A stretch of 64,000 nt of DNA, taken from the NCBI GenBank assembly GCA_016432425.1, contig CP066688.1:514619-578618 (forward strand). Reading direction: 5' to 3'. Source of the DNA: Candidatus Daviesbacteria bacterium (GTDB lineage Bacteria; Patescibacteriota; Microgenomatia; Daviesbacterales; UBA10151). A model generated the notes under the pieces. It searched no databases. It was given only the letters and a program-made list of their open reading frames with translations, and was not told where the DNA came from. The translations under genes and the position numbers were made by a program. Every line of letters starts with the position of its first letter. Positions within the stretch are counted from its first letter, which is position 1. Shown in pieces: positions 1-64,000 of this stretch.

Positions 1-1047
1 CAAAGTCCCCAAAATCCCCAGATATTCATTAAACAAGGCCTTGAAGCGGATGTTCCATAAATTGGTCTGGTTTAGCTCAATGGGTTTATAAATAGTGAAA
101 TTAAACAGGGTAGTGGCCGGGCCGCTGCCCCAAAAAGGGCTGTCCCGGAAGCTGGAGGCAGCGATTTTCCAGGAGGGAATAAAGGGCAGTTGCACTTCCC
201 GGGGGAAGTTTTGGGCCTGTTTGCGCAAGGGACTGTTGGTATTAATGTTTGGTAAAAATGAAACTGCCGCCACCAGGGTTACTAACGCCAAAGGCACCAA
301 CAGATAGGGGTAAAACCGGCGGGCCCCGCTGCGGTGGAGGGTTAAAGTCAGCAGTATGGCCACTCCTGCGCCAATATAGGTGGCCCAGACCCCGGTTAAA
401 GCAATCACCATGCTAAATAAAGTTAAGACTGCCGCAGAGAGAGTTTTGTTAATATGGGTGCTGGTAGACAATATATTGTTTAACAAAAACGGCAGCAGCA
501 GCACCAAAACAGCGGTGGTGGAAAAACTGGAGCCGGTGGGAGTAAAGTTTAGTCCTTGGGCAAAGTTGAAAGGTAAAATTTTCACTCCCAGAAAAGTGAG
601 CAGGCTCATGGTGGCCAGGATGATGCCGGAACCCAATAGAGTATTTAAAATACTGCCATAATCGTTTTGTTGCAGGTTATGGACCAGCAAAAAATAAAGT
701 AGGATTAAAGCCCCCCAAGCAGCTAAAGTGCCGTTAACTTGGGGTAAATTGCCGATTGAGGTGCTGACGGAAGAGCTCAGTAAAGTAGAAACAATGGCCA
801 CTACCAGTAAAACCAGTAGGGGTAAGCTCAAAGGGGTAATTTTTAAGATTACTTTGCCTTCCGAGAGGTTTTTTAAGGCAGATAGGATAAGTAGCACTGC
901 CAGAAATACCATCAACCCTAAAAACTTGGGGGTGTCAAAAAACTCAGTGGTCTGGTTGGCAAATAAAAATAGGGTAGACAAAATCAGCAAGAGTGTACCA
1001 AATCTTTGCACTACTGAGAGGGTTTGGCTAATAGTATTAGTATTCAT
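1..1047 (-). CDS. Polytopic membrane protein, possibly O-antigen ligase (Wzy/WaaL)-like; partial, runs off the window start.
   Basis: Hand translation of the minus strand gives an uninterrupted ORF from ATG (complement of 1045-1047) to position 1. It starts MNTNTISQTLSVVQRFGTLLLILSTLFLF and has many hydrophobic helices. The N-terminus resembles the O-antigen-ligase-like ORF at 60794..62962. The + strand ORFs at 95..1051 are antisense artefacts in a single frame with stops. Confidence 0.5.
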   Translation of the reverse strand, partial: MNTNTISQTLSVVQRFGTLLLILSTLFLFANQTTEFFDTPKFLGLMVFLAVLLILSALKNLSEGKVILKITPLSLPLLVLLVVAIVSTLLSSSVSTSIGNLPQVNGTLAAWGALILLYFLLVHNLQQNDYGSILNTLLGSGIILATMSLLTFLGVKILPFNFAQGLNFTPTGSSFSTTAVLVLLLPFLLNNILSTSTHINKTLSAAVLTLFSMVIALTGVWATYIGAGVAILLTLTLHRSGARRFYPYLLVPLALVTLVAAVSFLPNINTNSPLRKQAQNFPREVQLPFIPSWKIAASSFRDSPFWGSGPATTLFNFTIYKPIELNQTNLWNIRFKALFNEYLGILGTL

Positions 1048-1148
1048 ATAACTTAAACGTAAAGGTTTTTCTCCTTATTTGGCAATAGCTATTATCTATA
1101 TCAATCTATAAATTTAGTAATCATCTTTCTAATATAATAATGTAGGAA

Positions 1149-1730
1149 TCAACTATTTCTCGCTTTCAGACGTTTTTTAAAAAGATTTTCTGTAAAACCG
1201 CCTTCACTAATAAAAGCTTTTTCTAAAGCCTGGAGTTGGCGATCAAGTAAGTAGTTGGCCTGGTGAATTAAGGTGAGGAGTAAATTCCCAGCTTTCTCTG
1301 GGCGCGACAGATAGGTCTTATAAGTCTGATAGGTCGTATCTGTCCGATAGGACAGCGCCCGAAGTTCCTTTGCTTCAGGGCTATCTTTGTCCCAGATGGG
1401 TAAAGACCGTTGTCTTAAAAAATCCTCGTAGTCAATGAGCAGCTCTTCTAAAGAAGCCCTGGCCACTCCTACCAGTTTAATTTCTGTTTTTTTAGAAGTT
1501 GCAGAGGCTTGGGATCCTTCGGCAATGTTTTGTCTGCCGGACCTGGCCGCCTGCACCATTTGGTCAGTGGTTCTAGAACGGGGGTTAATATACAATCGGA
1601 CAAATTCGACAGTTAGGTCATATATGAGAGTGGTGGTTTGGTAAGAGTGGAGAGTCCGGTAACCACCATGCCCTTGTTTTTTATTAGTCGTATCGGTCTG
1701 ATATGTCATATTGGTCTTATTGGCTTTCAT
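1149..1730 (-). CDS. Four-helix-bundle protein (23S rRNA intervening-sequence protein family, TIGR02436-like) with a C-terminal extension.
   Basis: Family signature ...QNIAEGSQAS..SKK..I....ARASLEEL... Overlaps the giant gene's stop by 14 nt. The true start may be the internal Met (MTYQTDTT). Confidence 0.55.
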   Translation of the reverse strand: MKANKTNMTYQTDTTNKKQGHGGYRTLHSYQTTTLIYDLTVEFVRLYINPRSRTTDQMVQAARSGRQNIAEGSQASATSKKTEIKLVGVARASLEELLIDYEDFLRQRSLPIWDKDSPEAKELRALSYRTDTTYQTYKTYLSRPEKAGNLLLTLIHQANYLLDRQLQALEKAFISEGGFTENLFKKRLKARNS

Positions 1731-4700
1731 TTATTATAAACCAGTCAAAGTTAATGTCAGAAGCGGTAGTGAGGGGGACAGAGACAGTAAAACTCTGGTT
1801 TGCTGTCTTTGATAGGACTGATAATGACTGATCTGTCAGATTAGTTGCAGTTACCAACACCCTGGAGTTTAACTTGATTAGGGGAGTAGCAATATCTACA
1901 GATTTAGTTCCGGCCGGAATTTTACCTGTTCCCACAGAGGCTCCGGCTACTGCCTGGTATTCTTTAGCCGATACAGTTTGAGCTGTTAAAATACCTTCCT
2001 TATTTATAGTGACCTTACCATTAAAGATATCTACTAAACTGGCTAGTGGTGAATTTTGAATATACAAAATTCCATTTGTCAAATTAGTCAAATTGGTCTC
2101 ATCAGACCAATAAGAGTTAATGGAGTTTCCGGTAATGGCCAGTGTTCCATCCACTGTGAAATCACCGGCTACTAAGGTATTCCCTAAGGTAGTATGACCT
2201 AAAGATTTAAAGCTGTTTTGAATTTCTGCATCATAGGCAGTTAATTTACCGGAAAAAGTAGCCTCGGAAGTTACTTTAAGATTGGCCAAAGTGGCTGAAC
2301 CAGTGGCCAGCAAAGTATCCGGTGGAGTCAGGTCCAGGCATTCCACCCCCGAGGTGTAATCGCATTTTTTCACCTCGGGGGTGTTTTTAGCTAGCTGGGC
2401 TGAGAGGGAAGCTATTTGGTCGGCTAAGGATTTGGTAGTGGCAGATTGGGTGGCAATGGTAGTTTGCAGATCTGCCAGGGCTCCGGACTGGGTGGCCACC
2501 TTGGCTTCCAGGTTTTGCAGGGACCTGGCCACATCAATACCAAAGCTGATACCTCCATTGATAGAGGTGGCAGATTCATAGGCCAGAACAGAATCCTGAG
2601 CCGGAGGAGTGACATTAAAGTTATAATTTAGCACCAGTTTATCTGCTTTAACACTTGGCATAATTAAGTTGCCTTGATCATCTACAGATAAGGAAGAGAG
2701 GAAATCTCCGGGATCAGCCCAGGAAACATTAACAAAAGTCATAATCTTGCCCTGGCAATTCACCTCGGGGGAGTCAGAGCCCACCCCCGAGGTGTTACAA
2801 CTGAATGCTTCCAGTGCCTTCCCCACAGTTGGGCCGGGACGGGTGGCTTTCATAGCCACACCCGGAGTGGAGGAGGAAGTCAGATAATCTCCCACCTCAA
2901 TGGGGCCATTTTCTGAGGAAACCTTGGTAGGTACTCTTCCTGCCAAAGCTAACATGACAGGCTTGGCTGTTTTTCCTTGCAGGTCCGGGGCTTCCTCATC
3001 CCCTAAAACCAGCCCAGGCTTGGTAGTCATAATGCCCAAAACTTTACCATCATAAGCCTTATCAGATTTCTTAAAACCAATACCCGGTAAATCCGGATCA
3101 GCCACCACCACATCAGCTGCCTCCAGGCTCATATCCAAAGAATAATAAACCTCTGCCAAATCAGCCCCAGTTCCACCGGTCACTGTCCAAACTATCATTT
3201 CACCCCTACCCCCAGCCGCACCAGAACCACCCGTATTAGTGCCTCCACCTCCACCTCCACCTCCACCTCCAGGCACACCACTTGCACCTCCAGCCCCACC
3301 AGTACCGGAATCCTGTGCTCCACCCCCACCCCCACCACTTCCACCTCTGAGAGTACCAGCGCTGCCAGCACCTCCGGCACCGCCATTAGTAGTACCGGCA
3401 GTACCTCCTCCGCCAGACGAATAAGAGTTGCCGCTACCACCTGCTCCACCAGCAGTTTCGGTATTGGAGCTATTAAGTCCACCACCACCCCCACCACCTG
3501 CGCCTCCCCAGCGGGAGCTACCACCTGCAACACCATCACCTCCTGCTCCACCTCCACCTCCACCTCCTCCTCCTCCAAAGTCAGCGCTTCCACCTCCACC
3601 AGGACCACCACTCCCACCACTTGCTCCAGCACTGCCGGTGACACTTGCACCACTTGTTGCACCCCCATCATTAGTTCCACCTCCACCACCGCCTGGAGTA
3701 CCATTCCCTATACAACAGTCTCCACCTTGGGAACCACCAGTACCACCTTTACCACCTAAAGCAGTAAACCAACTACTGCCAAAGGTGGTATCCCCCCCAT
3801 TACCCCCAGTACCGCCATTACTGCTTGATCCAGCAGTCCCTGCAGTCCCAGCTGTTCCGATGCTTACTGTTTCGGTTGATCCGACAGATGCAGCGTTAAA
3901 TATTCCCCTCTCAAAGTGGCCACCTCCTCCACCCCCACCACCATTTCGTCTGGTTCCGGCAGCTGCTCCTGCTCCACCCCCCCCTCCACCACCTGCACCG
4001 ATAGCTTGCACAACTACTAATATTGCTCCACTTGGTTTGGTATAAGTACCATTAGCAGTGAAGGTTTGCACGCTGGCTCCGGCATCAGTGCCGCAGGCCA
4101 AGACTCCGGAGGAGTTAGTGTCAATAGTGTTGCAGGAAACCAGTCCGGAAAAAGTAATGGTGCCGGAGGAGGTAATACCGGTCAGGCCCGAGGCAACACC
4201 GGCCCCTGTGACATCCCAGGTATTGCTGTTGATGACGACGTTATCACCGTTGTCCCCTAAATTAACAACACCGTTAGCGGTCAAGGTGCCGTTGGCGGTA
4301 ATCGTACCGGAAGCAGTCAGGGCGGCTGCGGTGATTGTGCCGGTAAGTGTTGGTGATGCGCTCATAACCACGTTGCCTGTTCCGGTAATGGCATTGGAAA
4401 CTAAATTCTTGGATGCATCTGTAAAAACAGCCTGGGAAGCAGTCAGACCGGAGAAGTTAATAGTGCCGGAGGAGGTAATACCGGTGGCGCCGGTGATGGC
4501 TCCGGCCCCGCTAATATCAATGGAGCCGGAGTTTAGGATATTGCCCAAGGTGCCGGTAATTAAGATACCGTCTGTGATGGTGCCTGCGGTTTCTGCAATC
4601 TGTATGGCATTGGTGAGGGTGCCGGCCCCTGTTTGTTCTATCAGCAGCCCATTGGTAACTGTTTCATTAATATCCCGGTTATCTATATGCTGCATGGTTT

Positions 4701-7700
4701 CCAAGGTGCCTGTGGTTAACGAGTCATTTAAGTTGGCTATGACAAAAGCTCTTTGGGTGCTGGCATCTGTGGTGGCATCATTGGTGAAAGTGATAGTTAA
4801 ACCGTCAAAAGCAGCAGCAGTGGCTGCCGTATTCCAATCAAGAGTCTGGACTGTTTCTGCCATGGCTATTGCCCCATTGCCTGTTGGGTCGCCAATGGTG
4901 TTCCAGGTGGTTCCTCCTCCGCCAAAGCTGGCCCAGGTATTGGTATCAGTGCAGCCTTTGTAGGCATTGTCAAAATCATTAAAATAGATATCACCCACGC
5001 TGCAGCTGGCCGGGTCTCCGGTGTCTGTTTTGCCTGCTGAAACATTAACAAAAGAATAAGTTCCCTGGTCTTTTAAGGCCAGCATGGCATTGGTGCCGTC
5101 ATTAAAAGTCAAAGTCCCGGCATTGGCAAAAGAGAGAATAGGGGTGGAGTCGGCAAAGTTAATATCCGTGTCCCAGGTGGTGCCGATAGTTAAGGCAGTG
5201 TCAGTCCCATTGGAGGTGGTAATGTTGTCAATCTTAATGGCGTTGATAGTGCCGCCGGCAGTGGTGGTGGCGGGAGGGGTAATGAGCAGGCCGTTTAAAG
5301 TGCCGGCCCCTACTGCAGTCATGGAAGCAGAGAGCATATTTTCTGTGCCTCCGGTAGTGATGGTGCCGTTTGATACTAATACTCCTGAGGCAGTGATGGT
5401 GCCGCCAGCTGACTGGGTAATATTAGGCAGCTGGATATTGGCTCCTCTCCAGGCAAAAGAGCCGGCTGTAGCATTGGTAATGGCTCCGGTGGTACCTAAA
5501 TTAAAGCCGGTATAGACTGTATCATTGGAAGTAGTGGAGGCAACCGGCAACTGGAGATCGTATCCGGTGATATTTTGGCCGGCAGCCGGGGTAGTGAGGT
5601 TGGTATTGAGATTAAGAGACATGCCTGTAATGGTGGCTGCTCCCTGGGTGGTGGCTCCTCCAAAGTCGGCATTGACCAGGGTGCCCGAGGTCCAGGCGGT
5701 TTCTAAGGTAAAGTCCAAATATGTGCCGGTGGTTTGAGGGTCAATGGTGACGGCGCCGGTTGCTCCGGCCACATCAAAGTAGGTCAGATCAATGTTGGCG
5801 GTGGTACCGATAATATTGTTGTCGCCGATATTTAAGGAGTTGGTGTAGTCGGTGTCTGTTATGGTGATTGCGGTGGTTACTGCCGCGTCCGGGCTGAACG
5901 TCATGGCTCCGGTTGCGGTTAACTGCACATTCTGGGCGGTGATAATTAAATCTTCGCCTGCCGCGTCTCCGCCTGAAGCGTTAAGAGTAAGCGTTCCTGA
6001 CGTGGTGGTGGAAATGGAGAGGTCTCCAGATGTTGAGTTAATGCTCCTGGTCCCTGCCCCGGCAATTTCAATGGCATCCCCTGTGCCGGCATTCTCTACA
6101 TGAAGAACGTCTCCCGAGGAGGTTGAGTAGTTCTGGTCAACCACCAGGACATTACCGGTATGGGTTAGGGTTCCTGTAGTTTGTGTAGAAGTATCGGAAA
6201 TTGATACCAGTGCTCCTGAAACTGTTAAGGTAGAGGCAAAAAGGGAGTTGGTGGTGACTGACCTGCTTATATCTAATACTTGTCCCGAGATTGCGGGGGT
6301 AGTTACTGCTGTGGAGTAGGTAGGAGAGAAGGAGATGTTGGCAGTATCAGCAGATAAGGTGGTGTCGGTGGCAGCGGTTGCTGATTGGGCCACATTCAAA
6401 AGCACCCCCGAGTCAATGGCATTGCTAGTTGAGGTAATATCCAAACCCTTGCCGGTGGTTAAGGCGTCAACCGAGAGAGTCAGAGCCGTCCCGCTGGAGA
6501 TACTGTCTGTGGTTATATCAATGGCATTAACAGTGGCTGCTCCACTGTTTATATCAAAGGTGGTGGCTACCCCGGTATTACCCAGAGTAATGGCATCAGC
6601 ATTGGTGGCACCGGTGCCGATATTGATGGTATCGCCAGCAGTACCGGTGCCTAAATTAATAGTTTTGGTGGTATTGGCAGTAAACAGGTTGCCGGTGGTG
6701 GTCGAGGAACCGGCCACCGGTAGGTCTAAGGTTACAGAGGTGGTTGTATCAGATGTTGATATATTGAGATAGTTATCTGTGCCTTGCTGAATATCCAGAG
6801 CATCAGCTAAATTATCAGGAATATTGCCGGTGATGCCGGCATTAGAGGTGGCATTAATGGTGACTCCGTCATCACCTGTGATGGTTAACAGGCCATTTGA
6901 GGTAGACCAGGTGGAGGCATTGTTAGCAGTTAGGGTAAGAGCTTGGGCTGCTCCGGCAGCCACAGTTAAAGCCCCGCCGGCAGGACCGGTAATGGTGGCA
7001 GCCCCATCTGCATCCACAAAAGTAATATCTCCCACACTACTAAACTGGATGGAATCTGTACCGTTACCTATTTCTAAAGGTGCAGATGGGGTAGCGTCCC
7101 CAATGCCCACATTACCATTTTCCACAATCAGCCCATAATTGGCAGTAGTAGCCCCGGAAGCTGAAAAATATCCGGCTACATTGGTGCCTGATGTGGCATT
7201 GGTATTGGTAACTGCAGAATATATGCCATAAGCTGTATGGGCCAGTTGGGCATTGGCTCCGGATCGGGCCAGATTTAATAACTTTGATGTTCCTGATGCT
7301 CCTCCTGCAGTTGAGGTTGAAGAGACATCCACAGCAGTACCGGTTGAGAGGGCATCAGCGGAAATGATCAAAGCTGTACCTGTTGAGATTGAGTCAGCCA
7401 GATAGGACAAAGGATTGGTTGTTGTAGCTGTGGTGTTAATGGTAGTGGTCTCATCAATATCCAAAGTATTATCCAAATCATCAAAATCTATACAGTCAGT
7501 ACAGTTGAAGGCTGTCACATCAGTGGCTGTCAGGGTGGTAGCCCCGCCCAGAGTTAAGGTATCTGTGGAGTGAGTTAAAGTCACATCACCGTTGTTAAAA
7601 TTAATTACTCCACCACTGGCTAAAAACAGATCAGACCACATCAGGGCAGTAGTGCCTAAAGCATTACCATCAGAGGTGGAGGGGGAAAGGGAGGTGGCAT

Positions 7701-10700
7701 CAAGTGTTAGCTCATTAGTCCCCCCGATACCAATCTCTAAAGAGGTGGTGGCATTAATATCGCTGTCCCAGCCAGTTCCTATTGACAAAGCAGTGGTTGC
7801 TGAGTTGGTGGTAGTGGTGTTGCCAATGTTTACTGCAGTAAAAGTATCTGCATCAGTAGATTCTGTCCAGGTAATGTTTAACCCGGTATTTGCATCTGCC
7901 CCGGTATCTGCAGTTGAAGTTACTGCTATGGTCAATCCATTGATGGCATTTACTGATGTGCCTGCAATATTTGCCACATCTCCTGCATTAGCCCCAGTCT
8001 TGGATATATTGGCAGTGTCTCCGCCGTCCAAGGTGACATTAAAGTCTCCACCTGATAGATCTAAATCACCATCGTTAACTAAAATATCTCCAGCTGTAAT
8101 GTATAGGGCATCTGTTCCATCAGCAGAACCTGCTATAACCAGGTTTCCCTCTGTTGGGCTAGAGTCCCCAATGCCCACATTACCATTTAGGAAAGTGGCA
8201 GCATAAGTAGTATCAGAGGCATTGGCAGTGGATACATCAACATATAATCCATAAACAGTGTTGGCCAAGGATCCTGCATCTGTTAAACCAATATCAAAAA
8301 CCCTTAAGGTATTGGCATTGGTTGAGGGGGAGTTAGTGATGTTTATATCCATTGCAGACTGTGTCCCGCCGGCAGTTGGTGTATAAGTGGCTGTTAAATC
8401 AAAGATGTCCCCGGTGGTGTGGGCAGCAGAGGTTGCCAGTACCAAAAGCGGTTGGGTAGTTAAAGAGGTAGTGCCTGTTAAGTTAATTGAAGAGTTAAAA
8501 TCCAGCTCATCATTGGTGGAGTCCCATAAAATGACAGCATTGGGGGTGGTGTCGCCGCGCTCAAACGCCAGCGAAGCATCTTCGGTATCGAGGGTGTTGT
8601 TATCAGAGTTGATGGTCCAGGAGCTGGAGGTGGTGGAACCACCTGTCACTGTTCCTGCTAGATTGGTCGCATCAACTGTATCAAACCAACCGGTGGCAAA
8701 GCGGGTGCCGGAGGAGCCAACATCAGTCCCTGCGCCTTGCGCTAAGATATCAGAGCCTGTTGACATTTGGATGTTACCCCCAAATTGGGCAGCCCAGTTG
8801 GTGGTGGCACCTGAGGCTGTGAAATAGCCGCCGATATTGGTGCTGGTAGTGCCGGTATTGGTGACAGCAGAGTAGAGCCCATAAGCTGTGTGGGTGGCAT
8901 TGGCATTAGCACCGGAGCGGGCCAGATTAAGTAAAATTGAGGATGAAGAACCTGTCCCTGCGGTGGAGCTTGATGCCAGATTAACTAACCCGTTGGTGGT
9001 GCCATTGCCGGTCCAGGTATTGCCGGTGGTGGCAATATCCAAAAGCCTGCCTGTGGTGACAGCATCAGTGGTCAGATACAGACCGGTTCCTGAAGTGATG
9101 GCGGTGGCATCAAAGACAAAACCAGAGGTAGTGGTGGCACCTGTTGCCACATTGGAGGTAAAAGTTTGAGAGCCGGTGCCGGAGGTTAAAGCCAGGGAAC
9201 TGGTAGAGGCATTGTTGCCGATGGTGATAGTGTCTGCTCCTGTTCCACCAGTACCAATATTGATGGTATCTGCCCCTGTTGCACCGGTGCCGGCCATGTT
9301 GATGGTGTGAGTTCCGGAACCGGAACCTAGGTTGATGGCAGTGTAGTTGCCTGAACCATTACCCAGATCCAGCAGAGTGGTGGCAGCTCCACCCAAAGAG
9401 AGAGTGGTGGCTGTGGCGTTAAAGATGGTGGCAGTTGTTGTAGTTGTTGTTATATCAGCAGAAGTTGCGCCATTAACAGCCAGGTCTCCGGTGATGGTAG
9501 TATCAGCATCGAATGAATACCCGGAAGAGGCCCCGGCAAAAGCCAGGGTATCTGTGGAATGGGTTAAAGTTACATCCCCATTATTAAAGTTAACTACTCC
9601 ACCACTGGCTAAAAACAGATCAGACCACATCAGGGCAGTAGTGCCCAGGGCATTCCCGTCAGAGGTGGAGGGGGAAAGGGCAGTGGCAGTTAAGGTCAGT
9701 TCATTACTCCCCCCAATCCCCAGGTAAAGGGTGCCGGCGCTGTTTAGGGATAAATCACCTGAGGTGGCTGTGGAGATAGTTAAGTTCCCAGAGGTATTAG
9801 TCCAGGCAGAGGTGCCGCCGGAAGCCAAAGTTAGCGCTCCGGTGGAATTGCCCAGGGTGGTGGTGGAACCGGCTCCGGTAGAATAGGTATGAGCTCCTGA
9901 TGCTCCGGTGCCTAAGGTGGTATTACCGGAGGAGGTCAGGGTGGTGAAAGCCCCGGTCCCGGCAGTAGTGGCCCCAAGGGAAACAAAGTTGGCAGCCCCG
10001 GCCCCGGTAATATTCCAGTTGTCATCATTTAAAGCCAGGGAAGAGGAGGCAGTGGTGGTACCGATGGTAATGGAGTTGGCCACCGCTCCTGTGCCAATGG
10101 CGATAGTATCTGCTGTAGTTATTCCGGTGCCAATGTTAATGGTATCAGCAGCAGTACCGGTGCCTAAATTAATGGTCTTGGTGGTATTGGCAGTAAAAAG
10201 ATTACCGGTGGTGGTAGAGGAGCCGGCTACCGGTAAATCAATGGTTACAGAGGTAGTAGTATCAGAAGTAGATATATTGATATAGTTATCAGTGCCTTGC
10301 TGGATATCCAAGGCAGGAGAAGTGTTATCTGGAAGATTGATGGTGGTAGTACCACTGATGGTTAAGGTATCAGAGGTGGCATTGCCCAAGGTGGTGTTGC
10401 TGTCAACTGTTAAATTGCCGGTAGTGGACAGGTCTCCGCCGGTTGATAAAGTTGTACCTTGGACTGTTAAAGATTGGGCAATGGTGACTGAACCGGAAAA
10501 ATCCCCGTCTTTTCCCCACAGTTTATTCCAGCGGGTAGAAGATGAGCCCAGATTATAGAAACTGTCACTGAGCGGATTAAGGTTAGTCCCGACTGACCCG
10601 CTTAAATTAACAGTGCCGTTGAAAGTGGCTGCATCACTGATAGTCATCTTGCCGGCAAAATTGGCATTACCTTCTTTGTCAATGGAGGAGTTAGACAAAT

Positions 10701-12210
10701 AAAGGGATTGGAAGCGGCTCCCGGTGGTGCCAATGGAACCGGTTTTGGTTAAATAGGGGTAGATGTCACCGCCGGCTGTTACCCAAACAGAACCGTCACC
10801 GATGGCTGATGAGGCCCCGTAAGGCCTAACCTGGGCAAAACCGGAAGCCCCCACTTCTGTCACTGACACATCATCTAAATAAACTACTCCCGAAGATAAA
10901 TTCGGGAACTCTATAACCGGGAACCAGTTTTCCCCTTGGCCCGGGCCGGGGGAGTTCATATCAAACTCCAGGAGCTGCCAGCCATTTTGCAGGTTAGTCA
11001 AATCTGAGCTGGTTAACTGTTTAGTAGTAGTGCCGGTTCGTTGCTTAGACACCGGGTCCCAGAAGCTAATCTGGAGATCAAAGGCGCTACTTTGATATGC
11101 TTTGAGGTAGAAAGCTAGATGATATGGACGAGATTCCCCGGTGACAGTATCCGGGTTTAAGATGCCTAAGTTGGAGGTGCCTCCCACAAACTTTAAGCTG
11201 TTATAGCCGGAGCGGGCCAGTTCATTGGTCAGAAATGTATTGGCAGAGGTGGAATTTCCTAAATAAATCCAGCGGTTAGGCAGACCGTTGTTGTTAGCTT
11301 CAAAAGAAGAGTTGGGCAAGAGGTTGGGGGAGGAGGTATCCGAAAGATTTGAGCTTAGAGCTTGGAGGCTAACTTGAGCATTCTTTTTGTCATCCTGATC
11401 CGCCAGCTGGCGGAGAAGAATTTCTTCTTCAGCCTCAACTAATCTTCGGCTGATCTCATTGATCCTGTCAGTTTGCACATTAACTACCTGGGCTACATCC
11501 GGAAAGCCTAAATCTTGGGCAGTTTGGGGGGAAGTGACCTGGATAGCCTTTTGGGAAAGAAAATTAAAGGGAGAGAGAATTTTACTTCCCACAGCTTGTA
11601 ACAGACCCAGGGTATCACTGGCTGCTCCCAGCACTTCACCCTTTTGGGCAGTACTGGCAGAGGCTGCAGACGCCAGGGCAATCTTTTTAGTAGTTTCAGG
11701 AAACTTTAAATAACCAACAGTTAAAACGGCAGTCAGGATAAAAGTGATGGCCCCGGCAGTAAGGATTGATTTAGCGATCCAAGAGGGCACTGTTGCGGGA
11801 GTTTCAGGTTGGCTTAAATTTTGCGCCAGAGACTCCAGTAAAAGCTGGTTTTGTTGTTGGGGGTTAAATGAGAGAGGGGTTAATCGTTTGACATCTTTGA
11901 CACTGTAAGACCGCTCACCGGTAGAGGACCTTTGGGCAGGGAACTTACCTTCTTTATCCCAGCGCCTTAAGGTTTTAATGGACACCCCTAATTTATCAGC
12001 TGCTTGTGAAATAGGGATTTGAGTCCTGCCTTTGGCGGGATGCTTGTGAAATTTGAGGAGGTTTGGTAGGTAAAACAGCCTGGTCCCGCCCGGAGTTTTG
12101 ATGGAGGAAATCTTGCCGGCTTTTTCCCAGCGGCGGAGGGTGTCAATGGAGACTCCTAAAACCTTGGCAGCTTGACCAATTTTGATGTAGTTGTCAGACG
12201 GATTTTGCAT
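1717..12210 (-). CDS. Giant (3,497 aa) membrane-anchored surface protein. Two N-terminal excisionase/MerR-type HTH domains, one TM helix, a CBM4/9-like carbohydrate-binding module, a long Thr/Gly/Ser-rich beta-helix/tail-fiber-like repeat region, a poly-Gly tract, a coiled coil and C-terminal globular domains.
   Basis: Single uninterrupted ORF. HTH1 KIGQAAKVLGVSIDTLRRWEKAGKI and HTH2 ISQAADKLGVSIKTLRRWDKEGKF. TM WIAKSILTAGAITFILTAVLTVGYL. CBM-like NLLPNSSFEANNNGLPNRW...YLDDVSVTEV. Repeats of GTGxxADTINIGTG type. Internal duplication ALSPSTSDGNALGTTALMWSDLFLASGGVxNFNNGDVTLTHSTDTL. TFTANGTYTKPSGAILVVVQAIGAGGGGGGG glycine-rich motif. Confidence 0.8.
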   Translation of the reverse strand: MQNPSDNYIKIGQAAKVLGVSIDTLRRWEKAGKISSIKTPGGTRLFYLPNLLKFHKHPAKGRTQIPISQAADKLGVSIKTLRRWDKEGKFPAQRSSTGERSYSVKDVKRLTPLSFNPQQQNQLLLESLAQNLSQPETPATVPSWIAKSILTAGAITFILTAVLTVGYLKFPETTKKIALASAASASTAQKGEVLGAASDTLGLLQAVGSKILSPFNFLSQKAIQVTSPQTAQDLGFPDVAQVVNVQTDRINEISRRLVEAEEEILLRQLADQDDKKNAQVSLQALSSNLSDTSSPNLLPNSSFEANNNGLPNRWIYLGNSTSANTFLTNELARSGYNSLKFVGGTSNLGILNPDTVTGESRPYHLAFYLKAYQSSAFDLQISFWDPVSKQRTGTTTKQLTSSDLTNLQNGWQLLEFDMNSPGPGQGENWFPVIEFPNLSSGVVYLDDVSVTEVGASGFAQVRPYGASSAIGDGSVWVTAGGDIYPYLTKTGSIGTTGSRFQSLYLSNSSIDKEGNANFAGKMTISDAATFNGTVNLSGSVGTNLNPLSDSFYNLGSSSTRWNKLWGKDGDFSGSVTIAQSLTVQGTTLSTGGDLSTTGNLTVDSNTTLGNATSDTLTISGTTTINLPDNTSPALDIQQGTDNYINISTSDTTTSVTIDLPVAGSSTTTGNLFTANTTKTINLGTGTAADTINIGTGITTADTIAIGTGAVANSITIGTTTASSSLALNDDNWNITGAGAANFVSLGATTAGTGAFTTLTSSGNTTLGTGASGAHTYSTGAGSTTTLGNSTGALTLASGGTSAWTNTSGNLTISTATSGDLSLNSAGTLYLGIGGSNELTLTATALSPSTSDGNALGTTALMWSDLFLASGGVVNFNNGDVTLTHSTDTLAFAGASSGYSFDADTTITGDLAVNGATSADITTTTTTATIFNATATTLSLGGAATTLLDLGNGSGNYTAINLGSGSGTHTINMAGTGATGADTINIGTGGTGADTITIGNNASTSSLALTSGTGSQTFTSNVATGATTTSGFVFDATAITSGTGLYLTTDAVTTGRLLDIATTGNTWTGNGTTNGLVNLASSSTAGTGSSSSILLNLARSGANANATHTAYGLYSAVTNTGTTSTNIGGYFTASGATTNWAAQFGGNIQMSTGSDILAQGAGTDVGSSGTRFATGWFDTVDATNLAGTVTGGSTTSSSWTINSDNNTLDTEDASLAFERGDTTPNAVILWDSTNDELDFNSSINLTGTTSLTTQPLLVLATSAAHTTGDIFDLTATYTPTAGGTQSAMDINITNSPSTNANTLRVFDIGLTDAGSLANTVYGLYVDVSTANASDTTYAATFLNGNVGIGDSSPTEGNLVIAGSADGTDALYITAGDILVNDGDLDLSGGDFNVTLDGGDTANISKTGANAGDVANIAGTSVNAINGLTIAVTSTADTGADANTGLNITWTESTDADTFTAVNIGNTTTTNSATTALSIGTGWDSDINATTSLEIGIGGTNELTLDATSLSPSTSDGNALGTTALMWSDLFLASGGVINFNNGDVTLTHSTDTLTLGGATTLTATDVTAFNCTDCIDFDDLDNTLDIDETTTINTTATTTNPLSYLADSISTGTALIISADALSTGTAVDVSSTSTAGGASGTSKLLNLARSGANAQLAHTAYGIYSAVTNTNATSGTNVAGYFSASGATTANYGLIVENGNVGIGDATPSAPLEIGNGTDSIQFSSVGDITFVDADGAATITGPAGGALTVAAGAAQALTLTANNASTWSTSNGLLTITGDDGVTINATSNAGITGNIPDNLADALDIQQGTDNYLNISTSDTTTSVTLDLPVAGSSTTTGNLFTANTTKTINLGTGTAGDTINIGTGATNADAITLGNTGVATTFDINSGAATVNAIDITTDSISSGTALTLSVDALTTGKGLDITSTSNAIDSGVLLNVAQSATAATDTTLSADTANISFSPTYSTAVTTPAISGQVLDISRSVTTNSLFASTLTVSGALVSISDTSTQTTGTLTHTGNVLVVDQNYSTSSGDVLHVENAGTGDAIEIAGAGTRSINSTSGDLSISTTTSGTLTLNASGGDAAGEDLIITAQNVQLTATGAMTFSPDAAVTTAITITDTDYTNSLNIGDNNIIGTTANIDLTYFDVAGATGAVTIDPQTTGTYLDFTLETAWTSGTLVNADFGGATTQGAATITGMSLNLNTNLTTPAAGQNITGYDLQLPVASTTSNDTVYTGFNLGTTGAITNATAGSFAWRGANIQLPNITQSAGGTITASGVLVSNGTITTGGTENMLSASMTAVGAGTLNGLLITPPATTTAGGTINAIKIDNITTSNGTDTALTIGTTWDTDINFADSTPILSFANAGTLTFNDGTNAMLALKDQGTYSFVNVSAGKTDTGDPASCSVGDIYFNDFDNAYKGCTDTNTWASFGGGGTTWNTIGDPTGNGAIAMAETVQTLDWNTAATAAAFDGLTITFTNDATTDASTQRAFVIANLNDSLTTGTLETMQHIDNRDINETVTNGLLIEQTGAGTLTNAIQIAETAGTITDGILITGTLGNILNSGSIDISGAGAITGATGITSSGTINFSGLTASQAVFTDASKNLVSNAITGTGNVVMSASPTLTGTITAAALTASGTITANGTLTANGVVNLGDNGDNVVINSNTWDVTGAGVASGLTGITSSGTITFSGLVSCNTIDTNSSGVLACGTDAGASVQTFTANGTYTKPSGAILVVVQAIGAGGGGGGGAGAAAGTRRNGGGGGGGGHFERGIFNAASVGSTETVSIGTAGTAGTAGSSSNGGTGGNGGDTTFGSSWFTALGGKGGTGGSQGGDCCIGNGTPGGGGGGTNDGGATSGASVTGSAGASGGSGGPGGGGSADFGGGGGGGGGGAGGDGVAGGSSRWGGAGGGGGGGLNSSNTETAGGAGGSGNSYSSGGGGTAGTTNGGAGGAGSAGTLRGGSGGGGGGAQDSGTGGAGGASGVPGGGGGGGGGGTNTGGSGAAGGRGEMIVWTVTGGTGADLAEVYYSLDMSLEAADVVVADPDLPGIGFKKSDKAYDGKVLGIMTTKPGLVLGDEEAPDLQGKTAKPVMLALAGRVPTKVSSENGPIEVGDYLTSSSTPGVAMKATRPGPTVGKALEAFSCNTSGVGSDSPEVNCQGKIMTFVNVSWADPGDFLSSLSVDDQGNLIMPSVKADKLVLNYNFNVTPPAQDSVLAYESATSINGGISFGIDVARSLQNLEAKVATQSGALADLQTTIATQSATTKSLADQIASLSAQLAKNTPEVKKCDYTSGVECLDLTPPDTLLATGSATLANLKVTSEATFSGKLTAYDAEIQNSFKSLGHTTLGNTLVAGDFTVDGTLAITGNSINSYWSDETNLTNLTNGILYIQNSPLASLVDIFNGKVTINKEGILTAQTVSAKEYQAVAGASVGTGKIPAGTKSVDIATPLIKLNSRVLVTATNLTDQSLSVLSKTANQSFTVSVPLTTASDINFDWFIINESQ

Positions 12211-12616
12211 TTAAGCTTGCATACATCTACTCTGCCTAGATTTGGGTATGCATCCAAATTCCGTCTGTAGATTCAGCATATCCATATATAATAAGATTTG
12301 TCAAGCCTTTAATTGTATAAGTATGGGATATGAAAAATATTTCCACAAAATCTTTTGTTTAAGCTAAATGATGCCTATGCCTGGTGGTTACTATAAGATT
12401 GAAAATTTGTTATTGATAATGTGCATCAATCTACAATCAACTGTATCAATTTTTTTAACGCACAGGCAAGAATTAGGGTTAAGGGATTAGTAGTAACTAT
12501 TACGGGAAGGTCAAATATCTCTCAGAATATATCAAAAGATGTCCACTAAGTAGTTAATTTATATATGTGAAAAAACGTGTGAAAATGTAACATCATTCTG
12601 AGTATTCTTAATTCTT

Positions 12617-12650
12617 TCAATTCGGTCAACGATCGTTGAATGAATTGAAT
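12617..12650. promoter_or_regulatory. 34-bp near-perfect palindrome TTCAATTCgGTCAACGATCGTTGAaTGAATTGAA (family-1, CGATCG-centred) in the divergent leuS / giant-gene intergenic region.
   Basis: Core TCAACGATCGTTGA is perfectly self-complementary and the flanks TTCAATTC/GAATTGAA also pair. Same family as the sites at 16422, 21781 and 22334. Confidence 0.5.
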
Positions 12651-12738
12651 GTATGATCACATTGGCAGATTTGCAATTTGAGATCTCAGGTTTGAGATGT
12701 TACAATCAAGCTTATAAGGGGAACCCTCTAATTACATT

Positions 12739-12756
12739 ATGAAGGGGACCTTCTAA
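12739..12756 (+). promoter_or_regulatory. Leader mini-ORF ATG AAG GGG ACC TTC TAA (MKGTF*) with embedded hairpin GAAGG-gga-CCTTC, 7 nt upstream of the leuS ATG. Part of a 27-bp tandem duplication (ctctaattacattatgaaggggacct x2).
   Basis: Direct reading. The identical peptide/hairpin unit recurs at 51601 and 49315 (minus strand). Confidence 0.45.
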
Positions 12757-12763
12757 TTACATT

Positions 12764-15331
12764 ATGAAAAAATATATTCCCCATGACATTGAACCTAAAT
12801 GGCAGCAAAAGTGGCAGAAGGATGCTCTCTACAGCGTTGACTTGGATAAATCTAAAAACCCCTATTATTTGTTAGTGGAATTTACTTATCCTTCCGGGGA
12901 TTTGCATATTGGTCATTGGTTTGCCTTTGCTGTGCCTGATATTTTAGGCAGGATGAAGAGAATGCAGGGGTTTACAGTGTTTTACCCTAATGGCTTTGAT
13001 GCTTTTGGGTTGCCCGCAGAAAATGCTGCCATCCAACGGGGTATTCATCCCAGAGATTGGACTTTGTCAAATATAGAAAATATGAAAAAGCAATTTTCCT
13101 TAATGGGGACCATTCATGATTGGGGAAATAGCGTCATTACTTGTCTATCAAACTATTACAAATGGAATCAATGGATTTTCTTAAAGATGTTGGAGAAAGG
13201 TTTGGCTTACAAAGGTAAAACTTTATCTAACTGGTGCCAGCATTGTCAAACTGTTTTGGCCAATGAAAATGTAGAAGCTGGTAATTGTTGGAGATGTCAT
13301 AATCCGGTAGTGCAAAAAGAGGTAGAACAATGGTTTTTAAAGATTACAGATTATGTCCAGAGGCTCCTTTGGGGCGAAGGTGGTAATGGGGTAGATTGGC
13401 CAAAAGCTCTGATGGAGGGGCAGAATAATTGGATTGGCAAAAGTCAGGGACAAGTGATTAAATTTGATGGCATTGAAGTGTTTACGACCCGTCAGGACAC
13501 GATTTTTGGGGCTACCTTTATCGTTATCAGTCCAGAACATCCACTGCTAAGTAAATTTGTTACATTTGAAAATAAAGAAAATGTCCAAAAATATTTAAAA
13601 TCCGTCCAGAAAAAGTCGGAACTGGAAAGAAAAGAAGAAAAAGTCAAATCTGGCGTTTTTACAGGTTCATTTGTGAGTAATCCCTTGACTGGTGAGCAGA
13701 TTCCGATTTGGATTGCTGATTATGTTTTGATGGGATATGGAACAGGGGCAATAATGGGAGTACCGGCCCATGACGCGCGGGACTTTGAATTTGCCAAAAA
13801 GTACGATTTACCTATAAAAACTGTTATCCAACCAGCGGGTCATACCGACTCACCGTCACCCGCTAATCAGGTACCAGATCAAGCCTACGTTTTGACGAAG
13901 TCAAAAGGCAAGGTTCTGCCAAAGGCAGGTTCTTATGATTTGACGAAGTCAAAAGGCAAGGTTCTGCCAAAGGCAGGTTCTTATGAAGGGGAGGGAGTTA
14001 TGGTAAACAGTGGTGAATATGATGGTATGAGTAGTAATGAAGCTCGGGAAAAGATATCAAACTATCTTGAAGAACATCATTTAGGTCAGAGAAAAGTTAA
14101 TTACCACCTCCATGACTGGTCCATCTCCCGTCAAAGGTACTGGGGTACCCCCATCCCCATTATCTACTGTGAAAAATGCGGCAGCGTACCGGTACCGGAA
14201 AAAGATCTGCCGGTGGAACTACCTTACGAAGTAGATTATCATCCTACCGGTAAACCGCCTTTGGCCACTAATGAGGCTTGGCTTAATGTGAAATGCCCTC
14301 GCTGTCTTGGTTCAGCCAAGAGGGACACTGAAACCATGGATACTTTTGTAGATTCATCCTGGTATTTCTTGCGTTATTTAGATAATAAAAATGACCAGGA
14401 AATTGTTAGTTCAAAACGACTCCGAACTTGGATGCCGATAGACATATATTTTGGCGGGGCAGAGCACACGCTGGGGCATACCTTATATTCCCGGTTTTTT
14501 GTGAAATTCCTAAAAGACATTGGAGTAGTGGATTTTGAGGAATATGCCAAAAAGAGAGTTAACCATGGAGTGATTTTGGGCTCGGATGGCTCCCGGATGA
14601 GTAAATCCCGGGGTAATGTGGTTAACCCAGATGAGCAGGTTCGCCAGTTCGGAGCAGATGCAGTCAGGTTATATTTAGCTTTTATCGGTCCTTATGATAT
14701 CGTTTCTCCTTGGAATCCATCAGCTATTAATGGTGTTTACCATTTTTTGCAAAGAGTTTGGTCGCTTTACGACAAAATAGCCTCGATCGGCAACAAGTTG
14801 TCGTCAGAAGACTTACGAATAATGCACAAAACTATCAAAAAAGTGACAGAAGACCTGGAGGATATTAAGTTTAATACGGCTGTGGCAGTTTTGATGGAGT
14901 GGTTAAACTACTTAAGTCGTAAGGAAAACGTGACCAGGGAAGAGTATAAAACTTATCTACTGCTCTTGGCCCCCTTTGCCCCTCATATTACGGAAGAACT
15001 ATGGTCCTTCGACAAAGTTTACACTGAGCGAACCTGTGGTGAGTGTAGTCGAACCAGTCGAAGTGCTCAGGATCAACAAATCTGGTCTATCCATCAGCAG
15101 TCTTGGCCTATCTTTGATAAACAATATTTAGAGGAAGCAGAAGTGGCTGTGATTGTCCAGGTCAATGGGCGGCTGCGGGATATTTTGATGATACAAAAAG
15201 ATATATTAAATGATAAAGAAGCTGTAGAAAAATTAGCTCGGGCAAGCCAAAAGGTGGCTAAATACTTAGATGGGCAAACTGTTAAAAAGGTGATTCACGT
15301 CTCCGGGAAACTAATCAATTTTGTTGTTTAG
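12764..15331 (+). CDS. leuS: Leucyl-tRNA synthetase.
   Basis: 855 aa. Class I HIGH (HIGH-like HIGHWF) and KMSKS (RMSKSRGN) motifs and LeuRS-typical editing/anticodon-binding regions. Contains a 70-nt in-frame repeat insertion at 15006..15075. Confidence 0.95.
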   Translation: MKKYIPHDIEPKWQQKWQKDALYSVDLDKSKNPYYLLVEFTYPSGDLHIGHWFAFAVPDILGRMKRMQGFTVFYPNGFDAFGLPAENAAIQRGIHPRDWTLSNIENMKKQFSLMGTIHDWGNSVITCLSNYYKWNQWIFLKMLEKGLAYKGKTLSNWCQHCQTVLANENVEAGNCWRCHNPVVQKEVEQWFLKITDYVQRLLWGEGGNGVDWPKALMEGQNNWIGKSQGQVIKFDGIEVFTTRQDTIFGATFIVISPEHPLLSKFVTFENKENVQKYLKSVQKKSELERKEEKVKSGVFTGSFVSNPLTGEQIPIWIADYVLMGYGTGAIMGVPAHDARDFEFAKKYDLPIKTVIQPAGHTDSPSPANQVPDQAYVLTKSKGKVLPKAGSYDLTKSKGKVLPKAGSYEGEGVMVNSGEYDGMSSNEAREKISNYLEEHHLGQRKVNYHLHDWSISRQRYWGTPIPIIYCEKCGSVPVPEKDLPVELPYEVDYHPTGKPPLATNEAWLNVKCPRCLGSAKRDTETMDTFVDSSWYFLRYLDNKNDQEIVSSKRLRTWMPIDIYFGGAEHTLGHTLYSRFFVKFLKDIGVVDFEEYAKKRVNHGVILGSDGSRMSKSRGNVVNPDEQVRQFGADAVRLYLAFIGPYDIVSPWNPSAINGVYHFLQRVWSLYDKIASIGNKLSSEDLRIMHKTIKKVTEDLEDIKFNTAVAVLMEWLNYLSRKENVTREEYKTYLLLLAPFAPHITEELWSFDKVYTERTCGECSRTSRSAQDQQIWSIHQQSWPIFDKQYLEEAEVAVIVQVNGRLRDILMIQKDILNDKEAVEKLARASQKVAKYLDGQTVKKVIHVSGKLINFVV
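15006..15075 (+). mobile_element. 70-nt interspersed repeat copy A, inserted in-frame inside leuS. 100% identical to copy B at 26865..26934 (opposite orientation).
   Basis: ccttcgacaaagtttacactgagcgaacctgtggtgagtgtagtcgaaccagtcgaagtgctcaggatca. It encodes ~20 extra residues (FDKVYTERTCGECSRTSRSAQDQ) between the conserved EELW and SIHQQSWP LeuRS segments. The termini are inverted (cttcgac...gtcgaag). Confidence 0.7.
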
Positions 15332-15367
15332 CATGTTATACGTGTTATAATAGTGTAAGAAATCCCT

Positions 15368-15784
15368 ATGCAAACTGTGAGAGACAATAAATGGCTGCTC
15401 TATCGTCTCAACGAGATTTGGGACCGTTACTTCCCGGAGATTAAAGAATCTAATCCGGTGGTAATTAAATTTGGCCGTTATTCTAAATATCGGCTCGGCT
15501 CAATTAGGCTGGATAGAAAAGTCAATTTAAGCCTGATTACTATTACCGGTATGTTTAAAAACCTGCAAATACCCCAGGCAGTGGTTGATCACACCATTGC
15601 CCATGAGTTGGTGCATTATACCCACGGTTTTTCTTCGCAGCGGCAAAGGTTGCTGCGTTATCCCCATGCCGGTGGAGTAGTCAAACGAGAGATGGAAGAG
15701 CGGGGTTTGGGGCATTTGTACCAGGCTTACCGTGATTGGATAAAAGAGTACCAAAAACTGTTGCGGACTGCCCAAAATGGATAA
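15368..15784 (+). CDS. YgjP/DUF45-like zinc metallohydrolase (SprT/M48-like fold).
   Basis: HExxH-containing motif IAHELVHYTHGFSS typical of DUF45. Confidence 0.55.
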   Translation: MQTVRDNKWLLYRLNEIWDRYFPEIKESNPVVIKFGRYSKYRLGSIRLDRKVNLSLITITGMFKNLQIPQAVVDHTIAHELVHYTHGFSSQRQRLLRYPHAGGVVKREMEERGLGHLYQAYRDWIKEYQKLLRTAQNG

Positions 15785-16364
15785 TTTAGTCCCCACCCTT
15801 GAGCGTTATAAACTGCCTGTGGCTTTAAGTTTAGTGGGCATAGTTTTAATTTTGGGAGGAGTGTTTATCTCTAATTCTAAATCTTCCCAAAAGCAGTTTC
15901 CCCAGGAAAGTGTAGTAACCGGTAGCCTTCAGCTGGCCATTGATGTTTCCGGGGCAGTGGAAAAGCCCGGGGTGTATAAATTAGAGGCTAGTTCCAGAGT
16001 GGAAGATGCCATTAACGCTGCTGGGGGATTTACTGACCAGGCCAATATAATATTTATTTCTAAGCAGTTAAATTTAGCCAGAAAATTAACTGATGGAATG
16101 AAAATTTATGTACCCTTTGTGGGGGAGAAGGATACAGATTTGGCTGTTTCCCAAAATGTGGCCGGGGTTTCCGCCACTAGCACTGCTCCGGTTAATATTA
16201 ATGCTGCTTCCCAGAATGATTTAGAAGCTTTGCCTGGAATTGGTCCCACTACTGCCGGGAAAATTATCAGTAACAGGCCATACCAAAGCATAGAGGAACT
16301 TCTCAATAAGAAAATTGTCGGTAAGGCAGTATTTACTAAAATTAAGGATCAGATTAGTATATGA
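15777..16364 (+). CDS. comEA: Competence protein ComEA (membrane-anchored helix-hairpin-helix DNA-binding protein).
   Basis: N-terminal TM. SLBB-like middle domain. C-terminal HhH pair LEALPGIGPTTAGKIISNRPYQSIEEL. Confidence 0.75.
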   Translation: MDNLVPTLERYKLPVALSLVGIVLILGGVFISNSKSSQKQFPQESVVTGSLQLAIDVSGAVEKPGVYKLEASSRVEDAINAAGGFTDQANIIFISKQLNLARKLTDGMKIYVPFVGEKDTDLAVSQNVAGVSATSTAPVNINAASQNDLEALPGIGPTTAGKIISNRPYQSIEELLNKKIVGKAVFTKIKDQISI

Positions 16365-16421
16365 AAATTAGATTAGTATATAAAAATAGTCATTAGTTAA
16401 CCCTCAATTTAATATTCAATC

Positions 16422-16439
16422 TTGACACGATCGTATCAA
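16422..16439. promoter_or_regulatory. Family-1 palindrome TTGACACGATCGTATCAA immediately upstream of the comEC ATG. The -10-like TATCAAT ends 2 nt before ATG, so the mRNA is probably leaderless.
   Basis: Direct reading. 17/18 positions are self-complementary. Confidence 0.4.
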
Positions 16440-16441
16440 TA

Positions 16442-17428
16442 ATGAAACAATTTAAGAATCAAATACCACTAATCCTCGCTATACTACTTTATATTTTGAT
16501 ATATTTTGTGAGATGGCAGCAAGAGGGATGGGAAATTAAGTTAGACTTATTCCCAGAGTTTAGAGCGCAGCTGGATAAAAAAATTAGCTTGCTTTTACCC
16601 TCACCTCAAGCGCAACTATTATCAGGAATTGTCTTGGGGGAGAAAAAAGATTTGCCTTTTGACTTCAAATTGGCTTTAAGAGACACCTCTACCCTTCATA
16701 TGGTGGTAGTGTCAGGCCAGAATTTATCTCTGCTGGCTGTGCTGCTGCTGAAATTATCAGGGTTTTTAACCAGGAAAGTGGCTATCGTGCTGACATTTTT
16801 AGTCATTGTAGGCTATGTAATCTTAACCGGTGGGCAAATTCCGGTGATCAGGGCAGCCTTGATGGCGCTTTTGGCAGGTTTGGCCCAGCTTTTTGGCAGG
16901 CAAAATGATGGTTTTTGGGCTCTCGTTTTGGTAGCTGCTATTCTTTTGCTAATAAACCCTGCCTGGATTTCGGACCTATCTTTTCAACTATCTTTTTTGG
17001 CTACCTTTGGGGTAATAGTAGTAGCCCCTGTTTTAGCTTCATATTTAAAGAGGTGGCCGCCCTTTTTAAGGGAAAATTTATCAGTGACGGTAGGGGCGCA
17101 ACTGGCTGTTTTCCCGGTGATCGTCCAAAATTTTCACCAGCTTTCCTTGGTGAGTGTTCCGGCTAATCTGCTCACCCTGTGGACCATTCCTTATATTATG
17201 AGTTGGGGGCTAGCTATGTTGATTCTGACAGCTGTTTCTGATTTATTGGCTCGTTTTATTGCGGTGGGGTTGAACTTAATTTTGACCTATTTTATATACG
17301 TAGTGACATTTTTTGCTTCCTTGCCTTTTGCCTGGGAATATGTAGGGGAACAGGTATGGATTGTATGGGTAGGGTACTATCTGGTGATGGGAGGGATGTT
17401 ATTGGCCTTGAATAAAACCAAAGAATAA
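16442..17428 (+). CDS. comEC: ComEC/Rec2 family DNA-uptake channel, short core-only form.
   Basis: 328 aa polytopic protein with ComEC competence-domain signature (LRDTSTLHMVVVSGQNLSLLA). Lacks a beta-lactamase-like domain. Confidence 0.65.
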   Translation: MKQFKNQIPLILAILLYILIYFVRWQQEGWEIKLDLFPEFRAQLDKKISLLLPSPQAQLLSGIVLGEKKDLPFDFKLALRDTSTLHMVVVSGQNLSLLAVLLLKLSGFLTRKVAIVLTFLVIVGYVILTGGQIPVIRAALMALLAGLAQLFGRQNDGFWALVLVAAILLLINPAWISDLSFQLSFLATFGVIVVAPVLASYLKRWPPFLRENLSVTVGAQLAVFPVIVQNFHQLSLVSVPANLLTLWTIPYIMSWGLAMLILTAVSDLLARFIAVGLNLILTYFIYVVTFFASLPFAWEYVGEQVWIVWVGYYLVMGGMLLALNKTKE

Positions 17429-17468
17429 TTTTAAATTTTAGATTTTAAAATTGTGTTATCATTAATCT

Positions 17469-19244
17469 ATGTTAAAACAGAAATTATTAGAGGATTTACA
17501 AAAAACAGTGGAGGATTTGGGCTACCCGTCAACTGATATACTTTTATCTATTTCTAAAAATCCGGAGTTTGGAGACTATACCACAAATATCGCTTTACAA
17601 CTTGCTAATTTAGAAATCGGAAAACTTCATCACTCGCCAGTTGAGATTGCTAATGAAATTAAAAATGCTTTAGAAAAACTAGTAATTGGTGACAAAGAGC
17701 GAAACTATTTAGAAAAAGTAGAGGTAGCTGGACCTGGTTTTATTAATTTTTACCTTAAGACGGCGGCCTTAATAAAAAATTTACCCTTAGTTTGTAATTA
17801 TACAGCCATGGTTGACCCTCAAATTAAGGTAGCGGGTGAAAAAAGAAAAATTTTAGTTGAATATGCCAGTTTTAATGCTTTAAAACCTGTTCATGTAGGG
17901 CATTTAAGAAATATTGTGCTAGGGGAAAGTTTGGTCAGATTGCTTAAATCTACGAACAATGAGGTTTTTAAAGTCACCTACACTTCTGATATTGGTCTGC
18001 CCACAGCTAAAACTATTTGGGCGGTTCAGCAACTAAAGAAACAGTACCAACAAGCTCAAAAAGCTGCTCTTTCCGAAAAAGCAGATTTTTTGGGCCAAGC
18101 CTATGCTTTTGGATCAGAAAAATACAATGAAGATGAGGTAGTTAAAAAAGAAATTAATGAACTGAATAAAAAAATTTACGCCAGAGATAAAGAGATCAGC
18201 AAACTATGGCAGGAGATTTTAGGCTGGAGCTTCGATTATTTTAATTATATTTATGAGCTAGTAGGTACAAAATTTGACAAAGAATTTTTGGAGTCGGAAG
18301 TAGAAGGAGAAGGCAAAGAAATTGTTTTAAAAAATATAGACAAGGTTTTTAAAGAGGACCAGGGGGCAGTAATTTTTAGGGGAGAAGAACATGATCTCCA
18401 CAACAGAGTTTTTGTCACTTCTGCCGGGAATCCTACTTATGAAGCCAAAGAGATGGCTTTAGCCAAACAGGAATATAAGGCTTTCCCTTTTGATCTGGCA
18501 ATCCATGTAGTAGCTAACGAACAGTTGGAGTATTTTAAGGTAGTTTTTAAGGCTTTGTCACTGCTGGATAAAAATTTGGCTAAAAAAGAAAGACATTTAT
18601 CTTACGGGTATGTCACTTTGTCTTCCGGCAGGATGTCTTCCCGCAAGGGTAATGTCATTATTCTGGAGTATATTTATGATAAGGTGAGGAGAGCTGTTGA
18701 GGAAATTATGAAAAAATCAGCTACAGTTAAGGATATCAGTGAGAATGAACGCCAACAAATTATTAATATGGTCAGCCTGGGGGCGATAAAATTCTCCCTG
18801 CTTAAATATTCCCCCAAAACAGATGTGGTTTTTGATCTAAAAAAATCAGTTTCCTTAACTGGTGACAGCGGGCCTTATGTGCAATATAGCTATGCCCGGG
18901 CCAAATCAGTTTTGCGGACTGCCCATTATGATTATGAAGCTAAAAAATCAGGGCAACCGAAGAAAGTTGGGAAAATGGCTTTAGAATTAGAAGAACGAAT
19001 GATACTGCGCAGAATAGAGCAATTTCCACAGTTGGTTAAAGAAGCCTCTGATAGTTTTGCCCCTCAGACAGTAGCTAATTTCTTACTGAGCTTAGCTAAA
19101 GAATTTAATTTGTTTTATCAAAAACACCCTATTATTAAGGCTAAGGACAGTGGCGAGTTTAGGTTAGCTTTGACTTGTGCAGTGGCAGTAGTCTTAAAAC
19201 AGGGATTGTATTTATTAGGTATTGAAGCACCGGAAAGAATGTAA
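17469..19244 (+). CDS. argS: Arginyl-tRNA synthetase.
   Basis: 591 aa. N-terminal Arg_tRNA_synt_N region. HVGH class I motif (PVHVGHLRN). C-terminal DALR-type anticodon-binding domain. Confidence 0.9.
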   Translation: MLKQKLLEDLQKTVEDLGYPSTDILLSISKNPEFGDYTTNIALQLANLEIGKLHHSPVEIANEIKNALEKLVIGDKERNYLEKVEVAGPGFINFYLKTAALIKNLPLVCNYTAMVDPQIKVAGEKRKILVEYASFNALKPVHVGHLRNIVLGESLVRLLKSTNNEVFKVTYTSDIGLPTAKTIWAVQQLKKQYQQAQKAALSEKADFLGQAYAFGSEKYNEDEVVKKEINELNKKIYARDKEISKLWQEILGWSFDYFNYIYELVGTKFDKEFLESEVEGEGKEIVLKNIDKVFKEDQGAVIFRGEEHDLHNRVFVTSAGNPTYEAKEMALAKQEYKAFPFDLAIHVVANEQLEYFKVVFKALSLLDKNLAKKERHLSYGYVTLSSGRMSSRKGNVIILEYIYDKVRRAVEEIMKKSATVKDISENERQQIINMVSLGAIKFSLLKYSPKTDVVFDLKKSVSLTGDSGPYVQYSYARAKSVLRTAHYDYEAKKSGQPKKVGKMALELEERMILRRIEQFPQLVKEASDSFAPQTVANFLLSLAKEFNLFYQKHPIIKAKDSGEFRLALTCAVAVVLKQGLYLLGIEAPERM

Positions 19245-20314
19245 TGTTTAGAAGAAGACAAAAACGATCTATTAATTTACCTTTTGTTATATTTAGGTTG
19301 GGATTAAGCCTAACCATGTTTGCCCTGCTTTTGGGTGGAGGTTATTACGCTTTTCGTTATTTTTCCGGAGTTGACCCCTTAAAAATTGCTCCCCAAACCG
19401 CCTTTTTATCTGCTTTGGCTAGCAACAAAGACTTAAGCCAAACAATAGATAAATTAATTAATCAGCTTAATTTGCCCAAAATTTCCTTAAGTCAACACAA
19501 TCAAATCCAGGGAACGAGCAGCAGCTTGCCGCCGGATAAAAGTGTCAATCAATCTGGTGTTAAGTCCACTAAACCCGTCACCATACTTTTTAAATTTGCC
19601 TTGGTGGCAGATTCCCATAATGAAAATGATTACCTGGGGCGGGCTTTGCAACAAGCTAAGCTTTCCGGAGCTAATTTTGTCATTGGCTTGGGAGATTATA
19701 CTGATACCGGTACTACCCAGGAACTTAAAAAAACCAAAGATAGTTTTGATGCTGTTGGTCTTAGGTATTATTTAACAGCAGGAGATCATGATTTGTGGGA
19801 TTCCCGCAACCGCCAAGTTCAGGCCACCACTAATTTTAGTAATCTTTTTGGCCCGCCCTTTCAATCTTTTACGGTCCAAGGGGTGAAATTTATCATGGTT
19901 TATAACTCGGATAATTATGAAGGGTTAAGTACAGACCAGTTTGATTGGCTAAAAACTACTTTTGAGCAGATAAAAAGTCAAGGTAGCCAAAGTGACTTTC
20001 CGGATAAGTTAATTTTGGTGCTAACTCATGAACCGTTTTACCACCCGGTTTCTGATCATATGATGGGTAGGGTGAATCCGAAATTAGTCAGTCAAGCTAA
20101 GGAGTTGATTAAAATGTTTAAAGATAACGGGGTGGCAGAAGTGTTTACCGGGGATCTGCATTTTTATAGCCAATACAGTGATCCGGATTCTAAATTAAAG
20201 ATGACTACAGTAGGGGCAGTCACTGCTCTAAGAAATCTGCAAAATCCCAGATTTTCCCTGGTAACTGTCTATAGTGATTATTCTTACTTGGTAGAGGATG
20301 TGGAAATTAAGTAA
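19244..20314 (+). CDS. Membrane-anchored calcineurin-like metallophosphoesterase.
   Basis: Motifs ADSHNEN, GDYTDTG, GDHD and THEP. N-terminal TM. Start overlaps the argS stop (TAATG). Confidence 0.7.
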   Translation: MFRRRQKRSINLPFVIFRLGLSLTMFALLLGGGYYAFRYFSGVDPLKIAPQTAFLSALASNKDLSQTIDKLINQLNLPKISLSQHNQIQGTSSSLPPDKSVNQSGVKSTKPVTILFKFALVADSHNENDYLGRALQQAKLSGANFVIGLGDYTDTGTTQELKKTKDSFDAVGLRYYLTAGDHDLWDSRNRQVQATTNFSNLFGPPFQSFTVQGVKFIMVYNSDNYEGLSTDQFDWLKTTFEQIKSQGSQSDFPDKLILVLTHEPFYHPVSDHMMGRVNPKLVSQAKELIKMFKDNGVAEVFTGDLHFYSQYSDPDSKLKMTTVGAVTALRNLQNPRFSLVTVYSDYSYLVEDVEIK

Positions 20315-20381
20315 AAGAGAGCTCGTATTTACAAACTAAACGCTATGCGCTAATATCTAAAAGAATTAATTTATTGTTTAT

Positions 20382-20984
20382 ATGATACAGAGGACATTAA
20401 TTCTTATAAAACCTGATGCCATGGAGCGAGGGGTGGTGGGAGAGATTATCTCCCGTTTTGAAAGAGTAGGACTTAGGATTTTAGAAGGCAAAATGGTAAC
20501 GGTCACAGAAGATTTAGCCACGGAACATTATCCAGTGACTGACGAGTGGCTTAATAAAGTAGGCAATAATACTATTTCTGATTGTGAAAAGTATGGTTTG
20601 GATGTGAAAGTTACCATGGGTACTGATGACCCGATTGAGATTGGCAGATTAGTTCATTCCTGGAACAAAGATTGGTTAATGAGCATGCCTATTTTGGCCC
20701 TGGTTTTACAAGGTATTCATGCGGTGGAGGTAGTGCGCAAGCTGTGTGGCCCCACCTTGCCGCTTTTGGCCCCTCCGGGGACTATCAGAGGAGATTTTTC
20801 TTCTGCATCAGCTATTTCAGAAAATATTAATAAAAAACCGATCAGGAATTTGGTCCATGCTTCCGGGACTGTGGAAGAGGCTGATCGAGAAATTAATTTG
20901 TGGTTTCCAGAGCTTAAAAATAAAACAACTCATAAAAAGAGCGCGGTCGTGATGGATGATTCGCTGTTAAAAGCTAATCAGTAA
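20382..20984 (+). CDS. ndk: Nucleoside-diphosphate kinase, extended form.
   Basis: N-terminus RTLILIKPDAMERGVVGEIISRFERVGLRI matches the NDK consensus. ~200 aa with a C-terminal extension. Confidence 0.75.
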   Translation: MIQRTLILIKPDAMERGVVGEIISRFERVGLRILEGKMVTVTEDLATEHYPVTDEWLNKVGNNTISDCEKYGLDVKVTMGTDDPIEIGRLVHSWNKDWLMSMPILALVLQGIHAVEVVRKLCGPTLPLLAPPGTIRGDFSSASAISENINKKPIRNLVHASGTVEEADREINLWFPELKNKTTHKKSAVVMDDSLLKANQ

Positions 20985-20993
20985 AACTAAGTT

Positions 20994-21482
20994 ATGTCGA
21001 AATCTGCCCAAATATTACATGAAGTAGCCATTACAGCAATTATTCATCGAGGTCCCAAATATTTAATCATCCAAAGATCCCGGTCTAAAAAAAGATTTCC
21101 TACCAAATGGACTGTACCAGGAGGAAAACTGGAAACCTCTGATTACACTAGTTTGCCCAAAGACACAAAAGATTATTGGTACAATGTTTTGGAAAAAACT
21201 CTGAGAAGGGAAGTTAAAGAGGAGGTGGGGATAGAGATTAAAGATGTAGAGTATCTGACTAGTTTGGCCACAGTTCACCAAGATGGAGCTCCGTCTTTGG
21301 TTATTTCCTGCTTGGCTAAATATAAGAAGGGTAAGGTTAAGTTACAGCCAGAGGAAGCAGATGATTTTGCTTGGGTAACTCTTAAAGAAGCCAGGAAATA
21401 TGATTTAATAGATGGAATTTATGAGGAGTTGGTCATGGCTGAAAGGAAGCTTTCCGGCAAGTCTGCAATTTGGAAAAGATAA
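20994..21482 (+). CDS. Nudix hydrolase.
   Basis: Nudix box GGKLE(x7)REVKEEVGIE. Confidence 0.75.
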   Translation: MSKSAQILHEVAITAIIHRGPKYLIIQRSRSKKRFPTKWTVPGGKLETSDYTSLPKDTKDYWYNVLEKTLRREVKEEVGIEIKDVEYLTSLATVHQDGAPSLVISCLAKYKKGKVKLQPEEADDFAWVTLKEARKYDLIDGIYEELVMAERKLSGKSAIWKR

Positions 21483-21499
21483 GTCGGGGACCAGGGAAT
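21483..21499. repeat. Direct repeat of the 3'-terminal 17 nt of tRNA-Pro (19 nt including the flanking aa). The second copy is 21636..21652, inside the tRNA.
   Basis: aagtcggggaccagggaat occurs at 21481..21499 and 21634..21652. The spacing of 136 bp contains an 8-bp-stem hairpin (21603..21624). Confidence 0.6.
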
Positions 21500-21602
21500 A
21501 AGATCGTTTGCTTCACTCTCTAACCTTTCCTTCCGCCTTCGGCGAAACGTTGAACCGCTCTAGTGAGCTAGAATTAATTCTTATCAATCCCTTTGCCTTA
21601 AA

Positions 21603-21624
21603 GACCTCAGACAAGCCTGAGGTC
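21603..21624 (-). terminator. Hairpin gacctcag-acaagc-ctgaggtc (8-bp stem) just downstream of tRNA-Pro on the minus strand. Possible terminator or processing signal.
   Basis: Perfect inverted repeat. No U-run follows. Confidence 0.3.
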
Positions 21625-21636
21625 CCCTAAGCCAAG

Positions 21637-21708
21637 TCGGGGACCAGGGAATTGAACCCTGTACTTCTCGAACCCGAATCGAGCGTTCTACCGATGAACT
21701 AGTCCCCG
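21637..21708 (-). tRNA. tRNA-Pro (anticodon CGG).
   Basis: Hand-folded cloverleaf: acceptor CGGGGAC/GTCCCCG, D-stem GTTC/GAAC, anticodon stem CTCGA/TCGAG with loop TTCGGGT, T-stem CAGGG/CCCTG with loop TTCAATT. CCA is not encoded. Confidence 0.8.
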
Positions 21709-21774
21709 TAACTTTTAAAATTATACCTCTAGTATCTTTTTCAATCTACTGTCTACTGTTGTTATTGTTGATTG

Positions 21775-21812
21775 TTGACACATTTCATTCAACGATCGTA
21801 TAATGAAATGTT
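21775..21812 (+). promoter_or_regulatory. Promoter of PaaX-like gene 1. TTGACA - 18 nt - TATAAT with a 30-bp family-1 palindrome (CATTTCATTcaACGATCGTatAATGAAATG) occupying the spacer and -10. The ATG lies 8 nt after the -10, so the mRNA is leaderless.
   Basis: Direct reading. The 9-bp arms are perfect. Confidence 0.5.
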
Positions 21813-22331
21813 ATGAGGGGTATTTACAAAAAAAGTTTAAGTGAGGCTATTCTATTAGCTTTGGAAAAAGCTGTAGATGGATATGTTAGGTATGACGATT
21901 TAATTCATCACCCATCTTCATATGCCTGGGGAAGTGGTTGGGATAAACAGTTAAAAAAGCCTACTCTTTCTCAAGCCTTAAAAAGGCTGAGAGAGCGTGG
22001 TTTAATACAGGAGGATAAAGTAGATACGAACAAAGTTATTTTTAAATTAACTGAAGCAGGGAAAGATGCCTTGGGAGTGGGATTTTTTGATGAAAAGAGT
22101 TGGGATGGAAAGTGGAGGATTGTAATATTTGATATTCCGGAACAGAAAAGGTTGGTTAGAGACCTTTTTAGGAGAAATCTTAAAAAATGGGGTTTTAAGC
22201 ATTTACAGAAAAGTGTTTTGGTTAGTAAGCAGGACATTTTTTCTAAACTAACTGCTTATGTTAAAGAATTGGGGATCGAGAGATGGGTGGTGGTAATAGA
22301 ATCAGATAGATTGAGCAATCACAATTCATAA
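21813..22331 (+). CDS. PaaX-like winged-helix transcriptional regulator, paralog 1 (172 aa).
   Basis: N-terminal wHTH (ILLALEKAVDGYVRYDDL). C-terminal PaaX_C-like motif WDGKWRIVIFDIPEQKR...LRR.L...GF..LQKSV. ~50% identical to the 52746..53264 paralog. Confidence 0.55.
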   Translation: MRGIYKKSLSEAILLALEKAVDGYVRYDDLIHHPSSYAWGSGWDKQLKKPTLSQALKRLRERGLIQEDKVDTNKVIFKLTEAGKDALGVGFFDEKSWDGKWRIVIFDIPEQKRLVRDLFRRNLKKWGFKHLQKSVLVSKQDIFSKLTAYVKELGIERWVVVIESDRLSNHNS

Positions 22332-22345
22332 CACGATCGTACACA
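22329..22345. promoter_or_regulatory. Second family-1 site (aacACGATCGTacacaaattg) immediately downstream of PaaX-like gene 1 and ~70 bp upstream of tRNA-Arg.
   Basis: Shares the ACGATCGT core. Weaker arm symmetry. Confidence 0.35.
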
Positions 22346-22408
22346 AATTGTTACAAGCGCAAATAGTTTTCTTTAATTTGAAGAGATTTAATAGTAAAAT
22401 TATACAAT

Positions 22409-22481
22409 GGCCCTGTAGCTCAGTAGATAGAGCGGTCCCGTCCTAAGGGAAAGGTCGGGGGTGCAACTCCCTCCAGGGCCG
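22409..22481 (+). tRNA. tRNA-Arg (anticodon CCU).
   Basis: Acceptor GGCCCTG/CAGGGCC, D-arm GCTC-AGTAGATA-GAGC, anticodon loop GTCCTAA (CCT), T-arm GGGGG-TGCAACT-CCCTC, discriminator G. Confidence 0.75.
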
Positions 22482-22489
22482 CTTAAAAA

Positions 22490-23170
22490 ATGAGCACCTA
22501 TTATAAATTAGTTTTATTTGTCAGGTTCCTGGGATATTTTAGTTTACTAACCGGGCTGCTGGCTTTGTTATTTATTTTGGGTCCGCTGGGACTGGCAGAA
22601 GCTCGTTATAGGTCAGATCAACTATTGGGGGTTAAAAGAACTCTGCCTAAAATTATCAAATCAGATCAAACACAAGCAACCACCTCTGCCACCCCTCTTC
22701 CTAAAGTGTCGTTGACACCTTTAAGCATTGATCCGATAGATACCAACTTTGGGATTGTCATAGAAAAAATTAATGCCAATTCAAAAGTAATTGCTGATGT
22801 TAGTCCAACTGATGAAAGGCAATATGGCAGAGCGCTGTTGCAAGGGGTGGCTCATGCCCAAGGGACAGCTTATCCAGGGCAAAAAGGGAATATTTATCTT
22901 TTTTCCCATTCTACTGATGCTCCCTGGAATATTATCCGGTTTAATGCAGTATTTTACTTACTCCGAGAGTTAGAGCCAGGAGATAGAGTAGTGATGTTTT
23001 ATCAAAATAAAAGGTATGATTACCTTGTTTATGATAAAAGGGTAGTTTCTTCTACAGATGTTAGTTTTTTAACTAACCAATATGATCAATCAGTGCTAAC
23101 TTTACAAACCTGTGATCCTCCGGGAACACTAATTAATAGGCTTATCATTAGGGCAAAGTTGGAAGAGTAA
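22490..23170 (+). CDS. Sortase-family transpeptidase.
   Basis: N-terminal TM. Catalytic-cysteine motif TLQTCDPPGT and upstream His region (YLFSHS). Confidence 0.7.
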   Translation: MSTYYKLVLFVRFLGYFSLLTGLLALLFILGPLGLAEARYRSDQLLGVKRTLPKIIKSDQTQATTSATPLPKVSLTPLSIDPIDTNFGIVIEKINANSKVIADVSPTDERQYGRALLQGVAHAQGTAYPGQKGNIYLFSHSTDAPWNIIRFNAVFYLLRELEPGDRVVMFYQNKRYDYLVYDKRVVSSTDVSFLTNQYDQSVLTLQTCDPPGTLINRLIIRAKLEE

Positions 23171-23207
23171 TTGTCCTATTTGTTTTTTTGTTATACAATC
23201 AAAATTA

Positions 23208-24371
23208 ATGGTCAGCAAAAGATTTCTTTTCACTGTCTTCACCGTATTGGTGATCTTAACGGGAGCCACTATAGCTGTTTTTTTAGCTAAGGGCTATACT
23301 TTTTCTCCCCAAGAAAAAAGATTAGTCGGCACCGGGATTATTTCTGTGACTTCCACTCCTGATGCTGCTTCTGTTTATGTTGATGGCCACTTAACAACTG
23401 CCACCAACTCGACCGTGACGCTTTCTCCCCGTGATTACACGGTCAAAGTAATTAAAGAAGGTTTTATTCCTTGGGAGAAAAAAGTAACAGTTAAAGAAGG
23501 TTTGGTAACTGACCTTAAAATAACTCTTTTTCCTGCCATCCCCACCATTTATCCTTTAACTTTTACCGGGATTGCCAGTCCAGTTTTATCTCCGGATTTT
23601 GGCCAGTTGGCTTATGTTGTACCACTTACTACCAACAACTCTAAAAAAGCTGGGGTTTGGGTTTGGTCAATGACTGATAACCGCCCCATTGCTTTTGCCA
23701 GAGGAGCTCAGCCCCATCAAATTGCCTCCTCTTTAATTACGGATTATTCTAAAGCAAAACTGCACTGGTCTGCTGACTCTAAACAGGTTTTGGCAACAGT
23801 AGAAGCCAATAATTATTTGCTAAACGCTGATTCTCTCAATTCTGATCCCCGGGACATTACTCCCACTCTCGCTACTACCTTGAAAGGTTGGGAAACTGAC
23901 CAAAAAACAGCTGATAATGCCAGGATTAATGTTATCCCTGACCAAAACTTACGTCAAATTGCCTCTAATTCAGCTGTATTAAAGTGGTCACCGGATGAAA
24001 CTAAATTTATGTTCGCGGCTGCTGAGCAGCCTGGCGACAAGCGAGCAACAAGTAACGAGCAACCAGAAACGAATCGCGATGAGACGAATCTAAAATTTAA
24101 AGTGGCAGATTTAGAAACCGGCGATCAATATGATTTGCCGTCTGCTAAGTTACATTTTTGGCTGCCGGATTCCCGCCATGTAGTTTTGGTGGAAGAGAGC
24201 CAAGTTTCCATTGCTGATTTTGACGGAACTAATAAAGCTGTTATTTATGCCGGGAATTTCTTAGATAGTTTAGTTTTTGCCTGGCCGGATTATTCCCGTT
24301 TAGTAATAGTAAGTTCTGTGCCCACCCCTACAGCCTCTGAGCCCAACTTGTTTGGGATAAATCTTAAGTAA
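23208..24371 (+). CDS. Membrane-anchored PEGA-domain protein with a C-terminal beta-propeller-like region.
   Basis: N-terminal TM. PEGA motif SVYVDGHLTTATNSTVTLSPRDYTVKVIKEGFIPW. Repeated SPD/WS.D blade-like motifs. Confidence 0.6.
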   Translation: MVSKRFLFTVFTVLVILTGATIAVFLAKGYTFSPQEKRLVGTGIISVTSTPDAASVYVDGHLTTATNSTVTLSPRDYTVKVIKEGFIPWEKKVTVKEGLVTDLKITLFPAIPTIYPLTFTGIASPVLSPDFGQLAYVVPLTTNNSKKAGVWVWSMTDNRPIAFARGAQPHQIASSLITDYSKAKLHWSADSKQVLATVEANNYLLNADSLNSDPRDITPTLATTLKGWETDQKTADNARINVIPDQNLRQIASNSAVLKWSPDETKFMFAAAEQPGDKRATSNEQPETNRDETNLKFKVADLETGDQYDLPSAKLHFWLPDSRHVVLVEESQVSIADFDGTNKAVIYAGNFLDSLVFAWPDYSRLVIVSSVPTPTASEPNLFGINLK

Positions 24372-24436
24372 TTTTAAAATCTAAATTTCCAATTTTAAAT
24401 CAAATCTAAATGTTTTAAAACTTAAAATTTAAAATT

Positions 24437-24455
24437 CTGAATCATTTTGATTCAG
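24437..24455 (+). terminator. Perfect 8-bp-stem hairpin ctgaatca-ttt-tgattcag between the PEGA gene and mreB. A weak terminator candidate (no U-run follows).
   Basis: Direct inverted repeat. Confidence 0.3.
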
Positions 24456-24503
24456 ATAGTGTATCTTGTGACCAGGTAGAAGTTAAGGTATATTTGTCTC
24501 GCT

Positions 24504-25526
24504 ATGTTTAACCTCTCCTTTACTAAACGTATTGGTATTGATTTGGGGACTGCTAACTCTTTAGTTTATGTGGCTGGAGTAGGAATTGCTCTGAATGAGC
24601 CTACTGTAGTGGCCATTTCTACTGATGACCATAAAGTTTTGGCAGTAGGGAACGAAGCCAAAGAGATGTTGGGACGGACCCCGGGAAACATTATGGCCTC
24701 CCGTCCCATGAGAGAAGGAGTAATTGCTGACTACGTCATTACCGAGGCTATGATTCGTTATTTTTTAGACAAAGTTTGTGGTTCCTCCCGGCTGTTTAAA
24801 CCGGAGGTGATGGTTTGTGCCCCGGCCGGAGTAACTTCCGTGGAAAAGAGGGCCATTCTGGATGCTACCTTATCAGCGGGAGCGAAAACTGCCTTTTTAA
24901 TTGATGAGCCGCTGGCTGCAGCCATTGGAGCCCGTATTCCCATCGCCAACCCTTCCGGGAATATGATTGTCGATATTGGTGGCGGAACAACTGAGGCAGC
25001 TGTGATCTGTTTGGGTGGTGTAGTGGTACATAACAGTGTTCGGGTAGGTGGTAATAAAATTGATGAGGCCATTCAAACTTATGTCAGAAAAAAATACAAT
25101 CTGATTATCGGGGAGAGGATGGCCGAAGAGGTTAAAATCAAGATCGGTTCAGCTATAAAAATGGCGGAGAAAGATAATTTAATTACAGAAGTAAGGGGGA
25201 GGGATGCCTTCTCAGGATTACCCAAGACGATTACACTCTCCACCAATGAAATTGTTGAGGCTACTGCCGAGCCGGTGCAAAAAATTATTGGAGCCATGAA
25301 AGGGGTATTAGAACAAATTCCACCCGAGTTAGCCTCTGATATTATTGACAAGGGAATTGTGATGAGTGGAGGAACCTCGCTCTTAAAAAATTTAGACCAT
25401 TTAGTAACAGATACCTTAGGGGTGCCGGCAGCGCTGGCAGAGAATCCCTTACTTTGCGTGGCTTTAGGAACCGGCATTGCCCTGGAAAACCTGGATCTTT
25501 ATAAAAGAAGTGTCTCTAAGCGATGA
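24504..25526 (+). CDS. mreB: Rod-shape protein MreB (actin-like ATPase), paralog 1.
   Basis: IGIDLGTANSLVYV phosphate-1 motif, DIGGGTTE phosphate-2 motif. Full length 340 aa. Confidence 0.9.
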   Translation: MFNLSFTKRIGIDLGTANSLVYVAGVGIALNEPTVVAISTDDHKVLAVGNEAKEMLGRTPGNIMASRPMREGVIADYVITEAMIRYFLDKVCGSSRLFKPEVMVCAPAGVTSVEKRAILDATLSAGAKTAFLIDEPLAAAIGARIPIANPSGNMIVDIGGGTTEAAVICLGGVVVHNSVRVGGNKIDEAIQTYVRKKYNLIIGERMAEEVKIKIGSAIKMAEKDNLITEVRGRDAFSGLPKTITLSTNEIVEATAEPVQKIIGAMKGVLEQIPPELASDIIDKGIVMSGGTSLLKNLDHLVTDTLGVPAALAENPLLCVALGTGIALENLDLYKRSVSKR

Positions 25527-25673
25527 TCTGGTTTGATATTCTTGAAAAATTCAATTAAATTAAAAAAGGATTGTCAGAATAAGCTATTTTAAACACCGAA
25601 TTTTCTTATCACTCTAAATTTAATATTGCTAGTCTACCTGTGTTAAACAGGGGGTTTATGCTAAACTAAAGAT

Positions 25674-26867
25674 ATGGTAGCGGGTTTTGATGGATCCCGG
25701 GCTTTTGTAAAAAATCGGACCGGGACAGAAAATTATTCTTATCAGTTATTAAAAAACTTGGCCAAAATTGATCAAAAAAATCAGTATGTGGTCTATTTAA
25801 GACCAGGGAACGAGGTTAAAGAAAAGTGGCCCAGTAATTTTGAATTTAAGGTTTTAAATTATCCTCGTTTATGGACTCAAATAGGTTTGGCCAAACAAAC
25901 TTTTCAAGATAAATTAGATGTATTGTTTGTGCCAGCTCATACCTTACCCATTGTGAGACGTCCAGGCTTAAAAACTGTCGTGACCGTGCATGATTTAGGC
26001 AGTGAATTCCTGCCTAAAACCCATCAAATTAAGCAGAGATTGTACTTATCATTTATGCAGCAAGTACAACTTAAGGGCGCGACTAAGCTTATTGCAGTTT
26101 CCAAAGCTACCAAAAATGATTTAGTTCAAAAAATTGGTCTAGATCCAAAGAAAATAGAGGTAGTTTATGAGGGATTTGATAAAAACCTATTTAAACCAGT
26201 CAAAAACTTGTCCCGAGCGACTTATCCTGAGTTATATCGAAGGAAGTCGAGGGATGATGCACTAGTTAATAGTTTGAAACAGTTTGGATTAAGACCCAAA
26301 GAATATTTTTTATTTGTTGGAACAATTCAACCCAGAAAAAATCTAGAAAGACTAATTAAAGCTTTTGGCTTAATCGCTCGAAGACCTGTCGCTACGCAGC
26401 CCCGCTCCGCGCCACCCCTCACTACACGATTAGTCTTAGTTGGAAGTAAAGGTTGGTTAAGTGAGGAAATTTATGAACTGCCCAGAAAATTAGGAATTGA
26501 AAAACAAGTTAAATTTTTAGGTAGAGTAGATGATGAAGATTTACCAGCTTTGTATTCCGGAGCTATAGCCTTAGTTTTCCCTTCCCTTTTTGAAGGCTTT
26601 GGTTTACCCATTTTAGAGGCCCAAGCTTGCCAGGTTCCAGTGATTACCTCTAATTTGTCTTCTATGCCGGAAGTAGCTGGTCCGCCAGCTAGCGGAGGAG
26701 CCATTTTAGTTGATCCATACAGTGAAAAAGAAATTGCAAATGCTATGATAAAGGTAATAAATCCAAAAGTAAGAGCGGATTTAATAAAAAAAGGATTACA
26801 AAACTTGAAGCGTTTTTCCTGGGAAAAATGCGCCAGGGAAACTTTAAAGGTGTTATTGTCATCCTGA
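25674..26867 (+). CDS. GT4-family glycosyltransferase (GT-B fold).
   Basis: EX7E-type motif region FPSLFEGFGLPILEAQACQVPVI. The stop codon TGA is provided by the first 3 nt of repeat copy B. Confidence 0.8.
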   Translation: MVAGFDGSRAFVKNRTGTENYSYQLLKNLAKIDQKNQYVVYLRPGNEVKEKWPSNFEFKVLNYPRLWTQIGLAKQTFQDKLDVLFVPAHTLPIVRRPGLKTVVTVHDLGSEFLPKTHQIKQRLYLSFMQQVQLKGATKLIAVSKATKNDLVQKIGLDPKKIEVVYEGFDKNLFKPVKNLSRATYPELYRRKSRDDALVNSLKQFGLRPKEYFLFVGTIQPRKNLERLIKAFGLIARRPVATQPRSAPPLTTRLVLVGSKGWLSEEIYELPRKLGIEKQVKFLGRVDDEDLPALYSGAIALVFPSLFEGFGLPILEAQACQVPVITSNLSSMPEVAGPPASGGAILVDPYSEKEIANAMIKVINPKVRADLIKKGLQNLKRFSWEKCARETLKVLLSS

Positions 26868-26934
26868 TCCTGAGCACTTCGACTGGTTCGACTACACTCA
26901 CCACAGGTTCGCTCAGTGTAAACTTTGTCGAAGG
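26865..26934 (-). mobile_element. 70-nt interspersed repeat copy B, 100% identical to copy A in leuS, in reverse orientation. It forms the 3' end and stop codon of the GT4 gene and the intergenic spacer before the tagA-like gene.
   Basis: Reverse complement of 26865..26934 equals 15006..15075 at 70/70. Confidence 0.7.
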
Positions 26935-26956
26935 GGAAGGATCTCTAGGATTATTT

Positions 26957-27682
26957 ATGAAAGTTAATATTTTAGGAGTTAATATTGATGATGTATCAGA
27001 AAATAAGGCTATTGATATAGTTAAGTCATGGTTAAAAGATAAAACAAAAAGGTATATAGTTACTCCTAATCCGGAATTTCTGATGTTGGCTCAAAAAGAC
27101 AGCGAATTTAAAAGGGTTTTGAACCAGGCTGATTTGGCTATTCCGGATGGGGTGGGGTTAAAAATGTCTGGCAAGATTAAAAATACCACCCCCGGGGTGG
27201 ACTTAATGGAGAAGTTAATTTCTAAAAGTGAGGATTGGGGCGCTACAATAGGCTTTTTGGGAGGCAAGAAAGGGGTAGCAGAAAAATTAGCTGAGTGCTT
27301 ATTAGCAAAATACCCTAGCCTAAAGATTACATTTGCAAGCGACGGGGGAATAATTAATAAAGATGGGAATATGGTTGGGCAAGTAGATAGTAGTAAGTAT
27401 CCAGCTACCGATTTATTGTTTGTGGCTTTTGGGCAGGGGAAACAGGAAAAATGGATTGCCCGGAATTTGCCTAAAATTCCTGTTAAAGTAGCTATGGGGG
27501 TAGGTGGATCTTTTGATTACCTCTCAGGTAACATTACCAGGGCTCCTAAAGTATTAAGGAAATTGGGATTAGAGTGGCTTTTTAGACTCATTACCCAGCC
27601 TTGGAGAGCCTCTAGACAATTAGTTTTGATCCAGTTTGTGTTACTACTTTGGTGGAAACGTATCATAAGTATGGTACACTGA
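26957..27682 (+). CDS. WecB/TagA/CpsF-family glycosyltransferase.
   Basis: Family-typical N-terminus MKVNILGVNIDDVSENKAIDIV and a C-terminal conserved region. The ORF-track start at 26828 reads through the repeat copy. The ATG at 26957 gives the canonical N-terminus. Confidence 0.7.
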   Translation: MKVNILGVNIDDVSENKAIDIVKSWLKDKTKRYIVTPNPEFLMLAQKDSEFKRVLNQADLAIPDGVGLKMSGKIKNTTPGVDLMEKLISKSEDWGATIGFLGGKKGVAEKLAECLLAKYPSLKITFASDGGIINKDGNMVGQVDSSKYPATDLLFVAFGQGKQEKWIARNLPKIPVKVAMGVGGSFDYLSGNITRAPKVLRKLGLEWLFRLITQPWRASRQLVLIQFVLLLWWKRIISMVH

Positions 27683-27686
27683 AAGT

Positions 27687-28193
27687 ATGATAGTCTCGCA
27701 CAGCTTAGATAAATTAAAAGAAGTTTTAATGGATCCTAAGGTAAAGGGAGTAAAGAAACCTTATTTTGTAATTAAAGGAGAAGACCAAAATATTACCATT
27801 CTGGCTCCTGGCAAAAATGGGTTGGAATATAATAAAACTTATGGTCATTTCCATAATTACCAAGGGGTAGAAATTTACCATTGCTTATACGGCCAGGGGA
27901 TTTTAGTGATGCAGAGAAATGATGAAAATGGGGAGGCTAAAGAATTTAAGGTAGTTAGCTTAAGCGCTGGTAAGCAAGCAGAAATTCCAGCCGGGTATGG
28001 TCATAGTTTAATCAATGTCGGTAAGGGGTTTTTGGCAGTTTTAGATAATGCTCCGGATGATCTAAGGGCCCATAACTATGAACCAGTGAAAGAAAAAAGG
28101 GGTTTTGCTTATTATGTAGTAGAGAAAAAAGGGGAAATTAGCTTTGATCAAAATCCCAACTATCGCGTACACCCTCAAATTACAGTAGAATAG
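27687..28193 (+). CDS. Cupin-type glucose-6-phosphate isomerase (cPGI).
   Basis: Signature TYGHFHNYQGVEIYHCLYGQG (TxGHxHx5-7EIY), plus the second His region GYGHSLIN. Confidence 0.7.
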   Translation: MIVSHSLDKLKEVLMDPKVKGVKKPYFVIKGEDQNITILAPGKNGLEYNKTYGHFHNYQGVEIYHCLYGQGILVMQRNDENGEAKEFKVVSLSAGKQAEIPAGYGHSLINVGKGFLAVLDNAPDDLRAHNYEPVKEKRGFAYYVVEKKGEISFDQNPNYRVHPQITVE

Positions 28194-28281
28194 TCCTTTG
28201 ATTTTACTCAGGATAAACTTTTCGGCTTTACAACAACCTTTTTGATATCAATTAGCAGAGTGATTAACCAAAGTGCTAATC

Positions 28282-28518
28282 TTAATAAGAGCTTGAAGAG
28301 CCGGAGTCGCTGGAGCCGGATTTTTGGGTAATTCCTAACAGCCACAAAACTGCCTCTTTTTTGTAACGACGGTCACCTCGAGAATTAATCCTAATTGCAG
28401 GCAACTTGCCTCTTTTGCCCCAACGCTTAATGGTTAAAGGGGAGACACGCAGGACTTCTGCTACTTCTTTAACTGTTAATAAATCCGGAAGATTTTCGAG
28501 TGATATTTTGTCTGCCAC
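28282..28518 (-). CDS. Small excisionase/MerR-type HTH DNA-binding protein.
   Basis: LTVKEVAEVLRVSPLTIKRWGKRGKLPAIRI. Same HTH type as the N-terminus of the giant protein. The C-terminal tail is Ser/Gly-rich. Confidence 0.65.
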   Translation of the reverse strand: MADKISLENLPDLLTVKEVAEVLRVSPLTIKRWGKRGKLPAIRINSRGDRRYKKEAVLWLLGITQKSGSSDSGSSSSY

Positions 28519-28632
28519 TGTAAGTCAATATATATCATACATACTAAATAGATGTCAATATACTTCTTCTTTCACCAGAGCATATTTTATTCCACTATTG
28601 ACTATAGCAAAATTTTTTGCTATTTTTTGGAC
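28519..28632. promoter_or_regulatory. Divergent intergenic region with a direct repeat (gtcaatata x2) and a palindrome TAGCAAAAtTTTTTGCTA. Candidate operator for the adjacent HTH protein.
   Basis: Direct reading. Confidence 0.3.
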
Positions 28633-28836
28633 ATGAGATCACCTGAAAATTCACCAGTCATGGCAAAGCCGCGGGTTCCTTTAGAAGTACCAAGAAGGCG
28701 AGAAAATCCGGATGTAGCTAATCCATTTCCAGACAGAAGACTGCCTAAGCCTAATAAAACATCAGAGCCAATGGTTGTACCAGTTGAACCAGAACCAGTG
28801 AGAATAAATCCCAGAGAGCCCGTCCGAGTAGGATGA
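28633..28836 (+). CDS. Small Pro/Arg-rich hypothetical protein. Start uncertain (ORF-track start 28552).
   Basis: ORF ends 16 nt before the 494-aa gene. Low-complexity composition, weak support. Confidence 0.3.
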   Translation: MRSPENSPVMAKPRVPLEVPRRRENPDVANPFPDRRLPKPNKTSEPMVVPVEPEPVRINPREPVRVG

Positions 28837-28851
28837 TAATTTACAGAGGTT

Positions 28852-30336
28852 ATGAATTACCAGGAGAGTTTATACAATCAGGCTGTTAGAAAATTTAGCT
28901 CGGAGCTTCCTTACAATATGGGTATTAATCCAGATTTATCTCATTTGCCTCAGGAAGTACAAGATTTTCATTTTGCCATGGGCTGTAATGGTTTTTTTCA
29001 GCTCCCAAATGAGGAATGGTTTTATTCTTCAGCTGCTGCAGAACCATTCCGCCGTGAATTTAAGGGGCAAAATGTAGCATTTTTCGGGCCAAATGGGGTG
29101 AACCCCTTTTTTAAAGATATATTTCCCCATCATCATCCCAGGGAACTTTCCCTTGTTTTTTCGAACCCCGCAGTTATTAGGGCAATTAGAAAATACAGGG
29201 GGCTTGATGAAGATCAGGCAGCCAGGATAGCCTTTTTATTGGGTGGAATGGTACGTCAATTAGAAGATTCAAAGATGATATTTCCTCAAAGTGTAGAGAA
29301 GGCAGAATTTGTGGCCAGAATGGCTATGTTAGGAGAGCAAAAAAGCGGAGAGGCGGTGGTTTCTGCCATGGCGATGTATGTTTTATCAGGTGGTTCTACT
29401 AGTGAAGAGAAAGATTTCATGGGGGGAGTGTATCGGATGAGTGAAGCCATTAGGGGAGATAGTATTATACCTACCCAAACAAAAGATCTAGGTTTGTCTC
29501 AAGTGGCTCGGCTGAGAAACTTTTTAAATAGAGGAGAATATGATTTTTTCCCTGACAGCACAGATTCCTACGGTGTCTTAGATGGTTTTCCCACTGTGGG
29601 GGCGGAATTTCATTTTTCTCCTGATGCTGCCCAAGAATTTCCTCGCCTTTGGCAAAGACTGGCGCTTTTAAATATGTCTCAATATCAAAGAGACTCTTAT
29701 GTGCAGTTTTCTAGAAATGACCAGGATGTGATTGAAATAAGGATGAATCCTTCTATTTATCCCATTACCATAGCTAACTGGCGCCACATGAGATTACTCC
29801 TCCCAGAACTTGACCGGGCTTTTTTTACTATTACTTTGAATCGTCCCACGGATAATTTTCAGTGGAAAAATTCTTATGATGTTGATTTATTAAACCGGTT
29901 GCGGACTTTAGGGTTACTTACTTATGCCGGTTTATTTGAAACTGCTCCCAATAGAGCGGATCCGGGGGAGATAGATTTTGGAGCAATTTATTTAGGTCAA
30001 ACTGTTAAAATTTTAGACGGAAAGTATAATTTTTCAGGTAATTGGGGTGGCAAAGAAGGACAGTTTGGCCAACTTGGCCTCTATGTAGGTTTTGGTGATA
30101 ATTTACCTCATCTGGCTTATTACCTTTCTATGGCTTTAGCAAATCCTTTTCTTTTGTCAGCATTAGCACACAAAAAATTTTGGCTTAATGTTAGAACTTT
30201 GCCTGATGCTCTAAAGACGCCGCCAAGAGTGAGAAGAAATGTTATGACGCGGCTACAGGAGTTAATTAATCATAATCAAAGGTTAAAACAGGCCTCCGAT
30301 GCAGGAGAGCAAATTGTTGAGTATTTACGCCCTTAG
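28852..30336 (+). CDS. Hypothetical cytoplasmic protein (494 aa), no recognised domain.
   Basis: Long clean ORF with normal composition and no TM or signal peptide. Forms a module with the upstream HTH gene. Confidence 0.65.
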   Translation: MNYQESLYNQAVRKFSSELPYNMGINPDLSHLPQEVQDFHFAMGCNGFFQLPNEEWFYSSAAAEPFRREFKGQNVAFFGPNGVNPFFKDIFPHHHPRELSLVFSNPAVIRAIRKYRGLDEDQAARIAFLLGGMVRQLEDSKMIFPQSVEKAEFVARMAMLGEQKSGEAVVSAMAMYVLSGGSTSEEKDFMGGVYRMSEAIRGDSIIPTQTKDLGLSQVARLRNFLNRGEYDFFPDSTDSYGVLDGFPTVGAEFHFSPDAAQEFPRLWQRLALLNMSQYQRDSYVQFSRNDQDVIEIRMNPSIYPITIANWRHMRLLLPELDRAFFTITLNRPTDNFQWKNSYDVDLLNRLRTLGLLTYAGLFETAPNRADPGEIDFGAIYLGQTVKILDGKYNFSGNWGGKEGQFGQLGLYVGFGDNLPHLAYYLSMALANPFLLSALAHKKFWLNVRTLPDALKTPPRVRRNVMTRLQELINHNQRLKQASDAGEQIVEYLRP

Positions 30337-30367
30337 TATGAGTCTAAAGCCTCTATTTCACTTTCGT

Positions 30368-31111
30368 TCAATATAAGACTATTCCTCCTGTGGGATCAGG
30401 GAATTCTGGCCTGGTATTTTGGGCAAATGCATAAAAGGGCGCTTGGCTCATAATTCTACCATTGGTCTTTCCTCTAAAATTATGGTCGCAGTTTGGAATA
30501 AGAAACAACTGCCTCAAACTGGCGGCGGTTGCTAAATTATAGAAAGCTTTTCCTGTTTCTGGTCCTACATTAGTGTCATTTTCCCCAATAATCACAAATA
30601 CTTCTCCTGGAAACCGGGATAAGCCCCTTTCGATTTGTCCCATCCCCATGTTGGCTCCAGGTGCCATGAGCAGGAGTCTTTTAACTGCCTCGTATTCATA
30701 AGCAATGGCTGCTGCTGCTCCTCCTCCGGCTGAAGTGCCAATAATTAAAACTTCCGGTCTTTGTGCATCACAAATAGCTTGGGCATTTTCCAGGGCATAT
30801 TCAATCATTTTCCGAAGTTGAACATCTTCGGTAAAACCATCAAAATCAGGCCAGCCCGGTCCTTTACCTCTCACCACCGCTCCCAACCCTTCTCCCTGCA
30901 TATACTGGGCTAATTTTCTATGTTTATCCATATAGCCTTCTCTTTCTCCATGATAGCCTGGATAGTTAATAATAATTCTTTTAGAAGAGTTGGGATGAAT
31001 GGCTAGATCCAGGCCTAAAAGATGAAATGATTTAGAGCCCTTAGGTTGAGCGGTCCAGCTTAAATGGACTTCTTCTATAGGTTGATGTTCATAATCTTCT
31101 GCTCTTGCCAT
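30368..31111 (-). CDS. Alpha/beta-hydrolase (dienelactone hydrolase / esterase-like).
   Basis: Nucleophile elbow IIGTSAGGGAA (GxSxG). His near the C-terminus (CDHNF). Confidence 0.7.
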   Translation of the reverse strand: MARAEDYEHQPIEEVHLSWTAQPKGSKSFHLLGLDLAIHPNSSKRIIINYPGYHGEREGYMDKHRKLAQYMQGEGLGAVVRGKGPGWPDFDGFTEDVQLRKMIEYALENAQAICDAQRPEVLIIGTSAGGGAAAAIAYEYEAVKRLLLMAPGANMGMGQIERGLSRFPGEVFVIIGENDTNVGPETGKAFYNLATAASLRQLFLIPNCDHNFRGKTNGRIMSQAPFYAFAQNTRPEFPDPTGGIVLY

Positions 31112-31135
31112 ATTAAGGATTATAACGCTAATGAT

Positions 31136-31747
31136 TTACTGTAATTCTACAGTTCCACCAGCGGCGGTTAACTTGGTTTTTGCCTCATCTGCACTCTCCT
31201 TATTAACTCCTTCTAACACTGGTTTAGGAGCACCTTCCACTAAATCTTTAGCTTCTTTCAAGCCTAAAGTGGGAACCAGCTCTCTAACTGCTTTAATTAC
31301 TGAAATTTTATTAGCTCCACCACTGCTTAAAATTACATTAAAGGTGGTTTTGCCTTCATCAGCTGCTTCTCCGTTAGCGGCGGAAGCACCGGCGGCAGCT
31401 ATTGCTACCGGAGCAGAAGCAGAGACACCAAATCTATCCTCTAAAGCATGAACTAAATCAGCCAGTTCTAAAACAGAAAGTTTTTCAATTTGTTCAATGA
31501 TCTTTTCCAAATCTTTTGAAACAACTTTTGAAGCCTTTTTTGGTTCTTCTGCTTTTGCCTCTTCAGCTTTAGGTTCCTCTTTGGCTGATTCAGCGACTTC
31601 TTCTGTTTTGCTCACCTCGGAGGAGTCACCTCCTTCGTCGGTGCCACCATCCGAGGTGGTTGCAGGAGCTTCTTCAATTGGAGCTTCAGCGACTTCTTCA
31701 GTTTGAACTTCTTTTTGAACAGGATCATTTTGTGGTTCGTCTGCCAT
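31136..31747 (-). CDS. rplL: Ribosomal protein bL12 (L7/L12) with an ~75-aa acidic N-terminal extension.
   Basis: Canonical dimerisation and CTD regions ([30 protein letters not shown] ... [15 protein letters not shown]). Strong SD GAGGAGGTG 8-10 nt upstream of the ATG at 31747. No alternative start exists before the core, since the Val codons are GTT. Confidence 0.85.
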
Positions 31748-31749
31748 AT

Positions 31750-32277
31750 TTAAACACCTCCTCTCGTTTTTTGGATTTCACTAAGCGCGTATACTAGATT
31801 TCTTAAGTTTCCTTGCAACACTCCTACTATACCTTGCAATGGAGCAACTAATACTCCTACAGTTTTAGCTCGCAGTTCATCTTTGGAAGGTAGACTGGCA
31901 AGCTGTTGGATTTTGCCCTCATCTAGAATGGTTTCTCCTAAAAATCCTGCTTTAACTTTTCCCACTCCGGCATCTTTTAAAACCTTAACCAAGATTTTAA
32001 TAGGGGTAACTTCATCACCATAAGCTAAAAGTGCCGCAGTAGGACCCTCTAGGTTGGAAGTTGGAAATGGGAAGTTGGAAGTGGGAAGCGCGCGTTGTAA
32101 CAGGGTATTTTTAGTGACAGTAAATTCACTGTCAGACTCTGCCAGTTGCATTCTTAAATTAGCCAGTTGCGGCATGGTCAAGCCTTTATAGTCAGTTAAG
32201 ACTACAGCCTTGGCCCGGCCTAATTTATTAGTAATATTTTCAACAGTTTGTTGCTTTTGTGCTCTTGTTTTAGGCAT
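31750..32277 (-). CDS. rplJ: Ribosomal protein uL10.
   Basis: 175 aa, L10 family. Stop is 2 nt before the rplL ATG. Confidence 0.85.
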
Positions 32278-32507
32278 CCTTCGACTCGCTTCGCTCGCTC
32301 AGGACTATAGTACTAAAAAAGCGCCTTTCTGAGGCGCATGTAATAGAATAATGAATTATGAATTATTCATCATTCATATTGCTTTATTCTAATTTAAACG
32401 CCTCGGTGAGACTTATGCTTCGACTACGCCAAGTCTGACTTGGCTACGCTCAGCACTCACTGTCTTAAGCTAAAACATTGTAGCTTAAAGTTCTATATTT
32501 TGTCAAC
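32278..32507 (-). promoter_or_regulatory. rplJ 5' leader region (candidate L10-leader autoregulatory structure). Contains repeat-family fragments (ccttcgactcgcttcgctcgctcagg abutting the ATG, and cttcgactacgc...gctcagcactcactg) and an 8-bp hairpin gccaagtc-t-gacttggc.
   Basis: 230-nt untranslated region upstream of rplJ on the minus strand. The structure call is inferred. Confidence 0.35.
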
Positions 32508-35500
32508 TTATGGATTTGGAGAGGGGGCCGGTTCAGAAGGTGCAGGCGCAGGCTCTGAGGTGGTGGGTGCAGGTTCAGAGGTGGATGTAGTAGGTGTAGG
32601 TTCTGTTGTGGTTGTGGTTGTAGGAGAAGGTGAAGGTGACGTGGTGGTAGTGGAGGTTGAAGTAGAGGTGCTGCCACCGCCATCAGACATACACCAGCCG
32701 CCATTATCGCTCATCCAGTGATAACCTGAAGGACAGGAGCCGCTTGACGAGGTAGATCCACCTGAAGTAGTTGTTGAGGTACTGGTAGAAGATGATGTTG
32801 ACTGGCGGCAGGTACAGGCAGCTGAATCAAAGTACCAGCCTGATCCGCAACTTGATGCTGAAACATTATAACAACCTTGTGATGAAGCCTGTTTGCATGA
32901 ACAGGATGAGCTGTCAAACCAGCCTGATCCGCAACCTCCGGCCGGCGGGGAGCAGCTGGAAGTCCCGGTGGAAGTTCCGCTGCCGCCATAATAAGTAGAG
33001 GAACCCCGGCATGAACAGGAGCCATAGTCCCAATAAGCACTGGTGCCGCATCCGCCTCCCGGAGGGGTACAGGAACCATAAGTATCAGTGGGGCTTGTAC
33101 GGATACAACCCCTGCCATCCCAGTAATACCCTGGGCCGCAGCTGGATTGGTTAAGGTTAGGAGAATAGTAGTTATAACTACCCGTTCCACTTGGATAAGA
33201 CGAGGTTGATGACCCACTAGGCACATAGGTTGGTCCATCAGACATGCACCAGCCTCCGGAATCAGACATCCAATGGTAGCCGCTTGGGCACTGTCCGGGA
33301 GCAGTGGGCCTGGGTCCTGAACCGGGCACAGTCCCGGCAGGAGGGTTGGTAGTGTAATAGCTGGGGGCCGGGCCATAATAACTGGGGGCAACATATGAGT
33401 AAGGTGAAGGCTGATAACCGGAGCCTCCGACAGGATAACCAAAACTGGCAGGAGGAGCTCCGGGAGCAGTGTAATAAGGACTATAAGGAGTATATCCGGC
33501 TCCGGTGCCTGTTGGGGTATAAGAATAAGAAGATCCATAGCTGCCGCCGTCACTCATACACCAGCCTCCTGAGTCATACATCCAGTGATACCCGGAAGGA
33601 CAAACCCCCGCGCTTTCAGCTTTTGGCCCCTGGCCATAAACTAGCGGTTTGCCGTCTTTATCCAAAGAGGGAGTGGGTACTGAATAGGATACTGAACCGG
33701 GCCCGCCGGTTGGTTGGGCATAATAAGAACTAATTGGTATGGCTGCGCCCGGGGCCGGACAAGGAGTATTGGCCGGGAAAGGCGGGGTGGGCAAATAACA
33801 GGGTCCTGCCTGGTTTCTGACCCCCAGGCTGTATGAGAGGGCTTCAATTCTGGCCAAATCATAGGGTAGGGGGGAGTTGGGATTTCTTCTTCTAAACTCT
33901 GCCACCTGAGAGAAAGATTCTCTGGTTGGCCTGAACTCTTCCTGTAAGGTGGCTACTGCCAAAACCACATCTTTGCGGTTTTGAAAATCTTCCAGTTTAA
34001 CAATATCCGGCCTGATAGTCTGGGTGACCTCTTCTATTCTGGTCAGTCTCACATAAGGACGAATCTCTGCCGGAATTTTTTGACCCGGTTCAAATGTTTT
34101 TTGGAACTCACCCAGTTTGGTCACAATATCTTCATTTTTTCCTATCTTCTCATCAATTTCTTGTTTTTGATCGGTAATATCGGCAATTTCGGCCAGTTTA
34201 CTAAGCTCCTCCAAGGGAACTACAGCTTTCGCCTCAACATTGTTAAAATTCTCATTCAGGAAGGCGGTATCTGCTGAAGTCAGACCACCTACTGACACCA
34301 GTGAACCAACTGTCGATCTAACCTCCACTCTGGAACTTGTTTCCAGTAGCTTCTTTTTGTCTTCTTCGGAAATCATCTCAGCCGGCAAGCCTTCAATCTT
34401 AGCTTTAACATCATCGGGAATAGGTGGCTCGCCCAAAACATCAGCCGCCCTGTCAACTACCAAAATCGGCATGGAAGTGGCAGCTTGAATAATTTCATCG
34501 GCTTCTTCTTTGGCCCAAGCCGACAGTTTCGATAGCATCAGGTTCTGTTCAACAGACCCATCACTCAAACCTTTGGCAATTTCCTGCTTGGCTCCTTCGG
34601 ATAGATTCTCCCGGGATACATCAGCCACTGTATCCTGTATCATCGAGATATAAGCAGTAATGGCAGCTTTGACTCCTGCTTTATCGTCTTTTTTCAGGGC
34701 ATCGGCTGCTTCAGCTAATCTTTCCTTGGCTTGGGCTAGCCTAACCTCCACGCTGGCCTGGGGAGTAAAAGCAAAAGTTCGCTGCAAACCCTCACCCCAC
34801 TGTTTAACAAAATAGAGGGGATTGCCTGGAGGGACAAAAGTTGGCTGGGGAATATTTATCTCCTGAATACCTCCCTCAATCGGTTTAGGCCAAGTACATT
34901 TACCGTCCGACCAGCTCCAATAAGCATTTGGATCTTGGCAAGAAGGCACGAAGTCGTTGGGAGAAACCTCACCCGGCTTGGGATAAGGAACACATTTGAA
35001 CTGACTAAAAGAATAATACTGATTGTTCTTACAGTTGTAATCTGTGGAATCAGCAACTTTTTTGCCATTATTATCCCATACACAACCATTTGACGCTTGG
35101 TAGGATGAGCCTTGAGGACAAGACTCCGAATCTCCCGGACCAGGAGTGGGTGTGGGAGTCGGCAAGGGAGTAATTCCACCAGTTTTAGTCTGACAGCTTT
35201 GGCTCTGCCAAGCCCAAGTATAGCCGGCCGGACAAATAGGAGAAGCATCTTCACCAAACCCCTGACCTTTTTGGTACGGTACACACTCTTTGGCAGCAAA
35301 AGAATAATACTGGCCCGGACCCTCACATCTGTATTGTTCGTAATCATTAAGTTTCTTGCCGGTATCAGCCCAGACACAACCTTCCCCGCTCTTGAAAGTG
35401 GCCCCAACTGGACAGGTGGTTAAAACTGCATCTGTTGGAGCTGGGGGTTGAGCTCCGAATTGACCCCTGTTAACAGGCCTGCTCGGATTTTCAGATGCCA

Positions 35501-37595
35501 ATTTATCATAAGTCGCCTTTAAATCATCCCTGCCTGCAAGATCCTCGGGTTTGATTAAGGAAATATCAATGCTTTCCGTTAAACTTTTTTCTCTTTGAGT
35601 CAAAGCTTCGGCATTGCTTTTCAGGGTGGGAGTTTGAGCCAAATCAGTCTGGACTGAGCGTAAAGTTTGCAACTCTTCTACCTTTCTCACCTCTACCAGT
35701 TGGTTATAATCTGAGGGAGAGGTAAATGTCTGGGTCTCATCCAGTTTTTTACTATCTGCCAAAGGAAAAGTATTTAACTCTACCAGTTTTCTGATTTTAC
35801 CTCTAACTTCTTCTCGAGAGGAAGAGTTGACTAGGTCTTGGGCTTCCTCAGGCAAAATCAACCCCTGGGTCTCCAGATCACCCAGGCGCGCTGAGAGTGC
35901 CGGAGGCAGAGCCGGATGATTCAAAACATCGGCGCTTCTGTCCATGGCATCCTCGGTTGCTTTAATGATTTCAACCACCAGTTTGGGATCATCAGTTGGG
36001 GTGGGCAGCAGGCCCTTTTCAAAGACTACTTCATGTCTGCCTGCAAGAGCTTCCAGTTTTTCCGCCACTATTTCAGCTGCTTTAGGGTTTTTGACTTCTT
36101 TAATAAGCCTGGAGGCCTCAGCCATGGTGGATTGGTAATTTTTAAGGGTAGATTGATAGAGGGAAGCTTTTTTAGGGTCTTGGGAAAGAGCTTGAGCTTC
36201 AGCCAGGCGTCGTTCAGCTTGCTGCATCTTGAGTTTGGCTTTTTCAGCGGCATCAAAAGTGAAGGTATAGGCAAGTCCTTCTCCGAAGCTTTTTATAATA
36301 TATGTAGGATCACCGGGTAAAGCTCCCACTGTATCTGTCAGATAAGGTTGGGCAGTAGGTCCGCCAGCTGGCGGAGTGGGAGATGGGGATGGGCTGGCTA
36401 CCACTGTGTTATCATCAGTTGTAGGAGTTGGTGACGGGCTAGGAGTGGGAGAGGGAGAAGGAGGAGGAACATAGGTAGGATTACTGGAGGCAGCCTGGGG
36501 ATAGAATTTAACCAGTTCTGTTTGTTGATCTGGGGAAAAATTTGTTAAATCTACTTCTTTGGCCAAATCCTGGGCCCGGTTATACCAAAGATACGGTTTG
36601 ATATCATTTGATGGGGTAACTTGGGGACTATCTTGCCATTTTTTTAACTCATCGACTATTTTAGTGTCAGGCTGGGGCAGGCTCTGATAGGACTTTAATT
36701 CCAACACCTGCAGGTTGGTTAAATATTGTTGGTGAATATCAGGAAACTTTTGGGCTACTGCCTCATCCAATTTGATTATTTCAGAGGGCGGGAGCTGGTT
36801 TGAGGAAGTCAGTTTGTCCAGTTCATCCCTAACTTCGCTTCGATTTTTGAGAGCATATAATTTATTGCTTTCTTCCTCCGAAATTAACCCTTGTTCTTTT
36901 AGTTTCTGGATACCTTCTGAGACTCCCTCGGGAATGGCAGGTTCACCCTGGGCCGTGGCAACTTGATCAAGAACTTCTCTGGTGGCTGAAACAGCCTGGG
37001 TCCAGGCTTCTGCTTGAGCAGGAGAAGAGCTCAAACTTAAATTAGTAGCTAATACTGTATGGACAGCAGCAGTTTCTTCCACCTTGTTAATTAGCTCCTC
37101 TGAGGCGGTATCAGTTCTTTGGGCCAAAGTGGCCAGATTTTGGCTGAGAGTTACTAAGGTTTGGCTGTAATCATCCAGGGCCGCTGATGCGGCAGTAACT
37201 TGACCTTTCTCCATCAAGGTTTTAGCCTCAGAGAGCCTTTCTGAGGCAATATCCAGTCTTAGAGCTTCTTTCCTGACCGGGTCAAAAGTGAAAGTAAGCT
37301 GGATATTTTCTACTGTTTTTTCAAAAGGATAAAGAAAGTTTCCCGGCAGAATACCGCTGGCTTGCGGGGGGATAATTCCATCAGGAATTTGAGGAGCAGG
37401 CAAATTCTCCAGATTGGAGAAGGAAAAACCTAAAACTTGAGAATTTCCATAATATGGCCCAAAGTCATAATATTGACTGTTTAAAGCAAAAACAGGGTTT
37501 GGAAATAAAATCCCTAAGGCAAGGATAAGGAAACTGAAGATAATTAGTAGCAGTGAAGATCTTTTTGGGCCAGCCATTTTCTGACCCGTCTGCAT
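32508..37595 (-). CDS. Giant secreted protein (1,695 aa). Signal/TM anchor, three DUF5667-like coiled-coil modules, Pro/Thr linkers, and a C-terminal array of Cys-rich repeats.
   Basis: N-terminus MAGPKRSSLLLIIFSFLILALGILFPNPVFA. Modules of type TFTFDPVRKEALRLDIASERLSEAKTLMEKGQ. Repeated CPSGYHWMSDSGGWCMSDG (x3) and YxC..G.YYSF...CVPY (x2). Confidence 0.8.
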   Translation of the reverse strand: MQTGQKMAGPKRSSLLLIIFSFLILALGILFPNPVFALNSQYYDFGPYYGNSQVLGFSFSNLENLPAPQIPDGIIPPQASGILPGNFLYPFEKTVENIQLTFTFDPVRKEALRLDIASERLSEAKTLMEKGQVTAASAALDDYSQTLVTLSQNLATLAQRTDTASEELINKVEETAAVHTVLATNLSLSSSPAQAEAWTQAVSATREVLDQVATAQGEPAIPEGVSEGIQKLKEQGLISEEESNKLYALKNRSEVRDELDKLTSSNQLPPSEIIKLDEAVAQKFPDIHQQYLTNLQVLELKSYQSLPQPDTKIVDELKKWQDSPQVTPSNDIKPYLWYNRAQDLAKEVDLTNFSPDQQTELVKFYPQAASSNPTYVPPPSPSPTPSPSPTPTTDDNTVVASPSPSPTPPAGGPTAQPYLTDTVGALPGDPTYIIKSFGEGLAYTFTFDAAEKAKLKMQQAERRLAEAQALSQDPKKASLYQSTLKNYQSTMAEASRLIKEVKNPKAAEIVAEKLEALAGRHEVVFEKGLLPTPTDDPKLVVEIIKATEDAMDRSADVLNHPALPPALSARLGDLETQGLILPEEAQDLVNSSSREEVRGKIRKLVELNTFPLADSKKLDETQTFTSPSDYNQLVEVRKVEELQTLRSVQTDLAQTPTLKSNAEALTQREKSLTESIDISLIKPEDLAGRDDLKATYDKLASENPSRPVNRGQFGAQPPAPTDAVLTTCPVGATFKSGEGCVWADTGKKLNDYEQYRCEGPGQYYSFAAKECVPYQKGQGFGEDASPICPAGYTWAWQSQSCQTKTGGITPLPTPTPTPGPGDSESCPQGSSYQASNGCVWDNNGKKVADSTDYNCKNNQYYSFSQFKCVPYPKPGEVSPNDFVPSCQDPNAYWSWSDGKCTWPKPIEGGIQEINIPQPTFVPPGNPLYFVKQWGEGLQRTFAFTPQASVEVRLAQAKERLAEAADALKKDDKAGVKAAITAYISMIQDTVADVSRENLSEGAKQEIAKGLSDGSVEQNLMLSKLSAWAKEEADEIIQAATSMPILVVDRAADVLGEPPIPDDVKAKIEGLPAEMISEEDKKKLLETSSRVEVRSTVGSLVSVGGLTSADTAFLNENFNNVEAKAVVPLEELSKLAEIADITDQKQEIDEKIGKNEDIVTKLGEFQKTFEPGQKIPAEIRPYVRLTRIEEVTQTIRPDIVKLEDFQNRKDVVLAVATLQEEFRPTRESFSQVAEFRRRNPNSPLPYDLARIEALSYSLGVRNQAGPCYLPTPPFPANTPCPAPGAAIPISSYYAQPTGGPGSVSYSVPTPSLDKDGKPLVYGQGPKAESAGVCPSGYHWMYDSGGWCMSDGGSYGSSYSYTPTGTGAGYTPYSPYYTAPGAPPASFGYPVGGSGYQPSPYSYVAPSYYGPAPSYYTTNPPAGTVPGSGPRPTAPGQCPSGYHWMSDSGGWCMSDGPTYVPSGSSTSSYPSGTGSYNYYSPNLNQSSCGPGYYWDGRGCIRTSPTDTYGSCTPPGGGCGTSAYWDYGSCSCRGSSTYYGGSGTSTGTSSCSPPAGGCGSGWFDSSSCSCKQASSQGCYNVSASSCGSGWYFDSAACTCRQSTSSSTSTSTTTSGGSTSSSGSCPSGYHWMSDNGGWCMSDGGGSTSTSTSTTTTSPSPSPTTTTTTEPTPTTSTSEPAPTTSEPAPAPSEPAPSPNP

Positions 37596-37732
37596 TTTAA
37601 GCTTAAAATAAACTTTTATTATTTGTCAAGTGCAGAGATTTTACAGATTTCCAAGATTATCCACTATTTGAATGGAGAGAATCCCAAGGTCAACCCCACC
37701 GCAAGAGTAATTTTCCACTTTATTATTATTTA

Positions 37733-39061
37733 TTATTTGCTCTGAGATGCTTCCATAAAGTCTGCCCTGATCCAGCCAATTTTAGGAGGATCAAAAGGAA
37801 GCCAAACTGTGGCCCAATCTCCGGTGTCAGTTTTAACTTGATAGTCCCATTTTGCCTCAACTTTGTACATATCTGTTGCTTCCTGGTAATGACGAAATAA
37901 CACTGTCTTTGGCCCTTCTAAAACTGTCACCCTCTCTCCATCTTCTACATAAGGTCTGGTTGGGTCTAAACCTGGCTCTGGTTTTTCTCTTAGTATAATC
38001 CCAAAATCATATCTATTTAATCTGGCAGCAGGGTCGAGTATGGTAGCATTCTCACCAGGAGCAAAATTCCTAATTTCTACAGGTATGCCGTATCGGGAAA
38101 TATCTACTCCCAGCCAATTTCTGACTATATCATATTCTGCTTGAGTAAAATAACCTTTTACTAGATTAGGTTTATCAGTGAGTTGTGCGTATAAAACCTC
38201 ATTTCTAAGCTCTGTACCATTAGTTAAAAATCTTCCCACCAGGGTTGTTAATATATAGTCAAGAGAGCGATCGTCCATCTGGGTGCCGATCAACCTTTTA
38301 TATTTATCAAAAAGATTATGATCATACCCATAATATCTGCCTAAGCTGTTCGCCATAGAATGACCCAGGACAATAGTGTCTTCATCTGCTGCCACATTAA
38401 GGTTATTAGGATCACTGCTAACTAAAGCTTTATGTGGTACCTTCTTGCCTTGTTGCTCCATAGTTTGGAGAGTAAGATGAAGTTGGGCTAAATTCTGCGG
38501 GGGAACAAAATAAGTCTGGTCCGGATTAATAAATGTTAATCTATCCCTTAGAGCTTGAATATATGGAGTAACTTGATAGCCGGTATATCCCAAATTAAAC
38601 TCTTGCCTAGTCTCTTGTTGGAAGTATTTTTCTTGTAAATGGCTTTCCACCAGGGCATTGACGTAGATTGCATCATTGGGGTTATTTATATCGGGTAACT
38701 GAGGTCCAGGAAATCTGGCGCTCAATCTAAGTTTTTGGCCATCAAAACGTAAAAAAGGGTCAGCAAAATTACTAAAAAAGTCTGCGAGTCTTTGTAATCT
38801 ATTAAAAGTCAGACTACCTTCATTGGGATTGGGCCTTATTTCTCGACCATAAGCTTGATAACCCAAGAGACGATATAATTCTTCGAGTTGAGTTGGTGTA
38901 ATAGAGGAATCTCTGACTATTTTGGGAGAATTATCTGGTTTATCAGCCAGTTGTACAATCGGGGCTGCTTTTTGAGCATCGTTAACTCCTAAATGCCAGC
39001 CTCCTAATATAGCTAGGGCGCTTATTGTTCCTGCCCCGATAGCTATTTTAGTTTCTTTATC
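37733..39061 (-). CDS. Hypothetical secreted/membrane-anchored protein with a C-terminal SH3-like segment. The ORF extends to 39193, but the Met at 39061 precedes the signal/TM.
   Basis: MDKETKIAIGAGTISALAILGGWHLG signal-anchor. C-terminus ...GDWATVWLPFDPPKIGWIRADF. Confidence 0.55.
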   Translation of the reverse strand, partial: DKETKIAIGAGTISALAILGGWHLGVNDAQKAAPIVQLADKPDNSPKIVRDSSITPTQLEELYRLLGYQAYGREIRPNPNEGSLTFNRLQRLADFFSNFADPFLRFDGQKLRLSARFPGPQLPDINNPNDAIYVNALVESHLQEKYFQQETRQEFNLGYTGYQVTPYIQALRDRLTFINPDQTYFVPPQNLAQLHLTLQTMEQQGKKVPHKALVSSDPNNLNVAADEDTIVLGHSMANSLGRYYGYDHNLFDKYKRLIGTQMDDRSLDYILTTLVGRFLTNGTELRNEVLYAQLTDKPNLVKGYFTQAEYDIVRNWLGVDISRYGIPVEIRNFAPGENATILDPAARLNRYDFGIILREKPEPGLDPTRPYVEDGERVTVLEGPKTVLFRHYQEATDMYKVEAKWDYQVKTDTGDWATVWLPFDPPKIGWIRADFMEASQSK

Positions 39062-39106
39062 CATTGACAGGATTGTATGGCACTTTGAACTGATAGTCAA
39101 TATAGA

Positions 39107-39138
39107 GACAAACATTACACGGCCGTGATACTTTTGTC
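39107..39138. promoter_or_regulatory. Family-2 palindrome GAGACAAACATTACACGG|CCGTGATACTTTTGTCTA (CGGCCG-centred), ~50 bp upstream of the 37733..39061 gene start.
   Basis: 21/22 identical to the site at 53264..53296 over ACGGCCGTGTAATRTTTGTCTC. Confidence 0.45.
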
Positions 39139-39989
39139 TACAAATCAGGCATCCACAACCAATAACCACCGGAGCGGGAAGCCTCCGGTCCACCCTGGGA
39201 CAAACCTCCGGTGGGAGTAGATTGCCAAACCCCGGATTGTCCGGTCGTTCCTAAGTTTTTAATAATGTAGGCTAAATCCGCGCTATTAATGATGCCATCT
39301 TTATTAAGGTCCACATTATCATTCCAATTATTGGAGGTAGTAGTGGTTCCATACAAACCTTTGGCAATGGCAAAATCAGCGCTATTGATAGAGTTATCAT
39401 CATTTAAATCTCCGCTAAGGAGAGTTAAGGCTTGGCCGGAGTTTAAATCAGTAGCGGAAGGGTTCAAAGTAAAAGCAGAAGAGGTGGCAATTTGGGCCGG
39501 GCCTTTAATATAAGCAGAATAGCCTGTGCCGGTAGTTAACCCGGCCATAGATAACCCGCTAAATAAACCACTGGCCGGTAAATCAATAGTAAAACTCAGC
39601 AAGTATTTAGGGCTGTTAACAGGGGAACCTTCAGCTATACCTACAAAAACTTTGGCTGTCTGGTTATTAGGAGGTCTACCTTCCAGAATTAATTTTAAAT
39701 TTAAGGTCGGGCCAAAAGAAATGGCAGAAGAGCTGGTAGATTCTTCTATTTTAGTTAATCCAGAGTCCGAATCTAGAGAGGAACTGGTGGCCACTTTTTG
39801 AGAGAGATTTTTTAAGGCATCTAAAGCAGAAAGATTAGCGGAGTTGGTAGCTTGTTTGGTCACCTTTTTGTCACTGGCTTTGGAGCTAACATTCTGTTGC
39901 TGAGAGGCCATGTAAGCTCCCAAAGGGATAGATAGGATTAAAAAAACATAAACAGCTAAAATAATCTTGTATTTAGTAGTTTGAAACAT
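39138..39989 (-). CDS. Secreted dockerin-domain protein.
   Basis: N-terminal signal anchor. Tandem dockerin-type Ca-binding repeats DLNDDNSINSADFAIAKGLYG and DLNKDGIINSADLAYIIKNLG. Confidence 0.6.
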   Translation of the reverse strand: MFQTTKYKIILAVYVFLILSIPLGAYMASQQQNVSSKASDKKVTKQATNSANLSALDALKNLSQKVATSSSLDSDSGLTKIEESTSSSAISFGPTLNLKLILEGRPPNNQTAKVFVGIAEGSPVNSPKYLLSFTIDLPASGLFSGLSMAGLTTGTGYSAYIKGPAQIATSSAFTLNPSATDLNSGQALTLLSGDLNDDNSINSADFAIAKGLYGTTTTSNNWNDNVDLNKDGIINSADLAYIIKNLGTTGQSGVWQSTPTGGLSQGGPEASRSGGYWLWMPDL

Positions 39990-40063
39990 AACTTCATTGT
40001 GTCAACAACTCTATTGTACATGGAATATTTGACTTTTGACAATTGAAAATTGACAATTGAATA

Positions 40064-41062
40064 ATGAAAATCCTCTGGCGGATCGCAGTTAATACTTTAA
40101 TTGGACTTTTTTTAATCTGGATCTGGCTAAAATTTGTAAATTTAGGGGAGATTGGGCAAATTTTATCGAAAATAGAGCTTCAATATTTAGGTTTAATTTT
40201 TCTGATGATGTTTTTATCACCGGCTATCCGGGCAGTCAGGCTCAAGTTTTTCCTCAAACCAGTTAAAAATTTACCGATTAAAGATTTAATCTTTTTAAAC
40301 GGCTTTGCCACCCTCTTGAATTTTGTTATTCCCCTTAGGGCAGGGGAGATTGCTAAAGGGGTTTATCTACAACAAAATTATGATTTGCCTTTAGGCAAGG
40401 CAGTAATTTGGATATTTTTGGATCGTTTTATTGATTTTTTAGTAATTTTGTTTCTTATTTCAATTTTTTCTTTTAAGATCATCACTAATTTACCAGATAA
40501 TTTTATCTTCATCTCCAGTTTACTTTTTATAGGAACTTTAACTCTAACTTATTTATTTATTTATAAATCAGGATTCTTAAGAAAAATCTTTCAATTTCTG
40601 AGCTATCTATTAATAGTGGGTATTATAAAGATATACTTTGAGCGGTTTCTCAATTTCTTAATTGAAACTTTTACCCTGTTAAAAAGAAAACCGGGGGAGA
40701 TGTTGTTATTTATTTTTTTAAGTGTACTGGCTTATGGGGTGGATGGCGCAATTTGGTATTATTCTTTTTTAAGCTTGGGCAGCTTACAGAATTTTGGCCA
40801 AATGTATTTTGGCCAGCTTCTATCAGCTTTAACTTATCTAATACCGGCTGCTCCTATGTATGTGGGTTCGGCTGAGGCTTCCGGGCTGTTAATTTTATCA
40901 GGTATATTGGGGATAAAACCTAGTTTAGCTTCCGCGATGATTATTTTATTGCATCTTTTAACAGCTGTTTTTGTTATAATTTTTGGTTTAGTTTCCCTCT
41001 ATCTGCTTAAACTGGATTTGGGGTTAATTTTAAAGAAAGCCTTAAAAAGAACTGAAATCTAG
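40064..41062 (+). CDS. Lysylphosphatidylglycerol-synthase-TM-like / flippase-like (UPF0104) membrane protein.
   Basis: 8 TM helices and family-like N-terminus (LGEIGQILSKIELQYLGLIFLMMFLSPAIRAVRLKFFL). Confidence 0.6.
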   Translation: MKILWRIAVNTLIGLFLIWIWLKFVNLGEIGQILSKIELQYLGLIFLMMFLSPAIRAVRLKFFLKPVKNLPIKDLIFLNGFATLLNFVIPLRAGEIAKGVYLQQNYDLPLGKAVIWIFLDRFIDFLVILFLISIFSFKIITNLPDNFIFISSLLFIGTLTLTYLFIYKSGFLRKIFQFLSYLLIVGIIKIYFERFLNFLIETFTLLKRKPGEMLLFIFLSVLAYGVDGAIWYYSFLSLGSLQNFGQMYFGQLLSALTYLIPAAPMYVGSAEASGLLILSGILGIKPSLASAMIILLHLLTAVFVIIFGLVSLYLLKLDLGLILKKALKRTEI

Positions 41063-41881
41063 TTTTACAGAGGGGCCCATGGTGGGGGCAAGAGAAACTT
41101 TGAGGATTTTGGATTTACCCAGCGTTTGCAGCAGGGTTCTAACATTGGCAGATAGTTCCTCGGTAGGTTGGTTTAATTTACCCAAAGCCAAATGGATGAT
41201 TGGGGATTTACTTTCTGTTTTAAATTCAGTTTTACCACCCTGGAAACCTTCTAGAGCTTTTTTCAGGTCATTAGTAATGGTGCCGTTTTTGGGATTGGGC
41301 ATTAAACCCCGGGGACCTAGGATTTTAGCAACTTTGGTAAGTTTAGCCATCCACTCCGGGGTAGTGACAATAATATCAAAATTAATCTGACCTTTTTCTA
41401 TCTGGGTAAGGGTGGAATCGTCACCAACAATATCCGCACCAGAGCTTGGAGCGTTCTTGCCAAAGGCTAAGACGCGAATTTTTCTGCCGGACGCAAAAGG
41501 CAAGGAGATCAAACCGCGAACGCCTGTCTGCGCCGTGATTATATGGGCCTCTAAGGATCCATTAAATTTAGAATAGGACAGTTTTTTGACCATGTCAACT
41601 GCCTCACTGACAGGATAGCTTTTGGAGCGGTCCAAGTCTTTGGAAATCTCCTGGTATTTTTTAGATCTGACTTTTTTTGAGGTTGGATGTTTGACTTTGG
41701 AAGTTGGTTTAGGAGGTTGGATATTAGAAGTTGGAGTTTCCACCTTCAAATCTCTAACTTCTTCATCTATTTTCTCATTTCCAACATCTAGCTTCTGTTT
41801 TGCAGAAGTTTTTTTCTTCTTAGCTTCCGGTTGTGAATCATCAATGATTTTAGTTTTTGTTTTTCCCATGGTTCGACTCAC
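41042..41881 (-). CDS. rplA: Ribosomal protein uL1 with an ~65-aa Lys-rich N-terminal extension. Start is GTG at 41881 or ATG at 41869.
   Basis: Core from RSKKYQEISKDLDRSKSYPVSEAVDMVKK matches L1. C-terminal L1 consensus is present. Confidence 0.8.
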   Translation of the reverse strand: MSRTMGKTKTKIIDDSQPEAKKKKTSAKQKLDVGNEKIDEEVRDLKVETPTSNIQPPKPTSKVKHPTSKKVRSKKYQEISKDLDRSKSYPVSEAVDMVKKLSYSKFNGSLEAHIITAQTGVRGLISLPFASGRKIRVLAFGKNAPSSGADIVGDDSTLTQIEKGQINFDIIVTTPEWMAKLTKVAKILGPRGLMPNPKNGTITNDLKKALEGFQGGKTEFKTESKSPIIHLALGKLNQPTEELSANVRTLLQTLGKSKILKVSLAPTMGPSVKLDFSSF

Positions 41882-41937
41882 TTCGTTCGCTCACCACAAG
41901 TTCTTGTCGAACCACCCTGAGCGATAGTCGAAGGGTT
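41870..41937. repeat. Interspersed-repeat family copy D. It fills the rplK-rplA intergenic spacer and abuts the rplA start. It shares modules with copies A/B, and its terminal 23-mer ccctgagcgatagtcgaagggtt matches 51380..51402 at 21/23.
   Basis: Direct comparison of words ggttcgact, ctcaccaca, cctgagcg, gtcgaaggg. Confidence 0.5.
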
Positions 41938-41951
41938 TTCCTTTCTTTATT

Positions 41952-42377
41952 TTAACCTATTTTTACTCCCATCGAACGGGCTGTTCCCTCCACAATTTTC
42001 ATGGCAGCTTCAATATTTTTGGTATTCAAATCCGGCATTTTAGCTTTGGCAATTTCTTCTACTTGAGCTTGGGAAATGGTACCTACAGGTTCTTTTAAAG
42101 CTTTGCCGGAGCCTTTTTCTAATTTGGCAGCTTTTTTGATCATTTCAGCCACCGGCGGCTCTTTAGTAATAAAAGAAAAAGTCCGGTCTTCAAATACCGT
42201 AATTACCACCGGTAAAATATCCCCCATGCGGTCTTTAGTCCGCTCATTAAAAGCTTTGACAAACTCCATGATAGGCAGCCCATGGGGGCCCAAAGCAGTA
42301 CCCACGGGGGGAGCAGCAGTAGCTGAGCCTGCCGGCACATTTAGTTTAATATAAGTTTTAATCTTTTTAACAGCCAT
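41952..42377 (-). CDS. rplK: Ribosomal protein uL11.
   Basis: 141 aa. PPVGPALG-type motif ([12 protein letters not shown]). Confidence 0.9.
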
Positions 42378-42378
42378 A

Positions 42379-42960
42379 TTAGATTTTCTGTATCTGTAAA
42401 AAATCTAACTCCACTGGGGTTTCCCGGCCAAAAATAGACACCAATACTTTGACCTTGCCCCGTTCCTCATCTACTGAGTCTACTTTGCCAATAAAGTCAG
42501 CGAATGGTCCATCAACAATTTTAACAGTATCGGAAACTGTGAAAACTTGTTTGAAGGTGGGCTGTTCAGCCTCAGCAAACCTGACAATGGTGGCTACTTC
42601 AGTATCAGAAATAGGGGTGGGTTTGTTACCGATACCCACGAAAGAAGTTACCCCCTGAATAGTTCTGACAGCCAGCCAGGAATTATCATCCAAAACCATC
42701 TTGACTAAAATATAGCCGGGAAAGATTTTTTCTTTCACTGTTAATTTCTTGCCACCTTTAATTTCAATTTTATCCTGGGTGGGGACCAGTACTTCCACAA
42801 TTTTATCTTCCAGGTGCTCGGATCCGATTTTTTGCTTTAAGGCAGCAGCCACTTTATTTTCATGGCCGGAATAAGTATGGACTACATACCAGCGGGCCCC
42901 GTTCCCGGAAGCCTCATCAGTGTTATTCTGATCTAATGGTTGTTCGGTAGCGTCATTCAT
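42379..42960 (-). CDS. nusG: Transcription antitermination factor NusG.
   Basis: NGN domain ([14 protein letters not shown]) and C-terminal KOW. Confidence 0.85.
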
Positions 42961-43202
42961 AAGTCACCCTGTATTAAAAAGTTAGTAAATAAGGTTAAAA
43001 TATAGTCCAAGCCTCCCAGAAAGAGCCCTACCACTACGGCCACGGTGATGACCAAAATAGTGTAGCGGACAGTTTGATCGCGAGTCGGCCAAACTACCTT
43101 ATTTAATTCCTCTTTAACTTCTTTTAAAAAAGTGACTGGTTTAGGCATTTCTAAAATTACCCTTCGTCCAAAATTAAAAAATCCTCCATTTTTGGAGGAC
43201 AT
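42957..43202 (-). CDS. secE: Preprotein translocase subunit SecE.
   Basis: 81 aa, single C-terminal TM. Positioned immediately upstream of nusG. ATGA overlap with nusG. Confidence 0.65.
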   Translation of the reverse strand: MSSKNGGFFNFGRRVILEMPKPVTFLKEVKEELNKVVWPTRDQTVRYTILVITVAVVVGLFLGGLDYILTLFTNFLIQGDL

Positions 43203-43253
43203 ATGTCAAGTATAGCAAAAGACCAAAAGAATAGCAACAAGTTGAATAAGGGG

Positions 43254-44627
43254 TTATCTGCGCAGGATTGGGGCCACGTTGCTTCGAGGTGAGCAGGCAG
43301 CGCCGTTACAGGCGAATACTCTGTATTGAACCAAACCTGTAGGAGGGGTGGGGTCGGTAAAGGTGGTTATATCTGCGCCAACTGTCCCGATTTGTCCAAA
43401 GACTCCTCTCACTCCTGACCTTCTTTCTATACGAAACTCTGTCTCAGCGGTGCTTCTGTCTCTCCAATTGAGCACCACTCCTCCTGCGGTATCAGCAGGC
43501 CTGGCAAGAATTGGAGACATCAGACCAGAAGGTACCGGAGGTGTTCCTCTGACAAAAAGTCTGACCGGAGTGCTAAGGGGAGAGCAACCGGCGCCATTGC
43601 AGGCTTCCACTCTATAAAAGTTTGTGCCTCTGGGGGCAGAAGTATCAATAAACAGGGTGGTATTTGCTCCTGAGGTGCCGATTTGGGTAAAAGCGCCTCT
43701 TAGACCGGTAGCTCTGGAGATTCTGAACTCAGTCTCATTATCATTGGTATCAGCCCATCTGACCTCTACTCCTCCTGCCGTTTGCAAGGCAGTCACACCG
43801 GAGGGAACATTAGCCGGAGGGAGGGGAGGGGGAGGTGGAGGTAGTCCGGGGCCGGGAGGAGGCGGGGGAGCGCCGGCAAACAGCTTACCTGAGACTGTAA
43901 AGAGATTGGTCTGCAAGCCTCCCGGAGGCAGCCCGGGACCCTCTATCTTTACAAAATTATTACCGGTGGGTGAACCAATCACAGAATGTGCGGTGATAGC
44001 ATCACCCAAATACCCCGGTGGGGCACCGACATCCCATCTGAGAAAGCTTTGGAAAACTCTGCTAGCTAATGCCAGAGAGAAATCACAAGGCCCAACTTCA
44101 CAACCAATATCCTCTGTGGAGGAATTTCTGGGCATTACCCCTACAGCATTGGTCACATAGGTATCTACTCCATATGGATGAGTAACAGTATAGGTAGAGT
44201 TAGGAACTAAACCGTTGCCGGTGGCTCGCAGTCTGCCAAAGACCATCTGACCGCCAGCTTCAGGGTCTTCATTAAGAAATGCTCCCTCCACTGCCATTCT
44301 GAACATAAATTTACCACCGGTGTCAGGAATTGCGATTTGATCTGATTCTGCAATCCAGTAGAAAAACTCCGATGGGAAGTTGGCGGGAAACACTGTAGGC
44401 TGGTTAGGGTCAAAGTTTGGCTCCTCACCTGCTCCGGGCAAAACACAGATTGGGTCTAAACCGGCAAGGCAGGCCCCTACTATATTACTCACATCATCTG
44501 CATAAGAATCGGGGAAACCGTTTAGAGGGTCAACTACTCCGGCGCTTTTGGCTGCATGGACCGGAGAGGATTGGGTCACTAACAAGATAATAATGGAAAC
44601 CAGGAATAATAAGATCAGTCTTTTCAT
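43254..44627 (-). CDS. Secreted protein with a Pro-rich linker and two fibronectin-type-III-like domains.
   Basis: Signal peptide. PPPPPGPGLPPPPPPLPP linker. Two ~90-aa repeats (...VEVRWADTNDNETEFRISRA...YRVEACNGAGCSP... / ...VVLNWRDRSTAETEFRIERR...YRVFACNGAACSP...). Confidence 0.6.
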   Translation of the reverse strand: MKRLILLFLVSIIILLVTQSSPVHAAKSAGVVDPLNGFPDSYADDVSNIVGACLAGLDPICVLPGAGEEPNFDPNQPTVFPANFPSEFFYWIAESDQIAIPDTGGKFMFRMAVEGAFLNEDPEAGGQMVFGRLRATGNGLVPNSTYTVTHPYGVDTYVTNAVGVMPRNSSTEDIGCEVGPCDFSLALASRVFQSFLRWDVGAPPGYLGDAITAHSVIGSPTGNNFVKIEGPGLPPGGLQTNLFTVSGKLFAGAPPPPPGPGLPPPPPPLPPANVPSGVTALQTAGGVEVRWADTNDNETEFRISRATGLRGAFTQIGTSGANTTLFIDTSAPRGTNFYRVEACNGAGCSPLSTPVRLFVRGTPPVPSGLMSPILARPADTAGGVVLNWRDRSTAETEFRIERRSGVRGVFGQIGTVGADITTFTDPTPPTGLVQYRVFACNGAACSPRSNVAPILRR

Positions 44628-44748
44628 TTTAAAATTTAATGTGACAAGTTTAGAAGATATTAAAACTATTTTATTTGACTAAAGTAAAAATTGGGTAAAA
44701 TAAATAACAGGCTTTGGTAATAATGTATAATTCTCGCAGAGAATTAAT

Positions 44749-45141
44749 ATGAAAAGACATTTAGCTATTTTTAGCAAGGATGTGGGGGAAAAAATTTTAA
44801 CCGGACAAAAAACTATGGAAAGCAGATTCTCCCAAAGTAAAAATGCTCCTTTCCAGCAAATTTCCACTGGAGATTTAGTTTATATAAAACCTTCTGGTAA
44901 AGAAATAATTGGTGAATTTAGAGTAAATAAAGTGATCTTTTTTGACGGTTTAACCCCACAAGATCTTTTAGACATTGAGAAAAGATATGGGGCCGAACTG
45001 GCAGTTGACCAAACCTATTGGGCTAATAAGGCAGCTAGCCGCTACGGCACCTTAATTTGGGTAGGCCAAACCCAACAGTTTTTAACCTCACCGGTGAAGT
45101 TCCCCAAAAAAGACCAGCGTGGTTGGGTGGTTTTAGATTAA
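44749..45141 (+). CDS. ASCH-domain protein (PUA-like RNA-binding fold).
   Basis: ILTGQKTMESRF (GxKTxExR motif). Confidence 0.55.
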   Translation: MKRHLAIFSKDVGEKILTGQKTMESRFSQSKNAPFQQISTGDLVYIKPSGKEIIGEFRVNKVIFFDGLTPQDLLDIEKRYGAELAVDQTYWANKAASRYGTLIWVGQTQQFLTSPVKFPKKDQRGWVVLD

Positions 45142-45152
45142 GCTTTGGTTAA

Positions 45153-47260
45153 TTAATTGGGATTAATTTGGGCCGAGGGAGTGGAAAAGGTAGAGAAACT
45201 ATCGAAAAAAATGATTTTATCTTGCTCTTTTCTCACTTGGACTAAATTTTTGCCGGGATTTTGGTCAATAACCAAATCACGCCGGCCATCCACCATGGCC
45301 TCTTTAATATTAAACGGACGAAGGAAACGCTTGGGAGACTGGTTATCTACCAACAGATGCATAAGTTTATTCCAGATTGGTGAGGCTCCTGTTACTCCGG
45401 AAGTAAGCTCAGGGTTCATGACAGAGCCATCATTATTGCCTACCCAAACTCCCACCACATAATCCGGGGTGTAGCCAAAAGTCCAGTTATCCTTTTTATT
45501 ATCTGAAGTACCGGTTTTGACCCCGACCTCGTGGCCCGGGATATTTAGCAGGGAACTGGGTCCAAAAGCCGGGGTCCTGGCTGAGTTGTCCGCTAAAATG
45601 TTAGTCACCAGAAAAGCTACTTCCGGTTTAACTGTCTGCTGAGGGTTGTCGGCAAACTGTTCTAAAATATTTCCTTCCCAGTCCAGTACTTTCAAAATTC
45701 CTGTGGGTACTCTCTTGGCACCCATTTGCGAGAGCGTTCCGTAAACAGACATCATGTCAATCATTTTGACTTCTGCTCCTCCCAAAGTGATAGACAGGCC
45801 GTAATTTTGCGGTTGGGTAAAAGTGGTAATACCCAGTTCCCGAGCGGTGTCAATCATTTTATCCATTCCCACGATACCGAGCATTTTTACTGCCGGGATA
45901 TTGTAGGAACTGCCCAAGGCCACCCGGATGGAAACCGGGCCATGGAATTTTCCGTCATAATTAACAGGAGAGTAACGACCCCCGGGAGTTCTAAAAGTTA
46001 CCGGGGTATCTAAGATGGTATTGCCGGGGCTGAATCCTTGATTAAAGGCAGCCAGATAGGTAACTACTTTAATAGAGGAGCCGGGTTGGCGCAGAGCCAG
46101 GGTAGTATTATAGTTGCCAAAATTCGGCCAGTCATAACCCCGGGCCCCCACCATCGCCAAAATCTGGCCGGTTTTAGCATCAGTGATCATGGCTGCCCCA
46201 TTGTGGACATTAAGGGCGGCTAAATTATTAATCTCATCCGAGACAATTTTTTCTGTCTTTAATTGTAAACTTAAATCCAGGGTAGTGTAAATTTTTAAAC
46301 CTCCCTGAGAAACTACCCGGGAGCCATATTTTTGGCTTAAAACATCTTTTATATACATCACAAAATGGCCGGCTTTAATATTATTGGTAGGAGGGATAAT
46401 ATTTAAAGTTTCTTTTTCCGCCTCCTCTTGCTGTTTTTTAGTAATATAGCCTTGAGATTGCATCTCCTTAAGGACCATTTTTTGGCGGTTTAGGCTTAAA
46501 TCTGGGCGAGTGCCATAGGGAGAAAATTGGGTCGGGGAAGCTGGCAGGCCGGCTAAGAAAGCAGCTTCAGCTAAGGTTAAATCTTTGGCAGACTTGCCAA
46601 AATAAGTTTGGGCAGCTGCTTCAATACCCCAGGCCGGTCCGCCATAAGGAGCTTCATTCAAATACATTTGTAAAATTTGCTCTTTAGAATAAATCCGTTC
46701 TGCCCATAAGGCCAAGATAATCTCTTTAGTTTTACGGGAAAAAGTTTTTTCCGGCGTAAGCAGAGTATTTTTAATCAATTGTTGGGTTAAGGTAGAGGCG
46801 CCTTCTAAATTTTCATTGCCCAAGTTATGGATCATCGCCCGCAAAATACCAAGGGGGTCGATACCGGGGTGATGGTAAAAATTTTTATCTTCAATGGCGA
46901 TGGTGGATTGGGCCACAAAGTTAGGCAAGTCTTTTAAGGTTACTAAAGTGCGGTTTTGGCCTTCATAAATCCGATAAAGCAGGATACCATTGCGGTCATA
47001 AAACTCAGTGGTTAAAGGTTTACTGGCAGTAGTCAGGCGGGAAGGGTTGGGCAGGGTGTAGGCTAAACTAAAAGTCAAAGAAGTGTAGGAAAAAAAGATT
47101 AACATTAAAATAGTGAACAAAATGGCTACCCTAACTTTGCGAGGAATCCTTTTATAACGGCTTTTTATCTTCTTAATTAATAATGAAATGGTAAGAGGAT
47201 GGCGGGGACGGCCCCGGCCGCGCTGAGGCTTTGACAAGTTTTGTAATGGCAACAAAATGA
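45153..47260 (-). CDS. Class A penicillin-binding protein (PBP1A: GT51 transglycosylase plus transpeptidase). The ORF is open up to 47612, but the ATG at 47260 (MRSF...) gives a typical short cytoplasmic tail.
   Basis: GT51 motifs (EDKNFYHHPGID, GASTLTQQL). Transpeptidase SxxK (STLK-like) and KTGT motifs. A leaderless-type TACAAATT box sits immediately before the ATG at 47260. Confidence 0.75.
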
Positions 47261-47681
47261 ACGATCGCATAATTTGTATCCAAGCAAATTTAAGTCTTTT
47301 CTTTTTCACTGTCACTTTGGCTGGTTTTTTCTTGAAGTGAGGTTTAGTTTTTTGGGCAGGTAAGTTAATAGAGGGAAGTTTATTTGGCAGGGTAGCTATT
47401 TGTTTGACAGTCCAGGTGAGGGTAGTTGCTAGTGATTCCAGAAACAAGATTGAGAGCTTGCCAATAGTAATGAGCGCTACTTCAATAAGGAGCAGAGTAA
47501 TTTTTGTGACCTTAGCTATATTCAAATGAGTTGCCTGTTTTGACCGACGTACCATATCCCAGAGTAGAGTAACTTTCAAGGGCATTCTAATAAATTTAAG
47601 GAACAGCGACAAGATGGCAATTATATTTGACCTGGGGAAGAATTTGACAAATTAAGTCCCATAGTATATAATTTATCTAAT

Positions 47682-48242
47682 ATGTTTTTTATTGAAGAAG
47701 AACTTCGTCGTGTAGGAAGTTTTGGTTCCGAGGGAAGGAGACTTCCTCCTACAAGCTGGGCTATAAGAGCGGCATTGCTTTTAGGCGGCACCGGGCTTTT
47801 GATGTTTGGTTTAGCTGATGTGTGTAACTCCAAACTAGAGGATCATATTAATTCTTGGCAGACAGGTATGGCTCAAAGATTAGCCAATGACCCCGAACAT
47901 AATTTATTAGCAGGAGAGAAATTTTATGATAGGGTTAGGGTAATTTTCCCTACCCTGGGTGCAAATGAAACTCCTTTTAAAAAAAGAATCAATGTTAGAG
48001 TTTTGCCTAGTACACACTTTGGAGTGCCATTACCTCTAATTGAAGGTGATAATTTTACCATCTGGGATACCCCTGTTGTGGGAACTGTAGATGAGGGATC
48101 AGTTGTAAATATGGTAGTAATGGGTAAAGGATGGGGTGTGGCATATTGTACAGACTTCCAGGGGTTGGTGCCAACAAATTCAGGAAAACCCTCTCCTGAG
48201 GTTTGTGCGATTAATGACGAGTATATAATGGCTGTTAAGTAA
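47682..48242 (+). CDS. Hypothetical protein (186 aa), one N-terminal TM.
   Basis: Clean ORF, no recognisable domain. Confidence 0.45.
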   Translation: MFFIEEELRRVGSFGSEGRRLPPTSWAIRAALLLGGTGLLMFGLADVCNSKLEDHINSWQTGMAQRLANDPEHNLLAGEKFYDRVRVIFPTLGANETPFKKRINVRVLPSTHFGVPLPLIEGDNFTIWDTPVVGTVDEGSVVNMVVMGKGWGVAYCTDFQGLVPTNSGKPSPEVCAINDEYIMAVK

Positions 48243-49307
48243 TTAAATCTTACTCCTAAAAAGAGCCTTGGCTTTTTCCAAATATTCCGGATGGCCTGCT
48301 TTAGCCATAAAATACCACCATTCCACTCCCCACAGGTAGGCGCTGTCAAAGCCGGTTTTCTCCGCAAATTCAATATTATCCTGCAAATCTTTAAGATTAA
48401 AAATTTTCGTTTGTTCCTCAATGGGGGTTTGAGTGACTCCTTTAAATAACCAGGGTTCAGCCTGGAGTTCGACAATAATGGTTTTTTTGTTTTGGGGAGC
48501 AAATAAATTTCTGACTAAAGCTGACTTGAGGGAATAAAAGATGGGCGGAAAGGGATAGGTAAAATCAAAATTAAAAGGGGTTTTAACTCTTCGATATAAG
48601 GTGGTGCCGAAAATATCAGATAATTTCATCGCTGTCACCCATGGCCTTAGTTCCCCGGAATCAGACAAAATAATGGGTTTTTGGCTGTAAGAGCGGACTA
48701 AGTCAACTTCTTTTTTAATAAATTCCCGGGAATCTAACTGACAGTTGCCAAAAGGTAACAGCGGTTCGTTTTCAATTTGAAAGGCGGCAATATTAGTAAA
48801 ACTCCGGTAATGCTTGACCGCCTCTTCTAACATGATGAGCTGGCGGCTTTGTCTTAAAGAGTTATTTTGGCTGTCCAGCCAGCCAGGGTAGTAACATTCC
48901 GGCCAGCGGGGAATTTTGTGGCCCAATACTAAGATAACTTGGGCCTGGTATTTGGCAGCTTGATTAATATAATAATCCAAATCTTCAAAATAAAATGGTT
49001 TCCCCTGAGCGCCTGCGGTGAGCGAACCTGTACTGAGTGTAACCGAAGTAGTCGAACTGGAGTCGAAGGGTTCAATTTCATCCCAATAAGCACTTAAACG
49101 GATATTTTTTACTTTGAAATTAGCTAAGATATCCTCAAAAGTGGCTGGGGGATCAAGATTTAGTTCTTTGGCATAGCGGGGGGAGAAAGATAGCCCCCAG
49201 GTAAGATCTTTTTTGACAGGAATGAAAACAGAGTAGGCAGTGCCCAGTAAATATAAACCCACCAGTAATAAGATTAAAGTCAAACTTAAGTTTAAAAGTA
49301 ATTTCAT
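48243..49307 (-). CDS. Secreted glycoside hydrolase, GH5/GH113-like (TIM barrel).
   Basis: NIRLSAYWDEIEP and catalytic-acid-like ENEP motifs. Signal peptide. Contains repeat-family copy C in frame. Confidence 0.65.
   Translation of the reverse strand: MKLLLNLSLTLILLLVGLYLLGTAYSVFIPVKKDLTWGLSFSPRYAKELNLDPPATFEDILANFKVKNIRLSAYWDEIEPFDSSSTTSVTLSTGSLTAGAQGKPFYFEDLDYYINQAAKYQAQVILVLGHKIPRWPECYYPGWLDSQNNSLRQSRQLIMLEEAVKHYRSFTNIAAFQIENEPLLPFGNCQLDSREFIKKEVDLVRSYSQKPIILSDSGELRPWVTAMKLSDIFGTTLYRRVKTPFNFDFTYPFPPIFYSLKSALVRNLFAPQNKKTIIVELQAEPWLFKGVTQTPIEEQTKIFNLKDLQDNIEFAEKTGFDSAYLWGVEWWYFMAKAGHPEYLEKAKALFRSKI
49003..49072. repeat. Interspersed-repeat family copy C (diverged), in-frame inside the GH5-like gene. 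It encodes the low-complexity peptide DSSSTTSVTLSTGSLTAGAQ.
   Basis: cctgagcgcctgcggtgagcgaacctgtactgagtgtaaccgaagtagtcgaactggagtcgaagggtt shares long words with copies A, B and D. Confidence 0.45.
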
Positions 49308-49314
49308 AACGTAG

Positions 49315-49332
49315 TTAGAAGGTTCCCTTCAT
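49315..49332 (-). promoter_or_regulatory. MKGTF mini-ORF (ATG AAG GGA ACC TTC TAA), 7 nt upstream of the GH5 ATG. Its ATG overlaps the TGA stop of the upstream DMT transporter gene (ATGA).
   Basis: Reverse complement of 49311..49332 is atgaagggaaccttctaactac. Confidence 0.45.
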
Positions 49333-50237
49333 TTGACAATTAAATACAATCCCGCACTTAAAATAATGACCCCTAACATTTTTTGTAAAATAACTCCTTT
49401 GGTGAGTCTTTCATCCAATAGAGTGGGGTGTTTTTGGTACAAAATTAGGGCTGCCACCATAATGACTAAATACTGAACTCCAAACAGGGAATTAACCAAG
49501 GCGGGGTTAGTCAGTGAGGTGGCAAAGGATAAAAGGAGTCCTTGCAGTGCCCCCATACTTTGGCCAAGGATCAACCAAAAAACCGTCAGTTTAGTTAAAT
49601 GATATTGATGTTGAGTAAATGTTTTACTCAACTCTCTTCTGACTTGAGGAAGTATCAGCCAGCTAAGAGCAAAAAAAGCTGAGCCTAAATTTTTATTGAC
49701 CAAAGTAGTCACAAAATTAACTTGTAAAAAAGATTGACGCAGCAGCACATAGGATATGCCAAAGAAAAGTCCTGCCCCCATCATCCAGATAATATTGGGG
49801 GTAAAAATATACCTGGTCCGTTGTCTTTGCAGGCTGACCACTAAAGCTCCTAAAACCAAAATGCCGACTGCGGCAGTTTGGGTAAGGGTGAGATTTTGCC
49901 CAATAAGTGTGCCTATTAGGAGGGCAAACAAAGGATTTAGGCCTCCGACCACGGGACCTACAATAGAGGCTTCATTTTTGGACAAACTGACAAAAAAGGC
50001 CAGCAGGCCGATAGTAAAGGTAACTCCCGAAGTTACTGCCAGCATTAGGGTATTATCAATGGTGGGGAGATAACCAAAAGGGATAAACACCACAATCAAA
50101 AATGACAAAATACTAATGGTAAAAGCATAGGCTAGGGGCTGCGGAATAGCTTTTTTTAAAAGGATTTTATCAATTAAAATTGACCCGGCATTAAAAGCAT
50201 AAGCTAAAATTGAGATGGGTAGAAAGGAGATCATCAA
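49329..50237 (-). CDS. DMT-superfamily (EamA-like) transporter, 10 TMS.
   Basis: 302 aa with two 5-TMS halves. ATGA overlap with the upstream GH1 gene. Confidence 0.6.
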   Translation of the reverse strand: MMISFLPISILAYAFNAGSILIDKILLKKAIPQPLAYAFTISILSFLIVVFIPFGYLPTIDNTLMLAVTSGVTFTIGLLAFFVSLSKNEASIVGPVVGGLNPLFALLIGTLIGQNLTLTQTAAVGILVLGALVVSLQRQRTRYIFTPNIIWMMGAGLFFGISYVLLRQSFLQVNFVTTLVNKNLGSAFFALSWLILPQVRRELSKTFTQHQYHLTKLTVFWLILGQSMGALQGLLLSFATSLTNPALVNSLFGVQYLVIMVAALILYQKHPTLLDERLTKGVILQKMLGVIILSAGLYLIVK

Positions 50238-51541
50238 TGGTCCTTTTTCATAATATCTTTGAGCTCCGCTTCTACATCAATGCCGTGGCCCAGTAATTTT
50301 AATAATTTATGCTCAATCCCGTTATGTTTAATAATTTCCGCATACACTTTTGAAGAGGGTCGGGGAGTCCTTTTTTGGGTGGCAAAATCTACTTCCACCA
50401 GTCCAAACCGGGGTACGAAGCCGTCCGCCCATTCAAAATTATCAATCAAGCTCCAATGGAAATAACCCCTCACATCAGCCCCAGTTTGAATGGCATGGTA
50501 AATTTCTTTTAAATAAGAAATCAAAAAACGGACCCGCCGGTCATCATTGGTGGAAGCCAGGCCGTTTTCTGTAATATAAATGGGTTTGTGGTAATCAGAA
50601 AAGTCCATTAGCACATCAAAAATTCCTTCCGGATAAACTTCCCAACCCAAATCAGAAGTGTCTTTTTTGGTAGTGGCAATATCCACAAAAGAAGGAAAAC
50701 GGGAGTGAGTGTTAAAGCTCAAATATTGATTAAAATAATAATTTAACCCCAAGAAATCGTGAGTCTGTATGCCTGTCATCTGATAAAACAGGTGGTTGTT
50801 GATAATATCCAAAGCCCAGACGCCGATTTCTTCCCGCAATGAATGGTGATGGAAAGCATCAAAAGAGGAAACATTGTTGGCAATACCTACTTTAGCATTG
50901 GGAACAAGTTGGTGAATTGCCTTGTAGGCTTTTTTGTGGGCCCTGGCTAAATTCCAATAAACCCTGATTCCGGTGGGGAAACTCTTTTTTTGAGGAGGCC
51001 AAACCCCAATTAAGTAGCCCTGGAACATTAATACCCCTGGTTCATTAATAGTGATCCATAAATCTACATAGTCTTTTAATTCCGGTACTACCTTTTTGAC
51101 AAAGCGCTCGAATCTTTTTGGTGCCCCAAAACTTTCCCAGCCGCCTTTTTTGGCAAACCAGGCCGGGTTGGTAAAATGATGCAGAGTGAGCATGACTGTA
51201 AAACCCTGATCTTTTAAGGATTTAAGAACTTGTTTGTAGTGATCAATTTCGTTTTGGTTAAATTGGTCTTCCTCTGGTTCAATCCTGGCCCACTCCAGAG
51301 AGAGCCGGTGAGCATTATGGTTTAAGTCCTTAGCTAAAGCAAAATCTTCTGCATAACGATTATATTGGTCACAGGCTTGCCCTGAGCGTAAGTCGAAGGG
51401 TTGGTGATTTACTTCCCACTGCCACCAGTCACTGTACATGTTATTCCCTTCCACTTGGTAGCTGGAGGTAGCTGCTCCCCACAGAAAGCCTTGGGGAAAT
51501 TCTAATTGGGCATGGTCGTGTTTAGGCTCCGGAGTATCCAT
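50234..51541 (-). CDS. GH1 beta-glucosidase/beta-galactosidase.
   Basis: Catalytic motifs TINEPG (acid/base) and ITENGLA (nucleophile), plus NAHRLSLEWARIEP N-terminal signature. Confidence 0.85.
   Translation of the reverse strand: MDTPEPKHDHAQLEFPQGFLWGAATSSYQVEGNNMYSDWWQWEVNHQPFDLRSGQACDQYNRYAEDFALAKDLNHNAHRLSLEWARIEPEEDQFNQNEIDHYKQVLKSLKDQGFTVMLTLHHFTNPAWFAKKGGWESFGAPKRFERFVKKVVPELKDYVDLWITINEPGVLMFQGYLIGVWPPQKKSFPTGIRVYWNLARAHKKAYKAIHQLVPNAKVGIANNVSSFDAFHHHSLREEIGVWALDIINNHLFYQMTGIQTHDFLGLNYYFNQYLSFNTHSRFPSFVDIATTKKDTSDLGWEVYPEGIFDVLMDFSDYHKPIYITENGLASTNDDRRVRFLISYLKEIYHAIQTGADVRGYFHWSLIDNFEWADGFVPRFGLVEVDFATQKRTPRPSSKVYAEIIKHNGIEHKLLKLLGHGIDVEAELKDIMKKDH
51380..51402. repeat. 23-nt repeat-family fragment copy F (ccctgagcgtaagtcgaagggtt) inside the GH1 gene.
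   Basis: 21/23 identical to 41915..41937. Confidence 0.4.
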
Positions 51542-51600
51542 ATCTTCATATTAGGCTAGATTTTGTGCGCTGTAAAGCTTAGAGGTGTTATGATTAAATT

Positions 51601-51618
51601 ATGAAGGGAACCTTCTAG
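51601..51618 (+). promoter_or_regulatory. MKGTF mini-ORF (ATG AAG GGA ACC TTC TAG) with hairpin GAAGG-gaa-CCTTC, 7 nt upstream of the 51626 gene ATG.
   Basis: Direct reading. Third occurrence of the unit. Confidence 0.45.
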
Positions 51619-51625
51619 TTTCATT

Positions 51626-52327
51626 ATGAGAAAATTTCTGCCTGTGGGGATTGCCCTGCTGGCTGCTTTAATTTTAGCCGCTTTGACTTTTCGTTTTTTT
51701 CTGGCCCCCAATCAAGAGGAAAATAGTGCCCTTCCACCTGAGAGTAGCCAAACTCCTGCTGTAGAGGAACTGACTCAGCCAGTACCCACATCTACCCCCA
51801 TCTCTGAGATTTCTAACCAAGTAGCTACTCTGTCAGATAAAGTGAACAAAATTGACTCCACGGTTAATGATCTAAAAAGCCGGGTAGTGGTATTGGAATC
51901 AAAGCAAAATACTACCCCAGCTCAAACCAGTACTACCACTACCAACACTCCTACCTCTACCAGTAAAGCCCCGGTGTATATTCCTTTGGCTGCCAGTGGC
52001 AGCAGCTCAGCGGGTGACTGGGCTAATATTTCCGGGACAGTAGCCACTATTGATACTGCTGATTACCCCGGTTATACCAGCATGCAATTTGAGGCGAATA
52101 TTCAAATTTTCCAGCAAGGGACAGCTTTTGCCAGGATGGGTAATAAAACTGATGGGACAGCAGTTTTGAGCTCGGAAATTTACACTACCTCTACCAGTTA
52201 TACTTATATTACTTCCTCTAAATTTACTTTGCCTGCAGGAAAGAAAGATTATCAGCTGCAGTTAAAATCCCTGGTTGCTAACTATGCCGCCTCCATCCAA
52301 AATGCCAGGGTTAAAGTTAATTTCTAG
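51626..52327 (+). CDS. Hypothetical membrane-anchored/secreted protein (233 aa) with a coiled-coil and a Thr-rich linker.
   Basis: N-terminal TM. Clean ORF. Confidence 0.5.
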   Translation: MRKFLPVGIALLAALILAALTFRFFLAPNQEENSALPPESSQTPAVEELTQPVPTSTPISEISNQVATLSDKVNKIDSTVNDLKSRVVVLESKQNTTPAQTSTTTTNTPTSTSKAPVYIPLAASGSSSAGDWANISGTVATIDTADYPGYTSMQFEANIQIFQQGTAFARMGNKTDGTAVLSSEIYTTSTSYTYITSSKFTLPAGKKDYQLQLKSLVANYAASIQNARVKVNF

Positions 52328-52568
52328 AAGGGGGATTTATATTAATTATTCTAAGGAAAGTGTCAGGATTTTTACCTGCTTCTCTGATTAGTTCCCTAAA
52401 ACATGCCAGGTGGTAAAAAAAGCCAGGAGTAGATGGGCTTTGTAAGGCTTCTTCGCCAGCCTTAATTAACTTATTTGAACATCCTTCCTTCACGCATTGG
52501 GTATCCCAGGGTAGAGAAACCACAATTGTTTCTATAAATCTAGGCTGATCTTCTGCTCTCTCTGGCAT
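52317..52568 (-). CDS. Possible small Cys-containing protein (83 aa) downstream of tRNA-Trp. The longer ORF-track version overlaps the tRNA and is rejected.
   Basis: ORF from the internal Met (MPERAED...) with CVKEGCS ... HLAC. Weak support. Confidence 0.25.
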   Translation of the reverse strand: MPERAEDQPRFIETIVVSLPWDTQCVKEGCSNKLIKAGEEALQSPSTPGFFYHLACFRELIREAGKNPDTFLRIININPPSRN

Positions 52569-52576
52569 ATTAACTG

Positions 52577-52649
52577 CAGGGGCGGGAGGGGTCGAACCTC
52601 CGACCGCTCGTTTTGGAGACGAGTGCTCTACCAACTGAGCTACACCCCT
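52577..52649 (-). tRNA. tRNA-Trp (anticodon CCA).
   Basis: Acceptor AGGGGTG/CGCCCCT, D-arm GCTC-AGTTGGTA-GAGC, anticodon stem CTCGT/ACGAG with loop CTCCAAA, T-arm GGAGG-TTCGACC-CCTCC. Confidence 0.75.
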
Positions 52650-52691
52650 AAGTTTCCTAATTGTACCCAAAACTTGTCAGTAACACAATGA

Positions 52692-52727
52692 TAGACAAAT
52701 ATATAACGGCCGTGGTATAAATGTCTT
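52692..52727 (+). promoter_or_regulatory. Promoter of PaaX-like gene 2. TAGACA - 18 nt - TATAAAT with the family-2 palindrome GACAAATATATAACGG|CCGTGGTATAAATGTC spanning -35 to -10.
   Basis: Direct reading. Confidence 0.5.
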
Positions 52728-52745
52728 AAGATAGCAAAAAAATGT

Positions 52746-53264
52746 ATGGGTAAATTACCTGATAGTAAGAAGAAAAAAGTTACAAACTTTATCCTGTTGG
52801 CACTTGAGAAATCTATTGATGGGTATGTTAGATATGACGACCTAATTCATAAACCAAAATATTATGCCTGGGGAAGTAGTTGGGATTATCCATTAAAGAA
52901 AGTTTCTTTGGCAAAAGCACTGCAAAGGCTGCGAAAAGGAGGTTTCATTGAATTGATTGATGATAAGGAGTTAATGCTTAGGTTAACAGATAAGGGTAAA
53001 GAAAAAGCTATTTTGGCGCAGCTACAGTATTCTGAGAAAAAATGGGATGGTAAATATAGAATAGTGATTTTTGATATTCCGGAAAAAAGACGGGCAGCCA
53101 GGGATTTATTGAGACATAATCTTAAAAGTTGGGGATTTACTCCTTGGCAGCAAAGTGTTTGGGTGACAAAGAAAAATTGTACAAAACTTTTAAGGAAATA
53201 TATTGAGAATATTGGAATTGAGGATTGGGTATTGGTAATAGAGTCAGATAATATCGGCCGCTAG
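52746..53264 (+). CDS. PaaX-like winged-helix transcriptional regulator, paralog 2 (172 aa).
   Basis: WDGKYRIVIFDIPEKRR...LRHNLKSWGF..WQQSVW. Same length and architecture as 21813..22331. Confidence 0.55.
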   Translation: MGKLPDSKKKKVTNFILLALEKSIDGYVRYDDLIHKPKYYAWGSSWDYPLKKVSLAKALQRLRKGGFIELIDDKELMLRLTDKGKEKAILAQLQYSEKKWDGKYRIVIFDIPEKRRAARDLLRHNLKSWGFTPWQQSVWVTKKNCTKLLRKYIENIGIEDWVLVIESDNIGR

Positions 53265-53297
53265 ACAAATGTTGTACGGCCGTGTAATATTTGTCTC
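53262..53297. promoter_or_regulatory. Second family-2 palindrome (TAGACAAATgttgtACGG|CCGTgtaATATTTGTCTC). It overlaps the stop codon of PaaX-like gene 2 and has promoter-like TAGACA-17-TAATAT spacing.
   Basis: Direct alignment with 52692..52727 and 39107..39138. Confidence 0.45.
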
Positions 53298-53356
53298 AAA
53301 GAAATTGTTTTGCAACAAGCTAATCAGGGAAAAACTACCCTGCCAGTTTCATTGGG

Positions 53357-53428
53357 AGCCGAAGACGGGAATCGGACCCGTGACCTCGTTCTTACCAAGA
53401 ACGCGCTCTACCACTGAGCCACTTCGGC
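53357..53428 (-). tRNA. tRNA-Thr (anticodon GGU).
   Basis: Acceptor GCCGAAG/CTTCGGC, D-arm GCTC-AGTGGTA-GAGC, anticodon stem CGTTC/GAACG with loop TTGGTAA, T-arm ACGGG-TCCGATT-CCCGT. Confidence 0.75.
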
Positions 53429-53434
53429 ACTTTG

Positions 53435-53505
53435 AGCCTCCTGACAGAATCGAACTGTCGTCGACGGTTTACAAAACCGCTGCTTTGCCACTAAGCTAAG
53501 GAGGC
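53435..53505 (-). tRNA. tRNA-Thr (anticodon UGU).
   Basis: Acceptor GCCTCCT/AGGAGGC, D-arm GCTT-AGTGGCA-AAGC, anticodon stem GCGGT/ACCGT with loop TTTGTAA, T-arm GACAG-TTCGATT-CTGTC. Confidence 0.75.
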
Positions 53506-53534
53506 AATTGATAAATTAGATTATATCAGCTTAA

Positions 53535-53564
53535 TTGACATAAGCAAAACTGATTAGATATAAT
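53535..53564 (+). promoter_or_regulatory. Sigma-70-type promoter for rpmG: TTGACA - 18 nt - TATAAT. ATG is 7 nt downstream (leaderless or near-leaderless).
   Basis: Direct reading. Confidence 0.5.
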
Positions 53565-53571
53565 CAATGCC

Positions 53572-53745
53572 ATGGCTAAAAAAGGTAATCGACAATTAAT
53601 AGGACTAATTTGCTCTGTTTGCAAAAACAGAAACTATACCAGTTCTAAAAATGTCATTAATATTAAAGACAAAATTACTTTGCAGAAATTTTGTACTCAT
53701 TGTAAAAAATACAACCAACACACTGAGATTTCTAAACTACACTAA
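53572..53745 (+). CDS. rpmG: Ribosomal protein bL33 (zinc-ribbon type). 57 aa, below the ORF-track size cutoff.
   Basis: MAKKGNRQLIGLICSVCKNRNYTSSKNVINIKDKITLQKFCTHCKKYNQHTEISKLH, with CxxC...CxxC and the L33 consensus (RNY.T.KN...KFC..C..H.E.K). Confidence 0.75.
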   Translation: MAKKGNRQLIGLICSVCKNRNYTSSKNVINIKDKITLQKFCTHCKKYNQHTEISKLH

Positions 53746-53766
53746 AATTTTTGTTATACTGTAGGG

Positions 53767-54624
53767 ATGCTTTATCTAGTTATCTTTATTCTTTATATTA
53801 TAGCCATGACCGGAGTAATGATCTGGCAGGGCATTGGCATTGCCCCGGACCGTTATGCCATGATTTTGCTAGTGGGAAGCTTGCTGATTAAGCGGACCAG
53901 GCAGTTTTTGATGGATTGGATTCCCTTCCTCTTTATTTTAATTGCCTATGATTTCCTGCGGGGTTTTTCCGATAATTTAAATTTACGGGTCCATATCAAC
54001 GAGCTGATCAGTTGGGAAAAAACTATTTTTGGCGCAGTTCCCACCCAAGCTCTGCAGGAGAAATTTTTCCAATTAGGATCCCTGCAGTGGTATGATTACC
54101 TAGCCACCGTGTTTTATTTCCTCCACTTTGCCCTGCCTTTGGCTTTTGGCTATCTGTTGTGGCTTAAAAGCCGGGTTAAATTTAGGCAATTTATTTTAGC
54201 CCTGCTGCTGATGTCCTATGCCGCTTGGATTTCCTTTTTAGTTTATCCGGCCGCTCCGCCTTGGTATGCTCATGACCAAGGGTATTTGCCCCAAATAACT
54301 AAAATTTTGGACCAGACCCTGGCTGCTTTTCCGGAAAAAATTGCCTTACCCACTGTTTATCATCAACTCAATCCTAACCAAGTCGCCGCTATTCCTTCCA
54401 TGCATGCCGGATATCCGACTTTGGTATTTTTATTTAGTTTAAGTTTTTTTGGGTTGCGGGCACTGATATTTTTGCCTTATATGGTAGCTGTTTTTCTCTC
54501 TACAGTTTATCTGGGAGAACATTATGTAATTGATCTGCTGTTTGGGATGGTTTATGCCTTAGGATTCTTCTTCCTGGGGAAGCTAGTATTGTTTAAAAAA
54601 ATTAAATATTTTAAAGCTACTTAA
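53767..54624 (+). CDS. PAP2-superfamily (IPC-synthase/aureobasidin-resistance-like PAP2_3) integral membrane protein.
   Basis: Six TM helices. C-terminal PAP2-like motifs (...SMHAGY ... GEHYVIDLLFG). Confidence 0.55.
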   Translation: MLYLVIFILYIIAMTGVMIWQGIGIAPDRYAMILLVGSLLIKRTRQFLMDWIPFLFILIAYDFLRGFSDNLNLRVHINELISWEKTIFGAVPTQALQEKFFQLGSLQWYDYLATVFYFLHFALPLAFGYLLWLKSRVKFRQFILALLLMSYAAWISFLVYPAAPPWYAHDQGYLPQITKILDQTLAAFPEKIALPTVYHQLNPNQVAAIPSMHAGYPTLVFLFSLSFFGLRALIFLPYMVAVFLSTVYLGEHYVIDLLFGMVYALGFFFLGKLVLFKKIKYFKAT

Positions 54625-54715
54625 GAACCTTGCGGCTTAAGCTTTAAAGATAATTCCTCCCTACGCTAGCCGTTAACTTAAAAGTTTTCTTCCCACAATT
54701 TAGGTGGGAATCCTG

Positions 54716-54739
54716 ATCAAATAACCACGGTTATTTGAT
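54716..54739. repeat. Near-perfect 24-bp palindrome ATCAAATAACCacGGTTATTTGAT (11-bp arms) in the 328-bp intergenic region downstream of the PAP2 gene. A second hairpin CCCAC-aattta-GGTGGG lies at 54693..54709.
   Basis: Direct reading. Function unknown (terminator or protein-binding site). Confidence 0.3.
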
Positions 54740-54952
54740 ACTTTGGATTGACCCTCAAAGAGTCAAATAGCGAAGAAAAATGCTTAAGTTTTGAACGAAC
54801 TAAGTAGGGCAAACCCTAACTTGGGCAGTTCCTTGATCATTTATTGCGTAGCAAAAACTACTTCATTAAACGATCTTAGAACAGCCTTATTATCCAAAAA
54901 AAGATAAAAAAAGTCAAGTCGGACAAACTATATCAACTCTGCCTAAGGAGTA

Positions 54953-55576
54953 TTAAAGGCCCAGTAATTTCAGCAGGGTGGAGACAACAAACCCCAGGAT
55001 TAATTGGGGAATGCCGGTTACCAAAAGGAGAATTAAAATAATAAAACCTTGCTGTTCCAAACGTCCAAATGTCCTGGCCAAATTATAAGGTAATTGAGAC
55101 AGTAAAATCTTTGATCCGTCAAGGGGTGGAATGGGAAAAAAGTTAAACACCCCTAACACTAAATTAATAGTGACTGTAAACTTAAGCAATTCTGCCAAAA
55201 GGGCAGGAAAAGTTTGAGGTAAGATATTGAGGATATGGTAGGTAGTAGCTGCCCCAGCGGCTAGGGCAAAATTTGCCGCAATTCCGGCTGCTGAGACAAA
55301 AAGCTCCCCTTTTCTTAAGTTGGAAAAATTTAAGGGGTTGACCGGAACTGGTTTGGCCCAACCCAGTAAAAAGGGAGAGCCGGAAATAATTAGCAGGGTT
55401 GGCAAAAGAACTGTACCGATAGGGTCAATATGAGGGATGGGGTTGAGGGTGAGCCGGCCCATTCTTTGGGCAGTACTATCTCCAAACTGCAGGGCCACCC
55501 AGCCATGCATGACCTCATGGAGAATGACTGAAAAAAGCAGTATGACTAATGAGAAAGCTAGAAATTCCGGGTTCAT
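54953..55576 (-). CDS. Small M50-family (site-2-protease-like) zinc metalloprotease. The ORF extends to 55663, but the Met at 55576 (MNPEFLAF...) avoids overlap with rpmB.
   Basis: HEVMHG (HExxH) in a TM helix, multiple TMs, downstream LDG motif region (PPLDGSKIL). Confidence 0.65.
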   Translation of the reverse strand: MNPEFLAFSLVILLFSVILHEVMHGWVALQFGDSTAQRMGRLTLNPIPHIDPIGTVLLPTLLIISGSPFLLGWAKPVPVNPLNFSNLRKGELFVSAAGIAANFALAAGAATTYHILNILPQTFPALLAELLKFTVTINLVLGVFNFFPIPPLDGSKILLSQLPYNLARTFGRLEQQGFIILILLLVTGIPQLILGFVVSTLLKLLGL

Positions 55577-55604
55577 TATGATATAGTGTACCATATAAAA
55601 CATT

Positions 55605-55841
55605 ATGTTAATCTGTAATCGTTGTGGCAAAGGTAAAAATGTGCAAGCCTTTAGCAGGCACAAGAAAGGTTCCTCCGGTGGTGGAGGAGTCTGGTCTTTA
55701 CGTGCTCCAATTTCCAGAAAAGTTCAAAAACCAAATTTACATGTTTTTAAAGGTAAAAAATATTGCACTAAGTGCTTAAGGATTGTAAAGGCTTCAATTA
55801 AACCTTCAGCGATAGTCGCGTCAGTCTCAGTTGTAAGCTAA
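55605..55841 (+). CDS. rpmB: Ribosomal protein bL28 (zinc-binding type).
   Basis: CNRCGKGKNVQAFSRHKKGS...PNLHVFKGKKYCTKCLR. CxxC...CxxC with the L28 consensus (SH...K.R.F.PNL). A TATAAA box lies 5 nt before the ATG. Confidence 0.7.
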   Translation: MLICNRCGKGKNVQAFSRHKKGSSGGGGVWSLRAPISRKVQKPNLHVFKGKKYCTKCLRIVKASIKPSAIVASVSVVS

Positions 55842-55868
55842 AACTTATTGTGCTACTCTTTATCCTAA

Positions 55869-57752
55869 ATGTTAGATAGACGGGAAGTATTACCTGCTCA
55901 AAAAGAAACCCAATCTCCGGTTTGGTCAGGTAACCGTGCCCAAAGACGCAAGAATAAGGATTGGCGACCCTTTGCACAATCAGCATTGGTAGGGCAATAC
56001 AACCGCTTTGAACATTCGATAGCTGAGACTGTCGGGAGATGGAATCAGGTAGTTGGTGGGCATGATAATAATTTGACAAAGGCTTTATACCAGGGTGAAC
56101 CCTTTATAGGGCGCTGGCTGGAGGTAAGAAGAAAACTCCCCTTTTTTCTTGAACAAGCACAGCTAAAAAATCTGGATCCCGCTAATCGGTTTGTTTCAAC
56201 CGCGACCTTAAACAGATTTGATGAACAGGATTATTATTCCAGGGAATTAGGCGTTCCCAGCTTCCTGGGAGTGCCTCTTTCAACAGGCACCTCGCTGTTT
56301 GATATTGAACAGATGCCTTTATTAAAATCAACCTCTGATGGAAGAGAACGTTTTCAACTTCAAGCAGTAGATATTCAAAGAATTAACGGGATGTTTCATG
56401 AAGGCCAATCAAGAAGACCAGGCAGGGATACTTCGGTGGTTCTTTTGAGCATGATATATCTTGCCTCCCAAGAATTTGCCAGGCCGGATGAAAAAACGCC
56501 TCTGCCTCAAAGTTTGCATCCTCTGCGGGACAGGCTGGTGGCATATTTTGATTATTATCAGGATTTAATGACCAGTTTCGGTTTCAGTTTAAAAGATGAA
56601 TATTCTTTTCTGGGAGCTTTACAGTATACCAAACCGTGGTTGCCTCACGCCCTAGGTATGTTTATGCCTGCGCGTTTAGGGATAACTCCAGCCTCGGCTG
56701 TCAAACTTTTTCAAACCCGTTCGGAACTTTCTTCATCCCCACTCTTTTGGCGGACTAGTGGAATATTAAAAACTTTGGAATTGAGCGCAGCAGATGCTCA
56801 CAGAGAGAAAAATTTACCTACGAATTTACAAAGATATCAGGATTATGATAGAGATACTGATAACGAAGCATTGAGGCAACTGTGGCAATTCTACGGTGGA
56901 GCTGATCTATCAGAGCAAGAATTAGCCAGAGTTTATACTGATTCAACAAATTTATTGGATAAATTAATAGATTTATACTTTAAGGATGTATATTCTGATA
57001 TTATGCGTTCACCCCAAAGGCAGTTAAAGCTTGCCATGCCACAAGATCATTTAATAAAAGAGGTGACTTTGACTTGTCAAAATAAACAAGTATTGATTTT
57101 TATTTTACATTTTGCTGATGGTAAAACTCATCTAACCTTAGAACTTAGCCAAGGTGATAAATTTTACGGTATGCCTGCTAAAGCAGTGAAAGATAACCCT
57201 CATTTTATCTCATTTATTTTTGCAGATATTCTTCCTCCTGTGCTAGAAGCAGCCAAAAAAAGACACCCCGACAGGGAGCCTATCAGGTTGTCTGATTACC
57301 GCAGAACAGAGCCACTAATGGTTCAGACCGTTGTTTTTGATCAACTGCCGACACCATCGGTAGAATTGCCGGTGCCAAAAAGAGTCCGTAGCAGACCAAG
57401 GAGGTTGCTGACTCCGTTAGCTCAATATTTGAGCGGACCTAAACCGGTTGATCATCAAGATTCTCCCGAGTTTAAATATTCGGTAATACATTCTAAAGCT
57501 TTAGTAGAAGAGAAGATGGGGCGCGGGGCAAGACCTAATGATGTTGAGAGAGTAATGGAGCATATCAGGAGATTTGAATTAGGATTTACACCGATTAAGA
57601 TGATTGATTGGTCGGAAGGCAAGAGAGTGGTTGGCAGGGTGGGAGATTTGAGGATAGTTTATAACCACTTAGGCAATGGGGTTTATGCCTTAGAAGCTAT
57701 TGGTGATAGGGAATATATTTATAAGCATTATGGTGATTATAAAGTTGATTAA
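55869..57752 (+). CDS. Hypothetical cytoplasmic protein (627 aa). The C-terminal ~80 aa show weak RelE/ParE-toxin-like features.
   Basis: Clean long ORF. C-terminus ...KRVVGRVGDLRIVYNHLGNGVYALEAIGDREYIY resembles the RelE/ParE beta-sheet core (G.YRiiY....v.vl.ig.R..iY). Similarity judged by eye only. Confidence 0.6.
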   Translation: MLDRREVLPAQKETQSPVWSGNRAQRRKNKDWRPFAQSALVGQYNRFEHSIAETVGRWNQVVGGHDNNLTKALYQGEPFIGRWLEVRRKLPFFLEQAQLKNLDPANRFVSTATLNRFDEQDYYSRELGVPSFLGVPLSTGTSLFDIEQMPLLKSTSDGRERFQLQAVDIQRINGMFHEGQSRRPGRDTSVVLLSMIYLASQEFARPDEKTPLPQSLHPLRDRLVAYFDYYQDLMTSFGFSLKDEYSFLGALQYTKPWLPHALGMFMPARLGITPASAVKLFQTRSELSSSPLFWRTSGILKTLELSAADAHREKNLPTNLQRYQDYDRDTDNEALRQLWQFYGGADLSEQELARVYTDSTNLLDKLIDLYFKDVYSDIMRSPQRQLKLAMPQDHLIKEVTLTCQNKQVLIFILHFADGKTHLTLELSQGDKFYGMPAKAVKDNPHFISFIFADILPPVLEAAKKRHPDREPIRLSDYRRTEPLMVQTVVFDQLPTPSVELPVPKRVRSRPRRLLTPLAQYLSGPKPVDHQDSPEFKYSVIHSKALVEEKMGRGARPNDVERVMEHIRRFELGFTPIKMIDWSEGKRVVGRVGDLRIVYNHLGNGVYALEAIGDREYIYKHYGDYKVD

Positions 57753-57765
57753 ATTTGTGGGGGTA

Positions 57766-58254
57766 TTAAAAATGTCTGTTGAGTATAATAGTAATATAAT
57801 AGTCTATAATCTGGTGAATAGTCACTAAATCTAACTGGTTGTTTTCCTCTAGGGCAAACAGCCTGCTGGCAATTGCTTCTTTATCAGCCAATGGTGATTT
57901 GATGATACATTCCAAATGCCGCTGTTCAGACAAGTATTGAGGATAGATAGCTCTATTTAAGAAGTATAGTTTAAAGCCGATGATTCGAAAGGGAATTTGG
58001 TCTATTGAATGTAGAGCGTAAGCTTGATTAGCGAAGGAGATATCTCCCGGCGGCAAAATTCTAAGAGAAGGAAATTGACTTACTATATCTAACATGCGGG
58101 CATGGGAATCTTTACCACCCCAGGCGGACTCTAGTCTAAGAGTGCTGATAGCTCGGTCATCAAACCGGGGTAGAAGAAGCAATTTGCGTTCCTCATTTGG
58201 TGGTTTTTCCAGATAAAAACCTCCGTTTTGAGGGGTCCACAACTCATGATTCAT
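57766..58254 (-). CDS. Hypothetical protein (162 aa), last gene of the def-fmt operon.
   Basis: ORF 15 nt downstream of the 287-aa gene, same strand. No recognisable domain. Confidence 0.5.
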   Translation of the reverse strand: MNHELWTPQNGGFYLEKPPNEERKLLLLPRFDDRAISTLRLESAWGGKDSHARMLDIVSQFPSLRILPPGDISFANQAYALHSIDQIPFRIIGFKLYFLNRAIYPQYLSEQRHLECIIKSPLADKEAIASRLFALEENNQLDLVTIHQIIDYYITIILNRHF

Positions 58255-58269
58255 GGGCAGGTTACTTTA

Positions 58270-59133
58270 TCATCCGCTGACTTTTTCGCTGCTGTCTTCT
58301 AATCTACCAAAATATTTCACCATCTTAGATAAAGCCGGGGTAGTTAAAGAGCCATTTTTAATATGTTCTAAGAGTTGCTGGTGAAGTTGTTCAAAAGTAG
58401 GCAGATTAATAGCCAGTCCAGCCCACATACTAACGAAATTGTGAGCGTGTGGCATAGTTAGAAGTAGATATGGGTTAGTGGTTAGTTGTAGTTCTCCCAC
58501 AGTTGCTTCAAAGAAAATTGATTGATCCGCTATCATTAACCTAAAGCGGAGTGGGGTATTAGGAACTGTATGCAATTTACCGTCAGAGCTGATTTCAGAT
58601 AAGCCTTGAGTTAGGGAAGGTGCTAGCTGATATCCGGTAGAATCAAATTTGAAGATAGGATGAGGGGGAGAGGTTGGATTTTGAAACATCAACTTGACTC
58701 CTTCTGGTGTTATTACACAATGAGGAAAACCAGAGAATATATCAAGTTGTGCATTAGCCTGGCTATCAGGGTTTAATTCATCCAGTGAGGCTTGGATAAT
58801 TTGAGGCATCCTATGTTCAGTCAGAGTGGGGGCCAGCGAGATTTGGTAATCAGTGACTGTATTTGAGCCATCTGCAAAAAAAGTTAAATAGTATCCTCCA
58901 CTTAAAATTGGCTGTTTTCCACCCAGAACTGATCTGCTTTGAGGAGTTTCTTCCTGCTCTATTTTTCTGCCAACCGTGTCAACTAATGGTGACTCACTGC
59001 GTGGCCGTATTACAAAGTATTCATTATGCTCTTCTAACTCTGAGTTTAAAAGAAGAGGACTCCAAAAAGAGGGTCGGGGAGCATCTTGGGCAAATTTTAA
59101 AATAGGTATAAGGCGGTGTTCTTGGTTTTCCAT
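58270..59133 (-). CDS. Hypothetical protein (287 aa), co-oriented 21 nt downstream of fmt.
   Basis: Clean ORF. No recognisable domain. Confidence 0.55.
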   Translation of the reverse strand: MENQEHRLIPILKFAQDAPRPSFWSPLLLNSELEEHNEYFVIRPRSESPLVDTVGRKIEQEETPQSRSVLGGKQPILSGGYYLTFFADGSNTVTDYQISLAPTLTEHRMPQIIQASLDELNPDSQANAQLDIFSGFPHCVITPEGVKLMFQNPTSPPHPIFKFDSTGYQLAPSLTQGLSEISSDGKLHTVPNTPLRFRLMIADQSIFFEATVGELQLTTNPYLLLTMPHAHNFVSMWAGLAINLPTFEQLHQQLLEHIKNGSLTTPALSKMVKYFGRLEDSSEKVSG

Positions 59134-59154
59134 TTTGGTTGGATTATATGCCTT

Positions 59155-59973
59155 TTAATTTTTAGCTGCAATAAGGGGAAAGTCTGGGTAGCCATTGAGA
59201 AAATCTTTGATAGAGACAGGTTTTTTGCCTTCCATCTGAATTCTATTCTCTGGTAAAAACTTGACAATTTTCCCTTCCCATTTTGTCCAAACTCCCGGCC
59301 AGGGATGATAGGCTCTAATCATTCGGTTTAAACTTTTCTGATCCACAGGGTTATTAATATCAAAATACCCGTCTTCTTTTTTGATTAATTTACAAAAAGT
59401 AGCCTGGGAATGATCTTGTTCTACTGAAGTAATTTTCCCGGCCAAAAACTGGGGGATAATATCAACCAAAAGCTTTACTCCTTCTTGAAACAATTTTGTA
59501 ATCAAAGTAGAAAAATCTTCTTGTCCGGACAAGATAATCTGCTTTGTTGAAATGATTGGTCCGTGATCCATTTTTTCATCCATTTTGATGATGGTAACTC
59601 CGGTTTTTTTGTCTCCGGCTAAAATGGTGGCAGGAACCGGGGAAGCCCCGCGATATTTGGGCAGCAGTGACGGATGGACATTTAAAGACCCAAATTGAGG
59701 GATATCCAATAAACTTTGAGGTAAAATTTTGCCATAAGAGGCGACCACAAACAAATCAGCAGTTAGTAATGAGTAGTTAGCGGCTGTAAAAGTCTCATCT
59801 AATTTATCAGGGGTTAAAGTAGGGATGCCTAATTTTGCCGCTACTTTGGCTGTGGCAGAATCTATTGCTGTTACTACTGCCTGGACAGTAAAATTTTCCT
59901 CCAAAACCTGCAGGACTGGAATAACAAAGCTATCACTACCAAAAAAGACAATGGTGGTTTTTTCTGATGACAT
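59155..59973 (-). CDS. fmt: Methionyl-tRNA formyltransferase (short form).
   Basis: N-terminal formyl-transferase domain (IVFFGSDSFVIPVLQ... SLLPKYRGASPV...) immediately downstream of def. Start overlaps the def stop. Confidence 0.8.
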   Translation of the reverse strand: MSSEKTTIVFFGSDSFVIPVLQVLEENFTVQAVVTAIDSATAKVAAKLGIPTLTPDKLDETFTAANYSLLTADLFVVASYGKILPQSLLDIPQFGSLNVHPSLLPKYRGASPVPATILAGDKKTGVTIIKMDEKMDHGPIISTKQIILSGQEDFSTLITKLFQEGVKLLVDIIPQFLAGKITSVEQDHSQATFCKLIKKEDGYFDINNPVDQKSLNRMIRAYHPWPGVWTKWEGKIVKFLPENRIQMEGKKPVSIKDFLNGYPDFPLIAAKN

Positions 59974-60503
59974 TACAATGTTACCTCCTCAAAGATATCC
60001 TCATTGGTTTTAGGGTCTTTGCCGGTGAATTTAAAAAACCGTCCCCCTTGTTCTAAAACCCGGTCCGGAAAGAGTTTTCCTTCCAAATGGTCCATTTCAT
60101 GCTGGAAAATCCAGGCTGGGATTCCTTTTAGGGTTTTAGTAACAATTTGCCCAGTTTCATCCATGTAGCTAACTTTAATTTGAGTAGCCCGCTGGACCTG
60201 CCCCCAATAATTAGGAATAGACAAACACCCTTCAAAATATTTTTTAGTCCTTTTACCCCAAAAAAAGATTTTAGGGTTAATAAAAGCTTGGAATTTTTGA
60301 CCATTTTTGGCCACAAAAAACCGCTCTTTTAAACCAATTTGAGTGGAGGCCAGCCCCACCCCTTCCGGGTCATGAAAAGATCTTGTCAATTTGACCATTT
60401 GTTTTAAAGTGGTCAGCAATGAAGGCCCCACCTTTTTAACAGGTTTAGTCTTGGCCCTTAAAACTTCATTTGGCGCTTTAACAACTTTCATATATGTGGG
60501 CAT
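59973..60503 (-). CDS. def: Peptide deformylase.
   Basis: Motifs GVGLASTQIG, EGCLSIP, HEMDHL. Confidence 0.9.
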   Translation of the reverse strand: MPTYMKVVKAPNEVLRAKTKPVKKVGPSLLTTLKQMVKLTRSFHDPEGVGLASTQIGLKERFFVAKNGQKFQAFINPKIFFWGKRTKKYFEGCLSIPNYWGQVQRATQIKVSYMDETGQIVTKTLKGIPAWIFQHEMDHLEGKLFPDRVLEQGGRFFKFTGKDPKTNEDIFEEVTL

Positions 60504-60530
60504 TGTAGCAAAAAAATTGGCTTTTTGCTT

Positions 60531-60797
60531 CTAAATGAGATTTTGTTTAAGTTGTTGCAGTTTCCACATAAAGACTCTGGCTTTGTTTTTAGCTCCATAA
60601 TAATCCTTGGTATAGTTGAGCGCTTCCTCCAGCAGCCCTCTGGGTAGTTCTTTAGCTAATTTAATATAAAAGGAATAATGTTTGGTGTCCTGCAAAGTTT
60701 CTGCCAGATAGACCCCATAAACTTGGAATTCCCGGGAAAGGTTTTTGGGCCGGTCTTTAAATTTAGTTTCCGCAATAACTTTCGCTAAAGATTTCAT
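60531..60797 (-). CDS. Small hypothetical protein. The ORF opens at 60830, but the Met at 60797 gives an ATGA overlap with the upstream gene.
   Basis: ATG (complement 60795-60797) overlaps TGA (complement 60794-60796) of the 722-aa gene. Confidence 0.45.
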   Translation of the reverse strand: MKSLAKVIAETKFKDRPKNLSREFQVYGVYLAETLQDTKHYSFYIKLAKELPRGLLEEALNYTKDYYGAKNKARVFMWKLQQLKQNLI

Positions 60798-62962
60798 TTT
60801 GACTCGGGCACTATTCCTTTTTTGCCCCAATCATTTAAATAAGACAAGGCTTCTGGGTCATTGGGAACAAGACGTAAAACTTTATTCATGTTCTCGACCG
60901 CTGCCGGATAATTTTTTTGGTCAAAGTAAAAAAGCCCTAAGGCAACATAAGCTTCCCGGTAGTTATTTTTTAACTGTATTGCTTGTTGGAGGTTTTTAAT
61001 AGCCTCCTCCTGTTTATCATCTTGGCCCAAAATAATGGCTTTATTATATAAAAGTTTGGGGTCACTGGGAGATAGTTTGATAGTTTGATCTAAGGCAGTC
61101 AAGGCTTGATTAGTAAAAGTTGGATCAAAGGTAGAAAGGAGATAGAAAGTGCGGATAGCAGTTCGGTAAAAAGAGACATTTCTGGGGTGTTCCCGTAAGA
61201 TCGTTTCCGTAGTAGTAACAGCCTGATTTTTTAGCTGTCCGGAAAGGGTGGCATCAGTGTCTTTTAATCCCACTGCCACTGCTGCGGCAGCATAACCTAA
61301 TTCTGACCTAAAAAAAGGCTCAAGCGGATTTAAAATGGCGGCCTCAGAGATAGTGGTATAAGCTTGGGTAATTTCTCCCAGATCAGTAAATTTTTCTCCC
61401 TGGGCAAACAGGGTGTCAGTGTACCAGTATTTTAAAACAGTAAAAAATAAGAAAATGCTAATTAAAATTAACAGCGGTGAGGCTATCTTACTGGTCAACC
61501 CCAATTTAATCGGGGTCAAGAATTGTTTTAAGAGCGCAATTTGCAAAAACCGGGGGAGCTTACTAAATTTAAGGTCCTCTACTGCTAAAATGGCTAAAGC
61601 CGGAAAGAGGTAGAAAAAGAGGGCGATCACTACCACTGAAAAGCCTACCAAATTTTGGACAAGATAAGAGGTGTATGATGCAGTTATAGCAATAATTAGC
61701 AATTTTTCTTCTGTATGTGTTTTAGAATTTTCAATTTTCAATTTTAAATTTAAAATTTTACTTAAAGACCATGCTATAAATGTTAAAACCACTGTGGAGT
61801 ATGTTAGAAAACCGACTAGTCCTGTGGTAGCTAAATAATTAAGATATTCATTGTGGGCTTTGTTGTAGAGAAAATCCCATTCCGAAACTAAATTATGGGC
61901 TGGGGGACGGAACTGGTAATAAATATAAGCAAAAGTTTCTACTCCTGAACCAAACAAGGGATAGTGTTTGAAAATATCCACCGCCCCCTGCCAAACAATT
62001 AACCTGATTTTGCCTGACTCAGTCCCCCCATTTTCCAGTTGGGTTAATTGAGCCGAGCTGTTGGCTTGGGTAGTAGTAGGAGTGGTAGTTGGTGATAAAA
62101 ATTGGGAAAGTTGGAAACGAGTGATAGCTGAACCAAAAACTAAATTAATGAGCAGAAAAACTAGTAATACTATGAGTAGCGGTTTAATAGTGATTAGTTT
62201 GCCGCCTCCACCCTTGGGGTGGAAAGCTAAAATTAAGGGTGCGAAAAATACCGCCAGCCCGATTAAAAATCCCAAGGTGGCCCCCCGGGAATAGGTAAAA
62301 GTAAAAGCTAAATACATGATCATAACTGATATGTAATAGGTGATCCGTGCTTTTTTATTTTTGGCTGTTAATAAAAAGTATAGTGCCGGGAAAATTAACA
62401 TTGACAAGTATGAGGCCAACCAATTCGGTTGGCCCAGCGTGGCAAAAACCCGAGCCTCTACATCCTGGACCCAGCAACTGGCATTAAACTGCCCATGCAA
62501 AATAATACAAGAAGGAGAAACCCCAAAATGTTCCGGAATGGCCCACAAAGAAACCGCCAATCCTCCTGCCAGCCCTGCTTTTAAAAATTTGGGCACATCA
62601 GCTTTTGTGAAATTGCTAACCAGAGCAAAATATAATAAGAAGTAGGAGAGGATAGAGAGTAGCCCGCCGTTGGAGCGGGAGTAATAACCAAAGACAGAAG
62701 TATAAAGGTCAATGGAAAAAATAGTGGATAAAATATTAGCCCCTAAAAAGGCTAGCAAAGGAATATTTAAAGGGGTATTTTTTAAAAGCAGCTTTTTTTG
62801 AGAAATCATTTTTAGTACCCAGGCAGTGGTGATAACAATGGTTATTAGGTACACAAAAATCATTTTGTTGTACTCAAACAGTTCATAATTCAAAGGAGTC
62901 CAAATTAAGGGGGTTAAGAAAAAGAGTAGGTAGAAAGAAAAGCGGATGATTTTCTCCAACAT
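60794..62962 (-). CDS. O-antigen-ligase (Wzy_C)-like polytopic membrane protein with C-terminal TPR repeats.
   Basis: ~12 TM helices in the N-terminal 2/3. C-terminal TPR-like repeats (ALTALDQTIKLSPSDPKLLYNKAIILGQ..., AIKNLQQAIQLKNNYREAYVALGLFYF...). Confidence 0.7.
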   Translation of the reverse strand: MLEKIIRFSFYLLFFLTPLIWTPLNYELFEYNKMIFVYLITIVITTAWVLKMISQKKLLLKNTPLNIPLLAFLGANILSTIFSIDLYTSVFGYYSRSNGGLLSILSYFLLYFALVSNFTKADVPKFLKAGLAGGLAVSLWAIPEHFGVSPSCIILHGQFNASCWVQDVEARVFATLGQPNWLASYLSMLIFPALYFLLTAKNKKARITYYISVMIMYLAFTFTYSRGATLGFLIGLAVFFAPLILAFHPKGGGGKLITIKPLLIVLLVFLLINLVFGSAITRFQLSQFLSPTTTPTTTQANSSAQLTQLENGGTESGKIRLIVWQGAVDIFKHYPLFGSGVETFAYIYYQFRPPAHNLVSEWDFLYNKAHNEYLNYLATTGLVGFLTYSTVVLTFIAWSLSKILNLKLKIENSKTHTEEKLLIIAITASYTSYLVQNLVGFSVVVIALFFYLFPALAILAVEDLKFSKLPRFLQIALLKQFLTPIKLGLTSKIASPLLILISIFLFFTVLKYWYTDTLFAQGEKFTDLGEITQAYTTISEAAILNPLEPFFRSELGYAAAAVAVGLKDTDATLSGQLKNQAVTTTETILREHPRNVSFYRTAIRTFYLLSTFDPTFTNQALTALDQTIKLSPSDPKLLYNKAIILGQDDKQEEAIKNLQQAIQLKNNYREAYVALGLFYFDQKNYPAAVENMNKVLRLVPNDPEALSYLNDWGKKGIVPESK

Positions 62963-63021
62963 GAGGTGATCTTAACAAAAAATCCTTGTGAGGGGCAAGA
63001 CTACTATGTTAAACTCGCTTC

Positions 63022-64000
63022 ATGCTGAATAGAATTTGGGCACTTTTTTCTGAAGATGTGGGAATAGACTTGGGGACAGTTAATACCTTGGTTTTTGTTA
63101 AAGGTAAAGGTATTGTCATTCGCGAGCCCACAGTGGTAGCTATTCACAGGAAAACCCGCCAAGTTTTAGCTATTGGTAGCCAGGCCAAAAGGATGTTGGG
63201 GCGCACTCCGGCGGCTATTGAAGCAGTCAGGCCTTTGCGTGATGGGGTGATTTCTGATTTTGATACTACTGAGGCCATGTTGCGCTATTTTATTCATCAA
63301 GTTCACCAAACTCCTGGTAAATCATTTTTGGGGGGAATTAGAATTCCTAAACCCCGGATAGTAGTAGGGATTCCCTCAGGTGTGACTGAGGTAGAAAGAA
63401 GGGCAGTTCAGGATGCCTGTCTATCAGCGGGAGCTAGAGAAGCTTATCTAATTGAGGAACCGATGGCAGCTGCCATTGGAGCAAAACTTCCCGTAGAAGA
63501 ACCAGAAGGGGTCATGATTGTAGATATAGGGGGTGGGACTTCCGAGATTGCCGTCATCTCCCTAGGAGGAATGGTAATTAACCGCTCCTTGCGGGTGGCA
63601 GGCGATGAAATGGATGAGGATATTATCAATTATTTGCGGATGAGATATGGGCTCTTGATTGGTGAAAAAACTGCGGAAGAGGTTAAATTAGAAATTGGCA
63701 GTGCGGTGGAGGATTGGTCAGACAAAAACCATCATCTGGAGACAATTGTCAGGGGTAGGGATCTTTCCAATGGATTACCTAAGTCTTTAAAGATTAGTGA
63801 GGTGGAAATTAGGGAAGCTCTGTCGAATACCATTAACCAAATAGTAGGGGTTATTCAGGAAGTTTTGGAAGAAACCCCGCCGGAGCTGTTAACAGATATT
63901 GTCAGCCGGGGAATTGTGTTGGCAGGGGGAGGAGCACTGGTTAGGGGTTTGGATAAAAAAATCTCCCAGGAAACTAAGCTGCCGGTTTTAGTGGCTGATG
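63022..64000 (+). CDS. mreB: MreB actin-like protein, paralog 2. Partial, runs off the window end.
   Basis: [26 protein letters not shown]..., DIGGGTSE. ~50% identical to the 24504..25526 paralog. Confidence 0.85.

What the first reader, a model, noticed from the sequence alone, without database searches (positions are those of the whole stretch)
21775..22345. Two paralogous PaaX-like regulators, each bracketed by its own family of ~34-bp palindromes (CGATCG-centred vs CGGCCG-centred) embedded in promoter spacers
- Paralog 1 (21813..22331) has a 30-bp palindrome CATTTCATTcaACGATCGTatAATGAAATG filling the spacer and -10 of a TTGACA-18-TATAAT promoter, and a second ACGATCGT site directly after its stop.
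- Paralog 2 (52746..53264) has GACAAATATATAACGG|CCGTGGTATAAATGTC in a TAGACA-18-TATAAAT promoter, and a near-copy (ACGGCCGTGTAATATTTGTCTC) overlapping its stop codon.
- Additional family-1 sites sit at the leuS/giant-gene divergent region (12617..12650, a 34-bp palindrome) and at the comEC promoter (16422..16439).
- An additional family-2 site (39107..39138, 21/22 identical) precedes a secreted-protein gene.
- The arrangement looks like two autoregulated repressor-operator pairs whose specificity differs in the central dinucleotide (ACG-AT-CGT vs ACG-GC-CGT), with small regulons.
- Both regulator genes sit in tRNA clusters.
Basis: partly seen in the sequence, partly recalled or inferred. Interest (0 to 1): 0.6.

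Follow-up and report, generated by a model that had tools for sequence, protein, structure and literature searches.

The report
Mini-PaaX repressors bracketed by cognate palindromes
Two small DNA-binding proteins of an uncultivated ultra-small bacterium each sit between two copies of their own ~36-bp palindromic binding site. This layout recurs across the whole candidate-phyla radiation, and one amino acid in a Cas2-like domain predicts whether the site centre is CGATCG or CGGCCG.

Summary
The window comes from a Candidatus Daviesbacteria genome. It encodes two 172-aa paralogs, 54% identical, each a winged helix plus a PaaX-type Cas2-like domain with no PaaX C-terminal domain. Each gene has a ~36-bp palindrome in its promoter and a second copy at its stop codon. 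Paralog 1 sites centre on ACGATCGT (4 in the window, 0.09 expected). Paralog 2 sites centre on ACGGCCGT (3 in the window, 0.25 expected).

The layout holds family-wide. In 80 homolog loci from many CPR phyla, 59 have both flanking palindromes. Palindromic CG-core sites number 63 upstream, 60 downstream and only 11 elsewhere in 409 kb. The two copies at one gene match each other (27.6 of 36) far better than copies at other genes (17.3 of 36).

Residue 133, in the Cas2-like beta2-beta3 turn, tracks the central dinucleotide. It is K or R in 49 of 51 CGATCG loci and Q in 14 of 16 CGGCCG loci, across at least five independent switches.

This supports cognate, autoregulated repressor-operator pairs with PaaX-like long-spaced geometry. 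It also suggests the Cas2-like dimer reads the site centre. The 'comEC' site is a scar of a lost third paralog. The role of the downstream copy is unresolved, and no binding has been tested experimentally.

The parts
21775..21804 (+). Promoter of paralog 1: TTGACA-18-TATAAT. The ATG lies 8 nt after the -10, so the mRNA is probably leaderless.
   Evidence: 12/12 consensus match; sequence.
21778..21813 (.). Upstream operator of paralog 1. It is a 36-bp palindrome, ACACATTTCATTCAACGA|TCGTATAATGAAATGTTA, with core ACGATCGT at 21792..21799. It covers the promoter from the last three bases of the -35 hexamer to the first base of the ATG.
   Evidence: 14/18 symmetric; core count. The position is equivalent in 29 of 66 homolog loci, with the centre 17-18 nt before the ATG.
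21813..22331 (+). Paralog 1, 172 aa: winged helix (about residues 9-86) plus a Cas2-like PaaX_M domain (about 95-170). K133 sits in the Q-K-S turn.
   Evidence: 100% identical to NCBI protein HYW45_02750, Candidatus Daviesbacteria.
22319..22354 (.). Downstream operator copy of paralog 1, with core ACGATCGT at 22333..22340. It overlaps the stop codon. It is degenerate, with one arm shifted by 1 nt.
   Evidence: Downstream copies occur at 60 homolog loci.
52692..52727 (.). Upstream operator of paralog 2: TAGACAAATATATAACGG|CCGTGGTATAAATGTCTT, with core ACGGCCGT at 52706..52713. It lies within a weaker TAGACA-18-TATAAA promoter.
   Evidence: 13/18 symmetric.
52746..53264 (+). Paralog 2, 172 aa, with the same two domains. 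Q occupies the position equivalent to residue 133 (W-Q-Q-S-V).
53262..53297 (.). Downstream operator copy of paralog 2: TAGACAAATGTTGTACGG|CCGTGTAATATTTGTCTC. The stop codon TAG forms its first 3 nt.
   Evidence: 14/18 symmetric.
12615..12650 (.). Extra site of the paralog 1 type, and the best palindrome in the window. It lies about 46 nt upstream of the predicted leuS -35, in the divergent region between the giant gene and leuS. It shares TTCATTCAACGATCG with the paralog 1 promoter site.
   Evidence: 15/18 symmetric.
16413..16448 (.). Solo (orphan) palindrome between comEA and comEC, the scar of a lost third paralog. Its left half matches the upstream site of that paralog in other genomes, and its right half matches the downstream site.
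   Evidence: Six related genomes carry a PaaX_M gene exactly here, with a site on each side.
39105..39140 (.). Extra site of the paralog 2 type. It overlaps the stop codon of the dockerin-domain gene on the minus strand. It lies 4 nt upstream of the TTGACT-17-TACAAT leaderless promoter of the 443-aa gene on the minus strand.
   Evidence: 13/18 symmetric.
21636..21708 (-). tRNA-Pro(cgg), divergent from paralog 1. This synteny is conserved in orthologs.
   Evidence: L001, L008, L036, L049.
22409..22482 (+). tRNA-Arg(cct), downstream of paralog 1. This synteny is conserved in orthologs.
52576..52649 (-). tRNA-Trp(cca), divergent from paralog 2. This synteny is conserved in orthologs L043 and L050.
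53355..53505 (-). Two tRNA-Thr genes (ggt and tgt), convergent with paralog 2.

Best explanation
Each gene encodes a 'mini-PaaX': a winged-helix DNA-binding domain fused to a Cas2-like dimerisation domain, with no PaaX effector-binding C-terminal domain.

**Proposed binding mode (inferred).**
- A homodimer binds a cognate ~36-bp palindrome.
- The two winged helices read the outer arms, about 13-17 bp from the dyad.
- The Cas2-like dimer sits on the dyad and reads the invariant CG-NN-CG core.
- Residue 133, at the tip of the beta2-beta3 turn between invariant Q132 and S134, selects the central pair. K or R goes with A·T (CGATCG) and Q goes with G·C (CGGCCG).

**Proposed regulation (inferred).** The upstream copy spans the -35, the -10 and the start of a leaderless mRNA. 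Binding there should occlude RNA polymerase and give negative autoregulation, as PaaX does at its own Px promoter.

**The downstream copy (role open).** A second, promoter-less copy lies at the stop codon. It most likely serves as an auxiliary operator. It could act by looping or by raising local repressor concentration, or it could act as a roadblock or insulator towards neighbouring transcription units.

**Paralogs and extra sites.** Paralogs within one genome use different arms and/or centres, which makes them mutually orthogonal pairs. A few extra cognate sites lie near neighbouring genes.

**Status of each step.**
- Shown here: domain content, site anatomy, the family-wide bracket, gene-specific site pairing, and the residue-133/centre covariation.
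- Inferred: actual binding, repression, which domain touches which bases, and the role of the downstream copy.
For: **Domains.**
- PF20803 scores 74-75 bits. Weak winged-helix hits fall at residues 47-87.
- TIGR02277 (PaaX) aligns to model positions 37-143 of 279 only, E 1.8e-8.
- The AlphaFold2 model has pLDDT 81, with a winged helix followed by a beta-alpha-beta-beta-alpha-beta domain.
- The best PDB match is E. coli PaaX 8a39, followed by Cas2 structures.

**Sites are not chance.**

**Family-wide bracket.**
- The best palindrome both upstream and downstream is CG-core-centred in most of the 80 loci.
- Palindromic CG-core sites number 63 upstream, 60 downstream and 11 elsewhere in 409 kb.
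- 59 of 80 loci have both copies.

**Cognate pairing.** Same-locus copies share 27.6 of 36 positions. Cross-locus copies share 17.3 of 36, with a 95th percentile of 24.

**Bipartite symmetry typical of protein contacts.** The mismatch rate is about 0 at positions 1-3 from the dyad. At positions 14-15 it is 0.03-0.13 in both copies, and the low stretch reaches position 13 upstream and position 16 downstream. It is 0.27-0.49 at positions 5-10.

**Promoter overlap.** 41% of upstream copies hold a sigma-70 match of at least 10/12, against 0% of random windows. The centre lies 17-18 nt before the ATG in 29 of 66 loci. Paralog 1's promoter scores 12/12.

**Residue 133 against the centre.**
- CGATCG loci: K 41, R 8, other 2. 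CGGCCG loci: Q 14, other 2. Fisher p = 6e-12.
- Close sister pairs switch together. L044 (K) and L037 (Q) are 78% identical and have the same arms. The comE orthogroup also switches.
- The centre type changes at least 7 times on the NJ tree.
- This is the strongest of all protein-by-DNA position pairs.
- The codon for residue 133 overlaps neither site, so the link is not a coding artefact.

**Geometry matches PaaX.** The E. coli PaaX operator is TGATTC-N27-GAATCA, and PaaX represses its own Px promoter by steric hindrance (PMC9493321).

**Extra sites.** Far sites in other loci carry the arms and centre of the local paralog.
Against: - No experiment shows binding or repression.
- I found no covariation between winged-helix residues and arm bases above phylogenetic background.
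- K/R with A·T and Q with G·C is the reverse of the usual major-groove code. It fits only if the contact is in the minor groove, which I could not test because no dimer or DNA model was available.
- The residue rule has exceptions: L025 (K with CGGCCG), L019 and L020 (L), L073 (H), L068 (N).
- The upstream-to-downstream spacing shows no helical phasing (R = 0.19 at 10.5 bp), so looping has no positive support.
- The downstream copy sits before convergent neighbours in 18 of 63 loci and is rarely promoter-like. Its function is not explained by any single simple model.
- The family lacks an obvious ligand-binding domain, so the signal it senses, if any, is unknown.
Confidence: 0.75

Rival explanations
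1. The unit operator-gene-operator is a recombination cassette. On this view the palindromes are primarily crossover sites, comparable to att or attC sites. The gene is gained and lost by recombination at the CG-NN-CG core, possibly helped by the protein's Cas2-like domain, which keeps the Cas2 signature D-I-P-E and Q-x-S residues.
For: - There is a presence/absence polymorphism with the junction exactly at the palindrome. Six genomes have comEA-[paralog]-comEC with a site on each side. The window has a single hybrid site there, with a left half like the upstream copy and a right half like the downstream copy.
- The two copies at a gene behave as direct repeats. Direct orientation matches better than inverted in 39 loci against 14, and L001, L042 and L061 have near-identical copies.
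- Genomes carry 2-4 or more paralogs.
- About a quarter of loci abut tRNA genes.
- The position of the paralog 2 orthogroup differs among genomes. It lies next to GH1 in some and next to tRNA-Trp in others.
Against: - Synteny is deeply conserved. tRNA-Pro/gene/tRNA-Arg holds in orthologs only 45-66% identical, and comEA-X-comEC holds in six genomes. That argues for vertical descent with occasional loss.
- Ordinary repeat-mediated deletion explains the single scar without any recombinase.
- No tyrosine, serine or HUH recombinase motif or neighbouring gene is present.
- No solo site is left at the other 'empty' positions I examined.
- Each paralog has its own arms, which suits specific binding rather than a shared recombinase.
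Confidence: 0.1
2. The palindromes act as RNA or DNA hairpins. The downstream copy would be an intrinsic transcription terminator, or the sites would be generic dispersed palindromic repeats of the REP or MITE kind, rather than protein operators.
For: - The downstream copies sit at 3' ends of genes, with the centre usually -13 to +30 from the stop codon.
- Some copies are perfect 36-bp palindromes (L066, L071, L075) with strongly negative folding energy, minimum -29.7 kcal/mol.
Against: - Symmetry is bipartite. The interior positions 5-10 mismatch in 27-49% of sites, so most stems would be interrupted. The mean folding energy is only -9.3 kcal/mol.
- Mismatches show no wobble bias: G·T 63 against A·C 49.
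- A T-run follows only 4 of 70 downstream copies.
- The terminator scan finds none at either gene.
- The upstream copies are not transcribed as a whole.
- The sites are gene-specific and rare, with 7 in 64 kb, and are not dispersed.
- A hairpin model cannot explain covariation with a protein residue.
Confidence: 0.04
3. The CGATCG (PvuI-type) and CGGCCG (EagI-type) cores are restriction-modification or methylation motifs. On this view the proteins are unrelated to them, for example true CRISPR Cas2 proteins or VapD-like toxins, as several database records name homologs.
For: - Both cores are classic type II restriction sites.
- NCBI names several homologs 'CRISPR-associated endonuclease Cas2'.
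- Paralog 2 scores 26.4 bits on TIGR01573 (cas2), just above its cut-off of 24.5.
Against: - Outside the palindromes the hexamers occur at about the expected rate. CGATCG has 2 other copies against 2.2 expected, and CGGCCG has 7 other copies against 3.75 expected. They are neither avoided nor dispersed.
- The sites carry 15-bp gene-specific arms.
- There is no CRISPR array in the window.
- No cas gene is called in the 20.5-kb locus L081.
- The proteins carry an N-terminal winged helix, and PaaX_M outscores Cas2 by 50 bits.
Confidence: 0.02

Closest known systems
PaaX, the phenylacetyl-CoA-responsive repressor of the paa operons (E. coli, Pseudomonas; PDB 8a39, 3l09)
   Same: - Both have a winged helix followed by the Cas2-like PaaX_M domain.
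- Both use a long palindromic operator with short outer arms about 26-27 bp apart: TGATTC-N27-GAATCA for PaaX, TGACA-N26-TGTCA-like here.
- Both sit over their own promoter, and PaaX represses Px by steric hindrance (PMC9493321).
   Different: - The C-terminal effector domain is absent. The proteins are 172 aa against 316 aa, and the TIGR02277 match stops at model position 143 of 279.
- There are no paa genes nearby, and no paa pathway is expected in CPR.
- The operator has an invariant CG-NN-CG centre.
- A second operator copy lies at the gene's stop codon.
- Each genome carries many orthogonal paralogs.
- The Cas2 signature motifs D-I-P-E and Q-x-S-V are retained here, whereas E. coli PaaX has lost them.
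Cas2 (CRISPR adaptation protein)
   Same: - The C-terminal domain has the same ferredoxin-like fold and signature motifs (F/Y-D-I, basic helix alpha1, Q-x-S-V). Foldseek hits include 5g4d, 5xvn, 3exc and others.
- From my own knowledge: the Cas2 dimer lies along the middle of the prespacer duplex in Cas1-Cas2 complexes. That is the position proposed here for the Cas2-like dimer on the operator dyad.
   Different: - The domain is fused to a winged helix.
- No cas1 gene or CRISPR array is nearby.
- Recognition appears sequence-specific, given the residue-133 covariation, whereas Cas2 binds the DNA backbone non-specifically.
- The database name 'Cas2' given to homologs is a misannotation.
Phage lambda CI with its OR and OL operators
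   Same: A repressor gene lies between two operator clusters for its own product. The upstream one overlaps its own promoter. From my own knowledge: in lambda, looping between the two sharpens autoregulation.
   Different: - The protein fold is unrelated.
- In lambda the operators are 2.4 kb apart, have three sites each, and also control lytic promoters.
- Here there is a single site at each end of a 0.5-kb gene, the downstream site has no promoter, and looping is not demonstrated.
Lrp/AsnC (FFRP) regulators
   Same: The domain logic is the same: an N-terminal (winged) HTH followed by a ferredoxin-like beta-alpha-beta-beta-alpha-beta oligomerisation domain. A halophilic Lrp appears among the weak fold hits (rank 44).
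   Different: - The RAM domain is a ligand-binding domain, is not Cas2-like in sequence, and is not known to read bases.
- There is no Pfam AsnC hit.

Membership tests
PaaX family (TIGR02277 / PF07848 + PF20803 + PF08223) | Central Cas2-like domain PaaX_M (PF20803) | tested here: met
   74.2 and 75.1 bits against a gathering cut-off of 24, at residues 95-170.
PaaX family (TIGR02277 / PF07848 + PF20803 + PF08223) | N-terminal PaaX-type winged helix (PF07848) | tested here: inconclusive
   PF07848 scores only 12.9 bits (E 0.13, cut-off 24.8). Generic winged-helix families (PadR, HxlR, MarR) hit weakly at residues 47-87. TIGR02277 aligns from model position 37. The AlphaFold2 model shows a helix-turn-helix plus a beta wing. 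So a winged helix is present, but the PaaX subtype is not established.
PaaX family (TIGR02277 / PF07848 + PF20803 + PF08223) | C-terminal helical effector (phenylacetyl-CoA) domain, PaaX_C | tested here: not met
   The protein ends at residue 172, right after the Cas2-like domain. There is no PaaX_C hit. The TIGR02277 match covers model positions 37-143 of 279 and scores 34 bits against an equivalog cut-off of 264.6.
PaaX family (TIGR02277 / PF07848 + PF20803 + PF08223) | Genomic association with paa catabolic genes | tested here: not met
   The neighbours are tRNAs, NUDIX, sortase, leuS, comEA/EC, argS and PAP2. PMC13186573 reports that PaaX is rarely found outside the paa context in complete genomes.
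PaaX family (TIGR02277 / PF07848 + PF20803 + PF08223) | Long palindromic operator with outer arms about 27 bp apart, overlapping its own promoter | tested here: met
   This is met at the sequence level only. The palindromes are 36 bp, with symmetric outer arms about 13-16 bp from the dyad (lowest mismatch at positions 14-15), and they overlap the -35 and -10. The E. coli operator is TGATTC-N27-GAATCA. Binding itself was not tested.
Cas2 (TIGR01573 / PF09827) | Ferredoxin-like fold with the conserved beta1 Asp and the Q-x-S-V motif | tested here: met
   D107, Q132 and S134 are invariant in 76 sequences. PF09827 scores 23.9 and 20.3 bits, and TIGR01573 scores 23.4 and 26.4 bits against a cut-off of 24.5. 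Cas2 structures follow PaaX in the fold search.
Cas2 (TIGR01573 / PF09827) | Stand-alone protein of about 90-110 aa encoded next to cas1 and a CRISPR array | tested here: not met
   The protein is a 172-aa fusion with a winged helix. The window has no spaced repeats. No cas gene is called in the 20.5-kb L081.
Intrinsic (rho-independent) terminator | Continuous GC-rich stem followed by a T-run | tested here: not met
   The terminator scan finds none at either gene. A T-run follows 4 of 70 downstream copies, and the stem interior mismatches in 27-49% of sites.
Site-specific recombination cassette (att/attC-like) | Occupied locus with hybrid sites on both sides, empty locus with one site, and a cognate recombinase | tested here: inconclusive
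   One occupied/empty pair with a site-precise junction was found. No recombinase was identified, synteny is deeply conserved, and other empty positions lack a solo site.

The most novel reading that the evidence does not exclude
The Cas2 fold works here as a sequence-reading DNA module. A Cas2-like dimer would sit on the operator dyad and choose the central base pair through one turn residue, K/R for A·T and Q for G·C, probably in the minor groove. The winged helices would set the arms. This would give CPR bacteria a large set of orthogonal, self-bracketed repressor-operator cassettes. In the boldest version, the conserved Cas2 catalytic-type residues (D107, E110) next to that residue also act on the CG-NN-CG core. 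The bracketed genes would then be self-recognising, excisable cassettes, and Cas2's mid-duplex DNA-binding role in CRISPR adaptation would descend from, or share an origin with, such regulators.
Probability: 0.5. Interest if true: 0.8.

Novelty: new variant of a known kind. Interest (0 to 1): 0.62.

Why it matters
- **CPR regulation.** CPR/Patescibacteria have very few recognisable regulators, and almost nothing is known about how they control transcription. This family is large: 5,880 clusters at 50% identity, 3,192 of them at E <= 1e-10. It occurs in several copies per genome and is often mislabelled as Cas2.
- **Ready-made predictions.** Each family member comes with a predicted operator at a known place.
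- **A simple decisive test.** The one-residue rule (K/R with CGATCG, Q with CGGCCG) can be checked with two point mutants and four DNA probes.
- **A new role for the Cas2 fold.** If the rule holds, the Cas2 fold reads bases at a DNA dyad. That bears on how PaaX recognises its unusually long operator, for which no DNA complex structure had been reported as of the 2022 review PMC9493321. It also bears on the origin of Cas2.
- **Orthogonal parts.** The paralog sets are natural orthogonal repressor-operator pairs.
- **A caution for regulon prediction.** The site-precise scar of a lost paralog shows that orphan operators can be mistaken for regulon members.

Tried and rejected
- **Helical phasing of the upstream-to-downstream distance.** There is no peak near 10.5 bp (R = 0.19). 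The only periodicity, near 9 bp, reflects codon multiples. This gives no support for phase-locked looping.
- **Covariation between winged-helix residues and outer-arm bases.** Nothing rose clearly above phylogenetic background. Only the residue-133/centre pair stood out.
- **Downstream copy as the next gene's promoter-operator.** I rejected this as a general rule. 18 of 63 neighbours are convergent, distances to the next start range from 3 to 778 nt, and only 3% of downstream copies contain a good sigma-70 match. It may hold in a subset, such as the comE orthogroup and L065.
- **Hairpin or terminator reading.** Rejected.
- **Restriction-modification reading.** Rejected.
- **Third family member in the window.** None was found. 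The 186-aa ORF at 47682 is unrelated.
- **Solo sites at other 'empty' paralog positions.** None was found at window 51541..51626, L044 5015..5078 or L042 4266..5007.
- **Exact TGATTC-N25-29-GAATCA in the E. coli K-12 paa region, to compare operator centres.** No exact match was found, and I did not pursue it.
- **Global MAFFT alignment of the comEA-comEC region against L081.** It placed the gap at the sequence end and was uninformative. The half-site comparison was used instead.
- **Literature.** Six searches found no paper on this CPR family or on a Cas2-like/PaaX link. The E. coli PaaX structure paper is not in the library.
- **Rfam.** It found only the five tRNAs.
Full report
**1. What is in the window**

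The window comes from a Candidatus Daviesbacteria (CPR/Microgenomates) genome. Paralog 1 is 100% identical to NCBI protein HYW45_02750, which lies on an 820,589-nt contig.

Both are 172 aa and they are 54% identical.

- ACGATCGT occurs four times in 64 kb, at 12629, 16427, 21792 and 22333. Shuffles give 0.09.
- ACGGCCGT occurs three times, at 39119, 52706 and 53276. Shuffles give 0.25.
- I scored every even-centred 36-bp frame of the window for self-complementarity. The claimed sites are six of the sixteen best.
- The bare hexamers CGATCG and CGGCCG outside these palindromes occur at about the expected rate. The signal is therefore the long palindromes and not a restriction-type word.

Paralog 1's upstream palindrome lies inside a perfect TTGACA-18-TATAAT. 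The ATG follows 8 nt after the -10, so the mRNA is probably leaderless. Paralog 2's promoter is weaker, TAGACA-18-TATAAA, and the scan did not call it.

Both downstream copies touch the stop codons. Paralog 1's downstream copy is degenerate, with a 1-nt register shift in one arm.

Five tRNA genes flank the two genes.

**2. What the proteins are**

- Both match PaaX_M, the Cas2-like central domain of PaaX (PF20803, 74-75 bits, cut-off 24), at residues 95-170. Weak generic winged-helix hits fall at residues 47-87.
- NCBIfam's PaaX model aligns only over positions 37-143 of 279 (E 1.8e-8). Cas2 (TIGR01573) scores right at its cut-off. That explains why several homologs are named 'CRISPR-associated endonuclease Cas2' in NCBI.
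- An AlphaFold2 model from a 76-sequence alignment has pLDDT 81. It shows a helical winged helix (recognition helix 51-61, wing 65-79) followed by a beta-alpha-beta-beta-alpha-beta domain at 101-164.
- Its best PDB match is E. coli PaaX (8a39), and Cas2 structures follow.
- There is no PaaX C-terminal effector domain. No paa gene is nearby. The window has no CRISPR array.
- The family keeps the Cas2 signature residues (F-D-I-P-E; Q-x-S-V), which E. coli PaaX itself has lost.
- The family is large. 5,880 clusters at 50% identity match at E <= 1e-3 and 3,192 match at <= 1e-10. Most are 165-200 aa.

**3. The bracket is a family trait**

I fetched 80 homolog loci from species-representative genomes. 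They include Daviesbacteria, Curtissbacteria, Blackburnbacteria, Levyibacteriota, Beckwithbacteria, Saccharibacteria, Moraniibacteriota, Parcubacteria, Peribacteria and Howlettbacteria.

- With no constraint on sequence, the best 36-bp palindrome within 160 nt upstream and within 120 nt after the stop is centred on CGATCG or CGGCCG in most loci.
- Over 409 kb, palindromic CG-core sites number 63 just upstream, 60 just downstream and 11 elsewhere.
- 59 of 80 loci have both copies.
- The two copies at one gene share 27.6 of 36 positions. Copies from different genes share 17.3 of 36, with a 95th percentile of 24. Each gene therefore has its own site.
- Nine of the eleven distant sites carry the arms and centre of the local paralog. 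An example is L065, where four consecutive intergenic regions hold the same site.
- Genomes carry up to four paralogs among the loci kept, each with different arms.

**4. Anatomy points to a protein operator, not a hairpin**

- Symmetry is bipartite. The mismatch rate is about 0 at positions 1-3 from the dyad. At positions 14-15 it is 0.03-0.13 in both copies, and the low stretch reaches position 13 upstream and position 16 downstream. It is 0.27-0.49 at positions 5-10.
- Mismatches show no G·U bias. T-runs follow 4 of 70 downstream copies, and the mean RNA folding energy is modest.
- Upstream copies coincide with promoters. 41% hold a sigma-70 match of at least 10/12, against 0% of random windows. 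The dyad lies 17-18 nt before the ATG in 29 of 66 loci. A bound dimer would therefore cover the region from -35 to +1.
- The overall geometry, with short outer arms about 26 bp apart, matches the E. coli PaaX operator TGATTC-N27-GAATCA. PaaX represses its own promoter by steric hindrance (PMC9493321).

**5. A specificity-determining residue**

I aligned 79 family proteins and asked which column predicts the centre type.

- Residue 133 of paralog 1 is the middle residue of L-Q-K-S-V. It lies between invariant Q132 and S134, in the beta2-beta3 turn of the Cas2-like domain. It carries 0.69 of the 0.79 bits available.
- CGATCG loci have K 41, R 8, L 1 and N 1. CGGCCG loci have Q 14, K 1 and H 1. 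Fisher p = 6e-12.
- Among all protein-column by DNA-position pairs, this one is the clear outlier (z 19.5, next 11.3).
- The link is not a single clade effect. The centre type changes at least seven times on a neighbour-joining tree.
- Close sister pairs switch together: L044 (K) and L037 (Q), 78% identical with the same arms; L047 (R) and L050 (Q); L019 (L) and L028 (Q); L038 (K) and L052 (Q); Parcubacteria-type K/R against Q. The comEA-comEC orthogroup also switches.
- In the window, paralog 1 has K and all of its sites are CGATCG. Paralog 2 has Q and all of its sites are CGGCCG.
- Hybrid centres (CGGTCG) occur at single sites in several loci, as expected for intermediates.
- The codon of residue 133 overlaps neither site.

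My inference is that the Cas2-like dimer sits on the dyad and reads the centre, while the winged helices read the arms.

K/R with A·T and Q with G·C fits minor-groove readout. A basic side chain would enter a narrow A·T groove, and Gln would accept a hydrogen bond from the guanine 2-amino group. This also agrees with helical geometry: if the major groove faces the protein at about +/-15-16 bp, the minor groove faces it at the dyad. These steps rest on established knowledge and inference and were not tested here.

**6. The downstream copy**

The downstream copy is tied to the regulator's stop codon, with the dyad usually -13 to +30 nt from the ORF end. It is not tied to the neighbour. The next feature is convergent in 18 of 63 loci. 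Where it is co-directional, its start lies 3 to 778 nt away. Only 3% of downstream copies contain a good promoter match.

The upstream-to-downstream distances show no helical phasing.

Its role is therefore open. The options are an auxiliary operator (looping or local capture of the repressor), a roadblock or insulator, or, in some orthogroups, the operator of the next gene. The two copies behave as direct repeats, with direct orientation matching better than inverted in 39 loci against 14.

**7. A scar of a lost paralog**

A 20.5-kb locus around the paralog 1 ortholog of another Microgenomates genome (L081) is syntenic with the window. It carries a third PaaX_M gene between comEA and comEC, with a CGATCG site on each side.

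Five further genomes have the same comEA-paralog-comEC order. In the window, comEA and comEC are 78 nt apart and hold only the palindrome 16413..16448.

- Its left half, TATTCAATCTTGACACGA, equals the upstream-left half in L081 and L041 (17 of 18).
- Its right half, TCGTATCAATAATGAAAC, includes the comEC ATG and corresponds to the downstream-right half in L081.

The simplest reading is deletion of the gene by recombination between its two flanking copies. It also keeps alive a low-probability cassette hypothesis.

The other two extra sites do match paralogs 1 and 2 in arms and centre. The site at 12615..12650 lies upstream of leuS. The site at 39105..39140 lies at the 3' end of a dockerin-domain gene and just upstream of a leaderless promoter. 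Both lie upstream of the adjacent promoters and do not overlap them.

**8. tRNA neighbourhood**

tRNA-Pro(cgg)/gene/tRNA-Arg(cct) is conserved in paralog 1 orthologs, and tRNA-Trp(cca) is conserved next to paralog 2 orthologs. Other orthogroups sit by tRNA-Cys or tRNA-Leu. About three quarters of the 60 loci scanned have no adjacent tRNA. This is conserved synteny in some lineages. I would not call it a family property.

**9. Comparison and novelty**

These proteins work like PaaX in domain logic, operator geometry and position over their own promoter. They fail two defining features of the PaaX family proper, the C-terminal effector domain and the paa context. They also fail the context test for Cas2.

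I found no paper describing the family, the bracket or the residue rule. A 2026 survey states that the PaaX architecture is rarely found outside paa clusters in complete genomes (PMC13186573).

I rate this a new variant of a known kind: a large, CPR-wide two-domain PaaX/Cas2-like repressor family. Its conserved features are the operator-gene-operator layout and a testable one-residue code for the operator centre.

**10. Verdict**

- Observation: confirmed.
- Confidence that these are cognate autoregulatory repressor-operator pairs: about 0.75.
- Confidence that the Cas2-like domain reads the centre through residue 133: about 0.6.
- The function of the downstream copy is unresolved.
- Interest: 0.62.

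Noticed in passing
window 12739..12763, 51601..51625, and minus strand ~49332..49308: A conserved motif, ATGAAGGG(G/A)ACCTTCTA(A/G)nT(A/T)C(A/G)TT, lies directly before the ATG of three unrelated genes: leuS, a 233-aa ORF and a 354-aa ORF. It contains a 5-bp hairpin, GAAGG-GRA-CCTTC, which would sequester a Shine-Dalgarno-like AAGGG. leuS has a degenerate second copy just upstream. This may be a translational control element.
   Followed up: no
window 21775..21815; 53535..53574; minus strand 39102..39062: Several genes have near-perfect sigma-70 promoters placed so that transcription should start at or within 1-2 nt of the ATG (TTGACA-N17/18-TAtAAT-N7-ATG). Leaderless mRNAs therefore appear common in this genome.
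   Followed up: partly
window 47244..47279: A CGATCG-centred palindrome, TGGCAACAAAATGAACGA|TCGCATAATTTGTATCCA (12/18), lies inside the 819-aa ORF on the minus strand. It resembles the operator of a distant third paralog type in another Daviesbacterium (L064: AGACAACAAAATAAACGA|TCGCTTAATTTGTTTCCT). It could be a site for a paralog encoded outside the window, or chance.
   Followed up: partly
window 50234..53745 compared with L024, L025, L037, L042, L044, L043, L050: The orthogroup of paralog 2 occupies different positions in an otherwise syntenic block. In five genomes it lies directly next to the GH1 gene. In the window, L043 and L050 it lies between tRNA-Trp and the tRNA-Thr/L33 genes, about 1 kb away. 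No solo palindrome is left at the empty positions.
   Followed up: partly
homologs P0005, P0025, P0058, P0069: NCBI names several family members 'CRISPR-associated endonuclease Cas2'. They are winged-helix fusions without a cas context. Paralog 2 scores 26.4 bits on TIGR01573, just above its cut-off of 24.5, which probably causes the misnaming.
   Followed up: yes
loci L005, L007, L008, L010, L013 and others: Many 'binchicken' TPA assemblies that carry this CPR-type gene and Daviesbacteria-like synteny are titled 'uncultured Gammaproteobacteria bacterium', and L065 is titled 'Micavibrio sp.'. The record taxonomy looks wrong.
   Followed up: no
window 1717..12210 (minus strand): A single 3,497-aa ORF lies here. 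A second ORF of 1,695 aa lies at 32508..37595. Both are giant genes in a genome of roughly 1 Mb, and the first contains CTCCAC-type internal repeats around 3242..3566.
   Followed up: no
L081 15150..15185: An unrelated 14/18 palindrome, CTTTCATTGTTGACGCAG|CCGCGTCATTAATGAAAT, was seen here. Its core differs from the CG-NN-CG sites, and it may be the operator of another regulator.
   Followed up: no

Follow-up and report, generated by a model that had tools for sequence, protein, structure and literature searches.

A short hairpin-forming repeat unit, probably a selfish interspersed element, at ribosomal-protein junctions and inside protein genes of a Daviesbacteria genome

Small dispersed repeats of several kinds have been described in bacteria. 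The BIMEs of enterobacteria, known from the work of Gilson, Bachellier and Hofnung, are extragenic mosaics of small palindromic units in alternating orientation, in which REP types of E. coli and linker motifs stand side by side. The SDRs of Nostocaceae, reportedly described by Elhai and colleagues in 2008, are said to be mobile-looking repeats of about 20-30 nt with a conserved core and short variable inverted flanks, to insert within other repeats and hairpins, and to be restricted to cyanobacteria. The MIRUs, reportedly described by Supply and colleagues in 1997, are said to be direct repeats of 40-100 bp with small coupled ORFs, located in operon spacers where they touch stop and start codons. 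REP and REPIN sequences are mobilised by RAYT transposases (Bertels & Rainey 2011, PMC3116915; PMC5581495), and REPs are overwhelmingly extragenic, only 14 of 1,067 overlapping genes in SBW25 (PMC3116915). RPEs are palindromic elements found in frame in unrelated conserved protein-coding genes, where the encoded peptide is tolerated, and also at non-coding sites (PMC10969869; PMC1779305).

A preliminary description of the window analysed here, a 64-kb stretch of a Daviesbacteria genome, had reported repeat copies in the rplK-rplA spacer, the rplJ leader and two hydrolase genes, sharing short modules with a 70-mer. All of its sequences are present where it places them, and a regex scan of the window shows a single building block of 20-45 nt in the four loci and in two identical 70-mers. 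This unit consists of a variable closing stem of 3-4 bp, the conserved core TGAGCG...GTCGAA and a GNA triloop, with an inner helix that is optional. The two strands of the core, 5'-TGAGCG and GTCGAA-3', can pair through U:A, tandem G.A/A.G, G:C, a bulged U/T and C:G, and are topped either by a GNA triloop (short form) or by a further variable helix with a GAA or GNA cap (long forms); examples are a 20-mer, CCCTGAGCGAAGTCGAAGGG, and a 28-mer with a GCGAAGC apex. The closing stem of about 3 bp is Watson-Crick paired in 86-91% of cases, by several pair types, against 42-51% with partners shuffled, and the 3-bp flanks of the unit are inverted, not direct. Perfect stems of 4 bp or more, in 15 different sequences, are formed by 20 of 33 distinct inner segments, compared with about 13% of shuffled segments; the loops are mostly G-N-A triloops (GAA in 7 of the 20). 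Nearest-neighbour models, which do not score G.A pairs, give unremarkable energies for the folds (z about -2 to +1.4). The copies had been called modular and permuted. They are indeed composite, but their appearance is better described as nesting, in which hairpin units of either strand occupy the loops of others: the 70-mer and the composite in the GH-A gene of the window consist of nested units, and nesting as well as tandem arrays are also seen in external copies. The view that the loci are diverged members of one evolving family, and not the result of simple duplication, is upheld.

Within 70 nt on the same strand, TGAGCG is followed by GTCGAA 13 times in the window, against 0.08 expected from 300 dinucleotide shuffles, and 8 core pairs are flanked by three or more Watson-Crick pairs, a combination that none of the 300 shuffles produced. 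A shuffled-sequence control had been named in the preliminary description as a test on which the family could fail; it returned essentially no matches. Chance matching of short G+C-rich words in an A+T-rich genome, to which the size of the modules (only 6-9 nt each) and the 16 further occurrences of TGAGCG alone in the window outside the elements might point, is refuted by this control and is left with virtually no probability, given also matches of 21/23 and 70/70 between copies and the recurrence of the window architecture in hundreds of external copies. As a short, imperfect, over-represented and dispersed palindrome, the unit resembles REP-type sequences in this respect.

The rplK-rplA spacer contains an inverted doublet. 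A long-core unit, GG-TGAGCGAACGAAGTGAGTCGAA-CC (41870..41895, minus strand), is sense to the rplK-rplA transcript and adjoins the rplA ATG (41869-41867); its 22-nt core pattern recurs in more than 120 genome stretches from many phyla. Its partner is a short unit, aCCC-TGAGCG-ATA-GTCGAA-GGGt (41914..41936, plus strand), antisense to the transcript. In the fold of the element, CUUCGACU.AUCGCUCA pairs with UGAGCGA..AGUCGAA. The 23-mer at 41915 (CCCTGAGCGATAGTCGAAGGGTT) matches that at 51380 (CCCTGAGCGTAAGTCGAAGGGTT) at 21 of 23 positions, as first reported. The element had been thought to fill the whole spacer, but the spacer measures 82 nt (41870-41951) and the element 68 nt; the AT-rich rest (41938..41951, minus strand), AAUAAAGAAAGGAA on the mRNA, is not repeat, and the rplK stop codon follows at 41952-41954. 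Another long-core unit, CC-TGAGCGAGCGAAGCGAGTCGAA-GG (32278..32303, minus strand, sense), lies between the leader terminator and the rplJ ATG (32277-32275) and matches the cross-phylum 22-nt core exactly. Both ribosomal copies end at the base immediately preceding the ATG on the minus strand, and the sequence directly upstream of the rplA and rplJ start codons thus consists of the elements themselves, in agreement with the earlier account. Abutment on a start codon is nevertheless not a property of the family, since only 2 of 331 units elsewhere lie at offset 0 from an ORF start, as at other offsets. A simpler explanation for the contact of the ribosomal copies with start codons is the near absence of non-coding space at both junctions.

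A further segment of the rplJ leader, reported at 32421-32466, belongs to a repeat unit that spans 32415-32456 (GUGC-UGAGCG-UA-[GCCAAGUCAGACUUGGC]-GUA-GUCGAA-GCAU, minus strand); it was inserted at the tip of a hairpin that already existed and is not itself genuine leader sequence. The host region, at 32306..32487 (minus strand) upstream of rplJ, is very probably a Ribosomal protein L10 leader (RF00557), comprising the protein-binding hairpin and a terminator, and is to be distinguished from the repeat, which is the 31-nt insert in its apical loop. The match to RF00557 is full-length (39 bits, E 5e-5) with 31 inserted nt in this loop compared with 4 in the Rfam consensus, and because of this insert it scores just under the gathering threshold of 44.

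Even the closest relatives compared share only about 65% protein identity. A conserved rplK-rplA spacer in relatives had been proposed as evidence against a mobile repeat; in fact 7 of 8 relatives lack the window sequence at this junction. Two (L003, L005) have unrelated AT-rich spacers, and in five (L006, L248, L250, L251, L252) the rplK and rplA genes overlap by 8 nt. Only L249 carries a unit there, different from that of the window. The element is therefore not a conserved L1-binding site or other conserved rplK-rplA structure, and no Rfam L1-leader match was obtained at this locus (E <= 10). The L10-leader hairpin lacks the insert in L006 and L251, whereas in L249 a different unit occupies the same apex, antisense where that of the window is sense. 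Occupation of these sites is recurrent.

About half of the window copies are found in genes, namely those for LeuRS, GH-A and GH1 and the 3' end of GT4. LeuRS (12764-15331, plus strand) contains a 70-mer of three nested units (15006..15075, plus strand) in frame between EELW and WSIHQQSWP, encoding SFDKVYTERTCGECSRTSRSAQD; 26 residues occupy this site compared with 5 in T. thermophilus, and LeuRS orthologues have SFD...AQD variants of differing length at the same place. In the GH-A gene (48243-49307, minus strand), a nested composite (49003..49070, plus strand, antisense) has CCC-TGAGCG...GTCGAA-GGG as its outer unit, and the centre of the loop of this unit holds a nested insert of 48 nt. The composite is translated as (P)FDSSSTTSVTLSTGSLTAGAQG(K), and the peptide from this copy reads PFDSSSTTSVTLSTGSLTAGAQGK. 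The protein, previously called GH5-like, matched no Pfam model, and its homologues carry PF02449, PF00150 or PF00331. It has about 24 extra residues relative to the closest homologues, the four closest having nothing at the insertion site; of the orthologues, L251 has an uninterrupted short unit there, and L252 and the window have differing nested inserts at the loop centre. The LeuRS and GH-A copies are true in-frame insertions, orthologues having no unit, a short unit or a different nested version at the sites concerned. In-frame copies are also present in other conserved proteins (YchF-like and YjeF-like, on metagenome contigs).

The copies in the two hydrolase genes had been treated alike. 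That in GH-A is an in-frame insertion. In the GH1 gene (50234-51541, minus strand), by contrast, 21 nt have been replaced by as many, with no added length compared with two orthologues: the short unit gCCC-TGAGCG-TAA-GTCGAA-GGGt (51379..51401, plus strand, antisense) encodes PFDLRSG (PFDLRSGQ with the next residue) where the orthologous segment reads PSHLHSG or PLKQRSG. The second 70-mer (26865..26934, minus strand) is inverted relative to the LeuRS copy, 11.8 kb away and 100% identical to it (70/70), and because of this identity copying has been recent. The unit that surrounds it, GTCATCC...GGATCT, is older, and bases are duplicated at the junctions (TCCTGA-TCCTGA and GAAGG-GGAAGG). This copy of the 70-mer is upstream of a WecG-family gene (26957-27682), and the TGA stop codon (26865-26867) of the GT4 gene (25674-26867) falls within it. 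No target-site duplication or shared direct repeat is evident in the flanks of the two 70-mers.

The repeat family spans many phyla and is not specific to the Daviesbacteria genome. A core of 14-22 bases is found unchanged in many bacterial phyla, and occurs in Patescibacteria, Actinomycetota, Acidobacteriota, Bacillota, Bacteroidota, Planctomycetota and Alphaproteobacteria as well as on uncultivated viral contigs; the short unit is present in more than 120 viral stretches with a GC content of 0.31-0.73. On Sphingomonas plasmids the matches number 12-35 per plasmid, and those at the single locus inspected form an inverted pair. The core gave no match in 5,426 E. coli genomes or in cultured-phage records. 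No strand bias relative to transcription is seen, with 24 sense and 23 antisense copies between co-directional genes. At low-GC external loci, about 29% of copies are inside ORFs of at least 100 aa. An inverted partner lies within 120 nt of 82 of 375 units (about 22%), and 249 units are single. Contigs from short reads break exactly at the end of the element.

The core is described neither in Rfam nor in the searchable literature. Rfam 15 matched only the L10 leader in searches of both ribosomal loci (E <= 10) and of the unit-rich sequence L139 (E <= 1), and at gathering score it gave no match in 77 kb of viral and 141 kb of genome sequence from loci where canonical units abound. Peptide strings and 11-15-nt DNA strings of the unit matched only unrelated primers in the searchable literature, which held nothing relevant on Candidate Phyla Radiation repeats. 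The search for a mobilising enzyme was equally negative. No transposase, recombinase or nuclease domain was detected by Pfam in about 45 ORFs of the window, and no RAYT gene or IS is present within its 64 kb. When the ORFs lying up to 1.5 kb from units at 240 loci were clustered all against all, no recurrent family emerged, the largest being found at only 13 loci. The unit-rich Sphingomonas plasmids have no RAYT detectable by tblastn with E. coli RayT as the query, and one Chloroflexota RAYT is flanked by different repeats, beginning GTAGGGTGCGC.

Several known structures were compared with the unit and rejected. A likeness to tRNA (GGTTCGAC and GCTCAG resemble T- and D-arm boxes) fails in that the order is permuted and there is no T-stem pairing. 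By inspection, the core reads CUGAGCG, not CUGANGA (...GAAA) as in the hammerhead, the 3-nt bulge of a K-turn is missing, and the basal pairing does not fit domain 5 of group II introns. A structured non-coding RNA or ribozyme would be at odds with the lack of a consistent strand and with the Rfam 15 results, and a MITE with the lack of direct repeats flanking the 70-mers, the absence of an IS from the window and the inverted 3-bp flanks.

On balance, the four loci and the two 70-mers are probably copies of a small, non-autonomous, hairpin-forming interspersed repeat of selfish nature. We infer that this repeat is mobile and acts as single-stranded DNA, copying being carried out either by a trans-acting enzyme, such as a hairpin-recognising HUH/Y1-type transposase, or by microhomology-driven template switching. 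Growth would take place preferentially at hairpin apices, whether of a unit already present or of a different structure such as the L10 leader, which would give rise to nested composites on alternating strands, and canonical copies may overwrite decayed ones. Because the unit lacks a stop codon in five of its six reading frames, proteins (LeuRS, GH-A, GH1) can accommodate copies in their surface loops or linkers. At rplK/rplA, they would have replaced an ancestral 8-nt gene overlap, and at rplJ a start codon standing directly after the terminator; the ribosomal copies may be passengers in the few non-coding bases available at both junctions. A broader proposal, which we put forward only tentatively, is that of an undescribed, horizontally spread class of miniature elements, whose conserved non-canonical fold (tandem G.A, bulged T/U, GNA loop) enters hairpin apices including its own. 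An enzyme acting in trans, or a repair pathway, that recognises this fold would drive such elements, which would remodel leader RNAs and protein loops in most bacterial phyla and in their viruses.

Several observations count against a selfish repeat: the window ORFs gave no mobilising domain, the 240 loci no recurrent protein family and the flanks of the 70-mers no target-site duplication, and the folding energies are unremarkable. A core that is identical between phyla, combined with helices that covary, also counts against it, as this would be expected of a selected functional structure. Indeed, a structured DNA or RNA element selected by the host, such as a protein-binding or structure-forming hairpin involved in mRNA 3' protection, genome organisation or replication, would have an invariant core and compensatory stems because selection keeps each copy, and the GNA/GAA loops, the conserved purine-rich strands compatible with tandem G.A pairs, and the occupation of the same ribosomal-protein junctions in the window and in L249 fit this explanation. 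It is nonetheless unlikely, given that orientation relative to genes shows no preference, that many copies lie within ORFs and antisense to them, that nesting and tandem arrays are typical of proliferation, that most relatives have no unit at any given site, and that the unit is wholly absent from E. coli and has no Rfam family. We consider still more improbable that the ribosomal copies are functional cis-regulatory RNA, either mimicking an L1- or L10-binding site or providing a translation-initiation element which the operon now needs. Three sense units (window and L249) lie 0-3 nt upstream of an rplA or rplJ ATG, the predicted AUG-proximal hairpin could draw an upstream AAAGGAA near the AUG, and the leader insert is predicted to lengthen the protein-binding hairpin. 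Against this, rplK-rplA is without a unit in 7 of 8 relatives and overlapping in five, the leader units of the window and L249 are oppositely oriented, the same units occur in ORFs and unrelated spacers, ORF starts are not enriched beside units elsewhere, and starts typical of the source genome follow AT-rich unstructured leaders without a Shine-Dalgarno motif; nor was an L1 leader recognised by Rfam. The copies in the ribosomal operon have the look of passengers that are tolerated there, not of a novel regulatory device.

The GH1 replacement counts against simple transposition, which does not predict it. Alternatively, no dedicated enzyme may be involved, and dispersed units would spread and be homogenised during replication or repair by microhomology-mediated template switching or gene conversion between them. 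In GH1, a weakly similar native sequence was converted to the canonical unit without change of length, the 70-mer at 26865 lies in an older unit with duplicated junction bases, composites are mosaic, and neither the window ORFs nor the 240 loci yielded an enzyme, all of which agree with such a process. However, it leaves unexplained both the invariance of the core across phyla and how a unit first reached a previously unoccupied site, for instance the apex of the L10 leader, and the homology available is very short (3-9 nt), so that we give this mechanism a low probability.

If the interpretation as a selfish, hairpin-forming repeat is true, a hairpin unit of 20 nt with an unaltered core has spread into genomes ranging from Patescibacteria to Actinomycetota and Alphaproteobacteria, enlarges itself by nesting within its loop, and is tolerated in essential proteins (LeuRS, YchF-like, YjeF-like) and in an autoregulatory ribosomal-protein leader. 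It would also account for a widespread class of unusual peptides (strings of the PFDSAQG, LSGVEG and LRSGQ type), for many of the small ORFs spuriously annotated in metagenomes, for some breaks in short-read contigs, and for sub-threshold Pfam and Rfam scores of invaded genes.

The unit shares features with each of the systems described at the outset. As with RPEs, palindromic inserts are found in frame in unrelated conserved genes and also at non-coding sites. However, RPEs are about 100-150 bp long, A+T-rich and known from Rickettsia only, and are unrelated in sequence to the core, whereas the unit measures 20-45 nt (composites up to 70), has a G+C-rich core, nests in itself and occurs in many phyla. 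Small palindromic units are combined into mosaics of alternating orientation as in BIMEs, but here they nest in loops, and their core is absent from the 5,426 E. coli genomes. Like MIRUs, they occupy short operon spacers and touch neighbouring stop and start codons; unlike MIRUs, they are hairpin units and are also found inside genes. In size, in the combination of a core with variable inverted flanks, and in insertion into repeats and hairpins, the unit is similar to what is reported for SDRs, the sequences being different. REP sequences are lineage-specific, whereas the core of the unit is the same across phyla, and about half of the window copies and some 29% of those elsewhere lie in ORFs, so that the unit is not extragenic in the manner of REPs. 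The replicative unit of REPINs is the inverted doublet; here the rplK-rplA copy and the inspected Sphingomonas copy are doublets, but 249 of 375 units are single. In common with REP and REPIN sequences, the units are short, imperfect, non-autonomous palindromes present in many copies, which occur as singlets, inverted doublets and clusters arising by insertion into or next to existing copies, and for which recognition as single-strand hairpins is likewise proposed.

Every locus of the repeat is built on one small unit, as revealed by a scan for its core with complementary flanks. In this unit, TGAGCG and GTCGAA enclose a variable middle and are themselves enclosed by the complementary strands of a short variable stem. 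Units in the window include acccTGAGCGataGTCGAAgggt (41914-41936), gcccTGAGCGtaaGTCGAAgggt (51379-51401), gtccTGAGCGagcgaagcgaGTCGAAggat at the rplJ start, ggTGAGCGaacgaagtgaGTCGAAcc at the rplA start and gtgcTGAGCGtagccaagtcagacttggcgtaGTCGAAgcat in the rplJ leader. The repeat sequences of the preliminary description were checked and are present where it placed them, the 23-mer pair with its 21/23 identity included, and its interpretation of the loci as members of one repeat family is right. Chance module matches, for which a shuffled-sequence control had been proposed, are excluded: TGAGCG followed within at most 70 nt by GTCGAA on one strand occurs 13 times in the window against 0.08 expected from 300 dinucleotide shuffles, and core pairs with at least 3 complementary flanking bases occur 8 times against none in 300 such shuffles. 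The "modular, permuted" make-up is real in appearance and is accounted for by nesting of one unit type on either strand, the 70-mer (15006-15075) and the copy in the clan GH-A hydrolase gene being units inside the middles of other units, in the same or opposite orientation.

The architecture of the unit was defined from about 380 external copies, collected from other genomes and viral contigs. The closing stem comprises 3, sometimes 4, base pairs: positions 1-3 are 86-91% Watson-Crick, with several pair types, compared to 42-51% with shuffled partners, and pairing is at background level from position 5. The middle is either 2 nt (NA, 136 cases), 10 nt (127 cases, mostly AGCGAAGCGA with GCGAAGC within) or a longer segment, usually with its own perfect helix (at least 4 bp in 20/33 distinct segments, compared to about 13% of shuffled ones). 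These inner helices represent 15 different sequences, mostly closed by G-N-A triloops (GAA in 7/20) and surrounded by linkers of the form xA...GxA. The GNA...GNA linkers beside inner helices may be structural, or may be 3-nt target duplications. From the conserved letters, from which the non-canonical pairs are deduced, we infer a fold in which the stem would be followed by U:A, tandem G.A/A.G, G:C, a bulged U/T and C:G; above these would lie either a GNA loop or another G.A/A.G step leading into a helix capped by a GAA loop. Folding energies are unremarkable; standard energy models leave non-canonical pairs unscored. A possible decayed unit, tATCC-TGAGTTATATCGAA-GGAag, was noted within the GT4 gene (about 26222-26250), where it encodes YPELYRRK.

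Several observations are evidence for recent copying. The 70-mer at 15006-15075 has an inverted counterpart of 100% identity at 26865-26934. This second copy sits in an older GTCATCC...GGATCT unit, with junction bases duplicated, and contains the TGA stop codon of the GT4 gene. Short-read contigs L001 (1-1249) and L002 (1-972), which are independent and come from different sequencing runs, break off at precisely ...GAGTCGAACCAT, where the repeat ends (window position ~41868), as expected at a repeat boundary; their last k-mer is probably repeated elsewhere in their samples.

The window, part of a Candidatus Daviesbacteria (Microgenomates/Patescibacteria) metagenome-assembled genome, carries secE-nusG-rplK-rplA on its minus strand, followed after about 9 kb of other genes by rplJ-rplL. 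The GH1 gene, an EamA transporter and the GH-A hydrolase lie near the ribosomal genes, with LeuRS and a GT4/WecG pair further left. The segment between rplA and rplJ (32508-41062) encodes an LPG-synthase-like membrane protein, a dockerin-domain protein, a 486-aa ORF and a 1,695-aa DUF5667 protein, and this interruption is in part common to relatives.

Both ribosomal copies reach up to the base immediately preceding the ATG (rplA, 41869-41867; rplJ, 32277-32275; minus strand), as had been claimed. This abutment is real, and probably a consequence of limited space. In five relatives (loci L006, L248, L250, L251 and L252) rplK and rplA overlap by 8 nt, and one to two bases separate the rplJ ATG from the preceding terminator T-run in L249 and L251. 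With no ancestral rplK/rplA spacer and a rplJ ATG close to the terminator, any surviving insert must touch the ATG. An ORF start at offset 0 was counted for 2 of 331 external units, which is no more often than at other offsets. A conserved L1-binding structure in orthologous rplK-rplA spacers, the alternative named in the preliminary description, is not what is seen at the relatives' junctions: besides the overlaps, the spacers of L003 and L005 are AT-rich and unrelated, that of L003 with a good Shine-Dalgarno sequence, and a unit is found there only in L249 (gtcATCC-TGAGCGACCGAAGGGAGTCGAA-GGATtt-ATG), with a stem different from that in the window. The L10 leader, region 32306-32487, aligns to RF00557 with 39 bits (E 5e-5), below the gathering score of 44, and has 31 nt in place of the 4 of the consensus loop. 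The leader is a plain hairpin in L006 and L251, and that of L249 has a 61-nt insert at the same apex, containing a different unit in opposite orientation. In the predicted fold of the window leader, the inserted hairpin is stacked onto the helix of the leader and the terminator is retained; in that of the rplA region, the AUG lies at the foot of the doublet hairpin, within a small bulge. A Shine-Dalgarno-like motif precedes only about 9 of 48 ORFs in the window. Most starts come after AT-rich leaders, and TATAAT is often found 5-20 nt upstream of them, an arrangement suggestive of leaders that are very short or missing. Relative to these usual leaders, rplA and rplJ, each with a G+C-rich hairpin in front, have atypical initiation regions. 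The best reading of the ribosomal copies is that of tolerated passengers rather than of a conserved regulatory structure.

Protein-coding sites were compared with their orthologues. At the GH-A site (gene at 48243-49307, minus strand), the four closest homologues (66-67% identity, BLAST) read ...IEP-K(A/E)(G/N)QFDF... without insert, and homologues P0127 and P0128 have PLDSAQG or PLDSVQG. Locus L251, which encodes P0127, carries an uninterrupted, slightly decayed short unit, CCCCTTGACTCCGCTCAGGG; in P0126 (L252) and in the window, this same outer unit is interrupted at the centre of its loop, in each case by a different nested insert. In LeuRS (12764-15331, plus strand), 26 residues occupy the site at which T. 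thermophilus has 5, between EELWH and SLFEAGWP, and Daviesbacteria orthologues have SFDFSSTSLTAGAQD, HFAEASRD, DFAEASSD or short unrelated linkers there, which fits an old short unit with decay in some lineages and expansion in others. The GH1 gene (50234-51541, minus strand) has the same length as two orthologues at the unit site, with CCCTTCGACTTACGCTCAGGG in place of CCCTCTCATCTTCATTCAGGC (L248) or CCACTCAAGCAGCGCTCTGGC (L251); the Pyrococcus enzyme already has P-Y-RSG-KAC at this position. The GH1 copy is thus a replacement of weakly similar, or decayed, sequence by the canonical unit, or its conversion into one. Three metagenome contigs also contain the inner module of the 70-mer, GAGCGAACCTGTNNTGAGTGTA, which is further evidence for recent copying. 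Two of these contigs (L254 and L255) have it in-frame and antisense in genes for a YchF-like GTPase and a YjeF-like kinase/dehydratase, with ...PSITLRTGSL... added to otherwise conserved regions.

In external loci of at most 0.50 G+C, 24 copies between co-directional genes are in sense and 23 in antisense orientation. Of the 87 copies classified, 25 fall within ORFs of 100 aa or more, and 19 of these 25 are antisense. This balanced orientation, together with the presence of copies in ORFs, argues for an element acting at the DNA level and against a strand-specific RNA function. The sense strand has TGA in one reading frame and the remaining five frames are open, which fits the persistence of copies inside genes.

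Other features of the window were also noted. Paralogous 172-aa proteins with a winged-helix domain and a PaaX-type Cas2-like domain are encoded at 21813-22331 and 52746-53264, with tRNA genes next to each. One paralogue has 34-36-nt palindromic repeats (AGACAAAT..TACGGCCGT..ATTTGTCT) on both sides (52693-52726 and 53262-53297), and these occur again 14 kb away (39105-39140). A conserved leader motif, TTATGAAGGGRACCTTCTA(A/G)TT(A/T)CATT, which includes the small palindrome GAAGGGRACCTTC, directly precedes the ATG of LeuRS (12706-12766, in tandem), the GH-A gene (49304-49332, minus strand) and ORF 51626-52327 (51593-51628). The 3,497-aa protein encoded at 1149-12210 (minus strand) carries two MerR-type HTH domains at its N-terminus and is followed by an Avd-like (23S_rRNA_IVP) protein, a pair that recalls diversity-generating retroelements; no reverse transcriptase was seen in the window. 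The 200-aa nucleoside diphosphate kinase (20382-20984) matches Pfam NDK in two stretches and its gene does not contain the repeat core, suggesting a different type of internal insertion.

The unit is by no means restricted to this genome: it is a member of a family that spans phyla, has an invariant core and covarying helices, and nests in its own loop. This lies outside the frame of the preliminary description, and is the more interesting result. The short form CCCTGAGCNNNGTCGAAGGG was found in at least 120 stretches of uncultivated viral contigs (G+C 0.31 to 0.73), and the 22-nt long core TGAGCGARCGAAGYGAGTCGAA, although expected to be private to the Daviesbacteria lineage, in at least 120 stretches of species-representative genomes. 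Among the matches listed for the latter are Lachnospiraceae, Oscillospiraceae, Acidobacteriota, Planctomycetota, Verrucomicrobia, Gemmatimonadota, Myxococcales, Bacteroidota, Microbacterium and Leucobacter isolates, Saccharibacteria, Parcubacteria, Roizmanbacteria, Babeliales and Omnitrophota. Sphingomonas plasmids have 12-35 matching places each, and the one such locus looked at features an inverted unit pair between operon genes. The core was not found in 5,426 complete E. coli genomes or in cultured-phage records. Besides dispersed single copies, tandem arrays with ~20-nt spacers were observed (L139, L217, L165 and L220; a Coriobacteriaceae MAG, Microbacterium candidum and others). As to a mobiliser, no transposase-like domain was detected in the ~45 window ORFs, no protein family recurs near units, and none of the unit-rich Sphingomonas plasmids yielded a RAYT; the repeats on either side of a Chloroflexota RAYT are different ones, beginning GTAGGGTGCGC.

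Translated strings of the unit are familiar as annotation noise. No Rfam 15 family matches the unit, no paper with its sequence or peptide strings was found in the literature searched, and we know of no formal description. It fails defining features of each element class compared. Cyanobacterial small dispersed repeats resemble it in being tiny and in nesting. Unlike a MITE, it has neither terminal inverted repeats nor target-site duplications. In its in-frame insertion into conserved genes it is closest to Rickettsia palindromic elements (PMC10969869), but its size and sequence are wrong for these. In its hairpin units, doublets, clusters and non-autonomy it is closest to REP/REPIN sequences (PMC3116915), but it is neither extragenic nor lineage-specific, and a RAYT link was not found.
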